Part shown: piece by piece, positions 1 to 64,000 of the stretch
Layout: the number at the start of each line of letters is the position of its first letter
Position numbering within the stretch: position 1 is the first letter of the stretch
DNA from: Escherichia phage SKA64
Sequence record: OM362897.1
DNA length: 64,000 nucleotides
Direction: 5' to 3' (one strand)
Notes under the pieces: generated by a model
What the model was told of the DNA's origin: nothing
Seen by the model: only the letters and a program-made list of their open reading frames with translations
Database searches by the model: none
Program-made: the position numbers and the translations under genes

Positions 1-6960: not shown

Positions 6961-7284
6961 ATGAGATTTACAAGACAAGAGGTAGTTGTGCTGGACGAAG
7001 CAATGACAATGATCGTCTTTTACTATGAAGATATCTTCTGTGCAGCATATCATTTAAATGACATTCAGATTGAATGGCAGCAGATAGCATTCCTGTTGGA
7101 CAAGAGTAATCATTTGGATGGCTTTGAGTATTTGGAGTGGGATGGTGCAAAGGAAGTTAAAATTGTAGGGTTAAATCACGATCAGATTGTTGACATGCAA
7201 TGTAAGTTGTGTCATTATCAGTTCTCAAACAAAGTCAAACTCGAAAGGCAATTGGAGGTGGTTAAAGATGATAGCACTAATTAG
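6961..7284 (+). CDS. hypothetical protein (first gene of the plus-strand block)
   Basis: 107-aa ORF with RBS-like aggaggct upstream. Confidence 0.4.
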   Translation: MRFTRQEVVVLDEAMTMIVFYYEDIFCAAYHLNDIQIEWQQIAFLLDKSNHLDGFEYLEWDGAKEVKIVGLNHDQIVDMQCKLCHYQFSNKVKLERQLEVVKDDSTN

Positions 7285-8114
7285 TGAGAACCCAATCCTG
7301 GCAACAATTGTTCTGATTTTTGCCATGTGTGTGGTTCACGATGTTCTGGTAAGCTACTTTGACAACAAAGGAGGTAAGAAATGAAAGACGTTATTCAAAT
7401 GGTATTCCGTGTAACACTAGATGGTATACACGTTGTTAAAGGCACACAGAACTACACAGAAGCGAAAGAACACTTCTTAGAGTGGATTGATACATTGAAG
7501 ACACAAGATGTGTCCTACAGCCGTGTTACGCTTACTGGCGACCATACCCCAATCATGGAGTACGTAAAGAAATGAGCAACTATCCAATTACAGGCGTAAC
7601 CTATTCTTGTGTAGCAAAAGGTGGTTTATATACAGTAGTGGAATTTCCAAAACCTGCCGGAATATCTAAAGTGTTTGATCCTGTGGTTATCTATGAAGAT
7701 CTTAGAACAGGTCAACGTTACTGGAGATTTGTGAATGACTTTTTAGATCGTATGGAGGTAGTAAGTGGCGAAAACACCGAAGAAGTTATCAAAGCCAAAG
7801 AACGTTACTAAGAAACCGAAAAACGAGGTTCTCAAAGTAGCCAAATCAGTTCCTAAGAAAGATAAATTTGATACGGAGGCATTCGTCTTTGACACACCAA
7901 TCGAGAAGATTGAAGAAGCGTTGCAACGTCTTGAGGAGCAGGAGGCAGATCCAATGGCTGAACCACTCACGGCAGACCAAATTTATTGGTGGGGAATATG
8001 GACTTTGCAACTACCAGAAGCAAAAAGAAGAGGAATGACTTCAGTTCCTACTTGTGCAAAAGAAGCGGCTGTGTTAGGTTTGTATGAGAAATCTAAAAAG
8101 AGGAGCAAAAAGAA

Positions 8115-8396
8115 ATGATCAAGACTTTCCTGAAGTGTGTAAAAGCAACAGATAATGAGTGGTACTCTGGATTATTCACTGCTGGCAAGAAATACGAGAT
8201 CCTCAACGGGACAGGCAAGAAGTTTTCTCTCGTTGTAAACGATGAAGGCACGAAGCAAATGGTATTTGCTGAAAGTTCTGTTTATGGTATCTTTGAAGTA
8301 GTGCAAGAAGGCTCTCCAATGATTCTGGAGTATCATGGCACTAATAAACCATATACTGCTATGGATGTTATCAACAACAAGAGGAATGCAAAATGA
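8115..8396 (+). CDS. hypothetical protein
   Basis: 93-aa ORF, start overlaps the stop of the upstream ORF. Confidence 0.35.
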   Translation: MIKTFLKCVKATDNEWYSGLFTAGKKYEILNGTGKKFSLVVNDEGTKQMVFAESSVYGIFEVVQEGSPMILEYHGTNKPYTAMDVINNKRNAK

Positions 8397-8774
8397 TTTT
8401 ACTCTATTCCGGTAAGGCAAAATACATGCAAGGTGTTAAACGTGTAGAGGTTACTAAGACAGTAACAATCGGGAAATCTTTTATCGTTTATTATTTCCTT
8501 GTTAATGGGAAGGAGTATGCTGTAGCAAAGACCTTGGTTGATAAGGGTAAAACGTGGAAAGTGGAGGCACTATGATCCCTGTAGCTGGATGGGTGGTATT
8601 GGCAACACTTAATGGGAATGTTACTGTGGAGACTAAAACCATCTTCAAAGCACCAGAAGATTGCTATAACTCCTTGGTAACTTGGCCTCGTGATGAGGAT
8701 GATAAGGCAGAGTATCATTGTTTTTACATTGAGGGTAAGCCTGTAGAATTTGAGGTTAAAGTGAAGGAGGAAAA

Positions 8775-9245
8775 ATGAGAATTAAAGTAACTAAAGCTTA
8801 CGATGATAACCCGAAGTTTATCTCTTTGAATAAGAGTTATGGTGTCGAAAACGGCGATGAGTTCGAGGTTATCGATCTTTTTGAGGATCACGGGTATATT
8901 GTCAAAGCCCCAATCACAGAGCAGGCTATTATCATCTTACGTACAGAGGCTGTTGAGGTAGGTTCTGATGAACCTCAATATGAAAGCCCATACATGACAG
9001 AGTGGATTGTGGCTGTAGATGTTGGAGGCAGGGTTTCTGTATTGAAAGCTCCTAATCTCCATCCTAGTTTTACAGAGAACGGTTTGACAGCTTTGGATTA
9101 CGGGTTGCCAGAAGATGTTGAGAATACACCGCCAGGTATGTACCGTTGGATTTGCTCTTTCCATGAAGAGAAGGATTGGGAATCAGGGCTTGTAGATGAT
9201 TGGCATTTTGAAGTGGAGAGTTCTTTTTTAATCATGCCAGCTTAG
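8775..9245 (+). CDS. hypothetical protein
   Basis: 156-aa ORF with RBS GGAGG, tightly packed. Confidence 0.4.
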   Translation: MRIKVTKAYDDNPKFISLNKSYGVENGDEFEVIDLFEDHGYIVKAPITEQAIIILRTEAVEVGSDEPQYESPYMTEWIVAVDVGGRVSVLKAPNLHPSFTENGLTALDYGLPEDVENTPPGMYRWICSFHEEKDWESGLVDDWHFEVESSFLIMPA

Positions 9246-9255
9246 AGGAGGTTAT

Positions 9256-9864
9256 ATGAAACTTGTGCACGGTGTTGGTGTTAATGATGCAAACTATCCG
9301 ATCAGGGTGCAAGATAAGGTTACGGGGAAGAGAGTCATGTGTCCTTTCTATCTAACATGGTCAAATATGTTAGGCAGGTGCTACCTTAAAAATAAGAGAT
9401 TTGAAGCTTATACAATGGCAGAAGTTTGTGACGAATGGAAGATCTTCAGTAACTTCAAAAGCTGGATGGAAAAACAAGATTGGCGGGATAAATTTTTAGA
9501 TAAAGATATCCTCTTTGAAAATAATCTTATATACTGTCCAGAAGCGTGCATTTTTGTTCCTCGTGAAATAAACAATTTCATTGTAGCAAGGAAGCCACAA
9601 AGGGGAGAGTGTTTGATGGGAGTAAGAACAAAAGGTCCATCTTTTGCTGCCAATTGCAGAGATGGGATTAAGGATACTCTTGTTTACCTTGGAACCTTCC
9701 CTACACAGATTGAAGCACATATGAAATACTTAGAGTATAAACTACAACTTCTTAGAGACTTGATTAGAACCGTAGAAGATGATAGATTACTTTTAGGATT
9801 ACGAAGAATTGAAAATAAGATAATCTTAGCCTTATCTTCAAAAACACCAATAGAAAGTTTTTAG
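9256..9864 (+). CDS. AP2-domain DNA-binding protein, possible homing-endonuclease-associated
   Basis: Segment GVRTKGPSFAANCRDGIKDTLVYLGTFPTQIEAH looks like an AP2 domain of the kind found in phage HNH-AP2 endonucleases. No clear nuclease motif seen. Confidence 0.4.
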   Translation: MKLVHGVGVNDANYPIRVQDKVTGKRVMCPFYLTWSNMLGRCYLKNKRFEAYTMAEVCDEWKIFSNFKSWMEKQDWRDKFLDKDILFENNLIYCPEACIFVPREINNFIVARKPQRGECLMGVRTKGPSFAANCRDGIKDTLVYLGTFPTQIEAHMKYLEYKLQLLRDLIRTVEDDRLLLGLRRIENKIILALSSKTPIESF

Positions 9865-9872
9865 GGGGTTAT

Positions 9873-10217
9873 ATGAAAGTTTGGATAGATGATATGAGGA
9901 ACCCAGCCGACTACGGACAGGCAGATGCAATTTGGTTTAAAACGTCACAAGAAGCTATGGCGTTTCTCAATGATCCTGCTAAACTGTATCGAAGAGTAAC
10001 CGAGTGGTCCTTTGACAACGATTTGGGTGAAGATTCTGACCAAGATGGGTATGATGTTTTCCTGTGCTTGGAAGAACTTCTGGCGTTTGGTAAACCTTGC
10101 TTTGGTTCACCTACCATTTTCGTGCATACTTCTAATCCCGCCGCTGGGGATAAATTCATGCTTGCAAAAGAATCCATGCTGCGTTATGGTATTAAAATGA
10201 TTCGTGTGCACTATTAA
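9873..10217 (+). CDS. hypothetical protein
   Basis: 114-aa ORF in the operon-like array. Confidence 0.35.
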   Translation: MKVWIDDMRNPADYGQADAIWFKTSQEAMAFLNDPAKLYRRVTEWSFDNDLGEDSDQDGYDVFLCLEELLAFGKPCFGSPTIFVHTSNPAAGDKFMLAKESMLRYGIKMIRVHY

Positions 10218-10376
10218 GGAGAGAACATGCATCATTCGGTTTGGTCGGAACAAGAAGAGGACGAAGGTTATTTTATCTACCGAGAAGAAGAGGATTGGCC
10301 CGACACAAGTAATGATCTTTTACTTCCAGATACTAGTTTTATCGAGGATAACTTAAGAGAGGAGGATTAGGAAACA

Positions 10377-10733
10377 ATGAGTGGTATTGAAAACAATATT
10401 TGTTACCAACCTCTTACCTGGATGGGTGAGGGTCATTATGCGCAACGTGTTATCGTCTGTGCTGCAAATAAGTATATTTTGAATAATGGTGAAGAGTTAA
10501 TTATTCCTTGTGTTCGACATGCAAATCCTGTATTATCTGCACAATTGAACGTATTGAAAGAAGCAGGTGTTCTTGATAAAGTGCATTGTCTTCCAAACAA
10601 TCAAGGTTTTATTGATCAATACTACAATTGGTGGAGTCGTGAAGATGCATACATTATTGCAAAACACGCAGACCAGATTGACTACGAACGTAATGGTCAT
10701 GATCGTGACCTATTTAGCGAGGGATTATACTAA
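10377..10733 (+). CDS. hypothetical protein
   Basis: 118-aa ORF. Its stop overlaps the next gene's start. Confidence 0.35.
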   Translation: MSGIENNICYQPLTWMGEGHYAQRVIVCAANKYILNNGEELIIPCVRHANPVLSAQLNVLKEAGVLDKVHCLPNNQGFIDQYYNWWSREDAYIIAKHADQIDYERNGHDRDLFSEGLY

Positions 10734-11284
10734 TGTTTATTACAAGCGATTTGCATTTTATGCACAAACGTATACGAGAGTTTGCTCCTGAATATCGACC
10801 GTGGGAAGATATGGACCACATGACAGAAGCACTGATCGAAGCATGGAATAAATGCGCTACGAGTCCAGGTGTCAAGATGTGGCATTTGGGTGACTTCTGT
10901 TTCGGGACTGAAGAAGATACCCGTAAGATTGCTTCCCGCCTCCAAGGTGATATCACTTATTGTGTTGGGAACCATGATTACAGCAAACACCGAGAAGTGC
11001 TTGCAGAGTATGGAGAAGTGGTGTATTATGACGAAGTGAAATATCAGAAGCTGTTCTTCGTCTTAAGCCATTACCCTATGGCCTCCTGGAATAAGCAAGG
11101 TCGTGGATCAATCATGCTACACGGGCATTCCCACGGATCTTTCCCTGATGAAGCTTATGGTAAAATGTTAGATGTGGGTTGGGATGCACACGGAAAAATC
11201 TTACATTTTGATGAGATAATTTCTATGATGAGTAAACGAGATATCGTAACTGTAGACCATCACAAAATAATCAAAGGAGAGTAA
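10733..11284 (+). CDS. calcineurin-like metallophosphoesterase (candidate RNA 3'-phosphatase)
   Basis: Motifs SDLHF, GDF, GNHD, GHSH. Sits directly upstream of the RNA ligase and kinase genes. Confidence 0.6.
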   Translation: MFITSDLHFMHKRIREFAPEYRPWEDMDHMTEALIEAWNKCATSPGVKMWHLGDFCFGTEEDTRKIASRLQGDITYCVGNHDYSKHREVLAEYGEVVYYDEVKYQKLFFVLSHYPMASWNKQGRGSIMLHGHSHGSFPDEAYGKMLDVGWDAHGKILHFDEIISMMSKRDIVTVDHHKIIKGE

Positions 11285-11285
11285 T

Positions 11286-12218
11286 GTGGCTAAATTTAAT
11301 TGCGACGATTTAGTTGAAAAAGGTTTAGTTCATAAGAAAACATATAAAGAAGGAGAGTATTCTGGTCTATCTGTTCTTAAGTATAAGAACAAAGTTTTCT
11401 GGGATAACCTATGGAACATTGATTCTCGTCTTCTAGAATGTCGCGGAATCGTTGTTGACGCTGATGACAATGTTGTTATTTGGCCTTTCACTAAGATTTT
11501 TAATCGTTTTGAGAATGGCACAGATCTACCAGCGGATGAATTTGTAGATGTTGTTCGTAAAGTAAATGGTTTTATGGCCTCTGTAGGTGTATATAAAGGT
11601 CAACTTATCGTATCGACAACAGGAAGCCTTGAATCAGATTTTGCAAGTATTGCAAAGAATCGTATTGTTTCAGAGTGCGATGACATAGAACATTTCATCA
11701 AATGGACAGAGAGTGCAAAAGCAACTTTCCTTTTTGAAATCTGTGATCCTTCTGATCCGCATATTGTCGAAGAAGAACCAGGTGCATACTTAATTGGTGC
11801 CAGAATTCAAAATCCTGACGGGACAAGTTTTATGTTACCTGAAGGTGCTCTTGATGGAATTGCTTCTGTCACCAAATTTAAGCGTCCTGAAGTTCATCCA
11901 ATGGTTAAGTTTTCAGATGTTGTTGAAATGTCTAAACATTGTAAACACGAAGGGTTTGTAGTTCGTGAAACAAACTATCCGTTCAACTTACTTTTAAAAA
12001 TTAAATCACCACACTATCTTACTAAGAAGTTTCTTATGCGCGGTGGAGATAAAAAGTGGGATCTGATTTGGGATAATCCACAAAATGCCAAACAAATTGT
12101 TGACGAAGAATATTACGCTTTGTTAGAATGGATTCGAAATAACTTTACGAAGACTCAATGGGCTGCTTTAAATCAGCAAGAGCGACGTGAAAAAATCGAA
12201 AACTTCTTTGGAGGATAA
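11286..12218 (+). CDS. RNA ligase, T4 Rnl1-like
   Basis: LLECRGIVVDADDNVV, PFTKIFNRFEN and lysine motif VRKVNGF resemble T4 Rnl1 (from memory). GTG start. Confidence 0.6.
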   Translation: MAKFNCDDLVEKGLVHKKTYKEGEYSGLSVLKYKNKVFWDNLWNIDSRLLECRGIVVDADDNVVIWPFTKIFNRFENGTDLPADEFVDVVRKVNGFMASVGVYKGQLIVSTTGSLESDFASIAKNRIVSECDDIEHFIKWTESAKATFLFEICDPSDPHIVEEEPGAYLIGARIQNPDGTSFMLPEGALDGIASVTKFKRPEVHPMVKFSDVVEMSKHCKHEGFVVRETNYPFNLLLKIKSPHYLTKKFLMRGGDKKWDLIWDNPQNAKQIVDEEYYALLEWIRNNFTKTQWAALNQQERREKIENFFGG

Positions 12219-12623
12219 ATGAAACAACTTATCATTTTACGTGGCGTTTCAGGTGCTGGTAAATCTACGGTAGCAGAAATTATTTCTGAAGGTTATTGGC
12301 CTATCTGTGAGGCAGATCAATATCATTACACAGAAAGTGGTGTTTACGATTGGAAGCCAGAAAATGTAGGTAAAGCACACGCATGGTGTCAGAGTATTGT
12401 TCGTGATGCTATGGCATCTAATCTTAACAAGATTATTGTTTCTAACACTTCAACCACAGAGAAAGAACTTAAACCTTATTTAACTCTTGCTGAAGAGTTT
12501 GGTTATCAAGTTATCTCTTTAGTTGTTGAAAATAGGCACGGTAATGATTCAATTCACGAGGTTCCACAATATATTCGTGATCAGCAAGAGAAGCGTCTTC
12601 GTGGTTCACTTAAACTTCAATAA
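12219..12623 (+). CDS. P-loop polynucleotide kinase-like protein
   Basis: N-terminal Walker A ILRGVSGAGKST. Size and context match a 5'-kinase module of a Pnkp-type repair set. Confidence 0.55.
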   Translation: MKQLIILRGVSGAGKSTVAEIISEGYWPICEADQYHYTESGVYDWKPENVGKAHAWCQSIVRDAMASNLNKIIVSNTSTTEKELKPYLTLAEEFGYQVISLVVENRHGNDSIHEVPQYIRDQQEKRLRGSLKLQ

Positions 12624-12632
12624 GGAGAAATA

Positions 12633-12956
12633 ATGCAGATTTATACAGATGATCGTAAATATGAGACAATTTTAGATGAAGATACTGGACGAATTACCGT
12701 TCTCCGCCACGGTGAAGAGTGGCGTGATGAAACGGGAGATAATTACATCTTGTCTCTGATTCATCTTATTGAACAAATGCGCGATGATTACGCTGAACTC
12801 CATTATGAAAATGAGGCGAATAAAGTAAAATTTGAAAATGAGTTAGAAGAGAAAGAATCCGAAATGGTATATCTAAAAGAAGAGATCTCTCGTTTGGAGG
12901 AAGAGATTGATGCTCTTCAGGAAGAGATTTACGAACTCATTAAGGACGGATTATGA
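12633..12956 (+). CDS. hypothetical acidic coiled-coil protein
   Basis: 107-aa ORF rich in E/L heptad-like repeats. Confidence 0.35.
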   Translation: MQIYTDDRKYETILDEDTGRITVLRHGEEWRDETGDNYILSLIHLIEQMRDDYAELHYENEANKVKFENELEEKESEMVYLKEEISRLEEEIDALQEEIYELIKDGL

Positions 12957-13144
12957 AAAAAGATATCGTTGTTGTTGGTTGGCTGACTTGCCCTTGTGGT
13001 AGTAATGACATAACTGTAAACACAGAGGGTGATAAAAATTATTTATTCTACGGTGATAAAATCACTTGCAATACCTGCGGACGTGTTGGTATTATAGAAA
13101 CCGATGATTGCTGCGTTTTTGAATCTTGGGATGAAGATGAATGA
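12953..13144 (+). CDS. hypothetical zinc-ribbon protein
   Basis: 63-aa ORF with CPCG...CNTCG. Confidence 0.35.
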   Translation: MKKDIVVVGWLTCPCGSNDITVNTEGDKNYLFYGDKITCNTCGRVGIIETDDCCVFESWDEDE

Positions 13145-13349
13145 GTACTGCATTTTATGTTCGTAGTGGGGACGAGGATTTTCTAGCTACTTTTGATGAC
13201 GGTGATCTTGAAGATATGTATGAAGATATGTTTGACTATGCCAAAGGGCAAGGTTTCACAAGCATTGATTATATGTTGGCAACATCTACAACGTTACTCG
13301 ACGCAGATTTGGATGAAGTGTGTAACAGATTGAAAATTTCAGTTTTTAA

Positions 13350-14477
13350 ATGGGAGGACTAATGCAACAAACAAATCAAACGCTGTATGGTAAAGATTCA
13401 AAAGGAAAACTTAAACAGTGGACAGTGTATACAGATGGTGCAGTTGTTACTGTAGCTCATGGAAGGGTAGGTGGAAAAATCACAGAAAAATCTTATACAG
13501 CAGAAGCAAAAAACATTGGTCGTTCCAATGAAACAACACCGGAAGAACAAGCTGAACTTGAAGCTTTTGCCAAATGGACAAAACAGTTAAAGAATGGCTA
13601 TTATAAAACAAAAGAAGAAGCTGAAAACCATGTTCCTTCCACACCAATGAAATGCCAGGATTATAAAGATTATCCTGAAAGGGTTGTGTTCCCTGGTTAT
13701 GCACAATACAAACTGAACGGGTTACGTTCTATGATTAACATGAAAGGGGAGTGTTTATCAAAAGCTGGGGAAGTGTATAACCTGCCACCTCATTGGAAAG
13801 GTATTCCAAACTTTATTAGTGAAGTTGTTGGTCATCCTCTTGATGGTGAAGTGTTTGCTGGGTTAGGTGTCCTTAGTCTGCAACAAATTAACAGTGCCTG
13901 GAAGAAGCATAATGCAAATACACCTTTGCTGAATTATTACGTATATGATATTCCAGTTCCAGATCTACCGTTTGAAAAACGTGTTGATGTTCTTGCTGCT
14001 CTTAAGGCAGTAGTTGAAGATTATGGTCTTGACGAGCTTATTTGCGTAGTTCATACAGAGTATATTGAAAACCAAGAACAGTTTGATGCTTTCTATGAAA
14101 AAGCTTTACTTGAGAAAGCTGAAGGTGTAGTATATCGTAATGCTCACGGAGTTTACGAATTTGATAAACGTTCTTATGACGTTATTAAACGTAAGCCTCG
14201 CCACACCCTTGAAGTTAAAGTAACAAATTCAAAAAGTGATAAAAATGGTGATGGAGTGTTGACAGGTGAGATGGAAAATGGTAAAGTAGTCGAATTCTTA
14301 ATGCGTAAAGATGCTCATGAGACTATCAATTATCGTAAAGCAGAGAATGCTTCTACCTTGATTAATCAGTTCGTTGAAATAGAGTATGAAGAATTTTCAG
14401 ATGAAGGTATTCCAACAAAACCTGTTGGTGTTCGTATTCGAGAAATGATCCCAGGCACTTGGGAACCAGCAGAATAA
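13350..14477 (+). CDS. ATP-dependent DNA ligase (nucleotidyltransferase superfamily)
   Basis: Motif I-like KLNGLR, and a C-terminal GVVYRNAHGVYEFDKRSYDVIKRKP segment resembling T7-type ligase motif V (from memory). Confidence 0.55.
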   Translation: MGGLMQQTNQTLYGKDSKGKLKQWTVYTDGAVVTVAHGRVGGKITEKSYTAEAKNIGRSNETTPEEQAELEAFAKWTKQLKNGYYKTKEEAENHVPSTPMKCQDYKDYPERVVFPGYAQYKLNGLRSMINMKGECLSKAGEVYNLPPHWKGIPNFISEVVGHPLDGEVFAGLGVLSLQQINSAWKKHNANTPLLNYYVYDIPVPDLPFEKRVDVLAALKAVVEDYGLDELICVVHTEYIENQEQFDAFYEKALLEKAEGVVYRNAHGVYEFDKRSYDVIKRKPRHTLEVKVTNSKSDKNGDGVLTGEMENGKVVEFLMRKDAHETINYRKAENASTLINQFVEIEYEEFSDEGIPTKPVGVRIREMIPGTWEPAE

Positions 14478-14869
14478 GGAGGAAAAATGTTCTTAGCCAT
14501 TTTAATCGTTTTCAGTGTGCTTTCTTTTTATTGTATGAATGCTTCTGAAAACTTTCCTAAGAATTCAAAGAAAAGAACCATATGTGTTGCGATTGATTCA
14601 TGTATGTCTGGAGTTGGGTATGCGGTAGTTTCTTGTTTCTTAGCTTATCATTGTGCAAAATACCTGGAGGCATTTTTATGATAATTTTAGCAACAATTCT
14701 TATGATGTTGATAGCAATTGCTATTGTAATTCTGGCATCTTTTCCGGCGGATAAATGGTATTTCAATATTCCACGTATGCTTGTTTTCGGTTTCGCAGGA
14801 ATTTACATGGGTGAGACTGTAGTAAATATTAGCAACTTTCTAGAAAGCTATTTTAAATAAGGAGTTATA

Positions 14870-15595
14870 ATGATCGAGAATTTTTTTAAAGATATTAAAT
14901 TCGATATTGAATTTTTCAAAAATGCAGCAAAGCACGTAATTGATTGGAATGCCAAAGCACGAGGTGGTGAACAACCTGAATTCACTCAAGAGCTATTTAT
15001 GTCCCAAATCGGGTTCGTTCGTGAAGAGCTTAAAGAGTATGAAACAGCCGCGAAAGTAAACGATCATGTAGAACTCTTGGATGCAGCAGCGGATATTTTT
15101 GTAGTATCCAGTTATCTTACTTACATGTTCTTTGGTGAAGAACATACGATGAATTTCTTGGACTATGCTGTAGGCGATGTTTTTACTCCAACTGTGTATA
15201 CTGATTTTGATGCTTTGGAACAAACATTTACAGAGCCAGTTCAAATGGCACTAATGGCTGCTGGTATTATGCGTATGTCTCGTGACACTCTAATCCGTTC
15301 AAAATATCCAGAAAAGAAAGTTATTAAAGAGGTATTGAAAAGTAATGATTCCAAGTATCCAACTAAACAACAGTTGCTGAAAACTTGGAAAACTTCGGAT
15401 ATCGATTCAGCCATTGCACAAGAATGCGCTGCAATTGAAGAACGAAATGCCAATCGTCCAGAAGGGGCATACACTGGTGTTCATGCTGTTTATAATGAAA
15501 AACAGAAAGTATATGTGTTCTTTGATGATAAAGGTAAGATCATGAAACCATCGACCTTTGTCAAACCTAATATTGCAGGTATTATTAACAAGTAA
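14870..15595 (+). CDS. putative MazG-like nucleotide pyrophosphohydrolase
   Basis: Acidic pattern REELKEYE...LLDAAADIF in a helical context. Weak assignment. Confidence 0.3.
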   Translation: MIENFFKDIKFDIEFFKNAAKHVIDWNAKARGGEQPEFTQELFMSQIGFVREELKEYETAAKVNDHVELLDAAADIFVVSSYLTYMFFGEEHTMNFLDYAVGDVFTPTVYTDFDALEQTFTEPVQMALMAAGIMRMSRDTLIRSKYPEKKVIKEVLKSNDSKYPTKQQLLKTWKTSDIDSAIAQECAAIEERNANRPEGAYTGVHAVYNEKQKVYVFFDDKGKIMKPSTFVKPNIAGIINK

Positions 15596-15651
15596 TGTTG
15601 TAAGCCGCCCTTTATGGGCGGTAATGTGAGATGTATTAAATAGGAGGAAAC

Positions 15652-16530
15652 ATGTTTGTAAAATCTTTTAAATCCGCTCTGCCTATGGTTGTTGGTGACA
15701 ATGCTTCTGTAGCATCCCTTAACAGCATTACAGATATTCCTCTGGAATTTGTAACAGCAGAAGGCTCCCAGTCACACACTATCGGTCTTGTTCGTTTCGA
15801 AGATGACTCTAAATTTGTAAAAGAGTTTTCAGACCTTGAACTGCTTAATGTAGGTCAATCTGTGAAGAAGGTAGATAAAAAGAAAGTTAAACGTATTTTG
15901 AATGAACGTCTAGAAGAAATGCGTCAGGACATGGAGAGCGAAGGTAAAGAGTTTTATGTCGATAAAGAAGTAGTCAAAGCAATGAAGGAAGATATTGAAT
16001 TTGCACTATTGCCTGAAACAGAACCTGAAGATTTTTTTAACTATGTTGTCTTGGATAAAACTACGAATCTTCTTTATGTTCTTAATGGAAGTAAAAAGGT
16101 TGCAGAAGAGATTACTTCTTTCCTCCGTTCCGTTCTGGGGACTTTCCCTTCGGTAGGTTTTAGTGTGCATGAAGAAGCTATTGTAAAAGGTTTTGGTGAA
16201 TTGCTGGAGAATCACGAAGCAGATCGTATTACTCTCGGAAATTATATCAAAATGGAGGATAGCGAGGGCGTTGTTGTTTGGAGTAAAGAATCCCTATACG
16301 AGTCTAAAGCTGTCGAACTAAAAGAAGATGGTAAAGATGTTGTTGCAATCGGTCTTGAATATGACGGTGTTGTAGATTTTGTAGTGGATAAAGAGTTTAA
16401 ACTTTCTAAACTACGTTTTCCGAAATATTTTGCAGACGAAGAAGGTAGTATTGAAGCTTCGGTCCTTCTGTGCTTCAATGAGATTCGAGGTCTGATGGAA
16501 GATTTAACCAAAGCAACAATCCTTAAATAA
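15652..16530 (+). CDS. RdgC-like recombination-associated protein (tentative)
   Basis: About 290 aa. C-terminal DFVVDKEFKLSKLRF resembles the RdgC C-terminus recalled from E. coli. Confidence 0.4.
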   Translation: MFVKSFKSALPMVVGDNASVASLNSITDIPLEFVTAEGSQSHTIGLVRFEDDSKFVKEFSDLELLNVGQSVKKVDKKKVKRILNERLEEMRQDMESEGKEFYVDKEVVKAMKEDIEFALLPETEPEDFFNYVVLDKTTNLLYVLNGSKKVAEEITSFLRSVLGTFPSVGFSVHEEAIVKGFGELLENHEADRITLGNYIKMEDSEGVVVWSKESLYESKAVELKEDGKDVVAIGLEYDGVVDFVVDKEFKLSKLRFPKYFADEEGSIEASVLLCFNEIRGLMEDLTKATILK

Positions 16531-16534
16531 GTTC

Positions 16535-16563
16535 TTGACTTGCGGGATTAGTTATGATATTAT
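16535..16563 (+). promoter_or_regulatory. sigma70-like promoter
   Basis: TTGACT, 17-nt spacer, TATTAT. Followed by hairpin GCCTACCT...GGTAGGC-TTTTT at 16564-16592. Confidence 0.4.
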
Positions 16564-16602
16564 GCCTACCTACTTAATGAGGTAGGCTTTTTAGGAGGCG
16601 TT

Positions 16603-16812
16603 ATGAAAAAGATTCTGACAGTCGTTCTTTTAGCTTTTAGTTTCACAGTAGCAGCAGGTCAAATTACTTTAATCTTGTCTGATTCTGAAGTTAATGGCAA
16701 TACAAAATATTGCTACTATTCTAACGCTAACCAAGATGAAGTTATAGCAATCCCGAAAAGTCGTCAATGTCCGTATACTAAAACATTCTCAACAGAGGAT
16801 GACGATGAATAA
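16603..16812 (+). CDS. small secreted protein with signal peptide
   Basis: 69 aa, N-terminal MKKILTVVLLAFSFTVAAGQ, two Cys, acidic C-terminus. Confidence 0.45.
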   Translation: MKKILTVVLLAFSFTVAAGQITLILSDSEVNGNTKYCYYSNANQDEVIAIPKSRQCPYTKTFSTEDDDE

Positions 16813-17253
16813 TTAGGGGGAAATATTAGCGGTTATATTTTAATTAAACCTGAAGATCTTCATTTATATGTCAACGAAGAAACAATAGCTGCAATTGATT
16901 ATGATCAGATCGCTTTCCAAGCAGCGTCTGCATTAGAGAAAAGAACAATCATTGCGAAGCACATCCCTTCAGGTGCTCAAAAGGAATTTAAAAATAAGAC
17001 AGAGTTTTGGGGTAAAAGCAAGACTAAAATTGGAGGTTGGCTAGGAGATACAAATGCAGAAAGAGCCTCCAAAAACAAACGTCCCTTCACAAAGGAAGAG
17101 TTCGAAATCATTGATAAGCAATACCCGCCAGAAGATATCGGACACACCTTCCAAGCAGCTAAAACAAAAGTCTTAGGTATTCTAAAACATCTACGTTTAG
17201 AAAAATATTGCGGAGTTATTGGCGTAGGAAAAACTTTCAGACACGCCTTCAAA

Positions 17254-17943
17254 ATGCCTGTAGAATATAAATCTGAACGATTAGATATCAAACCACTTCA
17301 GCTTTCAGAAACCAAAGATTATCTTGTGGAGTTCCACAATGGTGATGTTGTTACTGTAATAGAAGCTGATGATGAGTTAGAGAAGTATGGTTTCCAAGGT
17401 TATAAAGATTATAAAAGGACGGGTAAATTTTCTTATATCGTAGTATCTATAGATAAAGATAGTTTACATACTCCTAGTATCCTTTTTAATTTCTACAAAG
17501 AGGATGGAGTATTTAAAAATCCAGATATAATTCTTATTGACGAGTCTATTGGCGATATATGGATCGTAGATAAAGGTAAAAAGAAAGAAGTTAAAGGTTG
17601 GGGCAGTTACTGGTTAGCATACCAGATGCTAATGGGAGATAAAACAGATAGTATCCGACCTTATCAAGATTTTGATATTAAGTTCGGAGATATTACTTGT
17701 TTTAATCTTCTTTCAGCTTGTAAAACTCAAGCAGAACTTTTCCAAACAGTTAAAGATACTTACTACTCATGGTTCCCAGATGGTGTTAATTTTACTTCTT
17801 GGGATGGAGAAGAAGTCCATATGACAACAGATGAATGGATAGAAACAATTTTCCAGTTGGTATACATGAAACGCTGGGATAATGACGATACAACATTTGA
17901 GAGTATGCTTCAGTCATACATCTCGCAACAGGAGGCAGAGTGA
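17254..17943 (+). CDS. T4 RNase H-like 5'-3' exonuclease (FEN family), ATG-delimited part only
   Basis: VIEADDE, IVVSIDKD and LMGDKTDSIRP match FEN/RNase H motifs. The conserved N-terminal region appears to be encoded upstream in the same frame (see findings). Confidence 0.55.
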   Translation: MPVEYKSERLDIKPLQLSETKDYLVEFHNGDVVTVIEADDELEKYGFQGYKDYKRTGKFSYIVVSIDKDSLHTPSILFNFYKEDGVFKNPDIILIDESIGDIWIVDKGKKKEVKGWGSYWLAYQMLMGDKTDSIRPYQDFDIKFGDITCFNLLSACKTQAELFQTVKDTYYSWFPDGVNFTSWDGEEVHMTTDEWIETIFQLVYMKRWDNDDTTFESMLQSYISQQEAE

Positions 17944-18899
17944 GCAGATTAACAGAAGAGCAGAAAGCAGATATCCTTAGTATGAGTGCAGAGGGTATGT
18001 CTTCTCGCAATATTGCAGCAATTGTTTTAGGTAGTCCAACAAGAAAAAGCACAGTGAACGATTTCCTTGCACGATTCGGAGCAAGTAAACAAGAGCCAGT
18101 TAAAAAGAAACAACCAGTTATTAAAATTATTGATGTTGAAACTGCACCAGAGATTGCATATACTTTCCGTCGATTCAAAGCCTTCATTTCTCCAGATCAA
18201 GTAATTCGTAGGGGTTATTTGTTATCTTACTCTTCTGCTGACCTGTATACTGGTGAAGTGGAAGGTAAGAACTTGTCTTCTTATCCTCTTTTTGATATTG
18301 ATCATACAGATGATTGGGAGCTTTGCCAAGATCTTTGGAACCTTCTGAATGAGGCAGATGTAGTTGTGGCACACAACGGATATAAGTTTGACCGTGCATA
18401 CATTAACCAACGATTTGCATATCACGATATGGCTCCTCCTTCTAATTATGTAGTTGTTGATACATTGAAGGCAGCTAAGAAACAATTTGCACTTCCTTCC
18501 AACTCCCTTAAAGAAATGGGAGCATATTTCGAAACAGAAAGTGAAAAACTGGATAACGAGGGGTTCCCTTTATGGAAAGCATGTTGTGAAGGTGATCGTG
18601 ATGCTTTTGAACGTATGCAGATTTACAATGATGGTGATGTTGTTTCACTCCGTGATTTGTATATGAAAATCCTTCCGTGGATTCCACAGCATCCTAACTT
18701 ATCCGCTTATTACCCAGATGAGAAGGTCCGTTGTTCTCGTTGTGGCAGTGATCACGTTCACGTCGTTACTGGTAAACAATACCACACTGCGGTAAGTTCT
18801 TTCGATATCATTCGTTGTGAATCTTGCGGCGGTTTGTCACGTAGTAGAGCAAACACCAGATCCAAGGATAAACGAGCAGCAACTATCATTGGAATCTAA
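17940..18899 (+). CDS. DEDD-family 3'-5' exonuclease with N-terminal HTH and C-terminal zinc ribbon
   Basis: IDVETA, VVAHNGYKFD and YNDGDVVSLRDLY exonuclease motifs, plus CSRCGS...CESCGG. Confidence 0.5.
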   Translation: MSRLTEEQKADILSMSAEGMSSRNIAAIVLGSPTRKSTVNDFLARFGASKQEPVKKKQPVIKIIDVETAPEIAYTFRRFKAFISPDQVIRRGYLLSYSSADLYTGEVEGKNLSSYPLFDIDHTDDWELCQDLWNLLNEADVVVAHNGYKFDRAYINQRFAYHDMAPPSNYVVVDTLKAAKKQFALPSNSLKEMGAYFETESEKLDNEGFPLWKACCEGDRDAFERMQIYNDGDVVSLRDLYMKILPWIPQHPNLSAYYPDEKVRCSRCGSDHVHVVTGKQYHTAVSSFDIIRCESCGGLSRSRANTRSKDKRAATIIGI

Positions 18900-18905
18900 T
18901 AATCA

Positions 18906-18930
18906 GGGAGCTTATTGCTCCCTTTTTTAT
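18906..18930 (+). terminator. rho-independent terminator
   Basis: GGGAGC-TTATT-GCTCCC followed by TTTTTT. Confidence 0.6.
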
Positions 18931-18958
18931 TGACAAAAATTTTATATTAGTGTATACT
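18930..18958 (+). promoter_or_regulatory. sigma70-like promoter
   Basis: TTGACA, 17-nt spacer, TATACT, just after the terminator. Confidence 0.5.
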
Positions 18959-19205
18959 CTGCTAACCACAATAAAAGGAGGAAATATGAGCATTACATTA
19001 ACAGGTAACGAAATTTTCGAACTGTTTGAAATGTTAGGTCTAAACTATACCATCGAGAAAGACCCAGATTTACTTGACGTTGAAATAACAATTCAAGAAG
19101 ATACAGCAATCTACAATGATGATGGTGATGTTATCTATCAAGGTAGGGTAGCTTATTATACAGACTACCCAGAAGAAGGCGCAGTAGGAATTCAGGAGGA
19201 AAATT

Positions 19206-19607
19206 ATGTCTAATGCTTTTGATAATCAGGTTGACGGTGATCACTACACAAAAATGGCAATGCAACCTATTGAACTAGCTTATTTGGTTGGTGGCACACC
19301 TTGTTTTTGCAAATTGGCAAAATACGCAACACGTATTAAAGGTGAACGTCAGATTAACCTAGATAAAGCTATTCATTGTATTGAACTAGAAAGAACTCTT
19401 ATGCAAAATAACACGTATATGGTTCGTGAAAATTATCCATCTATGACAAATGCAGCTAAACATGATCAAGCTATGCTTCTTATTGATTTCTTCACAAAAG
19501 ATCCTTTAGTACGAGTAGCACTGAAACACATGTATAACTCTTCTTATGTAGATGCAATCGAAGCTATTAAACAACTTAAGGAACGTATTAGTGGCGAGCA
19601 ATACTAA
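19206..19607 (+). CDS. hypothetical protein
   Basis: 133-aa ORF overlapping the upstream stop. Confidence 0.35.
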   Translation: MSNAFDNQVDGDHYTKMAMQPIELAYLVGGTPCFCKLAKYATRIKGERQINLDKAIHCIELERTLMQNNTYMVRENYPSMTNAAKHDQAMLLIDFFTKDPLVRVALKHMYNSSYVDAIEAIKQLKERISGEQY

Positions 19608-19774
19608 ACAATATGGAGCAGGAGAAGTTTATAAAATATTCAACCGAAAAGGTGATAAACTTTTACTAACTTTGACTATTCCAGAAACAATGTGCAAGGC
19701 GGGGTTAGACCGCCTTTTGTTTTTTAAACACAATATCCCACCAGGGGAATATACAGCTAAAAAGGTGAGCAATA

Positions 19775-20350
19775 TTGGCAGGTGAACCAAAAATAATGTG
19801 GGGTGAAGGAACACCCTGGAAAACACAAGCTGAATTTTATACTTATCTTAGGGGATGTTTTAGAAAAGCATGGATGAGACACCCTAATAAAATTAAGGTT
19901 ATCAATGCAAGGCGTTTTAAAGTTGATCGTGTAGATAAAGACGGCAATGTGATGATAGACAAGAAAACTGGAAAACCAAAACAAGTTTGGAATTGTGAGT
20001 GCGAAATATGTGGACACAGAGGAGGAATGAAAGACTTCCAAGTGGATCATATTCACGCAGCAAAACAACTTCAATGTTTTGAGGATATTCCCCTTTTTGT
20101 TTTCCGTTTGATCTATGTGAAAGAAGAAGATTTGCGAATGGTTTGTAAATTGTGCAACTCTATTCTTGCTTATGCAGACAAGCAAGGCATATCTTTTGAA
20201 GAGGCAAAAGCTGAAAAAGAAGCGATAGCTTTGTGTAGAGCTAAGAAAGATAAAGCGTGGCTGAAGAAGCGTAAAATAGAACCTGAAAGCACAGTAGCAA
20301 AACGCCGTAAACAAATAGTCAAAATCCTATTGCAGGAAATTGAAAGTTAG
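19775..20350 (+). CDS. HNH endonuclease
   Basis: CECEICG...QVDHIHA...CKLCNS: two Cys pairs bracketing a DH...N core. Confidence 0.5.
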   Translation: MAGEPKIMWGEGTPWKTQAEFYTYLRGCFRKAWMRHPNKIKVINARRFKVDRVDKDGNVMIDKKTGKPKQVWNCECEICGHRGGMKDFQVDHIHAAKQLQCFEDIPLFVFRLIYVKEEDLRMVCKLCNSILAYADKQGISFEEAKAEKEAIALCRAKKDKAWLKKRKIEPESTVAKRRKQIVKILLQEIES

Positions 20351-20386
20351 TATAAGATAACTATACTAAAAGAGAGAGGAGGTTTT

Positions 20387-20995
20387 ATGCAGATAGTATG
20401 TGATTGGGATTTAGTTGTGGCTCCATTAGATGTTGCTTGGTTAGAATGGTTGAATAAGATTAGTGGACTTGGTGTTAAGATAGACACATTCACAAAAAAT
20501 GCAGACTATGATCTTACCAACTACTTTCCTGGTTTCAGGGAGGAGTTCAATATAGATCCTTACGGATTTCTGGATAATCCTCATCTCTATGATACAATGG
20601 GTTTTGTTCCAGGTATGCCAGATTTCTTAAAGTATGTTTCAAGGAAAGGTAGCAATCTTTTGATCGCAAGTGTGACAAAAGGTGGTCACTTAAGTTCTAA
20701 ACATAAGCATGTTTTAAGAACATTAGATACGATTGATTTTAGCAAAGGATCTGGCAACGGCTTTTTTGCTACGAAAGAAAAATACTTATTGCCTTGTGAT
20801 ATAGCAATAGATGACAGGGCTGATAACCTACTATATTTTCCAGATGAAGTGGTTAAAATATATTTTAATACGCCTTATAAAGATAACCATCTAGAAGAAC
20901 TAAAGAAAAAACCAAATGTTGTGATCACAGGTTTAGAAGATCAGTGGCTAACATGTTTGGATGTTTTTAACACTTTGAACAATTTTAAAAACTAA
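20387..20995 (+). CDS. HAD-like hydrolase, possible 5'-deoxyribonucleotidase
   Basis: N-terminal IVCDWDLVVA fits HAD motif I (DxDxV). Weak assignment. Confidence 0.3.
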   Translation: MQIVCDWDLVVAPLDVAWLEWLNKISGLGVKIDTFTKNADYDLTNYFPGFREEFNIDPYGFLDNPHLYDTMGFVPGMPDFLKYVSRKGSNLLIASVTKGGHLSSKHKHVLRTLDTIDFSKGSGNGFFATKEKYLLPCDIAIDDRADNLLYFPDEVVKIYFNTPYKDNHLEELKKKPNVVITGLEDQWLTCLDVFNTLNNFKN

Positions 20996-21004
20996 GGAGA
21001 AAAA

Positions 21005-22003
21005 ATGACAAAACAGATTTCGGCTAGTATTATTGCGCATTCCATTACTGAAGACGGAAAAGAGATTGTAACTTTTGAACTAGAATATCCACGTATTATT
21101 CATTCAGAATTGATGACTCACCGCCTGTTCAGTCGTAATGCTGCTTCTAGCCGTGCTATACCTGTTAAAACACTGATTGAAATGGTGCGAAATCAACCTG
21201 CTCGTCCTTATCGTTTTGGGGCTAACCAACCTGGTATGCAGGATAAAGGTGTTGATCATGACGCTCTTATTGATGCAGGTTATACTGCTCAAGAGTGGTG
21301 GGATCTTGCCGCGCTTAGTGCAGCACGTTTTGCAGAAGAATTCTCTTTGGCAGGGTACCACAAACAAGTTGCAAACCGTCTTCTGGAACCTTTCCAACGA
21401 ATTAAAACAGTTCTGACAGCAACAGAATATGAAAATTTTTGGTGGCTACGTGATGACAAAGAAGCCGATCCTACTATCGAAGCTTTGGCTAAAGAGATGC
21501 ACAAAGAGTATGAAGGATCTACACCAGAAGTGCTGAAACCAGGGCAATGGCACACACCTTATGTAGACCATTTCTATGATAATATTGGTACAGAAGGTGA
21601 CGATCATTTTGTTTTTGGTGGATACTACGTTCAAGATGAATCTGGAGAAGTTGTTGTGCTTACTTTGGAAGAAGCCAAAGCTATTTCAGCTTCGTGTTGT
21701 GCACAGGTTAGCTATCGTCGTTTAAATGCAACTAAAGATAAAGCTTTAGATATCTATGGTCGCTTGCTGACTGGGCGCAAGGTTCATGCTTCTCCGTTTG
21801 AACATCAAGCCACTCCAATTCAAGAAACATGCGAACAATATGGAGAGAACTGTTTTGAAGATTTGTTTATCAATGCTCCTTGGGATTTTAACTCTTGGGA
21901 ACCAGGTATTACCCATGTAGATCGTAATGGTAAGTTTTGGTCTGGCAATTTCAAAGGCTGGATTCAACATCGTCAACTTTTAACAAATCATACTAAATGG
22001 TGA
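21005..22003 (+). CDS. thyX: flavin-dependent thymidylate synthase (ThyX-like)
   Basis: ELMTHRLFSRNAASSRAIP resembles the ThyX RHR-x7-S signature. ORF is longer than a typical ThyX. Confidence 0.55.
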   Translation: MTKQISASIIAHSITEDGKEIVTFELEYPRIIHSELMTHRLFSRNAASSRAIPVKTLIEMVRNQPARPYRFGANQPGMQDKGVDHDALIDAGYTAQEWWDLAALSAARFAEEFSLAGYHKQVANRLLEPFQRIKTVLTATEYENFWWLRDDKEADPTIEALAKEMHKEYEGSTPEVLKPGQWHTPYVDHFYDNIGTEGDDHFVFGGYYVQDESGEVVVLTLEEAKAISASCCAQVSYRRLNATKDKALDIYGRLLTGRKVHASPFEHQATPIQETCEQYGENCFEDLFINAPWDFNSWEPGITHVDRNGKFWSGNFKGWIQHRQLLTNHTKW

Positions 22004-22019
22004 TCTGTTTAAATAGTTA

Positions 22020-22047
22020 TTGACTTTAGTATTAGTTTTAGTATAAT
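22020..22047 (+). promoter_or_regulatory. sigma70-like promoter
   Basis: TTGACT, 16-17 nt spacer, TATAAT. Confidence 0.5.
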
Positions 22048-22068
22048 ATAGCACAATACTGGGAGGAG

Positions 22069-22512
22069 GTGAGTCCTCCCATTCAAAATGAAGGAGAAAA
22101 TATGTCATTAGTAAATACTACAACTTGGGCTACCGTAAGCATGTCTACTGTAATGTCTACCCCTATCTGGAAACTAGAATCAAATAAACACAATGGTAAT
22201 ATCCCACACGAGAAACAAAATGCTGTTATTAGAGCGTCGCTTGTAATGCTGGGTATGGCTGAAGATTCACACTATTCTGTTGAGCGTAATGTGAATATCC
22301 GAAGCAATAACGATAAGCGAGTAGTGTTTGCAAATACAACGCTTTTCACTTTCCCTGTTTCACCTAATTGTGGTTTTAAACGAATCTATCAAGAAAATGA
22401 TATTTTTCATTTTGGTGATGAAGAATTTACAGGTTGGGGTGCGTCACATATTAAGATGGATGATTTCGGTAACTCTTATGATCCTGCGAAAGCAGATGAT
22501 ACTAATCAATGA
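22069..22512 (+). CDS. hypothetical protein
   Basis: 147-aa ORF downstream of the promoter. Confidence 0.35.
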   Translation: MSPPIQNEGENMSLVNTTTWATVSMSTVMSTPIWKLESNKHNGNIPHEKQNAVIRASLVMLGMAEDSHYSVERNVNIRSNNDKRVVFANTTLFTFPVSPNCGFKRIYQENDIFHFGDEEFTGWGASHIKMDDFGNSYDPAKADDTNQ

Positions 22513-22779
22513 GAGGGACAATGACTGATAATAAATATGAAGGCTGTGAAATCGAAGTCTATTTTGATGAAACTGTTGGTTGTAATGTAACTGTAATTCT
22601 AGACACTTCAAAACGTTTATCTCCTAAAAGACAAGAAGCAGACCGTCGAGCAAAAGCAAAAGGGTTTGATGACATAACTCATTTTGAAGGTTTTCTATAT
22701 GCTAATGGACTTTTTAATGAAATGAAGTTCGGTTATGATGTAGATGTTTTGAATATGCATTAATAATAGGGAGGAGAAG

Positions 22780-25020
22780 TTGATTCGTTTTGTAACTAAA
22801 TCTAACGGTAAGACAGAGGAGTTTAATCCAGAAAAACTTCGCAAGTGGTCTGAATTTGCAGCAGGTAAACTAAACTGGTCTGAAATTGAATTAGAAGCTG
22901 TGAAGCGGTGTTATGACGGTGTGTCTACGCGTGATCTGCATAAAGCAATGATTGCAGCGTGTATTGACAAGAAAACACAAGCTTACAGTGATATGGCAGG
23001 AAGACTTCTTCTGGGTATGATTTACAAACAGGCTCATGGGGGATACCACAGTATCCCTTCACTGAATACCTTTTATCATGATATGGTAGAACGTGGACAT
23101 TGGGCTAAAATGGATTATACTGATGAAGAGATCAAAGAAATAGGTAAGATTGTAAAGCATAATAAAAATCTAACTTATGGTTATTCTGTTTTACGTCAGA
23201 TGGTAGATAAATATCTTATTCGAGATGCAGTAAACGATGTGGTGCATGAGTCTCCACAGTTTCTTTTCATTGGTATCGCAATGAAGGTTATGGAGATCCA
23301 ACCAAAAGAACGCCGTATAGAAGATATTAAAAAACTTTATACTTATGTTAGCGATCTTAAGATTAATCTGCCATCGCCGTATCTGACAACTCTACGAACT
23401 CCAATCAAAGGAAGTGCGTCTTGTTGTTTATTCCGTGCAGACGATACGGCAGAATCTTTAGCCATTGCTAATTACTTAGCTCATGAGTATACGTTGAATA
23501 ACGCAGGTATTGGTGTTAATCTTCAAACTCGTGCCACAGGTCAAGGTGTTAAGAATAATCGTATTATTCATGGTGGTCTTCTTCCGTATCTGAAATGGAT
23601 GGAAGATAGTGTTGGAGCTTCGAAGCAAGCAAGCCGTGGAGGTAGTGCTACAGTTACCTTTACCATACTTGAACCAGACTTCGACGATCTGATTCGACTG
23701 AAGAATCCAACAACACCTATAGATAAACGAGTAGACAAACTGGATTATTCTATTGTTGTTAACCGTTCGTTCTTGCGTCGAGCAGCAAAAAACGAAGATT
23801 GGATGTTAGTTAGTTGTGATGATGCTCCTGAACTTTATGAAGCTTTGTATAAAAGTGAAGAAGAGTTTGATGCAGTTTATGACAAAGTAAGCCGTCGTCG
23901 CATTAAGAAAAAATTTGTTAAGGCTCGTGATCTTCTGACAGAGATTATTGTTCAACGTGCAGAAACAGGACGTATTTACATGTTCTTTGCTGACAACGTT
24001 AACAACCATACACCTTTCCTGGATACGGTGTATCAATCAAACCTGTGTCAAGAGATCTTCTTACCAACTAAAGCTTTCCACAGTATGCCGGATCTCTTTA
24101 CTGGTGAGAATACAGAAGATCAAGAATTGGCTTTATGCTTCTTATCTTCTATTGTTGCTGGTCGTGTCTTACCTGAAGAATATGAGGATGTTGCATATTA
24201 CACTGTATTGACAATTGACAACGTTATTGAAACAATGGATTATCCATTTAAACATAACGAAATAACTGCTAAAGCACGTAGATCTATTGGTGTAGGCATT
24301 ACAAACTTAGCGCATTACTTGGCAAGTAATTTTGTAAATTATTCAGATGCTTATGCTAAAAAATTAATGCATGAACTTGCAGAACGTCATTACTTTTGGT
24401 TGGCAAAAGCCTCTCTGCGTCTGGCTAAGGAAAAAGGTAATGCGGAATGGATCGATAAGACCAAATGGCCTCAAGGTTGGCTACCAATTGACACTTATGC
24501 TAAAACAGTAGATAGTATCGGTAATTTTGATCTTAAAATGGATTGGGAAGGCTTACGTGCTGAAATCATTGAACAAGGTGGTATCCGTAACAGTGTCTTG
24601 GCTGCTATTGCACCTAATGAGTCCAGCAGTTTGGTAAGCAATACTACTAACTCTCTGTATCCTGTTCGTGATACTATTATGTATAAACAAAGTCAGAAAG
24701 GTAGTGTATTATTTATTGTCCCAGACTACGAAAAACTGAAGATGTTTTACCAGTCTGCCTGGGATACTCCGGCTAAAGATCTTGCAGAAATGTATGGTAT
24801 CTTTACCAAGTTTACGGACCAAGGGATTTCTTGTGATTCTTGGCTAGATTATTCTAAATTGGTAGGGGGACGTTTATCAGTTAAAGAAGAGATGAAATTT
24901 ATTTTGAACTTTGCTAGACTGGGTGGTAAGTCATTGTATTACCTTAATAGTAGAACAAAATCAGCAGATTCTTTAGCACAAGAAGATTCTGATGGTGGTT
25001 GTGAAGCTTGCAAGATGTGA
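22780..25020 (+). CDS. nrdA: ribonucleotide reductase class Ia alpha subunit
   Basis: 746 aa. N-terminal ATP-cone-like region, catalytic SNLCQEIFLP, C-terminal Cys pair CEAC. TTG start after gggaggag. Confidence 0.85.
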   Translation: MIRFVTKSNGKTEEFNPEKLRKWSEFAAGKLNWSEIELEAVKRCYDGVSTRDLHKAMIAACIDKKTQAYSDMAGRLLLGMIYKQAHGGYHSIPSLNTFYHDMVERGHWAKMDYTDEEIKEIGKIVKHNKNLTYGYSVLRQMVDKYLIRDAVNDVVHESPQFLFIGIAMKVMEIQPKERRIEDIKKLYTYVSDLKINLPSPYLTTLRTPIKGSASCCLFRADDTAESLAIANYLAHEYTLNNAGIGVNLQTRATGQGVKNNRIIHGGLLPYLKWMEDSVGASKQASRGGSATVTFTILEPDFDDLIRLKNPTTPIDKRVDKLDYSIVVNRSFLRRAAKNEDWMLVSCDDAPELYEALYKSEEEFDAVYDKVSRRRIKKKFVKARDLLTEIIVQRAETGRIYMFFADNVNNHTPFLDTVYQSNLCQEIFLPTKAFHSMPDLFTGENTEDQELALCFLSSIVAGRVLPEEYEDVAYYTVLTIDNVIETMDYPFKHNEITAKARRSIGVGITNLAHYLASNFVNYSDAYAKKLMHELAERHYFWLAKASLRLAKEKGNAEWIDKTKWPQGWLPIDTYAKTVDSIGNFDLKMDWEGLRAEIIEQGGIRNSVLAAIAPNESSSLVSNTTNSLYPVRDTIMYKQSQKGSVLFIVPDYEKLKMFYQSAWDTPAKDLAEMYGIFTKFTDQGISCDSWLDYSKLVGGRLSVKEEMKFILNFARLGGKSLYYLNSRTKSADSLAQEDSDGGCEACKM

Positions 25021-25028
25021 TGAAACTA

Positions 25029-25050
25029 GGGGCTTCGGCCCCTTTTTATT
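25029..25050 (+). terminator. rho-independent terminator
   Basis: GGGGC-TTCG-GCCCC followed by TTTTT. Confidence 0.6.
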
Positions 25051-25064
25051 GAGGAGAATTTTAA

Positions 25065-26150
25065 ATGGCAGCAATTAATTTACACAATGAAGTTTACAAA
25101 ACAGGAAAATATCCAGTATTTTTGGGGGAGCAATTAGGGATCTTTGATTCTGTTAACGTAACTTATCCAGAAATGCACAAACTCTACAAACTTCAAAAAG
25201 CACAAGATTGGGATGAAAACGAAGTTAATCTGGATCAGACACGTAAAGATTTCGTAGCTTGTTCTAAAAACAACTATGATGTTATGATTAAAAACTTATC
25301 GTTCCAATGGGAAAATGATTCTCTTGCAAAATCAATCATCACTTTGTTCTCTCCATTCTTGAGTAACAATGAAGCCTGTGCTATGATGATGAAGCAGAGT
25401 GAAATGGAAGTTCTCCATGCGTTAACGTATTCTGAAATAATCCGCCAATGTACTCCAGATCCAATTGAAGTCATCAATCAGATTATGGTTAATGATAAAA
25501 TTTTCAATCGTATGGGTATCATTGCTGATATCATGGGTCAGTTGGAAGAAGCTGGTCATAAGTATGCTCTAGGATTGATTGAAGCTAACGATGAACTTCG
25601 ATTGCTGATTCTTAAAGGGATGGTAGCCCTGATTGGATTAGAAGGTATTCAGTTTATATCTTCCTTCTCTGCTACTTTTGCTATGGCAGAACAACAACTG
25701 TTTGTTGGGGCTTGTAAACTGATCCAGAAAATTATGCTAGATGAAATCTTGCATGTTAAGATGGATTATGCTGTAATTGATGCATTGATGCATGACCCAA
25801 TTTGGCGTAAAATTTACGAAGACAATATTGAAGAGTTGACTTTGATCCTCGACACTGTTGTTGAACAAGAGGAACAGTGGTGTGACTACCTGTTTAGTGA
25901 AGGTCGTTTTATTGTAGGTCTTAACGCCGAATTGTCTAAACAGTGGGTTTATTTCAATGCTGCTCCTATTTATCGTCGATTGAAAATGAAAGCCAAGTTT
26001 AAAGCACCTAAACATAGTCCTTTAGCTTGGATGGAAAAATGGTTGAATCCTGATTTGATTCAGTCAGCAGCCCAAGAGATTCAGTTAACTAATTACAAAT
26101 TGAATTCAGCTAACAAAGATCTCTCTGATGATGAGGAGCTTGACTTCTAA
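25065..26150 (+). CDS. nrdB: ribonucleotide reductase beta subunit
   Basis: 361 aa. Iron-ligand region EMEVLHALTYSE and acidic C-terminal tail DDEELDF. Confidence 0.8.
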   Translation: MAAINLHNEVYKTGKYPVFLGEQLGIFDSVNVTYPEMHKLYKLQKAQDWDENEVNLDQTRKDFVACSKNNYDVMIKNLSFQWENDSLAKSIITLFSPFLSNNEACAMMMKQSEMEVLHALTYSEIIRQCTPDPIEVINQIMVNDKIFNRMGIIADIMGQLEEAGHKYALGLIEANDELRLLILKGMVALIGLEGIQFISSFSATFAMAEQQLFVGACKLIQKIMLDEILHVKMDYAVIDALMHDPIWRKIYEDNIEELTLILDTVVEQEEQWCDYLFSEGRFIVGLNAELSKQWVYFNAAPIYRRLKMKAKFKAPKHSPLAWMEKWLNPDLIQSAAQEIQLTNYKLNSANKDLSDDEELDF

Positions 26151-26654
26151 TGATTTTGAGATGTGTTGGTATAATCGACACATTCAAAGACGTTTTTGAT
26201 AAAGGGGCTTCTTATGAAGCCTCCGAAATGAAGAATGGTTTTTGTGATGTATTCGGTAAACGCCTGAAGAAAAACGGCGATCCTTGGCTAGGAGTTATGT
26301 CTTGTGGTCATATTATTGTAAATGGTGTTGCCAAGTTTGAAATAATTAAGGAGGAATAATGGCTGAAAAACTTATTTTTTGTCCTGTGTGCGGTGGGACT
26401 GGACAGATGGAAGTGGAAATTATGGTAACATTTCCTTGCCTGAATTGTCATGGTGAAGGACGAGTAGTAATCTTTGAAAAAGAAGGGTTGGAGGTAGAAG
26501 ATGGAGAGTGAAAAAGAGTATGTTCGCATTCCACGAGAATTAACAGATCACATTGCAGAAGCAATAGCTTTCGAAGCTAGATGTTGTGGAGGCATTGCTT
26601 ACGATATTTATGAAGCAATTATTAAAGCTGCTCAAGAAGAGGAGGAGATGAAAA

Positions 26655-26981
26655 ATGGGTATTGATATCGAATGGCGTATGTTACAGGGTGCACCTTTTA
26701 ATAAGTGGGAAGAGGCTGTAGGAGAAGATCCTAGAATTGAAGAAGAATTTGACGGAGATTTTAACTGGTTCTTACAAGAAGGTCTTGACTTAAGCCGCAT
26801 CTCTCCTTTCTACGATGCGGATGAGTCTTATTGCATATATGGCCTTGATTTAGAAGGCGGAGAAGGAAGCATAGCTGTAGATCTTGAGCAATTGAATGAG
26901 AATGCAAAAGAAGCCTATGCAAAGCTACTTGAAAAATATAACATTAAAACGGAAACTATTATTTCTCAACATGTTTGGTAA
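26655..26981 (+). CDS. hypothetical acidic protein
   Basis: 108-aa ORF just upstream of the rfb block. Confidence 0.35.
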   Translation: MGIDIEWRMLQGAPFNKWEEAVGEDPRIEEEFDGDFNWFLQEGLDLSRISPFYDADESYCIYGLDLEGGEGSIAVDLEQLNENAKEAYAKLLEKYNIKTETIISQHVW

Positions 26982-26990
26982 GGAGAACTG

Positions 26991-27983
26991 ATGCGCTATC
27001 TGGTAACAGGTGGTCTTGGTTTTATTGGGAGTGCCGTGGTGCGCTCTCTTTGTCAAGATCCCAATAACGAAGTTTTTGTCGTTGATAAGATGGGCTATGC
27101 AGCAGACATTGAGAATGTAGGCGATATCACTCACGTTAAACTAAGCATAACAGATTTGGCAAACGAAACCCAGGTCAAAAGTTTAGTAGTAGAGTGCAAT
27201 CCTGACTTCATCATTCACTTAGCGGCAGAAAGTCATGTGGATAATTCTATCAAGAATCCACGAGTTTTCATCGACTCCAATATTATTGGTACATACAATT
27301 TATTGGAAGCTGCAAGGCTCCTCCCAAAAAATAAACTGAAGATGTTCGTACACGTCTCCACAGACGAAGTGTACGGCGATATGGCAGACTCTGGCGTTCC
27401 CTTTACTGAAGAGACAGCTTATGCCCCTTCAAGCCCGTACAGCGCGTCTAAGGCAGCATCTGACCATCTTGTGAAAGCTTGGCACCGTACCTACGATTTG
27501 CCTGTTGTGATAACCAACTGCTCCAATAACTTTGGGCCTTATCAACATCCAGAAAAGCTGATCCCAAAAATCATCACAAGTATCTTGACGAATAAAGAGA
27601 TTCCGGTGTATGGTAAAGGCGATCAGGTGCGAGACTGGCTTTTTGTTGAGGATCATGCGCGAGCTATTCTTCAAGTGGCAACAGGTGGAGAACCAGGTCA
27701 AACGTATAATGTTGGAACACGTAATCCCAAAACCAATATGGAGATCATCTATATGGTTTGTGACTACATGGATGCTGTACATCCAGAGGCAGGAACCTAC
27801 CCTTCTTCCAACTTGATAACTTTTGTTGAAGATCGTAAAGGACATGACTTGCGTTATGAAATCAATCCTTCTAAAATAGAGTCTGAACTGGGTTGGAGTG
27901 CAAACTCTACATTTGAACAAGATCTCTACTCAACGATTGAATGGTACTTAAACAACCCTCAATGGTGGAGTGAGAAAATTTAA
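26991..27983 (+). CDS. rfbB: dTDP-glucose 4,6-dehydratase
   Basis: N-terminal [15 protein letters not shown] Rossmann motif; length and overall pattern as in RmlB. Confidence 0.85.
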
Positions 27984-27991
27984 GGAGGGTT

Positions 27992-28870
27992 ATGAAAGGT
28001 ATTATTTTGGCGGGAGGAAGTGGAACCCGCCTTCATCCAGTAACACGCAGTGTGAGCAAGCAATTACTCCCTGTGTATGACAAACCCATGATCTACTACC
28101 CTTTATCGGTATTGATGTTGGCTGACATTAAGGATATTTTAATAATCACCACACCAGGCGATCAGGAAGACTTTGAGTATCTTCTCGGAGATGGATCTAT
28201 GTTTGGGATAAAACTCACTTACGCAATCCAATCTGAGCCACGAGGTCTTGCTGACGCTTTCATCATCGGTAAAGATTTTATCGGAGAAGACTCTGTTGCT
28301 CTTATTTTAGGTGACAACCTATTCTTCGGACAAAGCTTTGGTAAACTACTGATTAACGCTAGTGAGATGGTAGATGTTTGGGGTGGAGCTTGTATCTTCG
28401 GGTATTTGGTGAAAGATCCTGAACGATTCGGTGTGGTTGAATTTGGGAGTAATCGTCAAGCTATTTCTATTGAAGAGAAACCTGAAAATCCTAAATCAGA
28501 TTATGCTGTCACAGGTTTGTATTTCTATGATAACTCTGTTATTCAACGTGCATTAGAAGTAACCCCTTCCGCGCGTGGAGAACTGGAGATCACTGATATC
28601 AATCGCAGCTACCTAGAAGACAGCAAGTTACAAGTGGAAGTTCTCGGACGAGGATTTACTTGGCTTGACACAGGAACACACGCCAGTCTGATGGAAGCTG
28701 GTCAATTCGTGCAGACTATTGAGAACCGTCAAGGATTGAAGATTGCGTGCCTGGAAGAAATTGCTTTCAAAAAAGGGTGGATTTCTTTAGAGACTTTGGT
28801 GTATCATGGAAACTCACTGAAGAAAACAGAGTACGGGCAATACCTACTCAAATTAGCGGAGAGAAAATGA
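27992..28870 (+). CDS. rfbA: glucose-1-phosphate thymidylyltransferase
   Basis: [18 protein letters not shown]...[16 protein letters not shown], a classic RmlA N-terminus. Confidence 0.85.
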
Positions 28871-29433
28871 AAGTAGAAAAAACAAAAATTGAAGGTGCGG
28901 TAATTATCGAACCAGACGTTTATAAAGATGATCGTGGTTTCTTTCTAGAAACATATAATGAACAAAAATACGAAGATATTATTGGTAGACAAACTTTCGT
29001 TCAAGATAACATGTCTAAATCAAACTTCGGTGTTTTGCGAGGAATGCACTTTCAAACAAATAACCCGCAAGGTAAGCTTGTTCGTTGTGTAAGTGGGGAA
29101 GTATTGGATTTCGCTGTAGATTTACGTAAAGATAGTCCAACTTACGGTGCTTGGGACGGTGTTGTTCTTCGTGCACGACACCATACGCAGTTTTGGCTTC
29201 CACCTGGTTTGGCACATGGTTTTATAGTTTTGAGTATGGATGCTATCTTTGAATACAAATGCACAACTCCATACGACCCTTCTAGTGAACAAAGTTTACG
29301 TTGGGATGATCCTGATATAGGGATCGATTGGGGCTTCGATATGATTTTTGATGAAGGTTTTAAACCTATTCTATCAACAAAAGATGCAATGGCTAAATCT
29401 TTTCAACAGTTACGTAGCGAGGGTGTATGCTAA
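28867..29433 (+). CDS. rfbC: dTDP-4-dehydrorhamnose 3,5-epimerase
   Basis: Cupin-type RmlC pattern. ATG at 28867 overlaps the rfbA stop (ATGA). The track ORF extends further upstream in the same frame. Confidence 0.8.
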
Positions 29434-30269
29434 CATATCTGGTATTGGGCGGTAATGGACAACTGGGACAAGCTTTACGTAAAGTGGCTCCTTCAAATGT
29501 ATCTTTAATTTATCCTAAAGAACGTGTAGATATTACAAATTTTGAAGCTGTGCGAAACGCTATTATTGAAGATTATGTAGATGGTGTTATTAATTGCGCC
29601 GCTTATACGGCTGTAGATAAAGCAGAACATGATTTTGCTACTGCTTTGGCTGTTAATGCGTATGGACCTGCAAATATTGCGGCAGTGTGCAGCAAACTTA
29701 AAATTGATTTTGTGCATATTTCTACAGACTATATTTTTAATTATTCTCATCCTATTTTTGAAGATACTACACCTAACCCAATAAACAATTATGGGTATAC
29801 GAAAGAACTTGGTGAAAAAATGGTGCGAGGAGTTAACCCAAATGCATATATTATTCGAACAGCCTCGGTATATAGCGAATTTGGAAATAACTTTCTAAAA
29901 ACCATGTTGTCTCGCTATAATGATGGACAACGTGATTTTATTATTGTTGCTGATCAGTTCTCTTGTCCAACATATGCTCCAGATTTAGCAGAAGCTATTT
30001 TTGAAGTATTAAAAACAGGTTGGTCAAGGTCTGTTAAGACTTACCATTTTGCAGGAAGCCATCTTATTTCTTGGGCGGAGTTTGCGGAAAAGATCTTGAC
30101 ACAGATGCCAGAACCTGTTAAGATATCGGCGGTATCAGCTTCAACCTATAATGCTCCAGCAGCACGTCCGGTGAAGTCACAACTAGTAACCAGTCACTAT
30201 CTTACAAAATCAGATTTAAATAAAGGTATTGAACAGTCTTTAGCAGTATTACTTAATAAGGAGAGGTAA
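29427..30269 (+). CDS. rfbD: dTDP-4-dehydrorhamnose reductase
   Basis: LVLGGNGQLGQAL N-terminus, about 280 aa. Completes the four-enzyme pathway. Confidence 0.75.
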   Translation: MLTYLVLGGNGQLGQALRKVAPSNVSLIYPKERVDITNFEAVRNAIIEDYVDGVINCAAYTAVDKAEHDFATALAVNAYGPANIAAVCSKLKIDFVHISTDYIFNYSHPIFEDTTPNPINNYGYTKELGEKMVRGVNPNAYIIRTASVYSEFGNNFLKTMLSRYNDGQRDFIIVADQFSCPTYAPDLAEAIFEVLKTGWSRSVKTYHFAGSHLISWAEFAEKILTQMPEPVKISAVSASTYNAPAARPVKSQLVTSHYLTKSDLNKGIEQSLAVLLNKER

Positions 30270-30529
30270 TGGAATTTGTAATTTTTGGTAAACCTAACTG
30301 TCAATTTTGTGAAATGTCAAAACAACTATTAACCATGCGCAATAAACAGTTTGAATATTTAAGTCTTGATCAAGACTATGATTTAGAATCAATGACTAAA
30401 ACAGTTGTTGATCTTACCGGAGTTCCTCCACGCACATTTCCACAAATTCTGTCCGAAGTGAACGGGGAGGTAACATACGTAGGCGGTTTTACCGAACTGC
30501 GTGATCTCATGGCTCAAATTGCGGAGTAA
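30269..30529 (+). CDS. glutaredoxin/NrdC-like redoxin
   Basis: CQFC active site, and VGGFTELRDL resembling the T4 NrdC C-terminus. Confidence 0.65.
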   Translation: MEFVIFGKPNCQFCEMSKQLLTMRNKQFEYLSLDQDYDLESMTKTVVDLTGVPPRTFPQILSEVNGEVTYVGGFTELRDLMAQIAE

Positions 30530-30691
30530 CAATTATGAAAAGTAAACAGAAACGTAAGATCTTTTCTCGTGCTTTGGCAAATGAGCTGAAGTCCAACATA
30601 AAGAAAACGAAACCAAAACGTGAAACTTCTCCAGAACATCTGTTGTTTAACGAGTTGGATCACGGAGTAGGAGACGACGAATAGGAAGTAA

Positions 30692-31192
30692 ATGGCTAAA
30701 GTAGTAGATGAGTTCGATATGCTACGAGTCGATGAAGGACTGAAGCTTACTGTTTATCAAGACCATCTTGGTTATTGGACAGTCGGCATAGGACACCTTC
30801 TGACTAAAATAAAAGATAAAGCAAAGGCTATTCAAATCTTAGATAATCTTCTTGGTCGTAAGACTAATGGAGTTATCACAGAAAAAGAAGCCCGTCAAAT
30901 CTTTGCTGACGATGTTGCAAAAGTGAAGAGAGACATAAAAAACAGTGCTATCTTATCACCAATCTATGATAAGGTTAGTGATACTCGTAAATTGGGAATA
31001 ATCAACATGGTTTTCCAGTTGGGGTTAAAAGGTGCTGAAGGGTTTCAAAATAGCTTGACTTTAATCAGCAATGCATATTATACTCAAGCAGGTAAAAACA
31101 TGCGTAAAAGCCGATGGTATAGCCAGACGCCAAACCGTGCTGAACGAGTAATTAAAGTTCTGACTTCTGGAACTTTAGATGCTTACAACTAA
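30692..31192 (+). CDS. e: T4-type lysozyme (GH24 endolysin)
   Basis: FDMLRVDEGLKLTVYQDHLGYWTVGIGHLLTK closely matches the T4 lysozyme N-terminus. Confidence 0.85.
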   Translation: MAKVVDEFDMLRVDEGLKLTVYQDHLGYWTVGIGHLLTKIKDKAKAIQILDNLLGRKTNGVITEKEARQIFADDVAKVKRDIKNSAILSPIYDKVSDTRKLGIINMVFQLGLKGAEGFQNSLTLISNAYYTQAGKNMRKSRWYSQTPNRAERVIKVLTSGTLDAYN

Positions 31193-31229
31193 TAAAGGGG
31201 CTTCGGCCCCTTCTAAAAGGAGTGCTACT

Positions 31230-31988
31230 ATGGGAAATAAAACCGCAGCTAAAACACAACGGCAGAAACTGGCTAATTCAGCAAAGATTGAAAGCCGTTA
31301 TGCAGCAAAAGCGGTAGGTAATGACGATTACCGTTTAGATGAATTTATGCCTGAAGGGGACCAAAATAAGATTGTTCAAAGCATGATTTGGAATGATCTG
31401 ACTGTTGTAAATGCTCCGGCAGGGACTGGTAAAACCTCTGTTGCTTTATGGAAAGCTTTGCAGATGCTTCGTTCAGGAGACTTCCGTAAACTACTTTTTA
31501 TCAAGAACCCTACTGAAGTCGGAGATGACCAGATTGGTTTCTTGTCTGGAGATAAAACAGATAAACTAGCAGCACACTATGAATCTACAAAACGTATTTT
31601 CCAGCAATTCATGACAGCCAACAAATTGGAAAACGATATTGGATCAGGTAAGATCGAATTGAATATTCCTAACTATTTGTTGGGGGCCACCCTGGATAAT
31701 ACAATCGTCATTATTGACGAAGCACAACTTATGTCAACAGAAACACTTAAACTTCTTATTGAACGTGCAGGTATTAATACGCATGTTATTGTATTAGGCG
31801 ATGTTCGCCAGACATATGCAATTAAAAAACGTAGCAATGGTCTGCATCAAATTTTGGAACTTTTATATCCAGAAAATGAAGAAGGTGTTCGTGAGCCAAT
31901 TGTAGATTTTATTGGATACGTTGAACTGACAACGGACGATAATAAACGTGGACGTTTGTCTAAACTGATTACTGAAGTGTTTATTTAA
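31230..31988 (+). CDS. phoH: PhoH-like ATPase
   Basis: Walker A VNAPAGTGKTSVAL. Start chosen at the in-frame ATG 31230 after a hairpin and RBS. Confidence 0.7.
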   Translation: MGNKTAAKTQRQKLANSAKIESRYAAKAVGNDDYRLDEFMPEGDQNKIVQSMIWNDLTVVNAPAGTGKTSVALWKALQMLRSGDFRKLLFIKNPTEVGDDQIGFLSGDKTDKLAAHYESTKRIFQQFMTANKLENDIGSGKIELNIPNYLLGATLDNTIVIIDEAQLMSTETLKLLIERAGINTHVIVLGDVRQTYAIKKRSNGLHQILELLYPENEEGVREPIVDFIGYVELTTDDNKRGRLSKLITEVFI

Positions 31989-32020
31989 TAACATGGCAGG
32001 GAAGCCATTTATAAGGAGGA

Positions 32021-32524
32021 TTGATGGGTGTAGCAACAATAGCTATCGGAAGAAGCGGTATAGATGAGTGCTATCAAACGGGACTCGTAAAACCTAACGA
32101 ATTTCGTCAAATTTGTGTAAACCATATTGAAAAAGAGATTGCTCTTACTTTAGAGAATATGACCCTCCGAGATAAGCTGGAAATGTTTAAATGTTGGTGT
32201 CTAGGAGAAGATTGGCTTTTAAACCATTTTCAAGAACTTTCTGATAGTAAAGAAAGCTTGTTTGATTGTATAATAGGAATAGCTGGCTCCGATCCTAGCC
32301 TTCTGCACATAACAGAAGAAGAGGCGAAGTTACTGTTCTTAAGTAATTTGTTTAATAAGAAAGCACTGCTTGTTCGTGATTGCAGTGATCTTCTTAATAA
32401 CCCGCTCGCAACGTCTGATCAAATTTTTGTTGACAAAGAGACACTACGTGCGATAGAATACATCTGCAAATATGTGAATGGCGGGAAAGCGGTTCTTAAA
32501 ACATTAACAGAGGAGGAAGAATAG
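32021..32524 (+). CDS. hypothetical protein
   Basis: 167-aa ORF immediately upstream of the HslV-like gene. Confidence 0.35.
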   Translation: MMGVATIAIGRSGIDECYQTGLVKPNEFRQICVNHIEKEIALTLENMTLRDKLEMFKCWCLGEDWLLNHFQELSDSKESLFDCIIGIAGSDPSLLHITEEEAKLLFLSNLFNKKALLVRDCSDLLNNPLATSDQIFVDKETLRAIEYICKYVNGGKAVLKTLTEEEE

Positions 32525-33216
32525 TGACGACAATTATTGCAACCAAAAATAAGATTTTGAGTGACGGTAAGGTAACTTTTGGTGGACGTGTAGATTCTAT
32601 TAATTTCAAAAAGGTCCGAAAAATTGGAGATTACCTTGTAGGTGGTGCTGGTCGTCTGACCTCCGTGCTTTCTTTCTTTCAATGGTTTGAACAAAATCTA
32701 CAGTGCGAAGCAGCACGTGATGCTGTCCCTGGTTTGATGATTCACTCTGATCCAGACAAAGAAGATGAAGAGTTTATTGCACTTGTTGTTCATCCAGACG
32801 GACGTATTTTCCTGCACGAGGGTAACAACCCAACACGTGCATATCCGATTGATGAAGAATATTATGCAGTAGGGAGTGGGTCAGACTTTGCTTTAGCTGC
32901 TCTTGATGCAGGGGCAACACCAGAACAGGCTATGGAAGTAGCTAAAAAGCGAGATGCTTTTTCTGGTGGTGAAACATTTATTGAAGAACAAGACGAGATT
33001 ATTGAATTAACAGACGATGATTTAGAAAACTTCTCCAAAGAAGAATTGATCAATCTTTTGAAATTCGGTAATCCCTACGGTGAAGAAGAACCTCGTAACG
33101 TGGCAGGTAACGAGGCGGATACTGAAGAAAAATCTGTTGCAGAAAACAACTTGACTTCTAAATCTGAAAATATTAATCTCGTAAATGTGGCGGATTTCGA
33201 AGGAACCGCTATTTAA
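32524..33216 (+). CDS. HslV-like proteasome-type peptidase (Ntn hydrolase) with acidic C-terminal extension
   Basis: MTTIIATKN... with Thr at position 2, FKKVRK, GGAG, AVGSGSDFALAA align with E. coli HslV as recalled. GTG start. Confidence 0.6.
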   Translation: MTTIIATKNKILSDGKVTFGGRVDSINFKKVRKIGDYLVGGAGRLTSVLSFFQWFEQNLQCEAARDAVPGLMIHSDPDKEDEEFIALVVHPDGRIFLHEGNNPTRAYPIDEEYYAVGSGSDFALAALDAGATPEQAMEVAKKRDAFSGGETFIEEQDEIIELTDDDLENFSKEELINLLKFGNPYGEEEPRNVAGNEADTEEKSVAENNLTSKSENINLVNVADFEGTAI

Positions 33217-33261
33217 CAAACTGCCCCTTCGGGGGCATTTCTTAAACATAGGAGATTAATA

Positions 33262-33696
33262 ATGTTACAAGTTCCTGCTAAGTTTGTTGAAGGCGCTATC
33301 CACTCTTACCGTCAAACATGTAAGAGGGCAAGAAACTGTTTAGATGGTCTGGTGGCAAAAACCTATACTGTTGAAAAGAAGAAACGTTGGTTTGGCAAAG
33401 ATGTTTACGAAGTTAATATTTTTGGTGAACATAAACTAAACCACGATACTCCTGAAAACATGTTAGAAATATTTCTAAGAGATGACAAAATATCTCCTAT
33501 GGATTACCAACTTTTAAAATTTTATGATTCTTCTTTGGCTATTGATAAGTTTGTTGAAGATATTCTGTCTAGAAAAACAGATAAAAACACTTATCCTCTA
33601 GAAGCTGATCAAATAGGATTATTAAACGAGATTTCATCCTTTAAAGAGTTGGATAATATTACAAAAGAGGAGATTTTAGATGGCATTAGATTATGA
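33262..33696 (+). CDS. hypothetical protein
   Basis: 144-aa ORF. Confidence 0.35.
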   Translation: MLQVPAKFVEGAIHSYRQTCKRARNCLDGLVAKTYTVEKKKRWFGKDVYEVNIFGEHKLNHDTPENMLEIFLRDDKISPMDYQLLKFYDSSLAIDKFVEDILSRKTDKNTYPLEADQIGLLNEISSFKELDNITKEEILDGIRL

Positions 33697-34189
33697 TCGC
33701 CCAACGAGCGATTATTATCCAACACCGCAAAAAGCAATCAATAGTTTGTTTAGTGTTATAGATTTCAAAAATCTAAAGGAAGAAGGTTGGGTTTTTGCAG
33801 AACCTTGCAGAGGTGAAGCTGAAGCGATTTATCGCCATTTTCCTGAAGGTTCAGAATATTGCGAACTTGAAGAAGGTAAAGATTATTTTAGTCATGAATG
33901 GGAAAATCGTCCCGACATTATAATCACAAATCCTCCATTTAAGTTAGCAATGGAGTTCTTGGAAAAGAGCTTAAAAGAGGCGGATGTTTGTATTTATCTT
34001 CTTCGGTTGGGCTTCTTGGAGTCAAAGAAACGACGAGAGTTCCATCAAAAGAATCCACCAACAAACCTTATAGTCCTTTCAGAACGGCCTTCGTTTGTTG
34101 CAGGTGGAACAGATAAGACAGCATACGCTTGGTATGTATACGACCCAAAGAATCGTTTGGGCCTCTCTCAACCATTTTATTTTGTTTAA
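33680..34189 (+). CDS. small N6-adenine DNA methyltransferase-like protein
   Basis: IITNPPF (motif IV) and N-terminal YYPTP. Confidence 0.5.
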   Translation: MALDYDRPTSDYYPTPQKAINSLFSVIDFKNLKEEGWVFAEPCRGEAEAIYRHFPEGSEYCELEEGKDYFSHEWENRPDIIITNPPFKLAMEFLEKSLKEADVCIYLLRLGFLESKKRREFHQKNPPTNLIVLSERPSFVAGGTDKTAYAWYVYDPKNRLGLSQPFYFV

Positions 34190-34877
34190 GGAGTGTGAAC
34201 TATGGGTAAACTAATTATGACAGTGGCTATTGATTTTGATGAAGTAGATGAAAGCCTCAACCTTTCACTTTCTACTGACGTAGATGGCGAAATGGATAAT
34301 ATTGAAGCAGCTACTGCTCTTTTCTTCAAAAAAGCCATTGAAGTTTATGCCGAACATGCTGCAAATCAGGCAGTAGATTACGGTGGTATCGTGCGAGCTT
34401 TAGTTCACTCTACCGAGGGCAATGACTGGGAAGATTAATGGCTTACAATTATTACTGCATTTATGCACATGAAAAGAAAAAAGGTGACACTGGGACTAAC
34501 GTTTATGCGGAGTCCGAATCTCATGCAAAAGAGATTGGTGCTATCCTTTTATCACGCTGGACTGGAAATAATTACAGTGCAGAAGATATGTTTGCAGAAG
34601 TGGATTCTAGAATCCAAGAAGACAACATAACAACTACGTGATATACTTATACTCCCTTTTCGGAGGGAGTATTTTAAGGAGGGATTATGCAGAGCGGAGA
34701 AGAACTTTTAGAGAAACAATTCTCAACGCGTCAACAAGCTTTAAGTTATATGGTTTTTCTAAGCAATCTTGATGTGAATGAGATACTTTTACGGCGCGAA
34801 GGTAATTTCTGGAGCGTTAAATATCATGCAACAAGGTCTGTAATCTACCTGGAAGAGGCGGAATTCTCTTTGGTAGA

Positions 34878-35468
34878 ATGATCCGAGGAGTAGTTATGCG
34901 TTCAACTTTCACTGGCAAAATAAATGCTGGTTTGATTTTTACAGCAGTAAGCATTCTTAGCAAAAAGTTTAAAGTTGTTAACTTACCTGTGTGTGTCGAT
35001 TTCGATCATGTTTTTGATCCTTCGAACCCCACTCGTTGCATAGTAAGGAGTAATGTTGAAAACCCAACAGAAAATCTTTTTTATGTAACAAAACCATCTC
35101 AAAGCATACTTAACCAGGTTGAGGCGAAATTGATACCTAACGGTAAATATTACTCCTTTTTACCTTGTAAGTCGGTTGAAGTAGAGAATAGCAATACTTT
35201 CGCTAATAACTTGTCTGTATTCGTTTTCTTTGTTTCACAGGAAGACGAAACAGATGAAATGGTAGCAACAGTGAGATCACTTTATGACTCTTTAGGGGTT
35301 GTTTATAGTCAACAAGTGTGCGAAAATAATAAAGCCTGTGTAGATTTCATTATCAACGGTATTTGTGTTTGTAGAGTAGAATCTTTTTGGCTGCACGATA
35401 CATATGTGACTGTAGCAGAGGTTATATCTGAACCAAGATTTAGTCATGCGGTTTCGTTAATAATTTGA
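34878..35468 (+). CDS. hypothetical protein
   Basis: 196-aa ORF. Confidence 0.35.
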   Translation: MIRGVVMRSTFTGKINAGLIFTAVSILSKKFKVVNLPVCVDFDHVFDPSNPTRCIVRSNVENPTENLFYVTKPSQSILNQVEAKLIPNGKYYSFLPCKSVEVENSNTFANNLSVFVFFVSQEDETDEMVATVRSLYDSLGVVYSQQVCENNKACVDFIINGICVCRVESFWLHDTYVTVAEVISEPRFSHAVSLII

Positions 35469-35478
35469 GGAGGAAGGA

Positions 35479-35808
35479 ATGGAAATTACTACAGAACAAG
35501 CCCTTATCGATGAGGGTCGTAAAATCTTAGAAAAGTATTTAGGGGAGATTCATAAAACCCCTGGCTATTTGGGTTGGAGAATTGTTGAAGCTGTAGATTT
35601 CCTTCCTCGTAACAGTAAAAACGTCGAAATGCGATCTCTTTTCTTATTAGTAAAGGTGGATGGGGATACGCCTTTTAAAGATGCCGCAGAACATATTGAA
35701 AAAGTTGAAGAGAAAGCTTATGCAGAATTTGCCGATCTTGTTTTAGAACAAGAGATTGAAGGAAAGGTGAATATTTTTATTTTCTTAGATTTTGAGGAGG
35801 ATAAGTGA
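35479..35808 (+). CDS. hypothetical protein
   Basis: 109-aa ORF with RBS ggaggaagg. Confidence 0.35.
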   Translation: MEITTEQALIDEGRKILEKYLGEIHKTPGYLGWRIVEAVDFLPRNSKNVEMRSLFLLVKVDGDTPFKDAAEHIEKVEEKAYAEFADLVLEQEIEGKVNIFIFLDFEEDK

Positions 35809-36548
35809 TCATACACAGAGAAATTACTGTTAAAAGCGATCAAGATCTTTTTATAATTGGAGATCTACACGGTTGTTATAATTTGTATGAAAAAGGAAAG
35901 GCAAAGTTAGGTATCCGAGATACAGATGTGGTTGTATCTCTAGGAGATCTTACTGACCGTGGAAAGCAAAACTTTCGTTGTGTTTTAGAATTTACTCGTA
36001 AACACAATCGCTACGCTATTCGTGGCAATCATGAAGACATGATGATTAAAGGTATGCTGGAAGGAGATCGTAGCTACTACGAGTGTTGGTATCAAAATGG
36101 AGGATATACGGTCTTTGAAGAATGTGGTGAAGAAGGAGCTACAGCCTTAGCAATGATGACAGAAGATTTACCTGTTGTTCTCATTGTTAACTACAGAGGC
36201 ATGAAACTTGCGTTTATTCATGGTGGGTATCCATCTTCTTTGGAATATCTCCCTGTAACAGATATTCCAGAATACATTTCGAAGATGACAAAAACACAGG
36301 AAAACCGTTTTGCTGAAGCACTTATGTGGGACAGAGATATGGTAGACTGTGCTAAAGAGGGAATGAAACTTCCTGTTGTGATGGGTGTGGATTATGTGTT
36401 TCATGGACACTCTTATGTAAAAACACCTATTATCAATGCGAATCGTGTTTATATGGATACTGGATCTGTGTTCAATAATAACTTAACATTTGCTTATTTC
36501 GATATGGACGGTGGTCTTCAATTTTATTCAACTCTTGAGGAGGATTAA
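35805..36548 (+). CDS. Ser/Thr protein phosphatase (lambda-PPase-like metallophosphoesterase)
   Basis: IIGDLHGC, GDLTDRG, GNHEDM motifs. Confidence 0.75.
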   Translation: MIIHREITVKSDQDLFIIGDLHGCYNLYEKGKAKLGIRDTDVVVSLGDLTDRGKQNFRCVLEFTRKHNRYAIRGNHEDMMIKGMLEGDRSYYECWYQNGGYTVFEECGEEGATALAMMTEDLPVVLIVNYRGMKLAFIHGGYPSSLEYLPVTDIPEYISKMTKTQENRFAEALMWDRDMVDCAKEGMKLPVVMGVDYVFHGHSYVKTPIINANRVYMDTGSVFNNNLTFAYFDMDGGLQFYSTLEED

Positions 36549-36863
36549 TGTATAAGATTACAATTATTCAAAGTGTAGGTAATATCCGTAAAGAAGTTAT
36601 CTTAGAAACAGAAGATGTTAATCTTGTTCGTGAGATTGTTCTTAAGGAAGATAACCTGCAAGCTGTAGAATCAGATGCACCGAATCTTATGGTGGATCAA
36701 GAATATTCTGAACTTCGTCGTATTTTTGAAGAGATTCAGAAGAAAGAAACACAACCGACCATAAAACCTTTTGGTCCTTATGATCCGAGCAATCCTAGCA
36801 GTCCTTGGATCATGAGAAATACGGAACCGTATACACCTTTTGAAATTACTTGTTGAGGTGATT

Positions 36864-37445
36864 ATGGCAGAACTGTTCTATACGGGAGTTGGAAGTAGAG
36901 ACATATCCGAAGAAGAGTGGGCTTTGATGGTAGGCATAGGGAAATGGCTTTCAAACCTTGGGTTTAAATTAAGGTCTGGGAAGGCAGAGGGTAGTGATTC
37001 TGCTTTTGAAACAGGTGTCCAAGAGTCTGAAAATCCTACTAACAAGGAGATTTATGTTCCTTGGGAAAATTTCAAAGGTAATCAGATTCCAGGGGATGTT
37101 ATTGTTCTTGCAAAACCAGATACAATGAACTATGCTATCTCTGTGCAATGGATCAAAGATGTTCACCCAGCCTATGAAAAGCTTAAGCAGGGTGCTAGAA
37201 AATTGCACCAACGTAATGTGCATCAAGTGTTAGGTAGAGATTTGGAGAATCCTGCTCCATCATGTTTCTTGTTGGCTTGTGCTAATACTGATAAACATGG
37301 AGATGCAAAAGGTGGAACAGCTACGGCTTGGAAGATAGCTAAAGCCAATAATGTTCCTTGTTTAAATATTCGTGGGAAAACAAAACAAGAGATTTACGAT
37401 TTTCTACGACCTTTGGTAATGAGGGCAATAACAAGTGATTCCTAG
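36864..37445 (+). CDS. DprA/Smf-like (SLOG-type) Rossmann-fold protein
   Basis: YTGVGSRDIS...LRSGKAEGSDSAFETG. ATG 36864 with RBS gaggtg; the track ORF begins at an upstream TTG. Confidence 0.4.
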   Translation: MAELFYTGVGSRDISEEEWALMVGIGKWLSNLGFKLRSGKAEGSDSAFETGVQESENPTNKEIYVPWENFKGNQIPGDVIVLAKPDTMNYAISVQWIKDVHPAYEKLKQGARKLHQRNVHQVLGRDLENPAPSCFLLACANTDKHGDAKGGTATAWKIAKANNVPCLNIRGKTKQEIYDFLRPLVMRAITSDS

Positions 37446-37947
37446 ACGTAAACGTGGTGAACAAAGAACAAACTTGGCAGAAATCTTAGATTACAACATG
37501 GTTAATGATGTGACAAAAGAAATTCTCCCTGTTGTAGAAGATATTCTTCGTAGAGGGTTACGATTCTGCTCGGATCGGGTGCATTTCATGTGGACACATA
37601 AAAGTGACTCCTCTTTGAATTTTTATCCTTTAGACTATACTCTGAACAATACGGAGATGAAAGATATCAACAAATATTTAATGGGATATAAAGATATAAC
37701 CGAAACTGTTCTTGGAGAATTGGCAGAAATCTTGGCTAATGATATCCTTAGAAATATTAATAAGGCTCTTGACAGAAGCCCAGCAGGAGTAGTAGTATCT
37801 TTTGCTGTGCCAGATATGGTTAAATATGAGTCTACAATACCTAATAAAGCTTATGCCTTTCTTCGGAGAGACGTTCGTGGAAATGTGTTGGAGATGGAGT
37901 CAAACTACAAGATTGAGGAGGTTTTATGGCAGAGTTCGGATCAGTAA
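37435..37947 (+). CDS. hypothetical protein
   Basis: 170-aa ORF. Confidence 0.35.
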   Translation: MIPRRKRGEQRTNLAEILDYNMVNDVTKEILPVVEDILRRGLRFCSDRVHFMWTHKSDSSLNFYPLDYTLNNTEMKDINKYLMGYKDITETVLGELAEILANDILRNINKALDRSPAGVVVSFAVPDMVKYESTIPNKAYAFLRRDVRGNVLEMESNYKIEEVLWQSSDQ

Positions 37948-38199
37948 CAAGTTTTGAAAGTAACTTCGTTACCGCTTGGGAAGCTTGGGATGAAATGGGT
38001 GTTGGGGAACTTTATTTTTACAATGTAACACTACGTCCAGAGTATGCTTACCTGGTACCAGAAGGAACAGTTCAAATTGGCATGTATTTGTCTTCTCAAG
38101 ACGGTGTTGTTCAATTTGAGTTTTATTCTAACACAACGGACAACGAATTTACATACCGCGCATTTCATGTCAACATGTCTTTAGGAGAGGAGAAATTTT

Positions 38200-38397
38200 A
38201 TGACGACCAAGTTTAAAACAGTAGAAGAAGCCGTAAAAGCAGCTTATGAGGCTTTAGCGGAAGCAGAACAGTTAGCAGACGAGACTGGTGAAGGTTTCAG
38301 TTTCTCCCCTGAATATGGGATGGGTGGTTATTATGATCCAGAAGATGAAAATGAGAATACTGGAACAAATTGGCATCCATCTTCTTTAAGTTGTTAA
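38200..38397 (+). CDS. hypothetical small acidic protein, C-terminal W-H-x-SS-x-x-C motif
   Basis: Ends ...GTNWHPSSLSC. Confidence 0.35.
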   Translation: MTTKFKTVEEAVKAAYEALAEAEQLADETGEGFSFSPEYGMGGYYDPEDENENTGTNWHPSSLSC

Positions 38398-38635
38398 TAG
38401 GAGGTAAAGTGGGAATCGAAGATATCAAAGGTTATAAACCGCATACCGATGACAAAATTGGTAAAGTGAATGCTATTAAAGATGCTGAAGTTCGATTAGG
38501 ATTAATCTTTGATGCTCTAATGTCTGAATTGTGGGCTGAACTGGATGATTGTGAAGATTTGGAAGAGTCTACCAATATATCCACCCGCCTTGACCAAATT
38601 TCAATAGCAAAGACTAAGTTGAAAGAAGCTTCTAT

Positions 38636-38896
38636 GTGGGCCTGTCGTTCCGTTTTCCAACCAGAGGAGAAATACTAATGAGTTATCGTAATGTTGAAGA
38701 ATTAACTGAAAAAGCCCAAGCTATTATGGCTTTGGTGGACGAACTTACAAAAGAAGCTGAAGATGCTGGTTTTGGTCTTAGTTTAGAAGATGACGCAATC
38801 TGTTTTGAAGATTGGCAATCCTCTTCTTGTTATGGTGAAGGTGATGATGGTTTCGTTGTTAATTCTCAAGGCGTTTGGCACAGTAGTAGCTGTTAA
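38636..38896 (+). CDS. hypothetical small acidic protein, C-terminal GVWHSSSC
   Basis: Ends ...QGVWHSSSC. Paralog-like with the next ORF. Confidence 0.35.
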   Translation: MGLSFRFPTRGEILMSYRNVEELTEKAQAIMALVDELTKEAEDAGFGLSLEDDAICFEDWQSSSCYGEGDDGFVVNSQGVWHSSSC

Positions 38897-38905
38897 GGAG
38901 AGATT

Positions 38906-39178
38906 GTGGAGTCTGAAGGTGAACTGCTGATAAAAAAGAAAGTTAAAGAGATGGAACAAGCACAAAGAAAGTTTCGTAAGGAAATTGAAGAACTTTGTGA
39001 ACAGTTTCAGGAACAAGCTTGGATAGGTGACTACGGTAACGGAGAAACTTATTACCCTACAGGAACGCCAGCCGCAGATCACTATATTGATTTCATTTGT
39101 GAAGATTATGGTGTAGAGTTGGATGAAAATGGTTTAACCACAAGAGGTGTTTGGATCTCTTCTTCCTCAATGTGTTAG
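38906..39178 (+). CDS. hypothetical small acidic protein, C-terminal GVWISSSSMC
   Basis: Ends ...RGVWISSSSMC. Followed by terminator and promoter. Confidence 0.35.
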   Translation: MESEGELLIKKKVKEMEQAQRKFRKEIEELCEQFQEQAWIGDYGNGETYYPTGTPAADHYIDFICEDYGVELDENGLTTRGVWISSSSMC

Positions 39179-39188
39179 TAAATAATAA

Positions 39189-39208
39189 CCCGCTTCGGCG
39201 GGTTTTTT
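39189..39208 (+). terminator. rho-independent terminator
   Basis: CCCGC-TTCG-GCGGG followed by TTTTTT. Confidence 0.6.
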
Positions 39209-39209
39209 A

Positions 39210-39238
39210 TTGACAGGAATCTGGAAGCCTGATAAACT
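39210..39238 (+). promoter_or_regulatory. sigma70-like promoter
   Basis: TTGACA, 17-nt spacer, TAAACT. Confidence 0.45.
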
Positions 39239-39268
39239 TAACCTATCAACCAATAGAGGAGAAATATT

Positions 39269-40210
39269 ATGGTGTTAATTGGTAGCCGTGCATTACAAAT
39301 TCATGCTATGGACATGGGAAAAGACTTGTATCGCCCTTGTGTAGATTTAGATTACCTGTGTACAGAACAAGAGTGGGAAGAATTATCAAAAATGTTCTCT
39401 CAAGACGAGTTTGTTGAACTTGTAGAACGTAAAGGGAGCAAAGGCCATGTCAAAATGATAGCTGGTGCACATTTGGAATACGATATTGCTTCTCAAGGAG
39501 ATAGCACAGAAGCTTTGATTAGTTATTGTGAAGATTCTGATGATGTTCGTCGAACTTACGCTGGACATGTTGTTGCTCCTTTAGATGTGCTCTACCTTCT
39601 TAAAATGAGTCATCGTTTTAAAAAGGATAGTCCTCACTTCTTTAAAACTATGAAAGATATTCATTTCATGCGGTCACTGGGCGCAAAGATCCCAGAAAAT
39701 CTTAAGAGTATTTATGAGTTGCGTGAGAAAGAAACATACACTTACTCTCATCCGAACTTAAACGTAAAAAGTAAAGAGTTCTTTAAAGGTGACGAGGTTC
39801 CGTATGTTTATGATCATGATTCTATCCATGAAGCAATCGCGTTAATGGATGCTCCAGCATATAAATCTTATATGAAAGATGGAAGTGAAGTTATGACCAG
39901 CAAAGAAAAGTTTTTTGCTCAACCAAAACATGTGCGGCTGTTAGGTGTTTATGAAGAAGCGTGTGTTTTGGCTTTGGAACGTTCACAAATTCCTTTCGGT
40001 GAAGAGATCGGAGGTCCAACCCCTAAGCAAAGTTTTATAATGGCTTTATCTAAAGTCTGCACATCCATCACTAGTGGTTGGTTTAGGGAATATGCTTGGG
40101 AAAACTTTTATGTTGTTATTAAGCTATATGAAAACATGGGCGAAAACGACTATGTTGAACGTTTTAAAGCTAATCAACATGTAGTAAAGCCTTTTGAAGG
40201 AGGTTATTAA
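39269..40210 (+). CDS. hypothetical protein
   Basis: 313-aa ORF. Confidence 0.4.
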   Translation: MVLIGSRALQIHAMDMGKDLYRPCVDLDYLCTEQEWEELSKMFSQDEFVELVERKGSKGHVKMIAGAHLEYDIASQGDSTEALISYCEDSDDVRRTYAGHVVAPLDVLYLLKMSHRFKKDSPHFFKTMKDIHFMRSLGAKIPENLKSIYELREKETYTYSHPNLNVKSKEFFKGDEVPYVYDHDSIHEAIALMDAPAYKSYMKDGSEVMTSKEKFFAQPKHVRLLGVYEEACVLALERSQIPFGEEIGGPTPKQSFIMALSKVCTSITSGWFREYAWENFYVVIKLYENMGENDYVERFKANQHVVKPFEGGY

Positions 40211-40607
40211 TATGTGTGGATATCTTTCAGAAAGTTATTTCAAAGTGACGCATGAGGATTTAGAAAAAGCACGATTGAAACTGACAGCTATTATTGAATA
40301 CTCTAATACTGTTGAACACAGATTAAAGACTACTAAAGTATCTGTTCCTTGTTGGTTAGGTTTACGGCATAAAATAATGTCTCAACATGACCATGTTGTT
40401 CGAGAGATGCATGGTTGGTGTTGGTTTCACGATGTGGCTCTGCATTTTGGTTATATTACAGAAGAAGAGCATAGATTCTGTGAACTAACATATCGTATTC
40501 CAACCCTTCACGATTTAGATTTGTGGAAGAAAGCAAACGAGATTTTTCTTACAGAAAGTGATTGGCGTAAAGTTATGGCTTGTCTTGAATGGAGGGGTAA
40601 TGAGTAA
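40194..40607 (+). CDS. hypothetical protein
   Basis: 137-aa ORF. Confidence 0.35.
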   Translation: MKEVINMCGYLSESYFKVTHEDLEKARLKLTAIIEYSNTVEHRLKTTKVSVPCWLGLRHKIMSQHDHVVREMHGWCWFHDVALHFGYITEEEHRFCELTYRIPTLHDLDLWKKANEIFLTESDWRKVMACLEWRGNE

Positions 40608-41283
40608 AACAGTTTTGTCTATGTTTGACGGATCTGGGATCATGGTGTTACGTTATGCCGAAGCAGGTCACAAGTGTTTTTGTGTAAACGCTGATGAAGG
40701 GGATCACGGTAAATACGAGGTTAGGATGGAGCACCCAAACATAACCTATGTGAATGCCTGGATAGATTCTACATTCAACCCTGAAGATCATGGGATACCT
40801 AAACCCGATATTATTTTTGGATTTCCACCTTGTACTATGTTAGCAGGTAGTGGTAGCAAACACGAACGTAGCACAGAGGAATTAGATGAAGCTTTAGCTA
40901 ATATTCGTGTAGTGGAAGCTTTGGGTAACAAATATAATGTTCCTTGGATGATTGAGAACCCAGTAGGTAAACTTTCAACCTTATGGCGTAAACCCGATTT
41001 TTACTTTGATCCTTATGAATATGGTGGGTATTTGTTTGAAGAGGAAGGAAGCTTTCATCCTAAAATGCCTACCCGTGATGGGTATACAAAGAAAACTTGT
41101 ATTTGGCACGGCAATGGTTTTGTTCAACCAGTGAAGAAACCAGTAGATCATATAGGCTGCTTCTGGGGTTGGAAAAGCTTAGGTGGAGCTAGTGCAAAAA
41201 CAAAACAACTTAGATCCCTAACCGCACGTGGTTTTGCTCGTGCCGTGTTTTTGTCTAACAATCTTCTAGATAAGGAGAAATAA
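40600..41283 (+). CDS. DNA cytosine-C5 methyltransferase-like protein (compact)
   Basis: LSMFDGSG (motif I-like), GFPPCT (PC motif), WMIENPVG (ENV-like). ATG 40600 after ggagggg. Confidence 0.45.
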   Translation: MSKTVLSMFDGSGIMVLRYAEAGHKCFCVNADEGDHGKYEVRMEHPNITYVNAWIDSTFNPEDHGIPKPDIIFGFPPCTMLAGSGSKHERSTEELDEALANIRVVEALGNKYNVPWMIENPVGKLSTLWRKPDFYFDPYEYGGYLFEEEGSFHPKMPTRDGYTKKTCIWHGNGFVQPVKKPVDHIGCFWGWKSLGGASAKTKQLRSLTARGFARAVFLSNNLLDKEK

Positions 41284-41933
41284 TGTCAAATTCAAAACCA
41301 GTAGTTGCTTATCAAGTAGATCGTAATGATGGTGAAGGAAGTGTTGTTATTTTCAGTACACACGGTCTTGAGGCTCGTCGAAAAGGTGCATATCGTTTAG
41401 AATGTGAGTTTGAAGACTGCACAAGCCACCGTGTGAAACAATTCGATCAATATGCTGATAAAGGCTTCGTCCCTATCAAAGCCTTACTGGAAGATGGTTG
41501 GTGGGTATATTCTGCTTTTGATGGTGTTAGACTCGACGAACCTGTAGGAGGTCTTGAGGCAGATTTTGACGAATGCGAAGATGGCTTGTATATTGAAGAG
41601 GATCTTGTATTTTCCCTTGACGAGAAAAGCGTGTGGAAGAACTGGGAAGAAATGGAACGTCACGCGCATTTTATCAACAATGCTTTGATTCGTAAAGCTT
41701 GGTTTATGGAGGCGGTGAAGGTAGCGTATCCGCAGTTCACCTTTACAGAGGTTTGGGGCGGTCCACACCACATCACCCATACAGCATTTTTCGACTTCCC
41801 TGGTTCACGTTACAAAGGTAATATAATGTGGGACTGGGATGAGAATAAAGTACCATCTGTTAAAGACTTTCGTTGTTATGTTTGCCAAGGCGATCAAGAA
41901 GCCCTTGACAAATACCTACAAAGTCTGGTATAG
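41283..41933 (+). CDS. hypothetical protein
   Basis: 216-aa ORF. Confidence 0.35.
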   Translation: MSNSKPVVAYQVDRNDGEGSVVIFSTHGLEARRKGAYRLECEFEDCTSHRVKQFDQYADKGFVPIKALLEDGWWVYSAFDGVRLDEPVGGLEADFDECEDGLYIEEDLVFSLDEKSVWKNWEEMERHAHFINNALIRKAWFMEAVKVAYPQFTFTEVWGGPHHITHTAFFDFPGSRYKGNIMWDWDENKVPSVKDFRCYVCQGDQEALDKYLQSLV

Positions 41934-41949
41934 TGCCAGCATCTGAACA

Positions 41950-41979
41950 AAGCCTCCTGTTTCAGGGGGCTTTTCTTTT
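41950..41979 (+). terminator. rho-independent terminator
   Basis: AGCCTCCTG-TTTC-AGGGGGCT followed by a T-rich run. Confidence 0.55.
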
Positions 41980-42483
41980 ATGGGAGGAAATATGTTTCAA
42001 GTAGAAATTCATGTGCACAACAGTTGTTCAAATTGCGAGACTTGTGGTTACAATAGTTCAACCATGATCACTATTAGCGGAGACTTAGGAGATGCCAAGT
42101 TTGGCGAAGTCGCAAGCTGCTTCAGCGGAGAGGATGCAGATTGGCATGATATTGCACACTGGTTGGTGAGCAAACTAAAAGAAAAAGAGAAACCATTTCC
42201 TACTCTGCTTGATCGTTCTCTTGTGGAAGATGCAGGTAAAGCATATGCAGACTATGCGTATGCAGACGGGAAATATTTGGAAGATGATAAGGCTAACCAT
42301 TTGCTTTATGTTTACTATGAAGCTGAATCTGCCTACGATAATTATTACAGCATGTCCAACATTCTACGTTTGTTTGCGGAGTTTGATATTTACTTTGAAG
42401 TGAGTTATTCTCAAGACGAAGTGTACGATTTGGATGACGAAGATTATGATGATTATGAGGAGGAAGAATGCCAAGACGATTAA
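41980..42483 (+). CDS. hypothetical acidic protein with CxxC pair
   Basis: 167-aa ORF, CSNCETCG near the N-terminus, very acidic C-terminus. Confidence 0.35.
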   Translation: MGGNMFQVEIHVHNSCSNCETCGYNSSTMITISGDLGDAKFGEVASCFSGEDADWHDIAHWLVSKLKEKEKPFPTLLDRSLVEDAGKAYADYAYADGKYLEDDKANHLLYVYYEAESAYDNYYSMSNILRLFAEFDIYFEVSYSQDEVYDLDDEDYDDYEEEECQDD

Positions 42484-43268
42484 TAGTGATCAGCGGCGCG
42501 GGTCTAAGCGCCGATAGCGGTGTACGTACTTTCCGCACTGACACAGAAAGTGGCAAAGCTTTGTGGGATGAATACGACCTTTCTGAAGTGTGCGACATTT
42601 TCAACTTCCGTGCTGGATACCAACAAGAACAGTGTGTTCCTGGGGCTGTTGGCGGATTAGATGCAGAGGGATACAACCTCTACCGTAAAACTCATGACTT
42701 CTACAATAAACGTCGCGTAGAGATGGATAGTGTAACTCCTAACGCTGCGCATTACCAGATCGCGGAATGGTTCCAAGAGTACGGCTGTGATCGTGTTATC
42801 AACATCACGACAAACGTAGATGATCTTCTGGAACAAGCAGGTGTTGTTCATGAAGATGTTCTACATGTTCACGGCTTCCTGCCTGAAGTGATCGTAGACA
42901 ATAGAATCATCAAAGATGTTGGCTATGCTGCTATCGATGTGGATGATTACAAGTATGTGAAGCCCAATGTAGTGTTCTTTGGGGAGACTGCCCCATTGTA
43001 TAACGATATGTACCACATCTTAGACGGCTTGACGGCTCAAGATATGGTGATTGTAGTGGGTTGCTCTAATCAAGTTATCAATTTTAACTGGGAGCTTTTT
43101 CCTGCTCTTAACATCGGAACAAAAATGGTTGTAGTTAACCCTGGAGTTAATTACGAAGAAACACTTCTCTATGAAGATCGTGGAGTTTTTGTTTACCGAG
43201 AAAAAGCTGCAACAGCCTTCAGCAATGAAGGTTTCATTAAAATGGTCGAAGACCACTTAAACAAATAA
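42468..43268 (+). CDS. Sir2-like (sirtuin family) NAD-dependent protein
   Basis: ISGAGLSADSGVRTFR near the N-terminus resembles the sirtuin NAD-binding signature. Confidence 0.55.
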   Translation: MPRRLIVISGAGLSADSGVRTFRTDTESGKALWDEYDLSEVCDIFNFRAGYQQEQCVPGAVGGLDAEGYNLYRKTHDFYNKRRVEMDSVTPNAAHYQIAEWFQEYGCDRVINITTNVDDLLEQAGVVHEDVLHVHGFLPEVIVDNRIIKDVGYAAIDVDDYKYVKPNVVFFGETAPLYNDMYHILDGLTAQDMVIVVGCSNQVINFNWELFPALNIGTKMVVVNPGVNYEETLLYEDRGVFVYREKAATAFSNEGFIKMVEDHLNK

Positions 43269-43277
43269 ACCACTCAA

Positions 43278-43300
43278 GGGGCTTCGGCCCCTTTCTTATT
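43278..43300 (+). terminator. rho-independent terminator
   Basis: GGGGC-TTCG-GCCCC followed by TTTCTTATT. Confidence 0.55.
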
Positions 43301-43311
43301 AGGAGAATAAA

Positions 43312-43584
43312 ATGACTGAAGAAATCCGTGATTACTACCTTGCACATTACGTTTACTACTTTGCCAATGCTACACAAAAAGGGGAAGGTAATCTTTACTT
43401 GGCAACAGGGCATGGAACAGGCGTTAGGAAATCAAATATTGATAACGCCTTGGCTCAAGTGGCTGCTGGGCTAGAAGATAAACTTCAAACACCTGTAGTT
43501 GTAGTGATGCAAAACATAAGTTACCTAGCAAGCTGTACTGAAACCGAATTTAACGCGTCTGAAACGCAATCTAACGAAGAATAA
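43312..43584 (+). CDS. hypothetical protein (last gene of the plus-strand block)
   Basis: 90-aa ORF followed by a strong terminator. Confidence 0.35.
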   Translation: MTEEIRDYYLAHYVYYFANATQKGEGNLYLATGHGTGVRKSNIDNALAQVAAGLEDKLQTPVVVVMQNISYLASCTETEFNASETQSNEE

Positions 43585-43587
43585 AAC

Positions 43588-43619
43588 AAAGGCACCCAAG
43601 TGGGTGCCTTTTCTATTTT
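43588..43619 (+). terminator. rho-independent terminator at the convergence point
   Basis: AAAGGCACCC-AAGT-GGGTGCCTTT followed by TCTATTTT. Strand switch occurs here. Confidence 0.6.
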
Positions 43620-43975
43620 AGAGCGTCTCTGTTCGATTTAGGTGGGTTCTAGCTTACTTGTGCAGTGCTCTCTCGTATAACTCAATGATCAATTCATCCT
43701 CTACTGTAATACGCGCCATTTGATCCGTCTTGAGTATTGTTGGTTGGTAGTGGTGCATTTCACTATTGATACTACAATCCCATTCGTCATAACCTAAATA
43801 CTCTCCTACATGGACCTTAACCATAAAGGGAAACGGGTTATCTACCAAAAATGCCATACAACCTTCTTCGATTTTATTTAACACACGACCTCCTATTGCT
43901 ACAGATATGAAAAAACCCGCCGAAGCGGGTTCTATTGCTACGATAGGATCACTATCCTATAGTATTGTTTCTGTG

Positions 43976-44257
43976 TCAAGCCTTAGCGTAGAAAAACTTC
44001 TCATATTCAGATTTTGTTACGATTGTGGGGCAACCTTTTGTTCCATCCTCGATAACAGGGGCTTCTACCATTCTGGTGTTGAATAAGCAATAAGTTCCAC
44101 GCATGTAAATACCCAGTTTTGTTTCTACGATGTGCTCTTTACTTACGCTTGAAAACTTAATCTCACCATCGGAGTCTCTTATAGCAATAAGCGCATGTTC
44201 GGGCCAATCTTTTCCTTTTGCTCCTAAAGCATTATACAATTCTTGAACGAGTTCCAT
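43976..44257 (-). CDS. hypothetical protein
   Basis: 93-aa ORF. Confidence 0.3.
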   Translation of the reverse strand: MELVQELYNALGAKGKDWPEHALIAIRDSDGEIKFSSVSKEHIVETKLGIYMRGTYCLFNTRMVEAPVIEDGTKGCPTIVTKSEYEKFFYAKA

Positions 44258-44606
44258 ATGACCTCCTTATTAAATAACAAATTTTTCTTCTTCTGGCTTA
44301 TCGTAATCTGGAGAATAAACATGTGCGGGATTAAAACCTTTAAAATTTCCGCGACCTTTACGTGGACAGTTGAATGTGCGAGCTTGATGATCCCCAAAAG
44401 ATTTCCCACAATGCATACATTTAAAATCAGTGCGTTTAGTCATGCCATATCTCCTTTTAAAAGGCTGCACCTATTGAAGATGCAGCTTTGATAGATTATT
44501 TAGATGAGTCTAAAATGTCTTTTACTTTTGCCGTGATAACGTCTTGATATTTGTTAATAAGATAGCCTACAACTACACCTACGATAAATGAAACCATTAT
44601 TTCTCC

Positions 44607-45215
44607 TTATTTAAGTGGTGAGAGAACAATCTCTCGGTTTTTTAAGAACCAAAGCATGTCATCTTGATCATAGTCTGATCCCTCTGTAGTAGAATTTTTG
44701 ATAGAATCAAAAAACCAACGAGGTATACCAAAACAACTTCCAGATGACTGCATGTCTTTCTGCGACATTTTAAATGTGATTGGAAAATCACAATTATCAA
44801 TCTCTCGTATATCTGCTGAAGATAAGATTGTAACTTCAACCAGTTCGTCGTTAGATGTAGTATCGTTGTCTTCCTGAATAATGTCAAATGCTTTTTGCAC
44901 ATCTTTTGCATCTAATGTTAAACCTGTGGCTTTCTGAAAAGCCGAAACAAAAATTAGAGCTTCTTCAGAGCAAGGGGCTTCCAGCAAATGAGCCATAATA
45001 GGTGACAAGCAAATGTTAAGATCTTTGTCATACCAACGAACAATCCACACAGGCGTTGCTCCGTTTTGTTTGTCACGAGCCAAAATTGTAACGTGCTGAC
45101 CTTCTTCTGGTATATGATACAAACCAGAAAAACCAGGGCCTGTAGTAGATTTTTTGACACGTGCTACGTGTCCCACTTCTAAAGGATCTTTACCATCCCA
45201 AATCTTCTCTTCCAT
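44607..45215 (-). CDS. hypothetical protein
   Basis: 202-aa ORF. Confidence 0.4.
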   Translation of the reverse strand: MEEKIWDGKDPLEVGHVARVKKSTTGPGFSGLYHIPEEGQHVTILARDKQNGATPVWIVRWYDKDLNICLSPIMAHLLEAPCSEEALIFVSAFQKATGLTLDAKDVQKAFDIIQEDNDTTSNDELVEVTILSSADIREIDNCDFPITFKMSQKDMQSSGSCFGIPRWFFDSIKNSTTEGSDYDQDDMLWFLKNREIVLSPLK

Positions 45216-45647
45216 ATAACCTCCTAAATAACATCTTTGAAATAGTGAATCACTTCAATATTATGGTACAAAGTGCTTCGCTCTTTTGTGTACTCTGTTT
45301 TAGTAACAAACACTTTTGCAATACCGTACTTATGTGCTGGTAGGTTTGGATTGGTTTGCATAATTTCTTTCACTACACTTATAGTTTCGTGCTCGGATTC
45401 CCAATAAGTGAAGTAACCCTCACTATCAACGATTAAAGACTCGTTTTCAAGATCTACAAAACAGAAAAATATTGACGGATGGCTCATTCTTTTTCTTCAA
45501 CCTTCCTCAAAGCTTTTTGATCGAATATAGCGTGTTGCAACTCGCCGTTTTCATCAAACCAAGTTACTTTACAAGATTCACCATAACTTTCTATTACTGT
45601 CATTTGTTTGTTTGCACCTTTAAGACAAACCACATCACCTACTTGCA

Positions 45648-46097
45648 TCATGATTGAGTTCCTTTTTGTTTTTCAATAGCTGCACGAATTTCTGCTAAAG
45701 GCTCTGCTACCAGATCTTCAACTTCTTGGATTTGTTCATTCATTACGTCACGAACCATTTGAATCCGCTCTTCAAGGGAAACAGCAAGTTCATCTGCATA
45801 AGCCATATTAAGAACGTGGTAGAAATTTTCTTGTGCACTTAAAGCACCAGATAACAAATAATCCTGATCTTCCTCTGGTAAAAGCATGTGTTGCTCATAT
45901 TCAGCAAAAGTGTTTTTGTTAATCTCAAGCAAAGCACCCATCATAACATCATACTGATAATCTTTATGACCAGGGTTGTTTAAAATAACATCTTCAAAGA
46001 TATTAAGAAGAATCTTAGTAACAAAAGCATTGTTTTCGGCACCTTCCATCTGACGGATTACCGTGATTACTTCTTTTTCTTTAGCGTTTTGGCTCAT
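45648..46097 (-). CDS. hypothetical protein
   Basis: 149-aa ORF. Confidence 0.35.
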   Translation of the reverse strand: MSQNAKEKEVITVIRQMEGAENNAFVTKILLNIFEDVILNNPGHKDYQYDVMMGALLEINKNTFAEYEQHMLLPEEDQDYLLSGALSAQENFYHVLNMAYADELAVSLEERIQMVRDVMNEQIQEVEDLVAEPLAEIRAAIEKQKGTQS

Positions 46098-47291
46098 AGT
46101 GTTTCTCCTCTGATTCTATTTGGATATAACCTGTGGTTTTGCACGGGTTACACTCGTAAATTTGACCTACATCCGCCATAACATATCCTGCACCACCACA
46201 ATAGGGGCAAGACATAGGAGGACAAGGTATGGACGTAGTGATTGTTACGACATTATCAATTTTCAACATTTTCGCCATTATTACCATTCCGCTATTAACG
46301 TCAAACCAAGTGCATCGTTAAAACGCTCAACATTTGAGTATAGGTATGGAGGGGTTATTTGCTCTAAAATTTGTGCTGCTTCCACTTGGTGCTCTATGTT
46401 TTGAGAAGTTCGGGCATAAACTAAGACACCCATTTTATTCAAAATAAAAACAGAATCAGACCCATCCAGCTTATCAACGGCTGCATACATTTTAGTCATA
46501 TCTTCTCCTGGATTACCATTCAGCAACAAGACTAGGATTCATAGCAAAAGCTTTGAAAGTTGTTATATCATGACTAACATTAAAACTAACACCTTTTACT
46601 TTCTCTAGTATTTGAACTTTCGTCTCTCCGTCCCACGGTAGGATGATAACACCATCTTCTGTGATCAACCACCAATGGTTCTCTCCATCTCGTGAATCTT
46701 TTGCTTTGTATAGAAAATTGGAACTCATTCTTCCTCCTGTTCGGTATTATTCACTTGTGAGACACAATGTAACACAAGCTTTGTGAGTTTGTCAAGGATC
46801 TAATTACATTCTACAGAAGAAGAGGGTTAATAACTATAGGAATAGTCTTACTATAGGTGCAATACTAGTTAAGAGTTAGATTGATAGGTAAGATTTATCT
46901 TAAACAGATAATTGATAGGTGAATCAGCATTGACTTTTTCAAAAAAATATGGTACCCTAAACATATGTTTACGAGCGATAGCGAGTAGTAGATTTCTATA
47001 TAATAATGTTTCATGTTACTCACGATAGTGAGGTATGAAACGTAAGTGAAGGTAGATAAACTATGATCATCTATCTACCATCTATTAATCAATATAGATC
47101 TAATGTTAGACTAACAGTTATCCAACAAACAATAGCAGTCCATATAACAAGTAATGATCTACAAACTACATCCCATTCAAATACATTGTATGTTAACCAT
47201 TCTCCCATCACAACAGAAGAACCCAACCAACATCCAACAACAACTATAATCCAATAAAAGAATCCTACAGTAGAGTATACAGCAAAAGCTT

Positions 47292-47711
47292 TTAACATCT
47301 TTCCTCCAGAAGTTGTTCAACAGTTTGACGAGTATGATTGTCCCAGTAAACCTTAGTGAAGTCAAGAGTTCCTTGTTCGTTTCTCTTAGTTTCGAAGAAG
47401 TATCCACCTTCTCTTTCTACTCTGTCTCTAATGTGCTCTATGAGATGCTTTTTACAAGGCGCTGATAAACAATAGTCATACTCCCCACGAAGCAATGCTA
47501 TAGCTGCAAGTCTGTTATCCCCAACTTGAGATATTGTCCAAGAAAGCATACTACCTTCTATACCTAAAGGTGTTTGTTTAATTGAATATCCACCATACCG
47601 ACTGATAGAAATTATGGCAAGTGGTTCTCCTGTTAGAGATCTTCCTAATGCACCTTCTGTTGGACTTCCTTCAACAATACGTTTGAAAAAAGCTTTGATC
47701 TTACCTAACAT
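47292..47711 (-). CDS. hypothetical protein
   Basis: 139-aa ORF. Confidence 0.35.
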   Translation of the reverse strand: MLGKIKAFFKRIVEGSPTEGALGRSLTGEPLAIISISRYGGYSIKQTPLGIEGSMLSWTISQVGDNRLAAIALLRGEYDYCLSAPCKKHLIEHIRDRVEREGGYFFETKRNEQGTLDFTKVYWDNHTRQTVEQLLEERC

Positions 47712-48045
47712 AAGTCCCCCTTAAAAATTTACTTGTTTAAAGTATCTCTTACTTGTTCTGCTTGACGTTTAGTAATAAAAGTCCCAACCGAAACGTTAAA
47801 CTCATTGACTACAGAGAACGATCCATCACGGTTCTCACGAATATTAAACAATTTCTTACTCATTTCTACCTCCTTCAATGCTTTGTGCCGTACCATCCCA
47901 AGCCATTAGAATGTTTTCCAATAGTTCACGAGGCTCTTTAAACCAAACTTCCATTTCATCAAGAATCTCGTCCGTGTCGTAAGTATAACCTGGAACACCA
48001 AGTTCACATTTCTTAAGATAGCTTTCTAACCAGCGGTGATAATTC

Positions 48046-48432
48046 TTAACCCCATTCATACTGTGCTACCTTTTCTTTTACCCAATCTACACGATCTTTA
48101 TCATAATGTTGAGTGCCAAGGAAAAGACCATTGTGGAAACTTTCCTCACCGAAAGGATAAATTAGATCTAAACCATCTTCTTCAAACAACATTTTTAATC
48201 TGTTTGATGTAGATTTCTTAGTTTCTGAATTGTAGTTTGTGGTTATAAGCCAATCTTCCAAACAACGACACAAGCCTTGACGAGAATCCCAAGGAAAAAC
48301 ACAATCTCCGACAGGAGCTTGTTCCGCCCATTTCAACCAACCTTTAAAAAAGTTATACAATATGTAGTCTTCAGTGTAATACATTAGCGCCTCCTTTACA
48401 TATACAATAACACCCCGCAGAACGGGGTGCAA
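48046..48432 (-). CDS. hypothetical protein, paralog family A member
   Basis: Shares W...GLC-x-CL...YPF...R-x-x-WV pattern with five other ORFs in the block. Confidence 0.4.
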   Translation of the reverse strand: MHPVLRGVIVYVKEALMYYTEDYILYNFFKGWLKWAEQAPVGDCVFPWDSRQGLCRCLEDWLITTNYNSETKKSTSNRLKMLFEEDGLDLIYPFGEESFHNGLFLGTQHYDKDRVDWVKEKVAQYEWG

Positions 48433-48435
48433 CTG

Positions 48436-49047
48436 TTATTTAATCTGTTTGAAAATTTCGTTTGGAACAGTACCGTTTAAAATACCTTCTACGATCTCCT
48501 GTGCAGACGTGTAAGAGAGTCCAAAAGAAGCTACGCCTAAAATTGCCTCCTTCAAAGGATCTGGCAGGGGTTCAAAGTTACCTGCAACAAAGCCACCTGC
48601 ACAAGCAGCGCCTTCATCATCCCAGAAAACAACTGCTACATCGTTACCATGCGAAGTCGTGCGATGTGCAATAACTTCAACTTCGGTGCCTTCTTTAGGA
48701 ACAGAATAAGAACTGTCCCAAGAATATCTTTCCAAATCAGGAACAAAGATAACCTTTTCACCTACTGGCGGCAGTTCACAACGATAATACCAAGAATTTT
48801 TTTCGTTCATTGTTTTATTTTCCTCCACGTCTTCAAAAGTAACGATCCAATCGTAGCCGTAAGAAAACGGATATTTTAGATCTAAAGAATAAGTTTGACC
48901 CAGATCGTCCTCAACAAGAACCATCCTATCAAAGTTTGCGATGTTAGGATTATGTTTAATGACAGGGTATGTTTCCCCTACAGTAAATTGTCCCAAATGG
49001 TAAAGTTCATCTCTCCAAGTAATTTGGATATGAGTGCATTGAATCAT
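48436..49047 (-). CDS. hypothetical protein
   Basis: 203-aa ORF. Confidence 0.4.
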   Translation of the reverse strand: MIQCTHIQITWRDELYHLGQFTVGETYPVIKHNPNIANFDRMVLVEDDLGQTYSLDLKYPFSYGYDWIVTFEDVEENKTMNEKNSWYYRCELPPVGEKVIFVPDLERYSWDSSYSVPKEGTEVEVIAHRTTSHGNDVAVVFWDDEGAACAGGFVAGNFEPLPDPLKEAILGVASFGLSYTSAQEIVEGILNGTVPNEIFKQIK

Positions 49048-49323
49048 AAAATCACCCCCAAGAAATATTTATATATCTTACAATGTTTGCACTGTCTAAA
49101 GCCATGTTTGCACCACACCCACGCTCGCGCCAGTAACTAACAATACCTTCACAGATACTCTCTTGTATCTTCTTATCACTTGGCATTTCTAGTATAAGAT
49201 TTGGGTTATGGATGTTTATGTTATAATATCCTTCCTCTGCGGCTTGAGCTACCAATTTACTTACTTTTTCAAAGTACGGGGAATTAGTGGCATCTGCTAT
49301 TGTTTTTAAGGTTTGTCTATCCA

Positions 49324-49722
49324 TTATTCTGCCTCATCATAGAAGAAATCCAACTCTTGTTCCAGTTGTTTAACTCGATCCTTAACCCACTGTACACGTT
49401 TTTCATTAAACATGCAACGTTTTTCCTTACACTCTTGCTCAAAAGATTTTGCTGTGTTAAATGGGAAAGTTGTATCTAAGCCAGCGTTTTCAAAACTGGC
49501 TAATTGCATACCATAAACAGAATATGCTAAAGAATGCTCGGCCCGAAATTCATCACTTATATACATACGTAGACCTCGGCATAAGCCAACATCAGCGTAA
49601 CCACTTTCTCTTGGAAAGAGACGGAGGTGTTCTAACCAATTATTATAGAAATCTAAAAGAATCCTCTTACACTTCAAATCGATTGTCATAAAAAGTTTCT
49701 CCTTCATCGAACAAGTTGGCAA
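49324..49722 (-). CDS. hypothetical protein, paralog family A member
   Basis: FYNNWL...GLCRGL...AGLD..FPFN...RVQWVKDRV. Confidence 0.4.
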   Translation of the reverse strand: MPTCSMKEKLFMTIDLKCKRILLDFYNNWLEHLRLFPRESGYADVGLCRGLRMYISDEFRAEHSLAYSVYGMQLASFENAGLDTTFPFNTAKSFEQECKEKRCMFNEKRVQWVKDRVKQLEQELDFFYDEAE

Positions 49723-50089
49723 GATTGTTCACGGCAATCTGGGTGGAAAGAAGACAACTGTTTGCAGACACATAAGCACGAGCTATTTTGTAAACATAGG
49801 CTTTCGTATTACAATTGTCTAGGATCGGAAGACTTTCGTCGATAGCATCTATAACACTAAACATCACATCTAAAACTTTAATGGTGAGTGTTGTATTTGT
49901 ATCTTCGTAACCTTTTTCAATCCGACCTGAATAGAAAGCATAGTCCTCAACAGTTCGTCGTTTAAACTGGCGCATAAAATCGGAACCATCTGTAGCAGAA
50001 TTGAACAAATTTTCAAAAAATACGTCCCATCCGGCAAAAAGGGCTGACAGCATGATTAAGTGATCTACAGATTCATTTTCTTGTTTCAT
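49667..50089 (-). CDS. hypothetical protein
   Basis: 140-aa ORF. Confidence 0.35.
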   Translation of the reverse strand: MKQENESVDHLIMLSALFAGWDVFFENLFNSATDGSDFMRQFKRRTVEDYAFYSGRIEKGYEDTNTTLTIKVLDVMFSVIDAIDESLPILDNCNTKAYVYKIARAYVSANSCLLSTQIAVNNLANLFDEGETFYDNRFEV

Positions 50090-50097
50090 ATCCTCTC

Positions 50098-50775
50098 CTA
50101 TTTAATGTTCAGTCTGGCACACAAACGAGAAACAGTTTTAGCATCCCATTTACCACCACGTGCTGTTGCTATTTTCTTACTATTGAATTTTTCAGCAATA
50201 GTTTTGTAAGGTGTATTTAAATCTCTAAGGATCTCCAAGCGTTCACGGAATGTCTCTGCAAAAGCGTCTGCTTTAACAGAGTTGTATTCCATTTTTCCTT
50301 TTCTACGTGCAGCGGCAGTTTTAGGATTAGCACTGCCTAATAAAACACCTTTGCTTTTTGCTACAGCAAGACCCTTTTTAATACGATCAGCAATACCTCT
50401 AACTTCTTGTTCAGCCAGAACAGACAGAAGCTGTATAACCATTTTATCTGCGTCTGGCATAATGGCTATCTTAACATCGATCATTTCTAGAAGAGTTGCT
50501 ACGGAGGCGTTATTACGACCCAAGCGGTCAACTTTAGCTACCAATAAAGTTGCTCCGGTAGCTTTACACATTTCAACCGCTTTAACCAGTTCCTTACGTT
50601 GCTTCCAATCGCCCTTACCCGAATAGTATTCAGAAAATTGACCAATAACTTCCGCATCAGGCACAGAGTCTAAGAAGTAACGGATATCATTCTCTTGGCT
50701 CTCCATACCATATTGTGCCTCACCTTTTTTCTGTTTAGAAAGACGACTGTAAACAACAAACTTTTTCATAACCAC
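50098..50775 (-). CDS. small serine recombinase (resolvase/invertase family)
   Basis: VVYSRLS (catalytic Ser region), LLVAKVDRLGRN, LLSVLAEQEVRGIADRIKKGL, C-terminal HTH-like region. 225 aa. Confidence 0.65.
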   Translation of the reverse strand: MVMKKFVVYSRLSKQKKGEAQYGMESQENDIRYFLDSVPDAEVIGQFSEYYSGKGDWKQRKELVKAVEMCKATGATLLVAKVDRLGRNNASVATLLEMIDVKIAIMPDADKMVIQLLSVLAEQEVRGIADRIKKGLAVAKSKGVLLGSANPKTAAARRKGKMEYNSVKADAFAETFRERLEILRDLNTPYKTIAEKFNSKKIATARGGKWDAKTVSRLCARLNIK

Positions 50776-51052
50776 TCCTAAACCATTGCTGTATTCTCAC
50801 TTTACAAAACGAATAAACACTTGTCAAGGTATTTATTATTTACAGCCATTCTACTCTTAAGCAGTATTCCTCGACATGTTGTTTACGCTTGTTTTTGTCT
50901 ATGTAAGTGTATTCAACAAATGTCCCAAGATAGTCCTTGTCTACAGTGTGTGGGCTATTGATTGGACATTTAGTACGACAAACCCGTTGCCACTGACGAA
51001 GAATTACGGCTTTGTTTTTAGGATCAAATGGATGAGGGTAATGTACCTTCAT

Positions 51053-51376
51053 TCACGCCCCCTGTTTTAGTCGAAAAATATTTTGAATAACTAGAGATGT
51101 ATAGTTATCACCTAGTCCCATAAGTTCTACTTCCAAGTTTCTAATATCTTCCACCGTAGGAGGATATGTTGGTAAAAATGCTTGAGCATTGCCAGATCCA
51201 ACCTCATTGCTGTAAGCAGTTGTAAAATTGTAAGATACAAAACATGAAACACCTTTTTGTCGGTACCCGATTAATCGACGAATACACCAGATAAGAGCTA
51301 AACCTATGAGAACACCTCCTAAACCAGCTAACAAGAAGGATAAGTTCATAATAGCTTCGTTAACAACTGCTTGCAT
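51053..51376 (-). CDS. hypothetical membrane protein
   Basis: 107-aa ORF with hydrophobic N-terminal segment NLSFLLAGLGGVLIGLALIW. Confidence 0.35.
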   Translation of the reverse strand: MQAVVNEAIMNLSFLLAGLGGVLIGLALIWCIRRLIGYRQKGVSCFVSYNFTTAYSNEVGSGNAQAFLPTYPPTVEDIRNLEVELMGLGDNYTSLVIQNIFRLKQGA

Positions 51377-51696
51377 TCTTTTCTCCTTAGTTATGTAAAC
51401 CCAAATGCGCTACAACTTCCCTACGATAAGATAACTGCATAGCGATTTTATAGCCAGGATGAAAACCATTTACATCAATGTCATCAAACCAAACCTCAAA
51501 CGAACCGTGCTTAAGGGTCATTAAGTTGATATACCATTCGATAGTATAATGATCGTTAGCAATACCTTCGATGTAAAACTCTCGGCAACAATGAGATAAA
51601 TCTTCACTTGTTTCACGTTTCCAGTCTTTGATAGCACCCTTCTCTTTAGCTTTATTCAGAATGTGGATCAGGTCTTCAACTTGCATATTCTCTCCT

Positions 51697-52251
51697 TTAG
51701 TTCCAACTAATAATGATGTGTTTGATAATCCCAAAAACACTGTGCTCTGCGGTTGCCAATGTTACATCCAAACCTTTTGCACGTAGCATTGTAGCTACAA
51801 CATTTGCCCCTCTTTTCTGCTCACTTATCTGTTCATAAGAAGAAGGGTTATTGCACAAACCAAAACTGGAAGGTTCAAAGTATTTTTCAAACTTCCCTTG
51901 TTCCGCACAATCTTCAATCTCTAATAGAACGGCGTCTACCATTTCAGTAAAATGGGAATTTGCTTGCAGTGCTTTATTACGCAGTTTATCACGTAAACTT
52001 CCCGTAGATTCTTCCTGCTCTTCTGTCTGTCCATCTTCACAGAAAGGATGAAGTTCAGCCCAGTCCCAAGCATCTCCTTCTAAAGCAAATGGAGTGTTGT
52101 AATTGAAGAAAGTGCAGCGCGGATATTCCCCGTTGAAAGAATCTTTCAGCAGAATATATTTCTTACCGTTTGCATGGAAGAGTTCTCCTTTGATAACCTT
52201 ACCTACAAGGATATCACTGTTAGTGGAACGGGTGCAAATAAATTTTTTCAT
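51697..52251 (-). CDS. hypothetical protein
   Basis: 184-aa ORF. Confidence 0.35.
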   Translation of the reverse strand: MKKFICTRSTNSDILVGKVIKGELFHANGKKYILLKDSFNGEYPRCTFFNYNTPFALEGDAWDWAELHPFCEDGQTEEQEESTGSLRDKLRNKALQANSHFTEMVDAVLLEIEDCAEQGKFEKYFEPSSFGLCNNPSSYEQISEQKRGANVVATMLRAKGLDVTLATAEHSVFGIIKHIIISWN

Positions 52252-52758
52252 GATTTTCTCCTCTTTGTTTCGATGAGATGATTATGACAAAGACAGATCC
52301 TTCTGTCAACTATTTATTTCCATTCCCCTTGGTGTTCTTTGATCTCATAAGAGTAGTATTCGAACATGCTCATACAAACCACACCAGACATTTCTAAACA
52401 AAGAGGTTTACTATTATAAAAGGCACTTATCATTCTTCCAGCTTTATCTGCTGACTCTTTAGTATCACATCCGCAAACTGTTCTCACCCAAGGATTAGGG
52501 CCATCATACTTAAGACGCACAATCCACATGATCATTCTTCCATCTCAAACCATTCAGGGAACACTTTGCGGAAGACCCGCGTGTTTTCTAAGAGAAATTC
52601 CAACTCTTTTTCCAAATCTGCGTTCCAACCGTTTATTTTAACACGGATTGCCAATGCACTTGCACGGCGACTCAATTCTTGACAGATTGGATCACGCAGA
52701 ACTATTGAGTCATAAAACTGACAAACAGCCTCAAGTTCATACCAGTTATAATCTGACA

Positions 52759-53085
52759 TTATTCATCCTCCTCTGCAATACGATCTCTTACCCAATTAAT
52801 CCTGTCCACGTTCAGGTGACATACCTCTGCATCTGATTCTAAGACATATGCATCGTAGTTCTCATTGAAAGGGAGTGCTTGACTCAACCCTTTATAGTGG
52901 AACTGCGCGTGCATTTCATCTGATAAGGTCGTTATAATGGGGTTGTAATTGCCTCTGTGCACATAGTCGAATAAGTTGGCACACAAACCGCAATCCCGCC
53001 GAAAAGGTTTACCATCAGGAGCACCAACATCAATCCATGCTAGATAAATTTTATAAAACTCTATCAACCTTGCGCTTGTTTTCAT
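52759..53085 (-). CDS. hypothetical protein, paralog family A member
   Basis: FYKIYLAW...CGLCANL...KGLSQALPFN...RINWVRDRI. Confidence 0.4.
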   Translation of the reverse strand: MKTSARLIEFYKIYLAWIDVGAPDGKPFRRDCGLCANLFDYVHRGNYNPIITTLSDEMHAQFHYKGLSQALPFNENYDAYVLESDAEVCHLNVDRINWVRDRIAEEDE

Positions 53086-53582
53086 TTAGCCACCTCGTTA
53101 GTTTTTCTTGCTCTTTGTTTGCGCGTTCTAAGCTTCTGAACTTTAAACAGAGGGAACGAGAATCCCTACCCATGCACAAGCTTTCATCTAAGCTGTGCTC
53201 CCCAACCAACCAAAGAGAGTATGTTTGAACATCTAACCCATAGTTTCTGTCTTTCCATAATCTCACCCCAAGAACATCAAAAGGAGCTTCCGTGACTAAA
53301 GAAAGAAACCGATCTTTATTCATATTACACCACCTTACTCACGTTGATAATGTATGTATACCATACATAAAATAAATGTCAAGGCTTATCGACACAGATA
53401 GTTGTAACGATCTGCTTTATCCTCTGCTTCAGCAAAGTCAGCAATCAAGGAAGTTTTAAGTTCTTCCAACTCTTTCACCCAAGAGTCGTAATCGTCCTGT
53501 GTTTCTCCAATAGTTTGGAGAAAACAATCGTCGTAGCCAATAGACATGGCTAACTCGATAATACGTTCCAGTTTTTCTTCCA

Positions 53583-54065
53583 TCACTTCTCTCCTTCTAC
53601 AGACTTCTGTTTAACATAAAAGTAAGCACCACGGGCAAGATACAAATCATGTTCAATATCGCTCACAGGAAAACCATCTGGATTTTTAAAACCATCTTCT
53701 ACAGCCAAAATGAGAGATCGTAAACTGATAGCTAACAACTCCATTTGATCTTGTAGTTTTCTATTTTCTGCGTAAAGGTTTTTGCATTTTTGTTCTGCAT
53801 TTTTCCATTGTTCTAATGCATGATCATAGCGGTGCATAAGAATAGCTTTTTCTTGTTCACGCTTAAAAGTTTCTTCGCAAATGAAACCTGTGCCTAAACC
53901 AGTTTCTTCGTCTTTGACAAACACTTCAACAAAATCTTTAGACATATTATCTCCTATTTGCTTTCGGATACTCCCAACCCTCTGGGAGATCTTCTTTACA
54001 CATCCACTCAAAAGGCCAGCGACAATAACTGTGCCACTTTCCATTGAGATACAAACAATCTTCAT
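53583..54065 (-). CDS. hypothetical protein
   Basis: 160-aa ORF with a charged helical C-terminal half. Confidence 0.35.
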   Translation of the reverse strand: MKIVCISMESGTVIVAGLLSGCVKKISQRVGSIRKQIGDNMSKDFVEVFVKDEETGLGTGFICEETFKREQEKAILMHRYDHALEQWKNAEQKCKNLYAENRKLQDQMELLAISLRSLILAVEDGFKNPDGFPVSDIEHDLYLARGAYFYVKQKSVEGEK

Positions 54066-54214
54066 CTATTGGTCCACAAGGGTTGATAACTACAACACAC
54101 CCTTTTGCTCGCCAATATTGAACTATTTCAGGGTAAAAACAAGAAACGTCGGTCCACTCCCAAATACGTTCATCATTCAAACGGTATGCTGCTGGCAATG
54201 TCTCTTTCATATTA

Positions 54215-54661
54215 TTAAACCTCTGTCAAAGAGAAACGCCAATCCTTACTACTACCTACGCCAAGGAAGATATAGTCTCCGGTACTAACGGAAATACGCC
54301 AAGCGGGAATCCAATCAGGAATCTCTGGCTTATGGCTGTAACCATAACGATCACCATCCGAGTCTGTTGCAATATAATTAACAAATTCAGGAACATCTAA
54401 AGTTTCACCTTGATACTCTACACGCTTGAAGCCATCTTCCACTTCTTTCTCACCTTCTACCAGACAAGCAAGAAGTTTGATGTGAGGGCAAGTGAAATCT
54501 TGTCCTGGATAACGTGAACGGATATCGGTTAACAATGCGATCACAGCATCCGATAACTCTTTATAATCCTCATATCTTACAAATGTGCCTTCTGTCGGAT
54601 CATCAGGACACAAACGCCAAGCATCGTTGCAGTTTACAGCATAATGTCTCACTTTAGTCAT
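54215..54661 (-). CDS. hypothetical protein
   Basis: 148-aa ORF. Confidence 0.35.
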   Translation of the reverse strand: MTKVRHYAVNCNDAWRLCPDDPTEGTFVRYEDYKELSDAVIALLTDIRSRYPGQDFTCPHIKLLACLVEGEKEVEDGFKRVEYQGETLDVPEFVNYIATDSDGDRYGYSHKPEIPDWIPAWRISVSTGDYIFLGVGSSKDWRFSLTEV

Positions 54662-54670
54662 AAATCCCCC

Positions 54671-55069
54671 TTATCGTTGCGTACAATCAGCTTCTAGAGT
54701 AAGAACATTCGTTATTGTTTTATCATTTTTTAGAAATGCAAACCAAGCTAAAGTGTCTCGATACTCTGTGCGCATCATCACAACTTCAGTAGTGCCAATA
54801 AACTGTTGTGAACCGTACATAGCACTACCATCTTTACTTTTTTCTCCTGTGTGTTGCAGAATGCCACTCATCAAAGCACCACCTGAATTTTTAAGGATAA
54901 AGGAGTTATCTTTATTAATGACAACAGAAGCCATTTTCTTAGGACCAGAAATAACTTCACCTTTCAGATTTTTAACAACCACATCTGACACACACTCATA
55001 AACTTGAGACGCATTTGCTGTTCCAAGTGATGCAATGAGTAACAATAAACCTACGATGATCTTTTTCAT
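54671..55069 (-). CDS. hypothetical secreted protein with signal peptide
   Basis: MKKIIVGLLLLIASLGTANAS N-terminus. Confidence 0.4.
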   Translation of the reverse strand: MKKIIVGLLLLIASLGTANASQVYECVSDVVVKNLKGEVISGPKKMASVVINKDNSFILKNSGGALMSGILQHTGEKSKDGSAMYGSQQFIGTTEVVMMRTEYRDTLAWFAFLKNDKTITNVLTLEADCTQR

Positions 55070-55373
55070 ATAAACTCTCCTCTTTATTTACCCGACGCGC
55101 CCCTGTTGGGCGGAAAGGGTTGTACGCAAAATTTTTAGCTCCAATCGTCGGGTGTCCCGACTCCTTACGCTTTTAATGTTTTAACAGAATGACAAGCTTT
55201 GCAAACCATAACCGGAACAAGTTCGTCTCCACTATCCGCATAAATCACTGTTTTCTTCATTCTGCCACCACATGAACAATACTCTGTATGATCCACTGGA
55301 ATATTAAATATTCCGTAATCACTTTCATACTGTTTCTTACATATGGACACTGCTTTTGTAAAACAAGACATAC

Positions 55374-55595
55374 CTACTCCGAAAGAACATTCACTTCATC
55401 AGAGAAAAATACGTAATCACAACCTTCCCAAACATCTTCTTCAAACCACTCCCATCCCTCAACTTTGGACATTTCTTCTATCGTAACAAAGAATGTTGTC
55501 ATGTCATCGCTAACAAGATGTGCTTCAACAACAAAAGGAATCTGAACATTCTCAAAACCAACATAACCCAATACATCACAAACTCTAATTTTCAT
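55374..55595 (-). CDS. hypothetical protein, paralog family B member
   Basis: MKIRV...EGWEWFEEDVWEGCDYVFF, paralogous to 58970-59200. Confidence 0.35.
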   Translation of the reverse strand: MKIRVCDVLGYVGFENVQIPFVVEAHLVSDDMTTFFVTIEEMSKVEGWEWFEEDVWEGCDYVFFSDEVNVLSE

Positions 55596-55990
55596 ATTAT
55601 GCTCCTTTGTAGATTATGTTGGTGCGTTCACACTCTGCTACCAGCAAGCGATTAGCAATGTTATCCATAGGAACATTAATCTCTACACTCCAGGCATTGA
55701 TACACACTTCTTCAATCTTTGCTCCCAACATTTGTGCGATCAGGGCAACAGCCCCAGCATATTCAAGTTTAATCTCAATTACCATTTTGCACCTCAAGGT
55801 TATTTATCTTGCTTGTATCTTACAAGGCGATCACACTCTAGGTCAAGAAATTTCTCCGCATTTCGTTCATGTTTGAGCACAATACATTGTTCTTTCCAGT
55901 CTGTAGCTCTTTGCTGCGCTGCTCCTGGGTCAAAATCCCAAAGCCATGCCGCGAAAAGAACAACCATAACAATCACTAAGAAACTAAACA

Positions 55991-56305
55991 CTATTGGCAT
56001 TGCACATCCTCCTGTGTAGCATGGTCTTTTACCCATTTTATACGGGCAGCATTCAAATGCAATAGCCCGTTTCTTTGTGCAAAATCATATTTAAACCAGT
56101 CTCCGTCATCAAACGGGTATTCTTCAGACAATCCTGCCTCACGGAATTGCATTTGCATTTCATAATTTAGATCATCATAACCTCCAGTCCAAAGGTAGAG
56201 GCAACTACATAATCCTTTATCATGCCAGAAAGGATTATTATCTGGAGCACCAGCTAACAGCCAGTTATGATATGCTTGATAAAATTCTTTAAGTTCTTCT
56301 GACAT
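55991..56305 (-). CDS. hypothetical protein, paralog family A member
   Basis: FYQAYHNWL...KGLCSCL...AGLSEEYPFD...RIKWVKDH. Confidence 0.4.
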   Translation of the reverse strand: MSEELKEFYQAYHNWLLAGAPDNNPFWHDKGLCSCLYLWTGGYDDLNYEMQMQFREAGLSEEYPFDDGDWFKYDFAQRNGLLHLNAARIKWVKDHATQEDVQCQ

Positions 56306-57357
56306 TTAACCTCCTGTGTACAGGGTTGAAAGATACACAGCAAAAGCATTCTCGGCTGTTTTCACCTCCTCTTCAAGATCTTCACGCTCTGCTGGCGTTA
56401 ATGCATTCCGCACAGCAGCGTCTGCTTCTCGGATTTTTCTTACTAAACGTGAAACATCTTTCAATTGTTGAAAAGTAGCCATAATCTTTCTCCTGTTTTA
56501 GTGAGTATCACGCCATTCGGCAATCTCTTCGGCTAAACGATCACAAGAATCGAAAGCCACTTTACCTTTAGTCTGATTTTCATATCGCACTTCCTTCAAT
56601 GCGAGTAATGCATTCACCAGATTATCAACACCTTGATCATCCAGTGCGATAACATCGAAGTTAAACCCTGTGTCAGTTGGGACTTTACGTTTTATGGTGT
56701 AATAGTCCCCTTCATGACGTTCAACATACACGTATGGGTAACTGCTGTTCGGATCATGTTTTACGCGAATAGATGTTTTCATGTTTTGTTCTCCTCTTTA
56801 GTCAAACCAGTTGTATTCAGAAGGGTAACGAGCGTAGTTTGGCTTATACCCCAACCTTTTCATCTTAACAGACATACGAGTGAAGCCAAAGGTTGTTTTG
56901 CCCTTAGACATAAACTTCTTCCCGCTCTTCATTGGCTTCTTAGGGTTTTTGATCGTCTGGTGTAACGCTCGCGCAAGCCACAAAGTGTATGCGCTCGGCA
57001 CTTGATTAACTTTCATCTTGTTACCTTTCATCATTTCACCTCGGACCAATCAATAGTGATCCACTCGTATGCCCCGTTCAGATCCATTTCTTTATAAACA
57101 ATAAGCCCACGCTCACGAAGAATTGCTACTGCTTCATCCATCCACTTCACCTGATTGTAGATCTGCTCTGGGTGGGTGGGAGAATTATTCAGACCAAAAT
57201 CAGATGGCGTGAAATTTCTTGAAGAGTTTCCCGCTCGTGCTTCAGCAAAACATGTCTCGATCACTTCTTCAACAGGGAAGTTGAAGGAAGCTTCTTTTGC
57301 AATACGGCGTAACTGTTCGGTCAGATTCATCTTATTCTCCTTTCGTTGTGCGAAACA

Positions 57358-57861
57358 TTATAACAGATCTAATGCTTTCAACTCTTCTTTCAATGATTCA
57401 GGCAGGTCACATTCAATGTCAATCAGAGATAACAAGTGACCAACAATGCCTTCCAGATGTTGATACTCACTATAACTTATAAATTCAGAATTGTAAACAG
57501 AAACATCCTTAGTTTCTTTCACAACTTCCCCCGCAGACACGCACATAAAAAAGTTACGCTCTCCGCGAGCTAACAATATCTCCCAACTCCTGAACGGATA
57601 CTGTCCAGCTTCAATAATATCCCCGCTGTCCAATAAAGTCAATGAGCAAACAGACCCTGATTCACTAACATCCTCGACGCGGAAACAAGACCCTTCAATC
57701 AAAGCTGCCATTTTGAAATTTTCATCAGAGATCATAGAGAAAGCTTCACAGGCAGCTTTACTTTTGAAACAATAAACAGCATTAACTTTAAACATAACAT
57801 TCCCCTTTTTAAACAAAAGATACGCCGATGGTAGCAACAACCAAACGTTTATAAACTTCAA
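57358..57861 (-). CDS. hypothetical protein
   Basis: 167-aa ORF. Confidence 0.35.
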   Translation of the reverse strand: MKFINVWLLLPSAYLLFKKGNVMFKVNAVYCFKSKAACEAFSMISDENFKMAALIEGSCFRVEDVSESGSVCSLTLLDSGDIIEAGQYPFRSWEILLARGERNFFMCVSAGEVVKETKDVSVYNSEFISYSEYQHLEGIVGHLLSLIDIECDLPESLKEELKALDLL

Positions 57862-58267
57862 CCTCTTCTGTAGGATTAGACATTTTATGCTCTGCTGCCT
57901 CTTTCAAAGCTTCTTCATAACTTTCAAATCCAGAAATACAGGTGTCATCAGTCATTACAACATACCACTCTTCTTTTGTTGTATCAACAGGTTCTTCTTG
58001 TGGTTTTCCACGACCACCACGAACACCACCGTCAACAAAATAATCTATATGAGCAGAATTGATTATGTAACGATCCCCATCACCAGCAGTGATAATACCG
58101 TCTCTCATACCTATTACAACCATTGACAAGATATTACCATTTGCATCAGTGCTCAACACCTCGAAAAAATTCTCTCCAATGATAGCAGCAATACTGTTAT
58201 CAAAGGTAGAATATAATCGCATATAATCCTCATCCTGGAAACGGTAGACATGACCTTCTTTAAACAT
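57809..58267 (-). CDS. hypothetical protein
   Basis: 152-aa ORF. Confidence 0.35.
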   Translation of the reverse strand: MFKEGHVYRFQDEDYMRLYSTFDNSIAAIIGENFFEVLSTDANGNILSMVVIGMRDGIITAGDGDRYIINSAHIDYFVDGGVRGGRGKPQEEPVDTTKEEWYVVMTDDTCISGFESYEEALKEAAEHKMSNPTEEVEVYKRLVVATIGVSFV

Positions 58268-58721
58268 TGTTCTCTCCTCCTAACTCATCATACCATTTCA
58301 AAGCGTCTTTTGGAAGCATACCAAAATCTTCTTTTAGTTCTTTTTCAATCTCTTCTTGCATTTCCATCAGCGTTTTCAGTTGACGGACTTTTTTGTGCAT
58401 AGCCACATTCCTTTCATTAAGGTTTGTCACTACATTATTTGCACGACTCGGTGGAAATGACAAAGGTTTCACGGGAAGATAATCTTCGATATTATCTAGT
58501 GCGTTACGAAAATTATGATCCAAGAAACGCACATCTACACGATTGTAATCGGCAGCTACAACAGTGAACACTTTAAACGGCACATTGGATAAAGTATGTT
58601 GCACATAGACAGTACCCATATTGCCTTCAATTTTACTATTAACTTCCAGCAAACCTGTATGAGCACTAACATAATCGTGAACACATTGCACATAAGCTGC
58701 CAGTATAGTGAATTGTCTCAT
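58260..58721 (-). CDS. hypothetical protein
   Basis: 153-aa ORF. Confidence 0.35.
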   Translation of the reverse strand: MRQFTILAAYVQCVHDYVSAHTGLLEVNSKIEGNMGTVYVQHTLSNVPFKVFTVVAADYNRVDVRFLDHNFRNALDNIEDYLPVKPLSFPPSRANNVVTNLNERNVAMHKKVRQLKTLMEMQEEIEKELKEDFGMLPKDALKWYDELGGENNV

Positions 58722-58969
58722 TTTCTACCTCCCCATAATGCTAACATTTTATTGAAAATGGAAACGCGTCGTGCGCGAGATGCCATATCATAATTCATTC
58801 TTTCCGTCCCTGCAAGAAATTGATCTACTGTAATCAACGCTTTTGTCTTCTCTTTCAGAGTTTGCATATTCATCCATTCACATTCAGAGTACCAATTATC
58901 GAAATACAAACTATCAAGAAGATCCATTGCTGCTTCGTTCTGCTGTGGTGTGATCATTGCACACTACCT

Positions 58970-59200
58970 TTAATAGACAATGTTATATTCGTGAGGAAAG
59001 AAAACATAATCTTCCCCTTCTCGTGCATCTATCTCGTCCCAAAACCATTCCTGCACTTCCATCATCTTCGAGAATCGCACATGAGCAAGCCCACTGTATT
59101 CCACCGTAGCTTCCAGCACAAGTGGAAATTTTGCATGTGCCAATCCTTTATAACCACCATCATTCTCAATACGAATTTTCATGCGTTTCATATTATGCAT
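58970..59200 (-). CDS. hypothetical protein, paralog family B member
   Basis: MKIRI...VQEWFWDEIDAREGEDYVFF, paralogous to 55374-55595. Confidence 0.35.
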   Translation of the reverse strand: MHNMKRMKIRIENDGGYKGLAHAKFPLVLEATVEYSGLAHVRFSKMMEVQEWFWDEIDAREGEDYVFFPHEYNIVY

Positions 59201-59461
59201 CCTTCAAACCCTTAATAAAGTAACGACCAACCGGATTCCCTCGGAAGTATTCGTTAATGAAATCGATAACACACGTTTCACTGCCTGTCACAACGGACGG
59301 TGCGAAGTTTCGGAACTGCACGAGTACACGACTTGCGTTAGCAAGGGTGTGCACACGATCAGTGTTAGCTAAATACAAGGATACAGTTTTCATATTTGAC
59401 ATTTCAATCTCCTCATTGGCTATCTGTTATGCGCGGTATGCAAACCACTATACAGACATTT

Positions 59462-59830
59462 TTATTCAATGCAAGCATTATTTGCATCTTCAATTCTGTC
59501 TTTCACCCATTGAAGACGTAACGTGTTGGTATGACACGCCAAGTTTATACACTCTGAAAGGTAATCCATGCAATCTGCATTGAACGGAAGATTGTAGTCC
59601 AGCCCTGCACATGTAAATTGTTTCCTCATTTCATATTTCAAGCGGTCCAACAAACTATCCCGCCATCTTCTATCTTCTTCTCTAGTTGTCTCACCAACAA
59701 AATCATTTACATAATCTACCAGACAACCACATAAGCCACTCGTTGTGCGATTCATTGCAGGATAGTTGGCAATCCATGCTTTATAGAAGCGAAGCAATGT
59801 TGCACTGCTCAACGGAATACTATTTGTCAT
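59462..59830 (-). CDS. hypothetical protein, paralog family A member
   Basis: FYKAWIANY...SGLCGCL...AGLDYNLPFN...RLQWVKDRI. Confidence 0.4.
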   Translation of the reverse strand: MTNSIPLSSATLLRFYKAWIANYPAMNRTTSGLCGCLVDYVNDFVGETTREEDRRWRDSLLDRLKYEMRKQFTCAGLDYNLPFNADCMDYLSECINLACHTNTLRLQWVKDRIEDANNACIE

Positions 59831-60164
59831 TTTTCTCTCCTTCGTAATCTTGAATTCTATCTAGCACCCATTGTATACGATGTTTGTTTTTATGGCAAAT
59901 ATGTTTTTTATGTTCGAAGGTGTATTCTTCATAACCACCTTCATTAAACGGGAAATTGTAATCCAATCCTGCACCAATAAACTGTGATTTCATCTCCTGT
60001 TGTAGACGAGGTAACAGTTCATCAGGATATGTTCCCTCTACATACTTAATCAAACATATACACAAGCCACTCGTTGTGTGACCTTCTACCTCACCAGCAA
60101 GCCAAGCTTTGTAAAACTTCATTAGACGTAAACTACTCAACGGAACATTTTTACTCTCTTGCAT
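59820..60164 (-). CDS. hypothetical protein, paralog family A member
   Basis: FYKAWLAGE...SGLCICL...AGLDYNFPFN...RIQWVLDRI. Tandem with 59462-59830. Confidence 0.4.
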   Translation of the reverse strand: MQESKNVPLSSLRLMKFYKAWLAGEVEGHTTSGLCICLIKYVEGTYPDELLPRLQQEMKSQFIGAGLDYNFPFNEGGYEEYTFEHKKHICHKNKHRIQWVLDRIQDYEGEKNDK

Positions 60165-61727
60165 GATAATCTCCTCTCATCGTTAGCCATCTTTCATGGC
60201 AATCATCAATCACCAACATCATACGATCAATCTTAGGGAATTACAATCGAATTATCATAGGGGATTCCTATCAATTATCCCATATATACCGATTATTTTT
60301 GACACCCCACTCTTGTATAAAAAGTAACCCAAAATATCTACGGGGAGAGATTATTTCGGGACACCCTGTTTCATGGCAATCATGGCAAGAATATCTAATA
60401 GAATCAATATCATATGGCAAAAATCATGGCGCATACGTAAGAAGTGCTTAACGCGAATTTTCGGGCCGTCAGGTCCACGCAGCGACAATTCCCAAATATC
60501 ATGAGAATGAGAATAATTATCATTCGTATTCAATGACTTATGCAAGGCTTATGCCAACGTAGCGACAAGGTGGGCCACTTGATTATAAATCACACAAACA
60601 CTTATTTATCAATGGTTTGGCAACCTCATCATATGACGGAACAATGTCAACTGATCCCGCTCATGACAAGCAGACTATTATTTATATGAGAATGATTATT
60701 ATTTAAACGTTTATTAGCATAAAAACTAAAATAAATCAAGAATTTTCTGATTTTATTTACGTTTAAGAGAAGATGCTCAACATATCGCTACGCGATAGTA
60801 TTCGCCCCCGAAAGATTAGCCTTTATTTTCTTGTATGTTTATACGCTATGTGCACACTATGCAACCTGTCGCTATTCGCTCATGTTGCTACGTGCTAATA
60901 CTTCACCGTGCTAATGATCTTTGAGCGATAGCGATTATTTCATCTTGTAATTACCACAATGATTATTGTTATTGCGCTAATGTTATGATCTTGGTAATTA
61001 CATATAATGCTAATAATAAGCCAGCGCAATAAGTGTAAGCGTATTACGCTTGCAATTATTGCAAGCTACGCAGTAACAAGAAATAACCATCACCGATGGT
61101 TATGATTGTTGGGGTGTAGTTGGCTTATTATTAGCTCGCTATGTGTCCGGCATAGCGTGCTAATGATGACTCTGTGAATGATTCGTTTTGTAATGATTTC
61201 ATTTAGTCACTATTATGGCAATAGTTATTATTTTAATGGTTTCGTTTGTTATTGTTCGTTAGTTGGTTGTTTTGTCGTGTTATCGTTATCTTGCTTAGTA
61301 TTCATCATGGTTTGATTGTTTGTTGTTATCAATCATCTTGCTATTATTCCTTTGATTATGATTAGTTTGCTTATTGTTTTATGTTGTTTGTTGGTTAGTT
61401 GTTGCGAACTATTATCAACATTATAGTTATGCACTTATATTGCATAGATAAACATGGATAGATGATAATGGTTATCATTGCACTAGAAAGGAGGTAAAAG
61501 GGTGTTTTTGATGGTTTGTTGTTGGTTGTTGATCGATTTTAACCGCTTTAAATGGCTCTCTAACAGCCTGTTACCCTGGGAGGTATGGTTATTCATTTAA
61601 TGGTTGATTAGCTCGATACCGCGATCTATTCAGTTTTGTTCTGTGTCGGTTTTTCATAGGCGGAATCTATCAACATTATTCAGGCAAAAAGAAAGGGCGC
61701 TTAGTGCGCCCCTTGTTTTGTTGTCAA
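60165..61727. repeat. about 1.5-kb non-coding region with short repeats, palindromes and a GT-skewed tract
   Basis: No ORF of 60 aa or more except one doubtful 64-aa ORF. Repeats TTTCATGGCAATCAT (x2), GTGCTAATGAT (x2), GCGATAG-like motifs; palindromes at 61037-61064; GT-rich 61200-61440. Confidence 0.5.
61693..61714 (-). terminator. hairpin terminator candidate downstream of 61728-62147
   Basis: GGGCGC-TTAGT-GCGCCC flanked by A/T runs. Same sequence recurs at 62260-62276. Confidence 0.45.
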
Positions 61728-62147
61728 TTATAACGCTTCATAGATTGAGTAGATCCGGTTCGCCAGGTCATTACGAAAGCGGAATTTTTCATCACGTTTA
61801 ATCATCAGATCCTTAAAACCGCATTCTTTCAAGGCTTCATTAACTTTACTGCGGCATACTTTCATATTGTCCTGCGCGTCACCAATAAACTTATTGCTAT
61901 GATGCATTGCTTTGATCTCTTCCTCTAATACCAGGGCAACTACACGGACCGGATCAAGCTGATATGCGGTAACATCCATGCGGCATTGTAAACGGCTTTT
62001 AACATCGTTTACCGGATATACTGCAACCTCTTCCCCGTCAACGTTCACGATAACCAATTTACCATCGATTTCGAAGCCTTTGGCGGCGCTACCGTGACAA
62101 AAAGCGTTATCGAAGGAGTAAGCTGGATTATTTGATTTAATGTTCAT
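61728..62147 (-). CDS. hypothetical protein (GC-richer module)
   Basis: 139-aa ORF. Visibly higher G+C than the rest of the window. Confidence 0.4.
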   Translation of the reverse strand: MNIKSNNPAYSFDNAFCHGSAAKGFEIDGKLVIVNVDGEEVAVYPVNDVKSRLQCRMDVTAYQLDPVRVVALVLEEEIKAMHHSNKFIGDAQDNMKVCRSKVNEALKECGFKDLMIKRDEKFRFRNDLANRIYSIYEAL

Positions 62148-62257
62148 GATGTTGTCCTTTGTTTCGTTTCGTTGTTTGCTGCCAGTGAGTTAAATATAAT
62201 ATAACGCCGATCCCCTGTCAATAGGGGATAGCGCATTATTTACATTTCTTTACGTTA

Positions 62258-62279
62258 AAGGGCGCTTAGTGCGCCCCTT
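62258..62279 (-). terminator. hairpin terminator candidate downstream of 62288-62655
   Basis: Second copy of GGGCGC-TTAGT-GCGCCC, directly after the gene's stop. Confidence 0.45.
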
Positions 62280-62287
62280 GTATAATC

Positions 62288-62655
62288 TTACTTTGTGCGG
62301 TTGTGAACGTTATCGCGTTCAACCATCAAGGCAAGGCGGATCAGTTGATCAGTTGTATCGCGTAAATTGTCGGGCCATGTTTTACTGTTCCAGCTATCCA
62401 TGTTTGATTGTATATAGGTTTCAATGGCTTGATCCATATTATCAAACAAGTTTTCCTCCAGGCTCTCGGCTGTTTCACACTGGAAAGCATTAGCGACACT
62501 ATTAATCAATAAGCAAGCCAGTAAATCAGCATTACGCCAATTTTTACGGATAGTTTCATCTTCCAGATAAGCTACCAAATTAATATTTGCGCCAGTGGTT
62601 GACGTTGCGATCACTTCTTGCGCTTTTTCAACTGCTTTAATTGCCGATTTGCTCA
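62288..62655 (-). CDS. hypothetical protein (GC-richer module)
   Basis: Start chosen at ATG 62655 (MSKSAIKAV...) with upstream aagaggaaaag RBS-like. The track ORF extends to 62734 through the promoter-like region. Confidence 0.4.
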
Positions 62656-63538
62656 TCTTCTTTTCCTCTTTGTGGGCTTGCTGTATTGCTCGCCCTACGT
62701 GATAAATAATAATAGAAAGGTGATCCGGTGTCAATAGGTAGAATTGTAAAGATTCGATAGTTTATCTCTTTGATGTTTTGTTGTTTGATAGGTGTTAGCT
62801 ATCAATATATAGCGGGGTCGTCCGGTGATTACCTCCCCCGTTGCCAGTGCCGCCCGTTGAATAAGCATAACAAAAAACAGGACAAAAGCAAGCCCTGTTT
62901 TTGTAAAGATTAGATGATTTGCATATCCTCCACGATAATTTCTAATTTCCAAACAAGATGATCTAAGCTCCCTGATAAAAATGATTCCGATACATAACCG
63001 CCATCGGACACCGTAGCAAGGATCTCGCCATTTGCTTGCTCTTTGATTTGAACATCCAGGCGGTTAGCCTTTGCTTTGTTCAGGACGGCGATCAGGCGGT
63101 TAGCTGTAGTCATGGTGTTTTCCTTCCAGTTGTGAGCGGCACCATTGCCGCCCTACGTGATACATCTTACACTATCAGATACATTGTGCAAGCTATTTTA
63201 GATCTCGTCACCTATATAATCAGATCTGTTCTTCTCTGTCATACGTTTAAACAATTCTTGCATATGGCTGATAGCTTGCAATGTGTCTTCTTCCAGGCTT
63301 GAATCGAGATAATCAGGATCATTCTTTACCTTGCTATGGTTGTGATACCGCAACGCTGCTAATACCTTTCTAACTTGTTCTGCATTCATTTTTATTACTC
63401 CTTAAAACCAGGTGCCAACCGTTTCCAATAGGTCACTGACTACCAGAACAACATTGATTAGCACATATTTAATCAGGAAGGGGATAAGCGCCAGCGTCGC
63501 TACTATGATCCCCATTGTGATGATTACCTTTCTCATCG

Positions 63539-63823
63539 TTAGCGGTTTACGTAAGCTTTACCGTTTACGGTCATCGGTATGGCTTCAAGGTCTGGATCTT
63601 CCTTAAGGTCGCGTGCAAGCTCACCGCACCGGACACCCTCGAATCCGTGGTATTCTGTTTCCCCGTCCTTAAAAGTTTTAGCGGCAAGGCATAGGCGATA
63701 ATTAACACCGATCCGGTTTACTGCGTTGATATCGGTTAACGTGATCGATTCCGGCAAATCGTTAGCCATGACAGGCGCGTTAATACCAACAACCAGGGCA
63801 ACTACTGCGATCATCTTTTTCAT
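63539..63823 (-). CDS. hypothetical secreted protein with signal peptide
   Basis: MKKMIAVVALVVGINAPVMA N-terminus, 94 aa. Confidence 0.4.
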   Translation of the reverse strand: MKKMIAVVALVVGINAPVMANDLPESITLTDINAVNRIGVNYRLCLAAKTFKDGETEYHGFEGVRCGELARDLKEDPDLEAIPMTVNGKAYVNR

Positions 63824-64000
63824 GTGTCTATCCTCTTCCTATTGCGTTTAATGGGGCGTTATTGATTGATGTTATGATGAAAGTTATTTTCTTCAACGGC
63901 TTTTAAAATAAAGGCTGTTACCGCTTTCGTGTCTACTTGTTCGAACGTATCAGAATAAGCCCAATAATGATCATCCCCTACTTTCGGCGGGTAAACCTGG

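Follow-up and report, generated by a model that had tools for sequence, protein, structure and literature searches.

Can a protein of 169 residues that consists of a catalytic domain alone methylate DNA at a defined sequence, and if so, at which one? This is the question raised by a small plus-strand gene of Escherichia phage SKA64, located in the 64,000-nt stretch of DNA that was analysed in full (hereafter the window). We put at roughly 75% the probability that this gene encodes a stand-alone, SAM-dependent DNA N6-adenine methyltransferase made up of the Rossmann catalytic domain only, with GATC as its target, judging from the ortholog in phage Bas51. The finding as such is already known, in that the gene has been annotated before and an ortholog was characterised experimentally in 2025.

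The gene and its surroundings

The ORF exists as the earlier note had described it, with coordinates and motifs that can be read directly (Table 1): in the translation, YYPTP occupies residues 12-16 and IITNPPF residues 80-86. A ribosome-binding site, AGGAG, is annotated at the equivalent place in the record of phage phi92 and matches the GAGGAG found here. The methyltransferase gene shares its first 17 nt with the upstream ORF, and the following ORF begins 13 nt downstream of its stop, which shows that the gene is packed in an operon. Across the 64-kb window, only two [DNS]PP[YFWH] motifs occur in stop-to-stop frames of at least 80 aa, the NPPF of this gene being one of them. Compared with the phi92 ortholog, dN is 0.12 and dS approximately 2, the latter being saturated, and the resulting dN/dS of 0.06 points to strong purifying selection on the methyltransferase gene.

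Table 1. Features of the locus, with their positions in the window and the observations on which they are based
Feature	Position	Strand	Basis or remark
Sigma-70-like promoter match, strong	32430-32459		TTGACA-18-TAGAAT
Stem-loop	33222-33237		Flanks the + strand block
Upstream ORF, 144 aa	33262-33696		
Shine-Dalgarno sequence, GAGGAG	33667-33672	+	7 nt before ATG, within 3' end of preceding ORF; read directly
Probable orphan mini N6-adenine DNA methyltransferase CDS, 169 aa	33680-34189	+	ATG start, stop ends at 34189 (ORF listing); PHROG 799, phAPEC8 annotation, Bas51 match, dN/dS
DYYPTP, residues 11-16, motif X (Y-x-T-P) of gamma-type amino-methyltransferases	33710-33727	+	Y13, T15, P16 invariant or nearly so
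EPCRGEA, residues 41-47, motif I: beta-1 end and putative SAM-binding glycine loop	33800-33820	+	E41, P42, C43 invariant, G45 nearly
ELEEGKDY, residues 62-69, motifs II/III, putative cofactor-binding acidic residues	33863-33886	+	E62, G66, D68 nearly invariant, Y69 invariant
DIIITNPPF, residues 79-87, catalytic motif IV: beta-4 and NPPF pocket	33914-33940	+	N84, P85, P86 invariant; D79, I81, T83 nearly
RPSF, residues 136-139, motif VIII-like loop	34085-34096	+	R136, P137, F139 invariant
VAGGTDKTA, residues 140-148, variable loop, site of subfamily zinc-ribbon insertion	34097-34123	+	Model confidence and alignment
Terminator-like hairpin, clear	39187-39204		Flanks the + strand block

SKA64 is a Phapecoctavirus, the window being 99.7% identical to phAPEC8. 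Over the region from 32500 to 35500, identity to phAPEC8 and some 60 further Phapecoctavirus genomes amounts to 99.6-99.8%. In the RefSeq entry of phAPEC8 the counterpart, gp177, is labelled 'DNA methyltransferase', the same label under which the identical protein has been deposited in dozens of phage genomes; further orthologs are gp056 of phi92 and bas51_0176 of Bas51. On the upstream side, genes for dTDP-rhamnose synthesis are accompanied by those for glutaredoxin, lysozyme, PhoH, an HslV-like peptidase and the uncharacterised 144-aa protein; on the downstream side, three small uncharacterised proteins are encoded along with a NinI-type phosphatase and a protein resembling 'histidyl tRNA synthetase'. 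Of the neighbours scanned between 32021 and 35808, all but the HslV-like peptidase and the 'histidyl tRNA synthetase'-like protein fall into PHROG families of unknown function. No nuclease-like or restriction endonuclease gene adjoins the methyltransferase among these neighbours, nor did the ORFs scanned around the gene include one resembling an S subunit. Since the annotation of phAPEC8 likewise lists no nuclease there, the claim that a restriction partner is missing holds, and the orphan status of the gene stands.

The gene order PhoH, protease, methyltransferase is common to phAPEC8, phi92, FV3, Bas49 and Bas51, with Phapecoctavirus and phi92 carrying the additional 144-aa ORF between the protease and methyltransferase genes. 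We considered this overlapping ORF as a specificity partner and rejected it, because it is missing at that position in Vequintavirus. As the methyltransferase gene sits in a plus-strand block of small genes downstream of the sigma-70-like promoter match, it would probably be expressed before or during replication, and early or middle transcription by the host RNA polymerase is plausible.

Fold, motifs and family

An AlphaFold2 model, built with a 46-sequence alignment, reached a pLDDT of 90.5 and a pTM of 0.86, and folds the entire chain into one Rossmann methyltransferase domain. The class I Rossmann fold, the motif order X-I-II-III-IV-...-VIII and a motif IV of the (N/D)PP(Y/F) type are all present. 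In the fold comparison, PH1948 (METTL5-like, a putative RNA methyltransferase) scored 13.2, MmeI (DNA N6-adenine) 13.1, METTL5 (RNA m6A) and M.TaqI (DNA N6-adenine) both 12.9, M.BseCI (DNA N6-adenine) 12.0, and CamA, HsdM subunits and Erm/KsgA (DNA and RNA) 10-12, a ranking that by itself does not separate DNA from RNA substrates; Foldseek placed type I M subunits, CamA and M.TaqI at its top ranks. The protein is accordingly a gamma-type amino-methyltransferase core that lacks a recognition domain. With gamma-class enzymes such as M.TaqI, MmeI, M.BseCI, CamA and type I HsdM it has the motif order X, I, II/III, IV (NPPF), VIII in common, whereas those enzymes measure 380-1500 aa and possess a large C-terminal recognition domain or a separate S subunit. 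The window protein, in contrast, ends about 30 residues past the RPSF of motif VIII with no C-terminal target-recognition domain, and its sequence similarity to these enzymes is not significant.

How could such a small core hold its cofactor and read DNA? The DYYPTP motif aligns to 'Y-TP' in the HsdM chain 2okc and to 'W-TP' in HP1 Dam, and by analogy would close over the methionine part of SAM. EPCRGEA, at a strand that the model places at residues 39-41, corresponds to 'DPACG' in the M subunits of type I systems. SAM would be held jointly by YPTP, the EPCRG loop and two acidic residues, E62 and D68, and the target adenine would be flipped into the NPPF pocket (residues 84-87) by analogy with M.TaqI-type enzymes. 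The RPSF loop, whose aligned counterpart in the HP1-Dam family is the conserved R-x-P/A-F, probably points towards the flipped base. Directly behind it, residues 141-150 form the lowest-confidence internal stretch of the model, with a mean pLDDT of 73, and the loop at 140-148 is a candidate for a minimal DNA-recognition element. Because a separate recognition domain is absent, we assign DNA recognition to short loops, namely the RPSF loop, the variable 140-148 loop and a C-terminal hairpin, which would read the DNA between them.

A family comparison gave a match to PHROG 799, annotated as phage 'DNA methyltransferase', at E=2.8e-59. No Pfam or NCBIfam model was matched above threshold, a sequence search of the PDB returned no significant match to a solved structure, and a profile search against PDB sequences yielded sub-threshold motif matches only. 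By tblastn, homologs were found in 543 phage records, with 99-100% identity in phAPEC8-like phages, 85% in phi92-like phages including gp056, 47-52% in rV5-like, Klebsiella, Cronobacter and Pectobacterium phages, and 36% in Vibrio K139/Kappa; those of Gram-positive phages are more distant. An exhaustive profile search collected 13,085 clusters at 50% identity, 6,639 of these at E<=1e-10, and nearly all members are stand-alone proteins of 160-220 aa. Long fusions are rare (2/150 among the best 150, one with a PAPS-reductase-like N-terminus) and neither of them told the substrate. None of 120 close homologs contains a Pfam domain.

Conservation within the family centres on the motifs described above: YPTP, EPCxG, NPP(F/Y) and RPSF are invariant or nearly so in both the 46- and the 147-sequence sets, and T15, E41-P42-C43, Y69, N84-P85-P86, F93, K96, E100, R118, R136-P137, F139, W151 and D155 are invariant in the 46 homologs. 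A subfamily carries a zinc ribbon, in the form of a CxxC...CxC insertion directly after RPSF, in four of the members (P0038, P0083, P0105 and P0115), and kp12 of Vibrio phage Kappa/K139, itself a member at 36% identity, has a zinc ribbon at its C-terminus. Around the family's genes in 80 bacterial loci lie genes typical of prophage replication or of the nin type (RusA, SSB, helicases, integrases, DUF927), and further DNA methyltransferases adjoin as well, N6_N4_Mtase in five loci and C5 in three. Publications dealing with phAPEC8, rV5, Phapecoctavirus, Stephanstirmvirinae or K139 offered statements at the annotation level only, and literature on phage Dam enzymes lacking a recognition domain gave nothing useful.

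Remotely homologous are the small phage Dam proteins of PF05869, to which the 173-aa orf13 product of phage HP1 belongs at E=7e-75. Like the window protein, HP1 Dam and p11 of Aeromonas phage phiARM81mr are orphan enzymes of about 170-190 aa, borne by phages or prophages and lacking a recognition domain, with (W/Y)-x-T-P, then NPP(Y/F)S, then R-x-(P/S)-F in the same order. When the family profile was compared by hhalign with an HP1-Dam alignment of 15 PF05869 proteins, the probability was 95.4% (E=2e-8, 125 columns), and W/Y-x-T-P, NPP(Y/F)S and R-x-P/S-F were each paired with their counterparts. HP1 and phiARM81mr are both listed among phages with Dam-like genes, Dam-like activity meaning GATC methylation (PMC7556043). 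The window protein itself does not match PF05869 even at E up to 10 (the gathering score being 28.1 bits), and the 55 of 147 relatives that do so all remain below threshold. Furthermore, the motif I region reads EPCRGxG in the window family but DLDxCA in PF05869, and pairwise BLAST between the window protein and phiARM81mr p11 was not significant. The family is therefore a sister family of PF05869 and not a part of it, and the phiARM81mr methyltransferase, which belongs to PF05869, was rejected as a family member.

With the classical Dam enzymes of the alpha class, such as those of E. coli and T4, the window enzyme would share its product, m6A at GATC, if it acts as the Bas51 enzyme does, and T4 Dam is a phage orphan as well. 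Classical Dam enzymes have a different motif order, a DPPY motif, an inserted recognition domain and a length of 259-278 aa. No homology to them was detected beyond the shared Rossmann fold, and a MethyltransfD12 match is absent from all Pfam scans. For Pectobacterium phage CB7, ClaI evidence of Dam methylation could not be assigned to a phage enzyme, because its host is itself expected to carry Dam.

The Bas51 ortholog and the target sequence

Phage Bas51 (Escherichia phage WalterGehring, MZ501111), a Vequintavirus, carries bas51_0176 in a matching PhoH, protease, methyltransferase block, and its 177-aa product aligns with the window protein along the full length at 48% identity (residues 4-169, E=3e-47). 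Every escaper of the retrons Asa1 and Squ1 was mutated in this 'N6 adenine methyltransferase' of the phage, and each of the engineered substitutions D69G, D79G and T83P abolishes retron triggering and defence (PMC12548924). Nanopore 6mA calling on wild-type phage DNA gave a distinct GATC logo, and the enzyme is toxic when (over-)expressed in E. coli (PMC12548924). According to the source data, the methylated adenines of the wild type comprise 1405 at GATC, 509 at GTAC and 576 at other sites, against 35, 511 and 349, respectively, in T83P (PMC12548924). The three mutated residues, D69, D79 and T83, stand in bas51_0176 at the positions given in the paper; their equivalents in the window protein are D68, D79 and T83, and all three are nearly invariant in the family. 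Dam is not mentioned in the study (PMC12548924). Standard laboratory E. coli, on which the T83P phage was grown, normally carries its own Dam, and the loss of GATC methylation in T83P on such a host implies that the host's own enzyme is insufficient for phage DNA. By extension from Bas51, the window enzyme would methylate GATC adenines in replicating phage DNA, for which methylation by host Dam is inadequate.

The Vequintavirus orthologs in rV5, FV3, Bas49, Bas52, Bas56 and Bas59 resemble the window protein, as the Bas51 enzyme does, in motifs, position, orphan status and lack of a recognition domain. Compared with the Bas51 enzyme, the window protein is 8 residues shorter and has NPPF where Bas51 has NPPY. 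Moreover, the Bas51 enzyme is required for GATC m6A on phage DNA and triggers both retrons, whereas for the Phapecoctavirus enzyme the target is deduced from it. The proposal of a compact orphan N6-adenine methyltransferase that modifies the phage's own DNA is thus supported by PHROG 799, the gamma-type fold, the remote HP1-Dam homology and the syntenic Bas51 ortholog, whose T83P mutant loses nearly all GATC m6A in phage DNA. A methyltransferase-family match and, in the close relative Bas51, a 6mA motif, the two points on which the earlier note had staked its reading, were both found.

Does the Phapecoctavirus enzyme also recognise GATC? We regard it as unlikely that it is a DNA N6-adenine methyltransferase with a different short motif, or with a much looser specificity, for its target. 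The gene is a syntenic ortholog under strong purifying selection, the distantly related PF05869 enzymes are likewise described as Dam-like, and GATC sites are plentiful in the window, with no sign of avoidance (286 observed versus 301 expected, a ratio of 0.95). On the other hand, identity to the characterised enzyme is only 48%, at which the target sequence could differ, the recognition domain is absent and the loop after RPSF varies across the family, and the specificity of methyltransferases can shift through few substitutions. Furthermore, the Bas51 mutant shows fewer m6A calls at other sites as well (349, against 576 in the wild type), so the specificity may be relaxed; together with the toxicity of overexpression, even in an E. 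coli that normally carries Dam, this suggests some off-target activity. A fully non-specific adenine methyltransferase would hide the sites of EcoRI, EcoRV and type III enzymes, yet this phage group is highly sensitive to restriction. A non-specific adenine methyltransferase resembling M.EcoGII was rejected for that reason, and also because the Bas51 logo is distinctly GATC.

Far less probable still is an enzyme of the METTL5/PH1948/HemK kind that modifies the host translation apparatus, methylating either N6 of adenine in rRNA or tRNA, or a protein. Small single-domain NPPF enzymes (about 170-200 aa) that have no recognition domain are typical of RNA and protein amino-methyltransferases, and 41 of the 147 diverse members show weak Pfam matches to MTS. 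However, the loss-of-function mutant of Bas51 specifically loses GATC m6A in DNA, profile homology indicates the HP1-Dam family of DNA methyltransferases, and the prophage copies adjoin replication genes and other DNA methyltransferases. The sub-threshold Pfam matches of the same 147 members also mostly point to DNA N6-adenine families (EcoRI_methylase in 75, Dam in 55, Eco57I in 40 and N6_Mtase in 39), and no significant sequence match places the protein among the METTL5/PH1948-type RNA m6A methyltransferases. Hardly any weight remains for the view that the gene supplies the methyltransferase to a restriction-modification system, or to another kind of defence system, whose partner component lies nearby or elsewhere in the genome, even if M subunits of type I, IIL and ISP systems are among its nearest structural relatives: the scanned neighbours contain nothing like a nuclease, the family almost always stands alone at its small size, and no restriction endonuclease family is present among the 25 most frequent of the 63 Pfam families matched near the bacterial homologs (150 neighbours in 80 loci).

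Possible roles and significance

What, then, would a phage gain from methylating GATC? The earlier note had linked the gene to escape from host restriction, and a role of this kind is unproven. In the BASEL study, the Vequintavirinae and relatives of the phi92/phAPEC8 type were found to be 'exceptionally susceptible' to six restriction-modification systems, namely EcoKI, EcoCFT_I, EcoRI, EcoRV, EcoCFT_II and EcoP1_I (PMC8594841). This sensitivity excludes a broad or non-specific protective methylation. As none of the six systems cuts GATC, it neither proves nor excludes protection from GATC-specific enzymes. Candidate roles would accordingly include protection from GATC-cutting restriction enzymes or from MutH, and control of phage DNA transactions such as replication and packaging. 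The modification comes at a cost, in that the Bas51 ortholog triggers two retron abortive-infection systems (PMC12548924).

More tentatively, and with rather more doubt than confidence, we suggest that a large family of 160-220 aa methyltransferases may read GATC with no recognition domain at all, and that its true function may be that of a substitute for host Dam. Reading of the site could perhaps be achieved via the loop after RPSF, which bears the zinc ribbon in some members, or via dimerisation. As a stand-in on fast-replicating phage DNA, the enzyme would serve replication, packaging or the avoidance of MutH, rather than the evasion of restriction.

For annotation, the entry can be refined to a probable GATC-specific mini Dam-like methyltransferase. 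For phages that carry the gene we predict sensitivity to retrons that detect when GATC in the retron's msDNA is methylated, which is relevant when choosing Phapecoctavirus and Vequintavirus phages for therapy. With more than 13,000 clusters, the family is very large for one that has neither a Pfam or NCBIfam model nor a solved structure. A separate observation concerns the window itself, in which GTAC, GGCC, CCGG and CTAG, along with many 6-bp palindromes, are strongly depleted.

Palindrome usage and a second methyltransferase-like gene

Palindromes are strongly avoided in the window. GTAC is the rarest relative to expectation among the 4-bp palindromes (60 observed versus 176 expected), and together with GGCC, CCGG and CTAG it occurs at 0.34-0.53 of the expected count across the whole window, while GATC lies near expectation, at a ratio of 0.95. 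Among the 6-bp palindromes, CTGCAG, CAGCTG, CCATGG and CGATCG are absent from the entire stretch, where 11, 7.6, 6.6 and 6.5 occurrences would be expected, respectively, and many further 6-mer palindromes are missing as well.

Downstream of the mini N6-adenine methyltransferase gene lies a second methyltransferase-like gene (see table), which has no match in Pfam, and whose product carries the C5-cytosine-like motifs FGFPPC and ENP. In methylation calls on the DNA of phage Bas51, the T83P mutant, which is altered in the ortholog of the mini methyltransferase, keeps about 510 GTAC ‘6mA’ calls. GTAC may be the target of the second enzyme, modified either as m6A, or as 5mC that is misread by the basecaller.

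Surroundings of the methyltransferase gene

Genes and signals near the methyltransferase gene and elsewhere in the genome
Feature	Position	Strand	Remarks
dTDP-rhamnose-type nucleotide-sugar pathway, four genes	about 26990-30270	+	placed by annotation transfer from phAPEC8 gp166-169
HslV-like peptidase gene	32524-33216	+	flanks methyltransferase gene
GC-rich hairpin, GNRA/UUCG-type, then T run	33222-33237		one edge of methyltransferase-containing block
Small ‘histidyl tRNA synthetase’-like protein, 196 aa	34878-35468	+	PHROG 4806; flanks methyltransferase gene
NinI-type calcineurin-like phosphatase gene	35805-36548	+	flanks methyltransferase gene
GC-rich hairpin, GNRA/UUCG-type, then T run	39187-39204		other edge of the block
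Promoter-like site TTGACA-17-TAAACT	39210-39238		directly after preceding hairpin
Second methyltransferase-like gene	40558/40600-41283	+	PHROG 757, E=2e-84; counterpart phAPEC8 gp194
Phage-encoded Sir2-like NAD-dependent deacetylase gene	42468-43268	+	PHROG 2162, E=1e-101

As for the nucleotide-sugar genes, a putative dTDP glycosylation machinery is mentioned for phi92-like phages in the BASEL paper (PMC8594841).

Zinc-ribbon relatives and Campylobacter-labelled records

Four homologs in the family alignment (P0038, P0083, P0105 and P0115) carry a CxxC...CxC zinc-ribbon insertion directly past RPSF, the motif VIII-like loop, and in kp12 of Vibrio phage Kappa (L002:2971-3585) a zinc ribbon is located at the C-terminal end. 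Within this subfamily of mini methyltransferases, the ribbon may serve as an added DNA-binding element.

A homologous methyltransferase gene is also contained in 18 unannotated ‘Campylobacter phage’ GenBank records within MG065635-MG065690, where it shares 98.7% identity with its counterpart in E. coli Vequintavirus phages. These records may represent mislabelled or contaminant coliphages; most of them are about 135-143 kb long, and Vequintavirus genomes are of similar size.

Follow-up and report, generated by a model that had tools for sequence, protein, structure and literature searches.

A DprA-like gene in a packed phage transcription unit

Does a small phage protein that carries the name of a recombination mediator act in DNA recombination, or does it belong to the conflict between phage and host? 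The question is raised by an open reading frame in the window, that is, the whole stretch of 64,000 nucleotides analyzed here from Escherichia phage SKA64 (OM362897.1), a phAPEC8-like E. coli myovirus. A preliminary description had placed a stand-alone DprA/Smf-like (SLOG-type) protein at this locus, followed by small genes without assigned function. Its coordinates proved exact, the frame running from an ATG to a TAG stop, and the next gene downstream (170 aa, PHROG_8569) is indeed one without assigned function (Table 1). The Ser/Thr phosphatase gene that was said to precede it is nearby, one gene further upstream, whereas the directly preceding gene is a 102-aa ORF with no assigned function.

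Annotated proteins with 100% identity to this one are on deposit, and it equals phAPEC8 gp185; the phAPEC8 locus, 99.4% identical to the one studied here, bears the RefSeq label "DprA-like DNA recombination-mediator protein". The gene is already catalogued and annotated, and nothing is new for the window itself. In a library of 1.84 billion proteins, the family to which it belongs comprises 5,947 clusters at the 50% identity level. It is among the larger families of phage proteins that lack an experimentally tested function, and no experimental work on any member was found in the literature searched.

The Shine-Dalgarno sequence shares nucleotides with the TGA (36854-36856) at which the upstream ORF stops. 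A longer frame from a TTG at 36840 is disfavored because homologues in the alignment begin at the ATG. The transcription unit holding the gene also contains a DNA methyltransferase gene, the phosphatase gene, and small genes without assigned function, and phAPEC8 carries a terminator annotation as well. Given the overlap between the gene and the GTG start of the PHROG_8569 gene, translational coupling of the two is likely; the latter gene is kept in close relatives only, according to the neighborhood comparison. The window also includes a SIR2 gene and, no more than 3-4 kb away from the DprA-like gene, two genes for DNA methyltransferases.

TABLE 1 Features of the locus, in positions of the window
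Feature	Coordinates	Strand	Evidence or remark
Transcription unit holding the gene	33222..39204	+	~17 tightly packed genes between two terminator-like hairpins
Terminator-like hairpin, 5' side	33222-33237		
DNA methyltransferase gene	33680-34189		
Ser/Thr phosphatase gene	35805..36548		
Upstream 102-aa ORF	36548..36856		
Shine-Dalgarno GAGGTG	36855..36860	+	3 nt 5' of ATG; direct sequence reading
CDS, 193-aa single-domain SLOG/DprA-like protein	36864..37445	+	ORF, PHROG_768, phAPEC8 annotation, AF2
GVGSR, residues 8-12	36885..36899	+	Loop after strand 1; DprA motif 1 (G-S/T/A-R)
LRSGKAEGSD, residues 36-45	36969..36998	+	Strand 2 and its loop; DprA SG-A-G-ID loop
IYVPW, residues 63-67	37050..37064	+	End of strand 3
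LHQRNVHQ, residues 114-121	37203..37226	+	Helix with DprA motif 2 (F/L/Y-x-x-R-N)
GGTATA, residues 150-155	37311..37328	+	Nucleotide-loop counterpart of DprA SGSL-TA and LOG PGGxGTxxE
Downstream 170-aa gene, PHROG_8569	37435..37947	+	GTG start overlaps the CDS by 11 nt
Terminator-like hairpin, 3' side	39187-39204		
DNA methyltransferase gene	40558-41283		
SIR2 gene	42468-43271		

A SLOG fold whose nearest characterized relative is DprA

Structure prediction agreed with the earlier assignment. The AF2 model (pLDDT 94.9) consists of one domain, as "stand-alone" had implied, with the three-layer alpha/beta Rossmannoid fold of the SLOG superfamily; it superposes on several SLOG families, and its top Foldseek matches are DprA. 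A BFVD search returned many phage homologues (TM about 0.8), longer multidomain proteins among them.

In sequence searches, the protein matched PHROG_768 over nearly its whole length (E=2e-62, 211 bits, residues 2-182 against profile positions 2-180 of 191). A tblastn search of 50,697 phage records gave matches in 1,442, so that about 3% of the phage genomes deposited carry the family; the matching phages include those of Pseudomonas, Vibrio, Aeromonas, and roseobacters as well as T4-like phages. Taken with the cluster count given above, these matches place the resemblance far outside what chance would produce. The family is almost exclusive to phages; a scan of MAG contigs with a single peptide pattern, which is no census, gave 6 loci and agrees with a mostly phage-borne distribution.

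Similarity to DprA at the sequence level is limited to residues about 6-53 in profile comparisons. The protein scored 12.7 bits (E=0.073, residues 9-52 alone) against a gathering threshold of 29.6 bits for Pfam PF02481. Among 39 family members, 23 matched this profile at E<0.01, over the N-terminal ~48 residues only and mostly below threshold, and a single one (P0120, 30.5 bits) reached it. A profile search of the PDB reached DprA weakly (E=0.013, N-terminus only), while a single-protein PDB sequence search returned chance matches only (selenide water dikinase, E about 1), the NCBIfam search gave no match, and the PADLOC search gave only a marginal match to ShosA (PDLC03961, E=0.02, residues 9-47). 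The LOG profile PF03641 matched none of the 39 members at E≤0.01; the YAcAr/YspA profile PF10686 matched neither the protein at E≤10 nor the 39 members at E≤0.01.

The protein is therefore a compact single-domain member of the SLOG superfamily, with the Rossmann-fold domain of DprA/Smf as its nearest characterized relative. The order of the conserved loops is the same as in DprA/Smf (PF02481; H. pylori 4LJK/4LJR, S. pneumoniae 3UQZ, R. palustris 3MAJ), and the SG-A-G-D loop and the GGT/SGS loop are common to both. In DprA, ssDNA is bound through G-S/T/A-R after strand 1 and F/L/Y-x-x-R-N/D in the helix before strand 4 (Wang et al. 2014, PMC3950713), and both of these pocket motifs are found here as G-S-R and [L/F/M]-x-x-R-N. 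However, DprA/Smf proteins carry a SAM and/or a C-terminal DML1/winged-helix domain, whereas the phage protein has neither and measures 193 aa against the 374 aa of E. coli Smf. Between strand 3 and the R-N helix the phage protein has a rebuilt segment, in which a strand comes before a helix rather than after it (judged from the sequences and the secondary structure of the model). In addition, the phage family has extra invariant residues (R37, W67, H115, Q121, and N168, with H101 nearly invariant), is almost only phage-borne, and has ADP-ribose enzymes rather than competence or recombination genes as partners. Since neither its Pfam score, nor its domain composition (no SAM or C-terminal domain), nor its context, which lacks recombination genes, is that of a genuine DprA, the automated label "DNA recombination mediator" given by RefSeq is unsupported by the present analyses.

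Conserved residues and a putative pocket

An alignment of the protein with 38 relatives that are 37-74% identical to it (alignment A1, 39 members) contains 23 invariant positions. The preliminary description had likened residues 8-15 (GVGSRDIS) and 38-51 (SGKAEGSDSAFETG) to the core of DprA/Smf, and this likeness held: both the G-S/T/A-R and the SG-A-G-D loops are matched, and a third motif was found at L114-H115-Q116-R117-N118. The first loop is aligned by HMMER to the DprA chains 3maj and 3uqz, and VGSR also occurs in E. coli Smf, in which FPRRNRII is the by-eye counterpart of the third motif. In alignment A1, G10 and R12 are invariant and S11 is kept in at least 90% of sequences; R37, S38, G39, A41, G43, and D45 are invariant in the second loop, W67 (with Y64 and P66 nearly so) after strand 3, H115, R117, N118, and Q121 in the helix, and G150, G151, T152, and T154 in the nucleotide loop. 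W67 is a family-specific residue that also occurs in CAjan gp82, a YAcAr protein ("PAPW"). The C-terminal helix (174-191) is not conserved. Conserved residues of the kind described for the SLOG superfamily in PMC9503650 are present as G10, R12, W67, H115, R117, N118, Q121, G150, G151, T152, and T154.

Mapped from the published HpDprA structure rather than from model coordinates, the G-S-R and SG-A-G-D loops, the Y/P/W residues, the L-H-x-R-N-x-x-Q helix, and the GGT loop would together line an invariant pocket. This pocket may hold one nucleobase or an ADP-ribose-linked nucleotide. In DprA the same conserved motifs serve for ssDNA, and alone they do not point to an ADP-ribose ligand.

A pocket of this kind could also belong to an enzyme of the nucleotide pool, i.e., a LOG-like N-glycosidase converting AMP or (d)NMP to base and ribose-5-phosphate. 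The invariant polar residues H115, R117, N118, Q121, and D45 and the nearly invariant H101 look enzyme-like, RNR, glutaredoxin, PhoH, dCMP deaminase, and ThyX are the commonest neighbors of the family, and an argument of this type has been made in the EVADES preprint, which predicts AMP hydrolysis for the YAcAr protein ORF83. Yet the LOG motif PGGxGTxxE is replaced by K149-G-G-T-A-T-A-W-K157, which has neither the Pro nor the Glu, and residue 157 varies in alignment A1; as noted above, PF03641 did not match any member. We rejected membership in the LOG-type hydrolases because the catalytic motif is missing, and a LOG-like activity is improbable. Against LOG, Moco-carrier, and TIGR00725-type SLOGs (2IZ5, 1RCU, 5WQ3) more generally, the protein differs in lacking this motif and in showing no family match at the sequence level.

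Fusions and neighbors point to ADP-ribose metabolism

Evidence on function came mainly from the company that the family keeps. Among the best 150 of 5,947 clusters, the SLOG domain is fused to NADAR in P0137 and P0235 (whose NADAR halves are 40% identical to each other), to DUF4326 in P0212, and to an A1S_2505 domain (PHROG_2072) in P0119 and P0188, a PHROG_9995 domain is a further partner, and the ~1,480-aa proteins P0121 and P0124 combine the family SLOG with a YAcAr SLOG, an LDcluster4-like SLOG, and NADAR. Only about 11-13 of these 150 clusters contain fusion proteins, 4 of them with NADAR, and this minority share counts against a link to ADP-ribose. P0137 sits on a 1.2-kb contig without gene context.

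Neighborhoods were compared at 80 IMG/VR loci, which form 37 groups. A Macro gene (Pfam Macro E=5.5e-9) was found at 12 loci, in 6 groups by HMM or 5 by BLAST clustering, at a median of 438 bp upstream; NadV and PRPP synthetase were neighbors in 3-4 of the 37 groups, and DUF4326 occurred within 8 kb in 3 of 37. The role in phage-host conflict proposed at the outset gains from these Macro neighbors and from the fusions to NADAR and DUF4326. It is mainly in Pakpunavirus-like and related Pseudomonas-type contigs that Macro and NadV adjoin the SLOG gene, so inherited synteny, as opposed to independent association, may account for some of these cases. No operon partner is conserved across the lineages of the 37 groups. 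The commonest neighbors overall serve general nucleotide metabolism, which also counts against the ADP-ribose link.

With phAPEC8 as proxy for the phage of the window, we found a NADAR (gp010, 1.8e-35), a DUF4326 protein (gp037, 1.2e-21), and a Macro protein (gp050, best PDB matches SCO6735 and TARG1) in the same genome. These and SIR2 are separate genes, and the first three do not adjoin the SLOG gene. A further count against the link is that the immediate neighbors in the window (the 102-aa ORF, the phosphatase, methyltransferases, and small genes) include no ADP-ribose enzymes.

The same data bear on the literal reading of the gene name, in which the protein would be a minimal DprA-type mediator or ssDNA protector that loads host RecA or coats ssDNA for recombination-dependent replication. 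Its resemblance to DprA is genuine in both invariant ssDNA motifs, in the Foldseek ranking, in the Pfam matches, and in the names given by PHROGs and RefSeq. The H. pylori DprA domain alone (residues 5-217) binds ssDNA with a Kd of about 31 nM (PMC3950713), and Iyer et al. 2021 (PMC7824862) proposed that in jumbo phages the DprA/Smf copies serve as an additional ssDNA-binding protein. Nevertheless, we consider this reading quite unlikely: the similarity covers only the N-terminal stretch, the accessory domains are missing, no recombinase, SSB, or annealase occurs within 8 kb in any of the 37 groups or is annotated anywhere in the phAPEC8 genome, and the fusion partners are ADP-ribose enzymes rather than recombination proteins. 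T4-like phages, in which the family also occurs, already own the recombinase and mediator UvsX/UvsY. In S. pneumoniae, DprA dimerizes and binds RecA via its C-terminal helix; the variability of the corresponding helix in the phage family is a weak argument against a conserved RecA interface.

The methyltransferase genes near the locus raise the prospect of restriction alleviation, in which the protein would bind incoming or replicating phage DNA, protect it against nucleases, and stimulate the orphan methyltransferases of the phage; for HpDprA, both inhibition of restriction enzymes and stimulation of methyltransferases are reported (PMC3597690). Methyltransferases are neighbors in 6 groups. 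However, these are mostly related rV5/phAPEC8-type phages, so that shared synteny is the probable cause, and in the majority of the other lineages a methyltransferase is missing from the vicinity. The proposal would also leave the fusions to NADAR and DUF4326 unexplained, and we regard it as very improbable.

Overall, the association pattern points toward a role against NAD-based immunity rather than in DNA recombination. The reading that we favor, and to which we give about an even chance, is that the protein belongs, as a module that binds a nucleotide or a base, to the NAD+/ADP-ribose counter-defense toolkit of the phage. Expressed from an early or middle operon, it would act as a ligand-recognition, possibly catalytic, module and, jointly with ADP-ribose-removing enzymes, would neutralize the products of host NAD+-consuming immunity. 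Two types of ligand may be envisaged: (i) a soluble ADP-ribose-derived compound is a tentative possibility, in which case the protein would bind cADPR-type signals or cleave their N-glycosidic bond, in line with Iyer et al. 2022, and the absence of the LOG-type catalytic Glu counts against hydrolysis; (ii) ssDNA, either ADP-ribosylated or naked, held in the manner of DprA, is somewhat more doubtful.

A more specific proposal, which we hold to be unlikely, is that the DprA-like SLOG is the ssDNA or modified-base recognition partner of phage ADP-ribosyl-DNA hydrolases, or itself excises the modified base. DarT1 and DarT2 both modify ssDNA (PMC11543638), and phage NADARs, one of them from Vequintavirinae, strip ADP-ribose from DNA and defeat DarTG1 (PMC11257639). 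The phage NADAR and Macro enzymes would lack the ssDNA-binding extension of DarG1-type antitoxins, and a SLOG partner could supply the recognition: the base-insertion pocket would hold ssDNA or a flipped-out ADP-ribosylated G or T and then pass it to NADAR or Macro. If this were true, PHROG_768 would be a widespread and unrecognized accessory factor against DarT, i.e., against DNA ADP-ribosylation. More broadly, should the association with NADAR, Macro, and DUF4326 be functional, the family would be a missing piece in the answer of large virulent phages to NAD+-consuming or DNA-ADP-ribosylating immunity (DarTG, Thoeris-type signaling).

Comparison with other SLOG systems

Stand-alone phage SLOGs are predicted to be part of an NAD+/ADP-ribose network by Iyer et al. 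2022 (PMC9503650). As described there and in PMC7824862, the SLOGs of this network resemble the present family in being stand-alone, in being enriched in larger phages, in lying beside or being fused to Macro, NADAR, or DUF4326, and in sharing a genome with SIR2, Macro, and NADAR, as in phAPEC8. At the family level, the four NADAR fusions and the DUF4326 fusion listed above are associations of the kind described for that network. In contrast, the present family scores to DprA, not to YpsA/YAcAr, in Pfam.

Among defense-related SLOGs, the sensor of ThsA (7UXS) differs in that the phage protein has no fused SIR2 or TIR effector and no family match to it at the sequence level. The marginal PADLOC match suggests another possibility, namely, that the protein mimics the labile DprA-like antitoxin ShosA (ShosTA, PDB 8ZVA) and keeps the toxin ShosT silent during infection. 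ShosA, however, is a protein of ~300 aa beside the PRTase toxin ShosT that dimerizes and binds RecA, through regions that are absent or variable here, and no ShosT-like PRTase toxin adjoins the gene in the window or the phAPEC8 annotation. Because the similarity is generic, being no greater than to other SLOG/DprA proteins, and the family is spread over phages of many hosts, far wider than one defense system, we find the mimicry hardly credible.

A further parallel is YAcAr/YspA (PF10686), likewise a small stand-alone phage SLOG. One representative, DruSM1 ORF83, of the CAjan gp82 type, scored as anti-Avs3 in a knockout screen, a phenotype that belongs to ORF83 and not to the present family. 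The two differ in Pfam family (CAjan gp82 matches PF10686 at 2e-18), an hhalign comparison of alignment A1 with gp82 gave a probability of 7%, and ORF83-type proteins, at ~130 aa, are without the 66-123 insert. They nevertheless have the same motif order (GGR / LRHG-A-G-D / PW / RN / GG-GT), with an Arg before the SG/HG loop and a Trp after strand 3 in common, and SLOGs of both families occur together in the polyproteins P0121 and P0124.

Identity and distribution of the SLOG-domain gene

The coordinates that the preliminary description had assigned to the gene proved exact to the base, and its two peptides correspond to residues 8-15 (GVGSRDIS) and 38-51 (SGKAEGSDSAFETG) of the encoded protein. 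Its sole slip concerns the Ser/Thr phosphatase gene (35805..36548) that it has the SLOG gene follow: a 102-aa ORF separates the two. A longer ORF starting at a TTG (36840), produced by mechanical listing, was rejected because all homologues begin at the ATG. The protein is gp185 of phage phAPEC8, labeled "DprA-like DNA recombination-mediator protein" in RefSeq, and nepoznato and vB_EcoM_EP57 are examples of deposited phages with an identical copy. Over the 6 kb around the gene, identity to E. coli myoviruses of the phAPEC8 type (Phapecoctavirus, Stephanstirmvirinae, about 150 kb) amounts to 99.2-99.6%.

Along its whole length, the protein fits the PHROG_768 profile (E=2e-62). Using tblastn, relatives were found in 1,442 of 50,697 phage records, covering rV5-like, Pakpunavirus, T4-like, N4-like, and jumbo phages of Klebsiella, Pseudomonas, Escherichia, Aeromonas, Vibrio, Acinetobacter, rhizobia, and roseobacters, and searching 1.84 billion representative proteins with a profile gave 5,947 clusters (4,865 at E<=1e-10). 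A scan of 185,579 species genomes, limited to one pattern, yielded only six MAG contigs; therefore, the family is essentially phage-borne. In an alignment of 39 members (37-74% identity to gp185), 23 positions are invariant: G10, R12, R37, S38, G39, A41, G43, D45, G51, and W67 in the N-terminal part and H115, R117, N118, Q121, G124, S133, G150, G151, T152, T154, A155, A159, and N168 in the remainder. The original observation is real and its interpretation supported, although it is not novel, since gene and family are already annotated and an in silico description of their likely network exists. PHROG_768 is a sizeable family with a putative role in that network.

Coordinates of the features discussed (window positions unless an accession or locus is given)
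Feature	Location	Strand	Remarks
SLOG-domain gene, intact, 193 codons + stop	36864..37445	+	ORF call and sequence reading
Ribosome-binding site GAGGTG	36855-36860	+	Overlaps stop codon of upstream 102-aa ORF
ORF 3' of SLOG gene	GTG start at 37435	+	Shares 11 nt with SLOG gene end
Terminator-like hairpins	33222-33237; 39187-39204		Bound the gene block
HslV-family peptidase	32524-33216	+	Directly 5' of operon
Two orphan DNA methyltransferases	33680-34189; 40558-41283	+	Flank operon
196-aa ORF, "histidyl tRNA synthetase" (PHROG/RefSeq)	34878-35468	+	PHROG_4806, 3e-64
Three small acidic tandem ORFs	38200-38397; 38678-38896 (ORF listed from 38636); 38906-39178	+	
SIR2-family protein, 266 aa	42468-43271	+	NAD+-using domain; about 5 kb 3' of SLOG gene
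phAPEC8 gp010, gp037, gp050 (listed jointly)	NC_020079.1 41952-42494; 32048-32416; 22208-22681	+; -; -	
CAjan gp82, 130-aa YAcAr SLOG	NC_028776.1 6867-7259	+	Labeled "GTP-binding domain"
A1S_2505/PHROG_2072 domain genes	L085 5695-6162; L087 10583-10975		Phage loci, near SLOG gene

A DprA-like SLOG domain

With the 39-member alignment as input, AlphaFold2 modeled gp185 as one alpha/beta domain (pLDDT 94.9, pTM 0.90). In a Foldseek search of the PDB, H. pylori DprA filled the nine best places (E=2e-5), followed by Moco-carrier protein (MCP), S. pneumoniae DprA, ThsA, ShosA, YpsA, and LOG. The predicted structure places the protein in the SLOG superfamily and not in an unrelated Rossmann family; on this model, DprA, MCP, and LOG cannot be separated by fold alone. 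ShosA is a DprA-like antitoxin with ssDNA and RecA binding, but the likeness of gp185 to it is generic, and mimicry of ShosA is hardly plausible.

What defines the DprA domain is a pair of motifs in the ssDNA pocket, G-S/T/A-R and F/L/Y-x-x-R-N/D, with which the LOG motif PGGxGTxxE has been contrasted (Wang et al., PMC3950713). Both DprA motifs occur in gp185 and are invariant (G10-S11-R12 and L114-H115-Q116-R117-N118), the second lying on helix 109-123 directly ahead of strand 135-139. The protein has no LOG motif, the segment reading KGGTATAWK without the Glu, which makes LOG-like hydrolysis unlikely. By eye, VVGSR, ITSGLARGID, FPRRNRII, and SGSLVTA of E. coli Smf resemble GVGSR, LRSGKAEGSD, LHQRNVHQ, and GGTATA of gp185. 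However, Pfam PF02481 scores 12.7 bits, under its 29.6 cut-off, and in the relatives its match is confined to the first ~48 residues and never extends further. Unlike DprA, gp185 lacks a SAM domain and C-terminal domains, the segment from strand 3 to the R-N helix is arranged otherwise (as judged from sequence and from the secondary structure of the model), and the C-terminal helix shows no conservation. Therefore, we class gp185 with the SLOG domains, as DprA-like but not a DprA. A single domain with both DprA motifs and a SLOG fold agrees with its earlier description as a stand-alone DprA/Smf-like protein, and we infer that this phage-specific domain has a conserved DprA-type SLOG pocket of single-nucleotide size.

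Domain fusions and the ADP-ribose network

The fusions are the most informative evidence on the family. Longer proteins make up 11-13 of the best 150 clusters (of 5,947) and include NADAR+SLOG (P0137 and P0235, whose NADAR halves share only 40% identity and hence do not reflect a single recent event), DUF4326+SLOG (P0212), PHROG_9995+SLOG (P0206, P0207), DUF7831+SLOG (P0257), and SLOG with a C-terminal A1S_2505 (PHROG_2072) domain of ~140 aa (P0119, P0188). Two proteins of about 1,480 aa (P0121, P0124) combine a gp185-type SLOG, a YAcAr SLOG, an LDcluster4-like SLOG, and NADAR. In other loci, some partners are free genes no more than 8 kb away from the SLOG gene (DUF4326 in 3 groups of loci, A1S_2505-like in 2, PHROG_9995-like in 1). 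The A1S_2505 domain carries the motif VFVFGSN-x-x-G-x-HGAG-A…YA(L/I)PT, and from this pattern it looks like a further LOG/SLOG-type Rossmannoid.

In phAPEC8, NADAR, DUF4326, and Macro are separate genes, all outside the window: gp010 (NADAR, Pfam 1.8e-35), gp037 (DUF4326, 1.2e-21), and gp050 (Macro, closest PDB matches SCO6735 and TARG1). The RefSeq names of the latter two, "ribonucleotide reductase NrdA-like" and "phosphatase," look wrong. The Vequintavirinae NADAR of Bas60 is among the phage NADARs that strip ADP-ribose from DNA and overcome DarTG1, and the Bas60 cloning primer encodes MRITDKYV (PMC11257639), resembling the gp010 N-terminus MRITDEYV. ssDNA is the substrate modified by DarT1 and DarT2, and DarG1-type NADARs have an extension with a presumed role in ssDNA binding (PMC11543638), a feature missing from most phage NADARs (PMC11257639).

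Enrichment of viral SLOG domains in larger phages has been reported, along with their co-occurrence with and fusion to Macro, NADAR, and DUF4326; the domains are predicted to sense or cleave ADP-ribose (ADPr)-derived immune signals, though stressed to be experimentally uncharacterized (Iyer et al. 2022, PMC9503650). For DruSM1 ORF83, another small phage SLOG, a knockout screen scored activity against Avs type III. The R89, N90, T112, and D114 described for ORF83 all recur at the same positions in CAjan gp82, which is therefore the likely ORF83 orthologue; this ORF83-type protein is a Pfam YAcAr, whereas gp185 belongs to a different family.

Genomic neighborhoods and inferred role

We sampled 80 IMG/VR loci, called and clustered their ORFs, and collapsed the loci to 37 groups by the identity of their SLOG proteins. 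No single partner was conserved throughout the 37 groups. Recurrent neighbors were PhoH (11 groups, often immediately upstream), RNR alpha/beta (7), methyltransferase, HslV, ClpP-like protease, Ser/Thr phosphatase, and dCMP deaminase (6 each), glutaredoxin (5), NadV and PRPP synthetase (3-4), as well as ThyX and PolA. The same pattern is seen in how RefSeq annotates Ro1, a Pakpunavirus, Aeromonas phage 31, and a roseophage. A Macro-domain gene (Pfam Macro 5.5e-9) lay near the SLOG gene, at a median of 438 bp upstream, in 12 of the 80 loci (5 groups by clustering, 6 by HMM search). Together with the NADAR and DUF4326 fusions, these Macro neighbors support the proposed link to phage-host conflict.

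Recombinase, annealase, and SSB genes were absent near the SLOG gene in all 80 loci and from the annotation of the entire phAPEC8 genome. Jumbo-phage DprA/Smf copies have been suggested as an additional ssDNA-binding protein (Iyer et al. 2021, PMC7824862). That the annotated name, recombination mediator, gives the true function seems improbable to us, and no other serious reading is weaker. Behind it come LOG-like hydrolysis, restriction alleviation, and ShosA mimicry, in that order.

In evolution, the domain has been partnered with enzymes that process ADP-ribose and with genes for NAD+ salvage. There is perhaps an even chance that gp185 would recognize, and maybe cleave, a nucleobase or ADPr-linked ligand and so contribute to the phage answer to NAD+-dependent immunity. 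Two kinds of ligand fit the data about equally well: (i) a soluble ADPr derivative, a candidate because of the published prediction, or (ii) ADP-ribosylated or naked ssDNA, a candidate because the DprA motifs are intact and DNA is now known as a substrate of NADAR and TARG1-like Macro domains.

In the window, the gene lies within a block of about 17 close-packed plus-strand genes with terminator-like hairpins at both ends. Genes for thymidylate synthase, RNR, glutaredoxin, dTDP-rhamnose, PhoH, and HslV precede the block, and a SIR2 gene lies downstream (phAPEC8 copy: Pfam PF02146, 5.9e-20). Orphan methyltransferase genes flank the operon; restriction alleviation by gp185 is nonetheless very unlikely.

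Elsewhere, phAPEC8 has one more methyltransferase and one N6-adenine methyltransferase annotated. The "histidyl tRNA synthetase" label in the operon is doubtful, since 196 aa is far below HisRS length; a second phAPEC8 gene, gp042, bears the same label. Just 3' of the SLOG gene, in the same operon, the three acidic ORFs look like a paralogous family from their sequences, with about 30% mutual identity and a shared C-terminal ending W-x-SS-(x)-C (…NWHPSSLSC, …VWHSSSC, and …VWISSSSMC).

Follow-up and report, generated by a model that had tools for sequence, protein, structure and literature searches.

A phage family of small acidic proteins with a conserved W-x-S-S-x-x-C ending and its linkage to a predicted MenT-like nucleotidyltransferase gene

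Tail genes and their surroundings in the window

The window, by which we mean the whole 64-kb stretch of DNA analysed, belongs to a phAPEC8-like E. coli myophage (Phapecoctavirus), and positions 37400-40300 share 99.6% identity with Dompiswa phage TSP7_1 and 98.6% with phAPEC8. All genes of this region lie on the + strand. Three of them encode small acidic proteins, here called A, B and C, which end in a similar short motif (the tail). Gene A (38200..38397) encodes 65 aa with a pI of 4.05 and the C-terminus GTNWHPSSLSC, the tail W-H-P-S-S-L-S-C being specified by the codons at 38371-38394. The protein is laid out as an N-terminal helix, an F-S-F strand, a Y-G-M-G-G-Y-Y loop and strand, an acidic linker and the tail. 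Gene B (38678..38896; 72 aa, pI 4.05, C-terminus QGVWHSSSC) contains the motif twice, once internally as W-Q-S-S-S-C (38813-38830), after which comes Y-G-E-G, and once at the end as W-H-S-S-S-C (38876-38893). Gene C (38906..39178; 90 aa, pI 4.40, C-terminus RGVWISSSSMC) has a GTG start preceded by an AAGGAG ribosome-binding site, and its product carries the motif G-D-Y-G-N-G-E-T-Y-Y-P and the tail W-I-S-S-S-S-M-C (codons at 39152-39175). The computed net charges of A, B and C are -11, -13 and -10. The open reading frames, endings and acidity claimed in the initial annotation were thus confirmed.

When all six frames of the 64-kb window were scanned for W..S[SN]..C followed by a stop codon, the ends of A, B and C were the sole sites, and 200 shuffled versions gave a mean of 0.2 sites and a maximum of 2. 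The serine codons of the tails differ from gene to gene (TCT TCT in A; AGT AGT AGC in B; TCT TCT TCC TCA in C), and a search for a DNA-level repeat beneath the three tails found none. This indicates that selection acts on the protein.

The three genes had been described as neighbours, but they are not contiguous. A is separated from B by a homologue of Acb2/T4 Vs.4 (38409..38678, + strand, 89 aa), whose TAA stop codon overlaps the ATG of gene B at 38678. Its product matches Pfam PF24729 (E 1.2e-19) and the PDB entry 7uq2, 'Vs.4' (E 1.6e-42 over residues 3-89). Acb2 is an anti-CBASS cyclic-nucleotide sponge; it is not a member of the tail family, and comparison of A, B and C with it revealed no shared sequence or predicted fold. 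A calcineurin-like phosphoesterase gene (35805-36548) and a DprA-like gene (36840-37445) are also found nearby, and together with the Acb2 gene inside the array they suggest an accessory, early-type region.

Gene C ends at 39178, and a gene for a 313-aa protein begins at 39269 on the same strand. A consensus scan of the interval gave an intrinsic-terminator-like hairpin (39187-39204, + strand) followed by a T-run, and a sigma-70-like promoter (39210-39238, + strand; TTGACA, 17 nt, TG-n-TAAACT), both of them pattern matches only. With these sites between them, the tail genes and the gene that follows appear to form separate transcription units in this phage.

A divergent phage family with constant ends

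All three proteins match PHROG 899 (phrog_899), whose function is recorded as unknown, with E-values of 1.4e-13 for A, 7e-6 for B and 5.1e-14 for C. Comparison with Pfam returned only sub-threshold noise, the best match among PDB sequences had an E-value of 0.5, and PADLOC gave a single sub-threshold chance match for C (ZorB, E 0.022) and none for A or B. A family profile was built from A, B, C and their first relatives and searched against 1.84 billion representative proteins, which yielded 391 clusters (50% identity) at E <= 1e-3. In nearly every case the targets were matched through to their last residue, and in profile searches A, B and C each recovered relatives of the other two.

We inspected 176 sequences, comprising homologues of A, B and C and the best 150 representatives of the 391 clusters. 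The initial annotation had proposed looking for the ending in other phage proteins, and had regarded its absence from homologues as a sign of chance; a tail with cysteine as the last residue of the protein was found in 171 of the 176. In 165 the ending is W-x-[S/P/A]-S-S-x-x-C, and six type-B sequences have W-x-S-S-S-C or close variants such as W-Y-S-S-N-C, so that the spacing between serine and cysteine varies (S-S-x-x-C or S-S-C). A few of the remaining sequences have one additional residue past the cysteine.

Members of the family have a median length of 89 aa and a median pI of 4.4. In an alignment of 145 sequences with a mean column identity of only 18%, the tryptophan, one serine and the terminal cysteine are invariant, and W, S-S and the terminal C are the only universally, or nearly universally, conserved residues of this very divergent family. 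The Y-G-M-G-G-T-Y-Y-P motif is missing from many members encoded next to the 313-aa protein gene, and these still retain the tail. The general pattern is one of constant ends and a hypervariable middle, with degenerate internal W-x-S-S copies present in many of the acidic linkers and a full internal W-x-S-S-S-C in type B. Longer members (130-200 aa) were searched for a known extra domain, and none was detected. AlphaFold2 predicts that A, B and C each consist of one helix packed against a small three-stranded sheet, where the tail tryptophan belongs to the third strand and S-S-x-x forms a short turn at the end, which suggests that the tail is partly folded rather than a free peptide. The tail family is one of phage-specific small acidic proteins.

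It had also been suggested that the tail could bind metal. For a tail protein on its own this is unlikely, since the terminal cysteine is the sole invariant potential ligand and 99 of the 171 tail-bearing members contain a single cysteine; the three or four conserved Cys/His ligands per chain of zinc-ribbon or metallothionein-like proteins do not occur in the family. Several subunits, or a tail protein and a partner enzyme, could conceivably form a metal site jointly.

The repetition of the ending was initially taken to suggest local gene duplication. Common ancestry is upheld by the shared match to phrog_899, but not a recent local event. Similarity within the window is marginal (A-C, E 0.002; B-C, E 0.006; A-B, none), whereas each protein has a closer counterpart in T4-like phages: 52% identity for C (E 8e-21), 51% for B (E 7e-19), including the same internal motif and then Y-G-E-G, and 38% for A (E 1e-6). 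Double-motif counterparts of B are found in T4-like phages (VR7 ORF138c and the loci L048 and L051), and counterparts of C in Karam-, Mosig- and Gaprivervirus-type phages (Entb_45, PEi20 and VR7 ORF142c). Phage VR7 has five tail genes in tandem, Mosigvirus phi25-307 has two or three, and array orders such as C-A-x-x-B recur among loci. As A, B and C are each closer to a T4-like counterpart than to their neighbours in the window, recent local duplication can be set aside, and the sequence comparisons identify the copies as old, distinct paralogue types which have been maintained separately.

The gene downstream and its linkage to tail genes

The 313-aa product of 39269..40210 (+ strand) matches DUF7277 and DUF7275 above the Pfam cutoffs, and PHROG 2141 (phrog_2141) with an E-value of 4e-126. 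Its structural model has a pLDDT of 92, and the closest solved folds are MenT1, MenT3/TglT and MenT4, members of the MenT/AbiEii group of nucleotidyltransferase toxins. The protein has the motif arrangement G-[GS]...R-x-x-x-D-x-D plus a third acidic residue, and 57 homologues with 51-81% identity to it all retain G5, S6, D26, D28 and E70. Judged by sequence, G-S, D-x-D and E make up the catalytic signature of Pol-beta-type nucleotidyltransferases; the catalytic-type G-S and D-x-D are retained in distant forms from Gordonia, Streptomyces and Vibrio phages. The helical C-terminal two-thirds contains the invariant residues K112, H115, H123, H161, H183-D184, H187, E229-E230 and E237-R238, as well as an invariant K-V-C-T-S-I-T-S-G-W-F-R motif, and no relatives of this domain were detectable.

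Searches of Pfam, NCBIfam, PADLOC and PDB sequences gave no match between the 313-aa protein and DUF1814/AbiEii or any other nucleotidyltransferase profile, even at lenient E-values. We therefore call the protein MenT-like in fold and not a DUF1814 member; from its model it is a predicted enzyme whose nucleotidyltransferase fold is of the MenT/AbiEii type. The K112-x-S-H-R stretch resembles AbiEii motif III, by eye only. RlaP, an RNA-ligase-associated nucleotidyltransferase, has been described for jumbo phages (PMC7824862). Assignment of the 313-aa protein to RlaP was rejected, as there is no Pfam match and just two of the examined loci have an RNA ligase gene as a neighbour. One GenBank homologue bears the label 'DefenseFinder protein', which is automatic, was not reproduced by PADLOC and was not used. 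The gene family is present in 734 of 50,697 phage genome records (about 1.4%), and its carriers include T4-like, phAPEC8-like, Acinetobacter, Aeromonas, Pseudomonas and jumbo phages.

As the DUF7275 gene also follows the arrays in VR7 and phi25-307, its association with tail genes was tested from both sides. On the small-protein side, a degenerate DNA pattern for Y-G-M-G-G-T-Y-Y-P located 13 loci in IMG/VR, including jumbo-phage contigs of 355-389 kb. A homologue of the 313-aa protein (35-51% identity) is encoded directly downstream on the same strand in all 12 loci where downstream DNA is available. For divergent family members on contigs of 88-311 kb, the DUF7275 gene lies 0.05-1 kb downstream, again on the same strand (6/6), so that the enzyme gene follows in 18 of 18 loci. 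On the enzyme side, 71 of 80 IMG/VR loci (41-77% identity) show between one and five upstream tail ORFs in the same orientation as the enzyme gene, with none on the opposite strand in those 71, and three further loci have a variant or downstream tail copy. Dereplication of the enzymes left the association in place, with tail ORFs at 56/60 clusters at 90% identity, 28/31 at 70% and 12/14 at 55%. Among 185,579 species genomes there were five enzyme matches, all on phage-looking MAG contigs and all with tail ORFs just upstream (5/5). The same layout of tail array and enzyme gene occurs in an Acinetobacter T4-like phage, and the gap between array and enzyme gene narrows to 7-20 nt in other phages.

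The flanking genes differ completely among the jumbo, T4-like and phAPEC8-like phages carrying these genes, the Acb2 gene adjoining them in none of the other phages examined. Since the other neighbours turn over completely, the linkage is taken to be functional rather than inherited synteny. Sequence and gene order point to the tail genes and the DUF7277/DUF7275 gene forming an undescribed two-part phage module, in which a putative nucleotidyltransferase is accompanied by small partner proteins encoded next to it. The module is restricted to large virulent phages.

The linkage is asymmetric. Tail proteins were never seen without the enzyme gene among the 18 loci examined, whereas tail genes are lacking beside the enzyme gene in one lineage (L020/L029) and at one T4-like locus (L071), which suggests that the enzyme has a role not needing the tail proteins. 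Another lineage (L082/L083) has a degenerate tail ORF only, and for a distant short enzyme subfamily, found in phages of Gordonia, Streptomyces and Vibrio, the neighbouring gene encodes another acidic protein, of about 97 aa. In L020/L029, the one enzyme lineage that clearly lacks tail genes, three residues elsewhere conserved at >=95% have been lost (D182 -> Q/E, Y198 -> F and W271 -> R), W271 being situated within K-V-C-T-S-I-T-S-G-W-F-R. These sequence changes, seen in a single lineage, give a weak hint that the losses are tied to the absence of the tail.

Possible roles of the tail and comparison with known systems

Building on the family, its tail, the fold class, the motifs and the linkage described above, we infer a physical interaction between the two parts of the module, a covalent modification and a downstream role. 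A, B and C would work together with the MenT/AbiEii-like nucleotidyltransferase encoded immediately downstream, and the tail would be the conserved element recognised by the 39269-40210 enzyme, probably as the acceptor site. Tentatively, and with rather less than even confidence, we favour the reading that the enzyme, on recognising the tail, attaches a nucleotidyl, or related phosphoryl-linked, group to the serine or cysteine of the tail. A single enzyme would then serve an array of one to five client proteins, whose variable acidic middles may be directed at distinct targets in the host during take-over or counter-defence. The initial annotation had raised modification of the terminal cysteine-containing tails, and this idea now gains a specific candidate enzyme in the 39269-40210 product; the evidence favours it through the invariant W, S-S and C and the linkage to a nucleotidyltransferase-fold gene.

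Several features argue for clients rather than for partners of another kind. The sole invariant residues of a divergent family are a tryptophan and nucleophiles; invariant nucleophiles are expected of acceptor motifs and unusual at inhibitor interfaces. The internal repeats of the motif are more easily understood as several acceptor sites than as one plug at the C-terminus, and one enzyme gene stands behind an array of divergent small genes with one shared short motif. Tandem divergent small genes sharing a short motif beside one enzyme gene are the usual layout of an enzyme with multiple substrates, as in RiPP-type clusters. The loss of W271 and two further conserved residues in the tail-less lineage, weak hint as it is, points the same way. 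Counting against client proteins, the relatives MenT1, MenT3 and MenT4 act on tRNA 3' ends and not on proteins, the tail is partly folded in the AlphaFold2 model, a terminator-like hairpin and a promoter-like site split the array from the enzyme gene here, and a few lineages, like the distant short subfamily, have the enzyme but no tail genes.

A related but more doubtful proposal is a protein-tagging system, in which one MenT-like enzyme covalently nucleotidylates the serine or cysteine of W-x-S-S-x-x-C on an array of small acidic clients and the products serve as nucleotide-bearing decoys or effectors for take-over or counter-defence. If true, protein tagging would add a new pathway of post-translational modification to those of viruses and would give the MenT/AbiEii fold a new activity directed at proteins.

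The main rival reading, rather unlikely but credible by analogy with MenA1/MenT1, is that the small acidic proteins are antitoxin-like regulators. They would bind the electropositive cleft of the enzyme non-covalently with the tail reaching the catalytic centre, so that the enzyme is switched off or timed, and what the enzyme really acts on would be tRNA or the end of another RNA. The partner's best fold matches are MenT1, MenT3 and MenT4, and MenT1 is neutralised by an upstream-encoded 68-aa protein which blocks its active-site cavities (PMC10435456). A net charge of -10 to -13 would suit a nucleic-acid-binding cleft, small genes 5' of a nucleotidyltransferase gene are arranged as in toxin-antitoxin pairs, the enzyme is sometimes found alone while the small proteins were never seen alone in the loci examined, and in some phages the enzyme gene is near RNA ligase, phosphoesterase or tRNA genes. 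However, antitoxins rarely keep invariant residues when their family has split into hundreds of divergent clusters, it would be odd for a single enzyme to have inhibitors of as many as five long-separated paralogue types in one genome, and internal motif copies cannot serve as C-terminal plugs. The module is also hardly ever present in bacterial genomes (5 MAG contigs among 185,579 species), which argues against a typical toxin-antitoxin pair, and there is no PADLOC or Pfam match to AbiE/DUF1814. The constant ends and hypervariable middle, the several paralogue types per genome and the strict linkage to the enzyme gene could alternatively be read as those of specificity adaptors, whose core and tail would dock on the enzyme while the hypervariable acidic segment recruits host targets for nucleotidylation. 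We consider this improbable: the variable segments are short, low-complexity acidic stretches with no known target, such an arrangement is without precedent in the MenT/AbiEii group, and mere docking needs no invariant serine or cysteine.

About equally improbable is that the tail proteins are independent small effectors, acting as nucleic-acid mimics or decoys against host defences and merely travelling with the enzyme gene, the tail then being a host-protein binding motif, a degradation signal or an inter-subunit metal or Fe-S site. Their position on either side of the proven counter-defence gene Acb2 in this window, their small size and acidity, which resemble those of known mimic proteins, the terminator-like and promoter-like sites which split them from the enzyme gene, and the two cysteine-containing motifs of type B are consistent with such a role. 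Acb2 does not adjoin elsewhere, though, and the linkage survives full neighbour turnover in phages of the phAPEC8-like, T4-like, Acinetobacter, Pseudomonas and jumbo kinds, where the identity between enzymes drops to 35-50%; a metal site is further disfavoured by there being one invariant cysteine and no conserved histidine or other cysteine. Serine and a C-terminal cysteine are the residues used in lanthionine and AviCys-type rings, and tandem small genes lie beside one enzyme gene, so RiPP-like precursors were also considered, in which the S-S...C tail would be dehydrated and cyclised (to a lanthionine or AviCys-type ring) or processed to a small peptide. The only NCBIfam match for A, B or C was a very weak one of protein B to the class IV lanthipeptide model SflA (E 0.05, 13.5 bits); it is below the cutoff of 25 and outside the tail, and was rejected as chance. 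With no lanthipeptide synthetase, YcaO, radical-SAM, LanD-like or protease/exporter gene among the neighbours, a spacing between serine and cysteine which is not fixed, and A, B and C predicted to be folded domains and not leader-core peptides, this origin is very improbable.

Modification of the tail by the neighbouring enzyme, the reading we prefer, offers a concrete hypothesis, as an invariant W-x-S-S-x-x-C on a fast-diverging protein is paired with a nucleotidyltransferase-fold enzyme in tractable E. coli phages where it can be quickly tested. Either outcome would be useful, revealing a new protein modification or a new control of MenT-like enzymes, the bacterial relatives of which are abortive-infection toxins. 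Both families carry only the names hypothetical protein or DUF in databases. PHROG 899 and PHROG 2141, and DUF7277 and DUF7275, are matched here but exist as unannotated bins without the tail motif, the fold or the linkage. We found no mention of DUF7275, DUF7277, their Pfam accessions or PHROG 899/2141 in the literature searched, and nothing on the module in a search of the phAPEC8 anti-defence literature.

The closest known systems are those of the MenT/AbiEii group. MenT enzymes nucleotidylate tRNA 3' ends, and the 68-aa MenA1 blocks the electropositive active-site cavities of MenT1 (PMC10435456). The module resembles MenAT1 in the predicted fold of the partner, with G-[GS]...D-x-D and a third acidic residue, and in having a short protein encoded upstream on the same strand, which in the case of MenA1 acts at the active-site region of the enzyme (PMC10435456). 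It differs in that the 313-aa protein is about 120 residues larger than MenT1 and has a distinct His-rich helical domain, and in that one to five divergent small genes are present where MenAT1 has one. A, B and C are unrelated to MenA1 and the COG5340 antitoxins, being alpha/beta proteins with an invariant W-x-S-S-x-x-C end. Finally, in contrast to MenT/AbiEii systems, the module is carried by virulent phages and not by bacterial chromosomes, and it has no DUF1814/AbiEii sequence match.

Some Pol-beta-fold enzymes nucleotidylate proteins and have a small partner whose gene is close by. In MntA-HepT the enzyme AMPylates a HEPN toxin, and in GlnD-PII a small protein is uridylylated. MntA and GlnD were not among the structural matches of the 313-aa model, and no sequence relation to them was found; their acceptors are tyrosines, and their partners, HEPN and PII, have unrelated folds. 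The likeness to the phage module lies in the pairing of a nucleotidyltransferase-fold enzyme with a small protein bearing an invariant hydroxyl-containing acceptor motif, the modification being hypothesised for the phage proteins.

Organisation of the tail-gene arrays

In the window, the array of genes for small acidic tail proteins and the enzyme gene downstream (window 39269-40210, + strand) are set apart by a strong hairpin with a T-run, directly followed by TTGACA, a 17-nt spacing and TG-n-TAAACT (window 39187-39238). Judged on sequence, this stretch looks like a terminator-promoter junction separating the array from the enzyme gene.

Larger arrays, in which five or more of seven consecutive small genes encode tail proteins, lie directly upstream of the enzyme gene at two loci from other contigs (L096 4010-5757; L102 3499-4746), which are carried on contigs of 89-311 kb. 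At both loci an HD_4 (RelA/SpoT-type HD) gene is found approximately 1.5-2 kb downstream, and in L096 it is followed by a PrkA gene.

One protein of 134 aa (P0188) apparently contains two tail-protein units in one ORF, the first ending ...GWAASSQSC and the second ...CVWDHSGCAF. It represents a natural fusion or else read-through from one tandem gene into the next, and P0188 shows that an internal position of the tail motif can be tolerated.

Enzyme homologues lacking the tail protein

One phAPEC8-related lineage (L020, L021 and L029, with the enzyme at 4001-4927, and L022) has kept the enzyme gene and lacks tail genes. In the enzyme of this lineage, D182 is replaced by Q or E, Y198 by F and W271 by R, three residues which are at least 95% conserved elsewhere, the last of these falling within the motif K-V-C-T-S-I-T-S-G-W-F-R. 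In L022 the reading frame meets a stop after 55 aa.

A shorter (~250-aa), distant DUF7277/DUF7275 subfamily is present in phages of Gordonia, Streptomyces and Vibrio, the Vibrio phages belonging to Schizotequatrovirus. At its loci L104, L105 and L107 the tail protein is absent, and the enzyme is flanked by another acidic, aromatic-rich protein of ~97 aa (L104 3603-3893; L105 3597-3896; L107 2570-2866), for which no Pfam match was found. The three flanking copies appear alike by eye, suggesting that the protein may be a second kind of small partner.

Neighbouring genes and defence-related annotations

A few genes upstream in the window, on the + strand, 35805-36548 encodes a calcineurin-like metallophosphoesterase (Pfam E 3e-13), and 36840-37445 encodes a DprA-like recombination-mediator protein (PHROG 768, E 2e-62). 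The 102-aa ORF between them (36548-36856) is also Cys-terminal (...TPFEITC), without the W-x-S-S motif. A cluster of ten tRNA genes (two Met, Ile, Pro, Gln, Gly, Thr, Asn, Ser and Arg) is located on the - strand at 3579-5501.

The enzyme homologue of Acinetobacter phage phi1_092060 (L103 2992-3945) is named 'DefenseFinder protein' in its GenBank record; this label is an automatic annotation, and our PADLOC search gave no such result. Within the array itself, between tail proteins A (38200-38397) and B (38678-38896), the + strand encodes an 89-aa homologue of T4 Vs.4/Acb2 (window 38409-38678), with a GTG start preceded by an AGGAGG site and a stop that overlaps the start of tail protein B. T4 Vs.4/Acb2 is an anti-CBASS sponge for cyclic oligonucleotides.

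Follow-up and report, generated by a model that had tools for sequence, protein, structure and literature searches.

The open reading frame at positions 42468–43268 (plus strand) of the window, the whole 64,000-nucleotide stretch of DNA analyzed here, which is that of a phAPEC8-like E. coli myophage, encodes a real sirtuin, probably an active NAD-using enzyme of the Sir2 type, that belongs to a phage-only branch of the family. Profile and structure matches place the product in a zinc-less ‘TTN’ clade of CobB/SIRT5-like class III sirtuins. It is predicted to be catalytically competent, and lysine deacylation is the activity that we favor, although tentatively and with somewhat less than even confidence. 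As a finding in this window the gene is ordinary. Deposited proteins identical to it carry the name ‘Sir2/NAD-dependent deacetylase’ in public phage records, a point missed by the initial annotation, and the family is known, with annotations in roughly one thousand genomes of phages. We agree with the earlier statement that sequence by itself does not settle the function.

The boundaries of the gene were exactly as first given, with an ATG start and 266 codons followed by a stop codon in the ORF list. A Shine-Dalgarno sequence, GAGGAGG, can be read 4 nt before the ATG (42457..42463, plus strand), within the 3' end of an upstream ORF (41980..42483, plus strand) that overlaps the sirtuin gene by 16 nt, making translational coupling likely. 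The upstream ORF encodes a very acidic 167-residue protein (pI 4.05) with a conserved CETCG...ASC motif and a profile match to phrog_9509; in related phages this protein always abuts Sir2, and it is a possible partner of the sirtuin. The sirtuin had been described as standing at the end of the plus-strand block, and it does lie near that end, but the true last gene of the block is a further plus-strand ORF of 90 codons (43312..43584; profile match to phrog_15991, gp198 in phAPEC8). The hairpin search found a terminator-like hairpin directly after the Sir2 stop codon (43276..43293, plus strand) and a bidirectional one where the plus and minus blocks converge (43588..43611), and the GC skew flips at the latter, at the strand switch. 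The GC content of the sirtuin region is mildly raised (0.44–0.45 vs. 0.36–0.41). Recent horizontal acquisition was considered on this basis and rejected, as a rise of this size is uninformative.

The initial annotation had assigned the protein to the Sir2-like NAD-dependent family and had proposed an HMM search as a check. The assignment was borne out by profile, sequence, and fold matches: (i) the Pfam SIR2 profile PF02146 scored 72.3 bits against a cutoff of 24 (E=6.5e-20), far past chance, and was the sole Pfam match of what is a single-domain protein; (ii) phrog_2162 ‘Sir2’ matched over the full length (E=1.1e-101), residues 2–266 corresponding to profile positions 10–271 of 277; and (iii) E. 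coli CobB structures were matched by sequence with E=2e-15. The AlphaFold model (pLDDT 94.7, pTM 0.91) displays the Rossmann fold and small domain of solved sirtuins, and the 50 best Foldseek matches were all sirtuins. The best of these was CobB (E=6e-17, TM 0.73/0.85), with Sir2-Af1, SIRT5, Sir2-Af2, and Hst2 among the other best matches; like CobB, all of these are deacylases.

Alignment of the protein with its relatives located the expected functional elements, all on the plus strand. The N-terminal peptide ISGAGLSADSGVRTFR (residues 8–23), which had first drawn attention to the gene, is indeed the sirtuin NAD-binding signature. Within it, the motif GAGLSADSGVRTFR (residues 10–23; 42495..42536) contains the invariant residues G10, A11, G12, S14, S17, F22, and R23. 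Cys42 (42591..42593), which is invariant in close homologues, aligns with the acyl-pocket residue A76 of E. coli CobB, and Y79-N-K-R82 (42702..42713) forms the class III YxxR anion-binding pair (Y92/R95 in CobB). The TQNxD motif is present as T114-T115-N116-V117-D118 (42807..42821) with Thr replacing Gln, and H133-V-H135-G136 (42864..42875) places His135 at the position of the catalytic H147 of CobB. The substrate-binding ‘FGE’ loop is V168-V-F-F171-G-E173 (42969..42986; V187...F190 in CobB).

These positions were compared between 35 zinc-less sequences and 76 zinc-containing relatives. The catalytic His, one of the residues proposed for checking, is conserved in every sequence of both groups (35/35 and 76/76); neither a loss of catalytic residues nor a lack of sirtuin matches, the two outcomes named beforehand as counting against the assignment, was found. 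N116 is present in all 35 zinc-less sequences and D118 in 34 of them. On the alignment, the predicted NAD-binding and nicotinamide-cleavage apparatus (GAGxS...FR, N116, D118, and His135) is complete. The acceptor side is also conserved: C42, Y79, R82, V117, V168, F171, and V203 are the same residues in both groups, and the acyl-pocket determinants of CobB given in PDB titles (A76, Y92, I131, and V187) align with C42, Y79, V117, and V168. The only clean discriminators were position 115 (Gln in 76/76 zinc-containing relatives but Thr in the query and in each of the 35 representatives of the zinc-less group), residue 199, and the missing cysteines.

The zinc-binding Cys residues had been proposed for the same check, and here the result was different: all four ligands are absent in the query and across the whole clade. 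Residues 137–164 (42876..42959, plus strand), which in the alignment and the model stand in for the zinc ribbon, include no Cys. The stretch from H135 to K165 is free of Cys in the query and in each of 34 close homologues, and 35 of 45 representatives with T115 have 0–1 Cys in the zinc-ribbon segment. AlphaFold models residues 137–164 confidently as a β-hairpin (136–143/147–150) and a short helix. The loss of the zinc ligands makes the phage protein an atypical sirtuin. Sirtuins normally depend on the zinc module for their activity, and we know of no characterized deacylase sirtuin that is devoid of it.

The clade is found in T5-like, rV5/Mydo-like, phAPEC8-like, Vibrio, and jumbo phages, with phrog_2162-type sirtuins in 978 phage records and 310 viral contigs, and it is almost absent from cellular genomes. 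A pattern-limited scan of 185,579 species genomes returned one convincing match, and this came from a T4-like phage contig within a MAG. The sirtuin of iGC_PHA_EC001 is 100% identical to the query and phAPEC8 gp197 99%; the identity is 53–60% for T5-like phages, 58% for Mydo, about 50% for rV5-like phages, and about 35% for Vibrio phages. Phage families whose sirtuins share no more than 35–60% identity all keep the catalytic residues unchanged. We considered a hypervariable arms-race gene and ruled it out, as in comparisons with other Stephanstirmvirinae the identity of Sir2 (68–78%) exceeds that of most neighboring genes (25–60%). Close alleles of the sirtuin are mosaic. The missing zinc module has been seen in silico for Vibrio phages (PMC5107563), and the clade was singled out as a distinct viral one by Iyer et al. 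2022 (PMC9503650).

If the enzyme is a lysine deacylase, as we favor, it would bind NAD+, and the acyl oxygen of a modified lysine would attack C1' of the nicotinamide ribose with release of nicotinamide. His135 would then activate a ribose hydroxyl, and the intermediate would resolve to free lysine and O-acyl-ADP-ribose. The Y79/R82 pair, which presumably corresponds to Y102/R105 of SIRT5, suggests a taste for acidic acyl groups of the succinyl/malonyl type, possibly together with acetyl. Its targets would be proteins of the host or the phage, early or midway through infection. A speculative class of targets is the lysine-dependent ligases, for DNA and for RNA, that neighbor the sirtuin in other phages. 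The short zinc-free β-hairpin would take the place of the zinc ribbon. Judging from the contacts that sirtuins make with NAD, the Gln-to-Thr change at residue 115 and the change of GTS to G(C/S/A)S probably retune the hold on the NAD ribose and diphosphate, not the choice of acceptor.

The invariant catalytic and NAD-binding residues, the acyl pocket shared with zinc-containing relatives, and the good conservation of the gene relative to its neighbors speak for deacylation, as does the fact that the best structural matches are all deacylases. The genes for nicotinamide recycling are consistent with real NAD+ turnover: NAMPT lies directly upstream of the sirtuin in two lineages (L088 and L069) and within about 2–6 kb of it in jumbo phages, L066, and Mydo. 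Neither NAMPT nor PRPP synthetase was found in the window, although a sister genus carries both. Against deacylation, besides the missing zinc module, Thr replaces the Gln of TQNxD in none of the 76 zinc-containing relatives, and the CobB equivalog models of NCBIfam all scored below cutoff, the best (NF001753) far under it at 98 vs. 243 bits. In addition, the neighborhoods in several independent phage lineages favor RNA-end processing and not protein modification. E. coli already has its own CobB, so it is not obvious what a phage gains from carrying a sirtuin. A literature search found no experimental paper, biochemical or genetic, on phage sirtuins, nor did a search for the SIRT5 Q140L structure, made in order to read the Gln-to-Thr change, find any.

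It is possible, although we consider it doubtful, that the sirtuin is instead an RNA-end repair enzyme analogous to KptA/Tpt1. An internal or terminal RNA 2'-phosphate would attack C1'' of NAD+ in place of the acyl oxygen, and the enzyme would work with phage cREC, phosphoesterase, kinase, and RNA ligase to repair tRNAs cut by anticodon nucleases of the host. The broader claim that the zinc-less ‘TTN’ sirtuins are NAD+-dependent processors of nucleic-acid ends, by which RNA 2' or terminal phosphates are removed or ADP-ribosylated, and not protein deacylases, has in our estimate about one chance in four of being correct. Loss of the zinc module, which could open the cleft for a bulkier substrate, would together with the Gln-to-Thr change admit a phosphate nucleophile, and the Y79/R82 anion site could hold the phosphate. 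A KptA/Tpt1-like role was predicted from gene neighborhoods by Iyer et al. 2022 (PMC9503650), and the two-step chemistry of Tpt1, in which NAD+ is cleaved, nicotinamide leaves, and the ribose 2''-OH then attacks (PMC6333775, PMC6097658), parallels the sirtuin mechanism.

We re-verified the neighborhoods independently in rV5-like, Mydo, T5-like, L065, and jumbo phages. The gene order is RNA ligase, cREC, and then Sir2 in the rV5-like phage, and RNA ligase, cREC, kinase, one small ORF, and then Sir2 in Mydo. HAD_SAK_2 lies 0–2.4 kb from the sirtuin in T5-like phages and L065, while cREC, 2H, and Nudix genes lie less than 1 kb from it in jumbo phages. A MenT-like nucleotidyltransferase also recurs near the sirtuin, which again fits RNA-end repair; a DUF7275 neighbor gave no match when compared with the PDB by sequence and called for a predicted structure. 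Taken together, an RNA-end repair partner (cREC, Rnl1, kinase, HAD_SAK, or 2H) lies within 5 kb of the sirtuin in 10 of 25 zinc-less lineages. The window itself carries, beside a 10-tRNA array, an RNA-end repair module (9873..12623) of cREC (9873–10217), a metallophosphoesterase (10733–11284), an Rnl1-type RNA ligase (11286–12218), and a P-loop polynucleotide-kinase-like gene (12219–12623), all on the plus strand, which we infer to be a candidate functional partner of the sirtuin.

Several observations weigh against this role. The module, which adjoins the sirtuin in rV5/Mydo-type phages, is 30 kb upstream of it here, and the lineage of the window has no RNA-end repair partner within 5 kb. DNA ligase adjoins the sirtuin as often as the RNA-end repair partners do, so the linkage may merely mirror a shared block of nucleic-acid metabolism. 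The Rnl1-type ligase does not follow the distribution of the sirtuin: in Salmonella phages the ligase occurs in only 16 records vs. 289 with the sirtuin; T5-like phages were not among the ligase matches listed and have no detectable homologue of the RNA ligase of the window; and many phages of Pseudomonas and Streptomyces, neither of which ranks among the ten most frequent sirtuin-bearing groups, have the ligase. The linkage to RNA repair is real in some lineages, but it is not universal. The protein is also strongly acidic (pI 4.6, with a clade median of about 5, and net charge −19), which would be unusual in an RNA-binding enzyme, its acyl-lysine pocket is the same as in zinc-containing relatives, and what cREC and HAD_SAK do has itself only been predicted.

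It is rather unlikely that the protein is an ADP-ribosyltransferase or NAD+ glycohydrolase for host takeover or counter-defense, which would ADP-ribosylate a protein or nucleic acid of the host, or act on a NAD-derived molecule, within an anti-defense cluster. In favor of this, the two residues on which NAD+ cleavage depends, N116 and His135, are both retained, and some sirtuins are robust ADP-ribosyltransferases (PMC8120803). In the jumbo phage PHA46 the sirtuin has on one side a 2H protein resembling Acb1 (Pfam Acb1, E=1.7e-16) and on the other a Nudix protein resembling Nudt16, with NAMPT and NMNAT-Nudix upstream, so that the region looks like an island of anti-defense and NAD restoration; the adjacent NAMPT genes of L088 and L069 point the same way. 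Interference with NAD-based defense, which the initial annotation had raised, is weakly suggested by such neighborhoods in other phages. On the other hand, burning NAD+ would oppose the adjoining NAD-restoring genes, and the conserved pocket argues for a defined acyl-like acceptor. To our knowledge, no sirtuin degrades immune signaling nucleotides. The suggestion that the protein might be of the defense-effector type of SIR2 could be ruled out: there was no match to SIR2_2 and no fused sensor domain, the sole PADLOC match was marginal (39 residues, E=3e-4), no defense-type SIR2 appeared among the 50 best structural matches, and a scan of the neighbors of the sirtuin found no HerA, SLOG, TIR, or Argonaute. 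SirTM, which is defined by a change of the catalytic His to Gln and an adjacent macrodomain gene (PMC8120803), was ruled out as well, as His135 is kept and there was no macrodomain among the neighbors scanned.

A degenerate, non-catalytic sirtuin, for example a binder or sensor of NAD+ or ADP-ribose inactivated by the absence of the zinc ligands and of the module that activity normally needs, is highly improbable, as the catalytic residues are invariant across divergent phage families, the zinc-free segment is modeled confidently as an ordered hairpin, and the clade is widespread and well conserved.

The choice between these activities matters for the roughly one thousand sequenced phages that carry the sirtuin, among them phages of the T5-like, rV5-like, and phAPEC8-like groups that serve in therapy and biocontrol. 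As a deacylase, the enzyme would let the phage rewrite the acyl-lysine proteome of the host and would be a natural example of a sirtuin that functions in the absence of zinc. As a Tpt1 analogue, it would represent a new chemistry for the sirtuin fold and a new step in phage tRNA repair, directed against anticodon nucleases of the host. The question is now narrower: the acceptor pocket does not differ from that of zinc-containing relatives, and what sets the phage proteins apart is confined to T115, residue 199, and the zinc module.

Among known systems, Tpt1/KptA offers only a possible functional analogy: its fold and family are unrelated to the phage sirtuin, and no Tpt1/KptA profile matched the query, for which the Pfam search gave SIR2 alone. 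The defense SIR2 NADases (ThsA, DSR1/2, SIR2-HerA, and SIR2-APAZ) also do without the zinc module and cleave NAD+ with an Asn/His pair, but they form another subfamily, a highly divergent one, whose members have sensors fused or coupled to them, whereas the phage sirtuin is a stand-alone canonical-type domain of 266 residues. The phrog_2162 phage Sir2-like proteins (T5.102 of T5, those of rV5 and Mydo, phAPEC8 gp197, and the Vibrio KVP40/phiSt2-type proteins) belong to the same family, and only the gene context differs, the repair genes lying apart here and a lineage-specific acidic protein upstream. Human SIRT5, a desuccinylase/demalonylase, shares the class III fold and the Tyr/Arg anion-binding pair, but it is zinc-dependent and has the canonical TQNID. 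The best match in both sequence and structure is the class III NAD+-dependent lysine deacylase CobB of E. coli (PDB 1S5P, 6RXJ-S; 26% identity). Unlike CobB, the phage sirtuin lacks the zinc cysteines, has Thr for the Gln of TQNxD and GCS for GTS, and carries an extra variable insert at about residues 48–71; common to both are GAGxS...FR, the N/D pair, the catalytic His, the FGE loop, YxxR, and the acyl-pocket positions.

The open reading frame at 42468..43268 (+) was found where the initial annotation had placed a Sir2-like NAD-dependent protein, and the N-terminal peptide quoted there corresponds to residues 8-23 of the product. The frame opens with an ATG, has 266 codons, is preceded by a ribosome-binding site (GAGGAGG) 4 nt upstream of the start and is followed, after its stop codon, by a terminator-like hairpin (43276-43293). 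It had been described as ending the plus-strand block; it does lie near that end but is penultimate, the last plus-strand gene being a 90-aa ORF (43312..43584, +; phrog_15991). A bidirectional terminator (43588-43611), at which the GC skew changes sign, stands at the start of the convergent minus-strand block. The sirtuin assignment is secure: the profile search gave 72.3 bits against Pfam SIR2 (gathering score 24; E=6.5e-20), the phage family phrog_2162 'Sir2' matched end to end (E=1.1e-101), and the best PDB sequence matches were E. coli CobB structures (E=2e-15).

The region is 96% identical at the DNA level to Escherichia phage phAPEC8 (Phapecoctavirus, Stephanstirmvirinae), the counterpart gp197 of which is labelled 'Sir2 (NAD-dependent deacetylase)', and a deposited protein of phage iGC_PHA_EC001 is 100% identical to Sir2. 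Homologues are encoded in 978 phage records, with identities of 53-60% in T5-like, 58% in Mydo-like, approximately 50% in rV5-like, approximately 35% in Vibrio schizoT4-like and 32-41% in jumbo phages. The gene is therefore an already annotated member of a known phage sirtuin family, and an ordinary one in this window. The alleles of four close relatives (P0009, P0012, P0027 and P0029) are mosaic when compared with it: in some, the C-terminal ~55 aa are 100% identical but aa 31-75 and 121-165 only 43-70%, and others are identical at aa 46-75 and ~70% elsewhere, a pattern that indicates recombination within the gene.

The conserved residues and the predicted structure show a sirtuin of the canonical type in which the NAD-cleavage apparatus is complete, and the cautious interpretation given in the initial annotation is supported. 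The residues invariant in 34 close homologues are G10, A11, G12, S14, S17, F22, R23, C42, F78, Y79, R82, R83, N116, V117, D118, H135, G136, F171, E173, G198, S200 and N224. Two features had been singled out for checking. The catalytic His is present, as His135 aligns with that of CobB; the zinc-binding cysteines are not, since in the aligned stretch from the catalytic His to the FGE loop no member of the clade has a Cys, and the four-cysteine zinc ribbon is thus absent from Sir2 and its close homologues. Furthermore, the canonical TQNxD motif reads TTNVD (Q to T at T115). Of 150 sequences, each representing a 50%-identity cluster, 45 have Thr at this position, and 35 of these had 0-1 Cys in the zinc segment and carry G(S/C/A)S; at least four Cys were found in 70 of the 82 with Gln, and all 76 with Gln plus at least three Cys retained GTS. 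T115 was the only column that cleanly separated the zinc-less from the zinc-containing group. Loss of the zinc site and the Gln-to-Thr change thus go together. The positions altered in the TQNxD and GTS motifs presumably contact the NAD ribose and diphosphate, as in sirtuin-NAD complexes.

The acceptor pocket, on the other hand, is the same as in the zinc-containing relatives. A76, Y92, I131 and V187, the acyl-pocket residues of CobB named in PDB entries, align with C42, Y79, V117 and V168, and these four together with R82, F171 and V203 are the same residues in both groups. The confident AlphaFold model (pLDDT 94.7, pTM 0.91) is soft only in the cofactor-binding loop (aa 21-40) and has an ordered beta-hairpin in place of the zinc ribbon. 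Foldseek returned CobB first (E=6e-17, TM 0.73/0.85), followed by Sir2-Af1, SIRT5, Sir2-Af2, Hst2 and SIRT2.

Sharing 16 nt with the start of Sir2 is the gene for a 167-aa, very acidic protein (41980-42483, +; pI 4.05, tail EEEECQDD) in which a cysteine motif, CETCG...ASC, is conserved. The two genes adjoin in each of the three Stephanstirmvirinae lineages compared, and the acidic protein may be a DNA mimic or may bind zinc as a partner of the zinc-less sirtuin. Within 41905-41973 (+) lies a sigma-70-like promoter close to consensus (TTGACA-18-TATAGT, 11/12, with TG), and just downstream of it a strong terminator-like hairpin (41949-41973) directly precedes this gene pair. Farther upstream are a 216-aa protein, a DNA methyltransferase (phrog_757), a small protein and a DUF7277-DUF7275 protein (39269-40210, +), and a calcineurin-type phosphoesterase is found ~6 kb upstream of Sir2. 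In phAPEC8-like phages and Vibrio phage ValKK3 the DUF7277-DUF7275 protein is again encoded 1.4-3 kb away from the sirtuin. Its invariant residues are G5-S6...D26-x-D28...E70 and a His-rich set (H115, H123, H161, H183-D184, H187), and its AlphaFold model (pLDDT 91.3) matched best the tRNA-modifying nucleotidyltransferase toxin MenT1 (Foldseek E=2.6e-4) and more weakly CCA-adding enzyme, ANT and Lnu. The 196-aa protein at 34878-35468 (+), called 'histidyl tRNA synthetase' via phrog_4806, is probably misannotated, because it matches nothing in Pfam and is much too small to be a HisRS.

As to mechanism, we tentatively favour lysine deacylation: an acyl-lysine acceptor, probably with an acidic acyl group, is what the conserved pocket and the Tyr/Arg pair of class III favour. 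A plain CobB-like role is disfavoured, since the zinc module is missing, the Gln-to-Thr change is invariant, the profile scores against curated CobB models are below cutoff, and RNA-repair neighbours recur. The adjacency of NAMPT in several lineages fits any model with real nicotinamide release.

The RNA-repair neighbours, which recur across other phage lineages, bear on the idea that Sir2 acts on RNA phosphates in the manner of KptA/Tpt1, which we consider somewhat unlikely. The Tpt1 reaction, in which a phosphate oxygen attacks NAD+ C1'' and ribose O2'' then attacks the phosphate (PMC6333775, PMC6097658), parallels sirtuin chemistry and thereby makes the proposal mechanistically credible. 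On the basis of gene neighbourhoods, most viral sirtuins have been argued to belong to a distinct clade with such a role in RNA repair (Iyer et al. 2022; PMC9503650), and we examined the neighbourhoods anew. In rV5-like phage Bas59 the order is RNA ligase, cREC (Pfam PF20274), Sir2, with polynucleotide kinase and phosphoesterase alongside; in Mydo it is phosphoesterase, two small ORFs, RNA ligase, cREC, kinase, a small ORF, Sir2 and DNA ligase, while NAMPT and PRPP synthetase are ~5 kb away. T5-like phages and one further locus, L065, have a HAD_SAK_2 phosphatase gene at a distance of 0-2.4 kb. At least one RNA-repair-type partner was found within 5 kb in 10 of 25 zinc-less lineages (75%-identity clusters).

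The window itself has a complete RNA-end repair/ligation block (9873-15595, +), comprising cREC (9873-10217), a metallophosphoesterase (10733-11284), an Rnl1-type RNA ligase (11286-12218) and a P-loop kinase (12219-12623), all on the plus strand, followed by an ATP-dependent DNA ligase and a MazG-like pyrophosphatase; a 10-tRNA array (Met x2, Ile, Pro, Gln, Gly, Thr, Asn, Ser, Arg; 3579-5501, -) lies a few kb away. The phAPEC8 annotation labels several genes of this block 'hypothetical'. The block is, however, 30 kb upstream of Sir2, which weakens the RNA-phosphate reading, as do the acidic surface charge of Sir2 (pI 4.6, net charge -19; clade median pI ~5) and the loose association at the genome level. 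The Rnl1-type ligase occurs in 731 phage records, only 16 of them from Salmonella phages versus 289 with the sirtuin, and in no T5-like phage among the matches listed; it is frequent among phages of Pseudomonas and Streptomyces, both outside the ten most frequent sirtuin-carrying groups. The two genes are not co-distributed, and DNA ligase and RNA ligase adjoin the sirtuin equally often. Several 'Campylobacter phage' records of ~135-150 kb, B15, C2 and A12a (MG065650, MG065655, MG065666), have RNA ligases 97.7% (B15) or ~47-48% (C2, A12a; as in rV5) identical to that of the window, and may be mislabelled or derive from mixed isolates.

Among the lineages examined for RNA-repair neighbours, the jumbo phages have cREC, a 2H protein and a Nudt16-like Nudix on the flanks of the sirtuin, and NAMPT and NMNAT-Nudix upstream. 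In the Salmonella jumbo phage PHA46 (L007, 554-7667), the 'RNA ligase' just upstream of the sirtuin matches Pfam Acb1, an anti-CBASS phosphodiesterase (E=1.7e-16), and NAMPT, NMNAT-Nudix and Nudt16-like Nudix genes are near this 2H gene; the neighbourhood may thus also represent an island of anti-defence and NAD-restoration genes. Such an island would accord with an ADP-ribosyltransferase, NADase or counter-defence enzyme, a role that we regard as improbable for Sir2, and a non-catalytic binder is highly improbable given the complete NAD-cleavage apparatus.

The viral collection yielded 310 confirmed loci of the zinc-less clade. When 185,579 bacterial and archaeal genomes, each representing a species, were scanned with the guidance of two short patterns, there was one convincing relative only (42% identity), L088, on contig JBOFGC010000083.1 of the MAG 'Bacilli bacterium'. 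This contig, with NAMPT, Sir2, endonuclease VII, NrdD and NrdG in that order, is a T4-like phage contig binned into the MAG, and locus L069 has the same arrangement, judged by ORF sizes and NAMPT position. As far as this pattern-dependent scan goes, the clade therefore looks phage-restricted. We found no experimental characterisation of zinc-less phage sirtuins in the literature searched, and the biochemistry of the whole clade merits an enzymologist's attention.

The lack of zinc was noted in silico earlier for Vibrio phage sirtuins (PMC5107563), and both the zinc-less clade and the RNA-repair prediction were already published in 2022 (PMC9503650). Sir2 belongs to the SIR2 superfamily and to the phage family phrog_2162; by the curated cutoffs it falls outside the CobB equivalogs. 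Profile and fold searches led us to reject a defence-associated SIR2, as no defence-type SIR2 was among the Foldseek top 50. SirTM, marked by a Gln where other sirtuins have the catalytic His and by a macrodomain partner (PMC8120803), was likewise rejected, since Sir2 keeps His135. Any relation to Tpt1/KptA would be one of functional analogy only.

What the first reader, a model, noticed from the sequence alone, without database searches (positions are those of the whole stretch)
48046..60164. Six-member paralogous gene family spread across the minus-strand block
ORFs at 48046-48432, 49324-49722, 52759-53085, 55991-56305, 59462-59830 and 59820-60164 share an ordered pattern: FY-x-x-W(L/I), then GLC-x-CL, then (A/K)GL(D/S)...(Y/F)PF(N/D), then a C-terminal R(I/V/L)-x-WV-x-D(R/H). 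The sequence between these blocks is divergent. The two most upstream copies are tandem. Rapidly diversifying multi-copy families in phages often encode host-takeover or anti-defence proteins. I do not recognise this family.
Basis: seen in the sequence. Interest (0 to 1): 0.65.

Follow-up and report, generated by a model that had tools for sequence, protein, structure and literature searches.

The report
Six-copy uncharacterized early phage protein family
The six genes are real, anciently diverged copies of a widespread but functionally unknown family of small helical phage proteins (it includes gp3 of phage N4). They sit in the accessory, probably early-expressed end of a phAPEC8-like E. coli phage genome and are conserved rather than rapidly diversifying.

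Summary
Six minus-strand genes (104-122 aa) are homologous: leave-one-out HMM E-values are 1e-16 to 1e-29, and no other ORF in the window scores below 0.03.

The window is a Phapecoctavirus, the reverse complement of about the first 62 kb of phAPEC8. The family is already catalogued as PHROG 2510 and pVOG VOG7392, both of unknown function. It has no Pfam, NCBIfam or PADLOC model and no PDB sequence match.

"Rapidly diversifying" is not supported. Orthologues are under purifying selection (pN/pS 0.10, against 0.15 for neighbouring genes). Four of the six copies are closer to homologues from elsewhere than to each other. Only the tandem pair is a local duplication.

Function is untested. My best inference is dispensable, early, host-directed dimer-forming modules built around a conserved Cys/Arg site.

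The parts
59820..60164 (-). Copy 1 (114 aa; orthologue of phAPEC8 gp18). First gene after the 1.5-kb non-coding region and upstream member of the tandem pair.
   Evidence: ORF. ATG with GAGGAG Shine-Dalgarno sequence. phrog_2510 E 5.6e-26. Leave-one-out HMM E 3.8e-29. pN/pS 0.03.
59462..59830 (-). Copy 2 (122 aa; orthologue of phAPEC8 gp19). Overlaps copy 1 by 11 nt and carries a long insert between helices 2 and 3.
   Evidence: 45% identical to copy 1 (E 1e-29). pN/pS 0.16. Has the most 90%-identity sequence clusters among the retrieved homologues: 23, against 3-9 for the other copies.
55991..56305 (-). Copy 3 (104 aa; orthologue of phAPEC8 gp30).
   Evidence: AGGAGG Shine-Dalgarno sequence. 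pN/pS 0.02.
52759..53085 (-). Copy 4 (108 aa; orthologue of phAPEC8 gp41). The copy closest to the family consensus, and the one whose structure was modelled.
   Evidence: phrog_2510 E 6.7e-31. AlphaFold pLDDT 94.1, pTM 0.86, five helices. pN/pS 0.21.
49324..49689 (-). Copy 5 (121 aa from the ATG at 49689; orthologue of phAPEC8 gp51).
   Evidence: Relatives annotate 366 nt. Exact 121-aa protein is in the public collection. pN/pS 0.04.
48046..48384 (-). Copy 6 (112 aa from the ATG at 48384; orthologue of phAPEC8 gp54). The most divergent copy.
   Evidence: AAGGAGG Shine-Dalgarno sequence before the ATG. Hairpin at 48430-48410 lies inside the extension. Relatives annotate 339 nt. pN/pS 0.13.
60165..61691 (-). 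1.5-kb AT-rich non-coding region upstream of the tandem pair. It follows a strong terminator at 61714-61692 and is the likely promoter/leader region of the transcription unit that starts with copy 1.
   Evidence: No annotated CDS here in relatives. No Rfam match. Sigma-70-like sites at 60379-60350 and 60246-60218, though the number of such sites in the scanned region (45000-64000) is not above chance. Several GenBank relatives have their record end at about window 60540-60780.

Best explanation
The six genes are anciently diverged paralogues of a large, almost exclusively viral family of single-domain proteins of about 100 aa (PHROG 2510 / pVOG VOG7392; includes gp3 of an N4-like phage).

Shown:
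- Each is a real, translated-looking gene under purifying selection.
- Each encodes a compact five-helix domain with no solved structural relative.
- The family has a near-invariant core: Phe10, Tyr11, Trp17, Gly33-Leu34-Cys35, Phe62, Pro72-Phe73, Asn92, Arg95, Trp98-Val99 (numbering of the 52759 copy).
- The copies lie only in the block of small accessory genes at one end of the genome.
- Copy number differs between near-identical phages (6 or 7).
- Elsewhere the domain occurs as fused tandem repeats, and fused to DUF551 or to a dATP/dGTP pyrophosphohydrolase.

Inferred:
- The proteins are made early from the leading end of the genome and act on host components (takeover or counter-defence) rather than in virion or replisome assembly.
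- They work as homo- or hetero-dimers. The tandem pair and the natural two-domain fusions point to this.
- The conserved Cys/Arg-centred core provides a common scaffold or pocket, and the divergent surfaces and the variable loop between helices 2 and 3 give each paralogue its own target.
For: Real genes and real family.

Purifying selection on every copy: pooled pN/pS 0.098.

Ancient subfamilies.

Accessory nature:
- phAPEC8 has 7 copies, all within 7.0-19.3 kb of its left-end block of about 70 small unnamed genes, and none elsewhere in its 148 kb.
- The window, ev052 and Ro121c4YLVW have 6 copies.

Early or accessory context in unrelated phages:
- The gp3 gene of the N4-like phage Jura matches at E 2.8e-18. 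It follows the terminator after gp1-gp2 and precedes the gene annotated RNAP1 (gp15/gp16 are the N4 RNAPII subunits), i.e. it lies in the equivalent of the N4 early region.
- Genes 002 and 003 lie in the first 1.5 kb of a T7-like Rhizobium phage.
- P0046 lies 2.5 kb from the end of a phage contig.
- In a lambdoid prophage the gene sits in the nin-type region after the O/P/Ren-like genes.

Viral restriction:
- The same degenerate motif gave 58 true hits out of 61 in IMG/VR, but only 2 out of 14 in 596 Gb of representative bacterial genomes.
- The prophage-type domain is in 29 of 5,426 complete E. coli genomes.
- One phage-plasmid was the only hit among 72,556 plasmids.

Fold: pLDDT 94.1 for one domain.

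Dimer inference:
- 20 two-domain proteins and 1 three-domain protein among the 179 proteins in hand.
- The two-domain protein P0046 is modelled at pLDDT 91.9 and pTM 0.79, which implies a fixed arrangement of the two domains.

Family-wide conservation.

Stand-alone module: no conserved partner gene across diverse loci.
Against: - No experiment or characterised homologue supports any function. All database names are 'hypothetical' or 'uncharacterized', apart from one unsupported label.
- Early timing is inferred from position only. The number of sigma-70-like sites in the scanned region (45000-64000) is not above chance (61 found, 55 expected).
- 99-100% conservation of Cys35 and Arg95, with Asn92, Glu57 and Gln61 at 82-91%, would fit an enzyme or ligand pocket as well as a scaffold.
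- The proteins are only mildly acidic (pI 4.5-6.2), so they do not look like DNA mimics.
- The dimer inference rests on pTM alone. No interface could be inspected.
Confidence: 0.45

Rival explanations
1. The domain is a small enzyme, or a binder of a small molecule, that uses the near-invariant cysteine at the N-terminus of helix 2 together with the invariant arginine. The paralogues would share one chemistry and differ in substrate or target, as the T4 Alt/ModA/ModB ADP-ribosyltransferase paralogues do.
For: - Across 171 domains at about 22% mean column identity, Cys35 is 99% conserved, Arg95 100%, Asn92 91%, Gln61 84%, Glu57 82% and His90 67%.
- The Cys sits in the first turn of a helix, after Gly. 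This is a common setting for reactive thiols (established knowledge).
- Four of the six window copies have C-x-C.
- Both domains of fused proteins keep the Cys and the Arg.
Against: - Helical periodicity places Cys35 (with Leu34, Leu38) and Arg95 (with Ile96, Val99) on the hydrophobic faces of their helices. They may therefore be packing or capping residues (my inference).
- Ser4, Gly33 and Asn92 sit at helix N-cap positions.
- One prophage-derived member in an IMG/VR locus has GLH and one has CLT in place of GLC, and P0163 has GLK.
Confidence: 0.22
2. The proteins serve the phage's own DNA metabolism or gene regulation (for example as recombination, replication or transcription accessory factors) rather than targeting host defences.
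For: - In a lambdoid prophage the gene lies in the nin-type region next to replication genes.
- Fusion to a dATP/dGTP pyrophosphohydrolase domain.
- Strong purifying selection.
Against: - Copy number varies between near-identical phages.
- Multiple divergent copies per genome are unusual for a core factor.
- The proteins are acidic, which argues against direct DNA binding.
- No conserved partner gene.
Confidence: 0.18
3. They are DNA-mimic anti-restriction proteins of the Arn/Ocr/ArdA type. One public record labels an orthologue of the 59462 copy 'Anti-restriction nuclease'.
For: - The label on CAM6581850.1.
- Small, acidic, early-region proteins.
Against: - T4 Arn against the family profile: hhalign probability 0.07%. 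BLASTP finds no alignment.
- No PDB sequence hit at E up to 10, and no structural hit to Arn, Ocr or ArdA.
- Net charge is only -2 to -10, and pI 4.5-6.2.
- The conserved residues are aromatic, Cys and Arg, not acidic arrays.
Confidence: 0.05
4. The shared motifs are chance matches, or the ORFs are not genes.
For: None found.
Against: - Leave-one-out HMM E 1e-16 to 1e-29.
- 1,767 homologous clusters.
- Shine-Dalgarno sequence plus ATG at all six.
- pN/pS about 0.1.
- Confident fold prediction.
Confidence: 0.01

Closest known systems
PHROG 2510 / pVOG VOG7392 (uncharacterized phage protein family; weaker matches to phrog_6418 and phrog_27059), including gp3 of an N4-like phage
   Same: All six copies match the phrog_2510 profile at E 1e-25 to 1e-31. 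Relatives carry the VOG7392 label. The gp3 gene of the N4-like phage Jura, which that record annotates by BLAST as the homologue of N4 gp3 (YP_950481), matches the family HMM at E 2.8e-18. Size and motif order are the same.
   Different: Nothing functional is known for the family, so membership names it without explaining it. Phapecoctaviruses carry 6-7 separate copies, whereas only one was seen in the N4-like locus examined. The phrog_2510 profile is 219 positions long and the window proteins match only about its first half. Two-domain fused members of the family exist, and these may account for the longer profile.
Small early accessory (host-takeover or anti-restriction) proteins of virulent phages, such as T4 Arn, T7 Ocr and T4 AsiA. 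This is an analogy of role only.
   Same: About 100 aa, mildly acidic, dispensable-looking, encoded among small genes at the genome end, and variable in copy number between relatives.
Modular accessory proteins of the lambdoid nin-type region (DUF551, PF04448; dATP/dGTP pyrophosphohydrolase, PF04447)
   Same: The domain is found fused to these modules in prophage ORFs, downstream of O/P/Ren-like genes.
   Different: The window copies are stand-alone single domains in a virulent myovirus. The partner domains are absent from these six genes. DUF551 itself has no known function.
Atd1, the MazG-like anti-TIR protein reported from Phapecoctavirus
   Same: Same phage genus. Also a small protein proposed to act in counter-defence.

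Membership tests
PHROG 2510 (unknown function) | Significant match to the family profile HMM over the whole domain | tested here: met
   All six match at E 1.5e-25 to 6.7e-31, covering profile positions about 4-113.
PHROG 2510 / VOG7392 family as defined here | Ordered conserved core: F-Y ... W ... G-L-C ... Q-F ... P-F ... N-x-x-R-x-x-W-V | tested here: met
   15 invariant columns among the six copies. The same columns are 87-100% conserved in 171 domains from elsewhere.
N4 gp3-like early proteins | Homology to gp3 of an N4-like phage | tested here: met
   The gp3 ORF of phage Jura (annotated by BLAST to N4 gp3, YP_950481) matches the family HMM at E 2.8e-18.
N4 gp3-like early proteins | Expression in the early period of infection | not testable with these tools
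   Only positional inference is available. No transcriptome of a phapecoctavirus was found.
T4 Arn (anti-restriction nuclease) family | Sequence or profile similarity to Arn | tested here: not met
   hhalign probability 0.07%, E 0.71. BLASTP gives no alignment.
DNA-mimic anti-restriction proteins (Ocr, ArdA, Arn) | Strongly acidic surface and structural similarity to a solved mimic | tested here: not met
MazG-like pyrophosphatases (Atd1) | Match to MazG / NTP-pyrophosphohydrolase profiles | tested here: not met
   No Pfam hit for the six copies or for 117 members. PF04447 occurs only as a separate fused domain in one prophage ORF.
NinB/YbcN (E. coli DLP12 'base-flipping protein') | Sequence similarity to YbcN | tested here: not met
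   Scanning the whole DLP12 region with both family HMMs gave no ORF below E 0.17.
Known anti-phage defence components (PADLOC) | Match to any PADLOC model | tested here: not met
   0 families at E up to 1.
Thiol-dependent enzymes | Conserved nucleophilic Cys | tested here: inconclusive
   Cys35 is 99% conserved and lies in the first turn of a helix. However, it lies on the hydrophobic face, and no fold or sequence link to any enzyme was found.
Thiol-dependent enzymes | Catalytic activity | not testable with these tools
   Needs biochemistry.

The most novel reading that the evidence does not exclude
The family, including N4 gp3, may be an unrecognised class of early phage effectors with a new all-helical fold and a reactive Cys/Arg site. 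The six or seven paralogues in phapecoctaviruses would form homo- and hetero-dimers, each neutralising or modifying a different host factor or defence system.
Probability: 0.2. Interest if true: 0.7.

Novelty: new member of a known kind. Interest (0 to 1): 0.4.

Why it matters
The family is large: at least 1,767 clusters at 50% identity. It is almost confined to phages of Proteobacteria, and it is present in model or well-used phages: an N4-like phage's gp3, phAPEC8-like therapeutic candidates, T7-like rhizobiophages, and the Burkholderia phage BcepSaruman. It has no Pfam model, no solved structure and no structural neighbour.

If its members are host-directed effectors, six or seven conserved, non-redundant paralogues in one genome would be a compact set of probes for host targets or defence systems. 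If not, the result still matters for annotation. It corrects the 'rapidly diversifying' reading, fixes two start codons, and links the hypothetical proteins encoded by phAPEC8 genes 18, 19, 30, 41, 44, 51 and 54 with the gp3 of an N4-like phage.

Tried and rejected
1. Pfam, NCBIfam and PADLOC scans of the six copies, and Pfam scans of 117 diverse members and of the fused forms: nothing for the domain itself.
2. PDB sequence searches with two profiles: only two RPN7 hits at E about 0.9, then none.
4. Atd1, the anti-TIR protein reported from Phapecoctavirus, looked like a lead. It is a MazG-like enzyme and unrelated.
5. From memory I suspected that E. coli YbcN (nin region, 'base-flipping protein') might be a member. 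It is not.
6. The single public label 'Anti-restriction nuclease' was tested against T4 Arn. There is no similarity.
7. Rapid diversification: rejected by pN/pS.
8. A recent lineage-specific expansion: rejected except for the tandem pair.
9. A conserved partner gene: none found across 58 viral loci.
10. The search for related loci with alignments failed because no stretch was conserved enough. The single-protein scan of bacterial genomes found nothing. A hand-made degenerate motif was used instead.
11. A second homologous-protein search with 117 sequences added little.
12. Literature searches on phrog_2510, YP_950481, N4 gp3, Phapecoctavirus with anti-defence or early genes, and CRISPRi-ART: no statement about this family.
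13. Rfam and repeat scans of the upstream non-coding region: nothing notable.


Full report
**1. What the window is**

The region 47-61 kb matches 124 phage records. Of these, 55 cover at least 80% of it, mostly at 95-99% identity. All of the best matches are Phapecoctavirus (Stephanstirmvirinae) myoviruses of E. coli, such as 536P1, Ro121c4YLVW, phAPEC8 and anhysbys.

Comparison with the annotated phAPEC8 genome shows that the window is the reverse complement of about its first 62 kb. The minus-strand block at 43-64 kb corresponds to the left-end run of about 70 small unnamed genes. The plus-strand block at 6-43 kb corresponds to nucleotide-metabolism and replication genes. The ten tRNA genes at 3.6-5.5 kb correspond to the phage's tRNA cluster.

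**2. The observation**

They align over their whole length, with 15 invariant columns and 26-31% identity to the first sequence. Pairwise BLASTP gives 23-45% identity.

The test that matters is the leave-one-out HMM. A profile built from five copies finds the sixth at E 1e-16 to 1e-29. The next best ORF, out of 674 six-frame ORFs in the window, scores E > 0.03. An all-vs-all BLASTP of the window's ORFs gives one six-member component. There are exactly six copies in the window.

Two 5' ends need correcting:
- The TTG-initiated extensions to 48432 and 49722 are not used by any annotated relative, which annotate 339 nt and 366 nt.
- The ATGs at 48384 and 49689 have good Shine-Dalgarno sequences.
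- The resulting 112-aa and 121-aa proteins are exact entries in the public collection.
- A terminator-like hairpin at 48430-48410 lies inside the first extension.

All six copies have a Shine-Dalgarno sequence followed by ATG.

**3. What the family is**

All six copies hit PHROG 2510 (unknown function) at E 1e-25 to 1e-31, with weaker hits to phrog_6418 and phrog_27059. The anhysbys record labels its copies pVOG VOG7392. Nothing is found in the other libraries:
- Pfam, NCBIfam and PADLOC give no hit for the six copies.
- A Pfam scan of 117 diverse members gives nothing consistent.
- The PDB sequence set gives nothing.

An exhaustive profile search of 1.84 billion cluster representatives finds 1,767 proteins at E up to 1e-3, and 797 at E up to 1e-10. 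Most are 100-130 aa. Of the 179 proteins in hand, 158 have one domain, 20 have two tandem domains and one has three.

Every source name is 'hypothetical' or 'uncharacterized', with one exception: a single record labelled 'Anti-restriction nuclease'. I tested that label against T4 Arn. hhalign probability is 0.07% and BLASTP finds no alignment, so the label is unsupported.

**4. Structure**

AlphaFold2 on the 52759 copy, with a 41-sequence alignment, gives pLDDT 94.1 and pTM 0.86. The model is all-alpha, with helices at residues 5-19, 34-43, 50-64, 77-85 and 93-107.

**5. Conservation**

Over 171 domains from 50%-identity representatives, in the numbering of the 52759 copy:

| Residue(s) | Conservation |
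|---|---|
| Pro72, Arg95 | 100% |
| Cys35, Phe73 | 99% |
| Gly33 | 96% |
| Leu34, Phe10, Trp17 | 95% |
| Tyr11, Trp98, Phe62 | 94% |
| Asn92 | 91% |
| Val99 | 87% |
| Gln61 | 84% |
| Glu57 | 82% |
| His90 | 67% |

Mean column identity in a 117-sequence alignment is 22%.

Ser4, Gly33 and Asn92 sit at helix N-cap positions. By helical periodicity, Cys35 (with Leu34 and Leu38) and Arg95 (with Ile96 and Val99) fall on the hydrophobic faces of their helices. They may therefore be structural, but this is my inference. The alternative is that they form a catalytic or ligand site, and I could not settle this without model coordinates.

The main indel hot spot is the loop between helices 2 and 3.

**6. 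Is it rapidly diversifying?**

No. Nei-Gojobori counts against four other phapecoctaviruses give pooled pN/pS = 0.098 for the six copies, with a range of 0.02-0.21. The other 38 genes of the same block give 0.153. The fast-evolving genes in the block are others: 59193-59402 (77% amino-acid identity) and 58260-58721 (87.5%).

The copies are also old. For the 48046, 49324, 52759 and 55991 copies, the nearest paralogue in the window ranks only 27th to 46th among the sequences in hand. Only 59462 and 59820 are close relatives of each other.

One caveat applies. The 59462 type has by far the most 90%-identity clusters among the retrieved homologues: 23, against 3-9 for the others. Its variation is concentrated in the helix 2-helix 3 loop and around residues 83-101. 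This may partly reflect how the search samples sequences.

**7. Distribution and context**

phAPEC8 has seven copies (gp18, 19, 30, 41, 44, 51, 54). All lie between 7.0 and 19.3 kb, and there are none elsewhere in its 148 kb. Phage anhysbys also has seven. The window, ev052 and Ro121c4YLVW have six, lacking the gp44 type. Individual copies are therefore dispensable.

A single-sequence tblastn finds 257 phage records and 637 places, with up to 8 places per record. Contexts in other elements are:
- **N4-like phage Jura.** The hit is gp3, which that record annotates by BLAST as the homologue of N4 gp3. It matches the family HMM at E 2.8e-18. It follows the terminator after gp1-gp2 and precedes the gene annotated RNAP1, so it lies in the equivalent of the N4 early region (the early timing of gp3 itself is inferred from position).
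- **T7-like Rhizobium phage.** A one-domain gene and a two-domain gene lie in the first 1.5 kb of the genome.
- **P0046.** It lies 2.5 kb from the end of a phage contig, among small unknown genes.
- **Plasmids.** The only hit among 72,556 records is a 93-kb phage-plasmid.

A degenerate DNA motif for PFN...H-x-N-x-x-R-x-x-WV gave 61 matches in IMG/VR, of which 58 are true members. The same motif gave 14 matches in 596 Gb of representative bacterial and archaeal genomes, of which only 2 are true. Both of those lie on contigs of 717 bp or less from one assembly.

Some IMG/VR members look prophage-derived. There the domain is fused to PF04447 (dATP/dGTP pyrophosphohydrolase) or PF04448 (DUF551). 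In one lambdoid prophage the gene lies after the cII-like, O-like, DnaC-like and Ren-like genes, in a nin-type position. This prophage type is rare: 29 of 5,426 complete E. coli genomes.

No partner gene recurs across diverse loci.

**8. Transcription context in the window**

Copy 1 is the first gene after a 1.5-kb AT-rich non-coding stretch (60165-61691). That stretch follows a strong terminator at 61714-61692. Sigma-70-like sites exist just upstream of copy 1, at 60379-60350 and 60246-60218. However, the number of such sites in the scanned region (45000-64000) is not above chance (61 found, 55 expected), so they prove nothing. Several GenBank relatives end their records about 0.4-0.6 kb upstream of copy 1. 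Early expression is therefore an inference.

**9. Mechanism**

Shown:
- real genes under purifying selection;
- a confident new-looking helical domain;
- a conserved core;
- accessory location and variable copy number;
- a nearly virus-only distribution;
- natural tandem fusions.

Inferred:
- early expression;
- action on host components;
- dimeric working unit;
- a common scaffold or pocket with paralogue-specific surfaces.

I give this 0.45. The main rivals are a Cys/Arg-dependent enzyme or ligand binder (0.22) and a role in the phage's own DNA metabolism or regulation (0.18). A DNA-mimic anti-restriction role is unlikely (0.05), and chance is excluded.

**10. Novelty and verdict**

The proteins themselves are in GenBank as hypothetical proteins, and the family is already clustered in PHROGs and pVOGs. 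I found no paper that discusses it.

New from this analysis:
- the link between the proteins encoded by phAPEC8 genes 18, 19, 30, 41, 44, 51 and 54 and the gp3 of an N4-like phage;
- the size and viral restriction of the family;
- the absence of any structural neighbour;
- the fused forms;
- the evidence that the copies are old and conserved.

This is a solid, moderately interesting lead for experiment. It is not a demonstrated new system.

Noticed in passing
window 55374-55595 (-) and 58970-59200 (-): A second paralogous pair of small proteins in the same block: 37.5% identity over 72 aa, E 1e-11.
   Followed up: no
window 51697-52251 (-) C-terminal half and 57031-57330 (-); possibly also 49052-49324 (-): A third paralogous set: 32% identity, E 3e-9. 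The third ORF shares the C-terminal '(I/N)I(S/D)W' ending by eye only. It lies directly downstream of family copy 5.
   Followed up: no
window 26982-27980 (+) and 29418-30266 (+): A weakly similar pair of larger plus-strand ORFs: 26% identity over 166 aa, E 1e-5.
   Followed up: no
window 59193-59402 (-) and 58260-58721 (-): These are the fast-evolving genes of the block. Against four close relatives they show 77% and 87.5% amino-acid identity, pN 0.126 and 0.061, and pN/pS 0.36-0.39. The block median is about 98% identity.
   Followed up: partly
window 50098-50775 (-): A serine recombinase/invertase (Gin-like) lies in the middle of the small-gene block. It is 100% conserved at the protein level in four relatives, with 40 synonymous and 0 non-synonymous differences. 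One relative mislabels it as 'Methionine ABC transporter ATP-binding protein'.
   Followed up: partly
window 60165-61691: A 1.5-kb AT-rich non-coding region with repeated TTTGNTNGTTTGTTGTT-like motifs and several short inverted repeats. It has no Rfam match and no tRNA. It is preceded on the minus strand by a strong terminator at 61714-61692. Several GenBank relatives place their record ends at about 60540-60780.
   Followed up: partly
window 52251-52314: This is the site where phAPEC8 and anhysbys carry a seventh family copy (gp44 type, 321 nt) that this window lacks. The 62-nt gap holds an 11-of-12 sigma-70-like site (52309-52281) and a small hairpin (52292-52307).
   Followed up: partly
window 3579-5501 (-): A cluster of ten tRNA genes: Met x2, Ile, Pro, Gln, Gly, Thr, Asn, Ser and Arg. 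It corresponds to the phAPEC8 tRNA cluster.
   Followed up: no
window 46281-46529 (-) and 46513-46728 (-): Two adjacent small ORFs both end in '(I/V)AEW'. They may be another tandem duplicate. No significant BLASTP hit was seen at E 1e-4.
   Followed up: no
L014 (Rhizobium phage RHph_N37) 257-706 and 787-1479; L010 1345-1767 and 2488-3156: In unrelated phages the family is also clustered. A one-domain gene is followed by a two-domain fused gene close to the genome or contig end.
   Followed up: partly
L047, L060, L068 (IMG/VR loci that look prophage-derived): A 274-residue ORF carries the family domain followed by a Cys-rich tail that looks like a zinc ribbon (CPTCG...CPHCG...CNHC...CMNC). It has no Pfam hit.
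   Followed up: no
public record CAM6581850.1 (cluster of the 59462 copy): This is the only functional name found for any member: 'Anti-restriction nuclease'. It appears to be an automated label. It is not supported by comparison with T4 Arn.
   Followed up: yes
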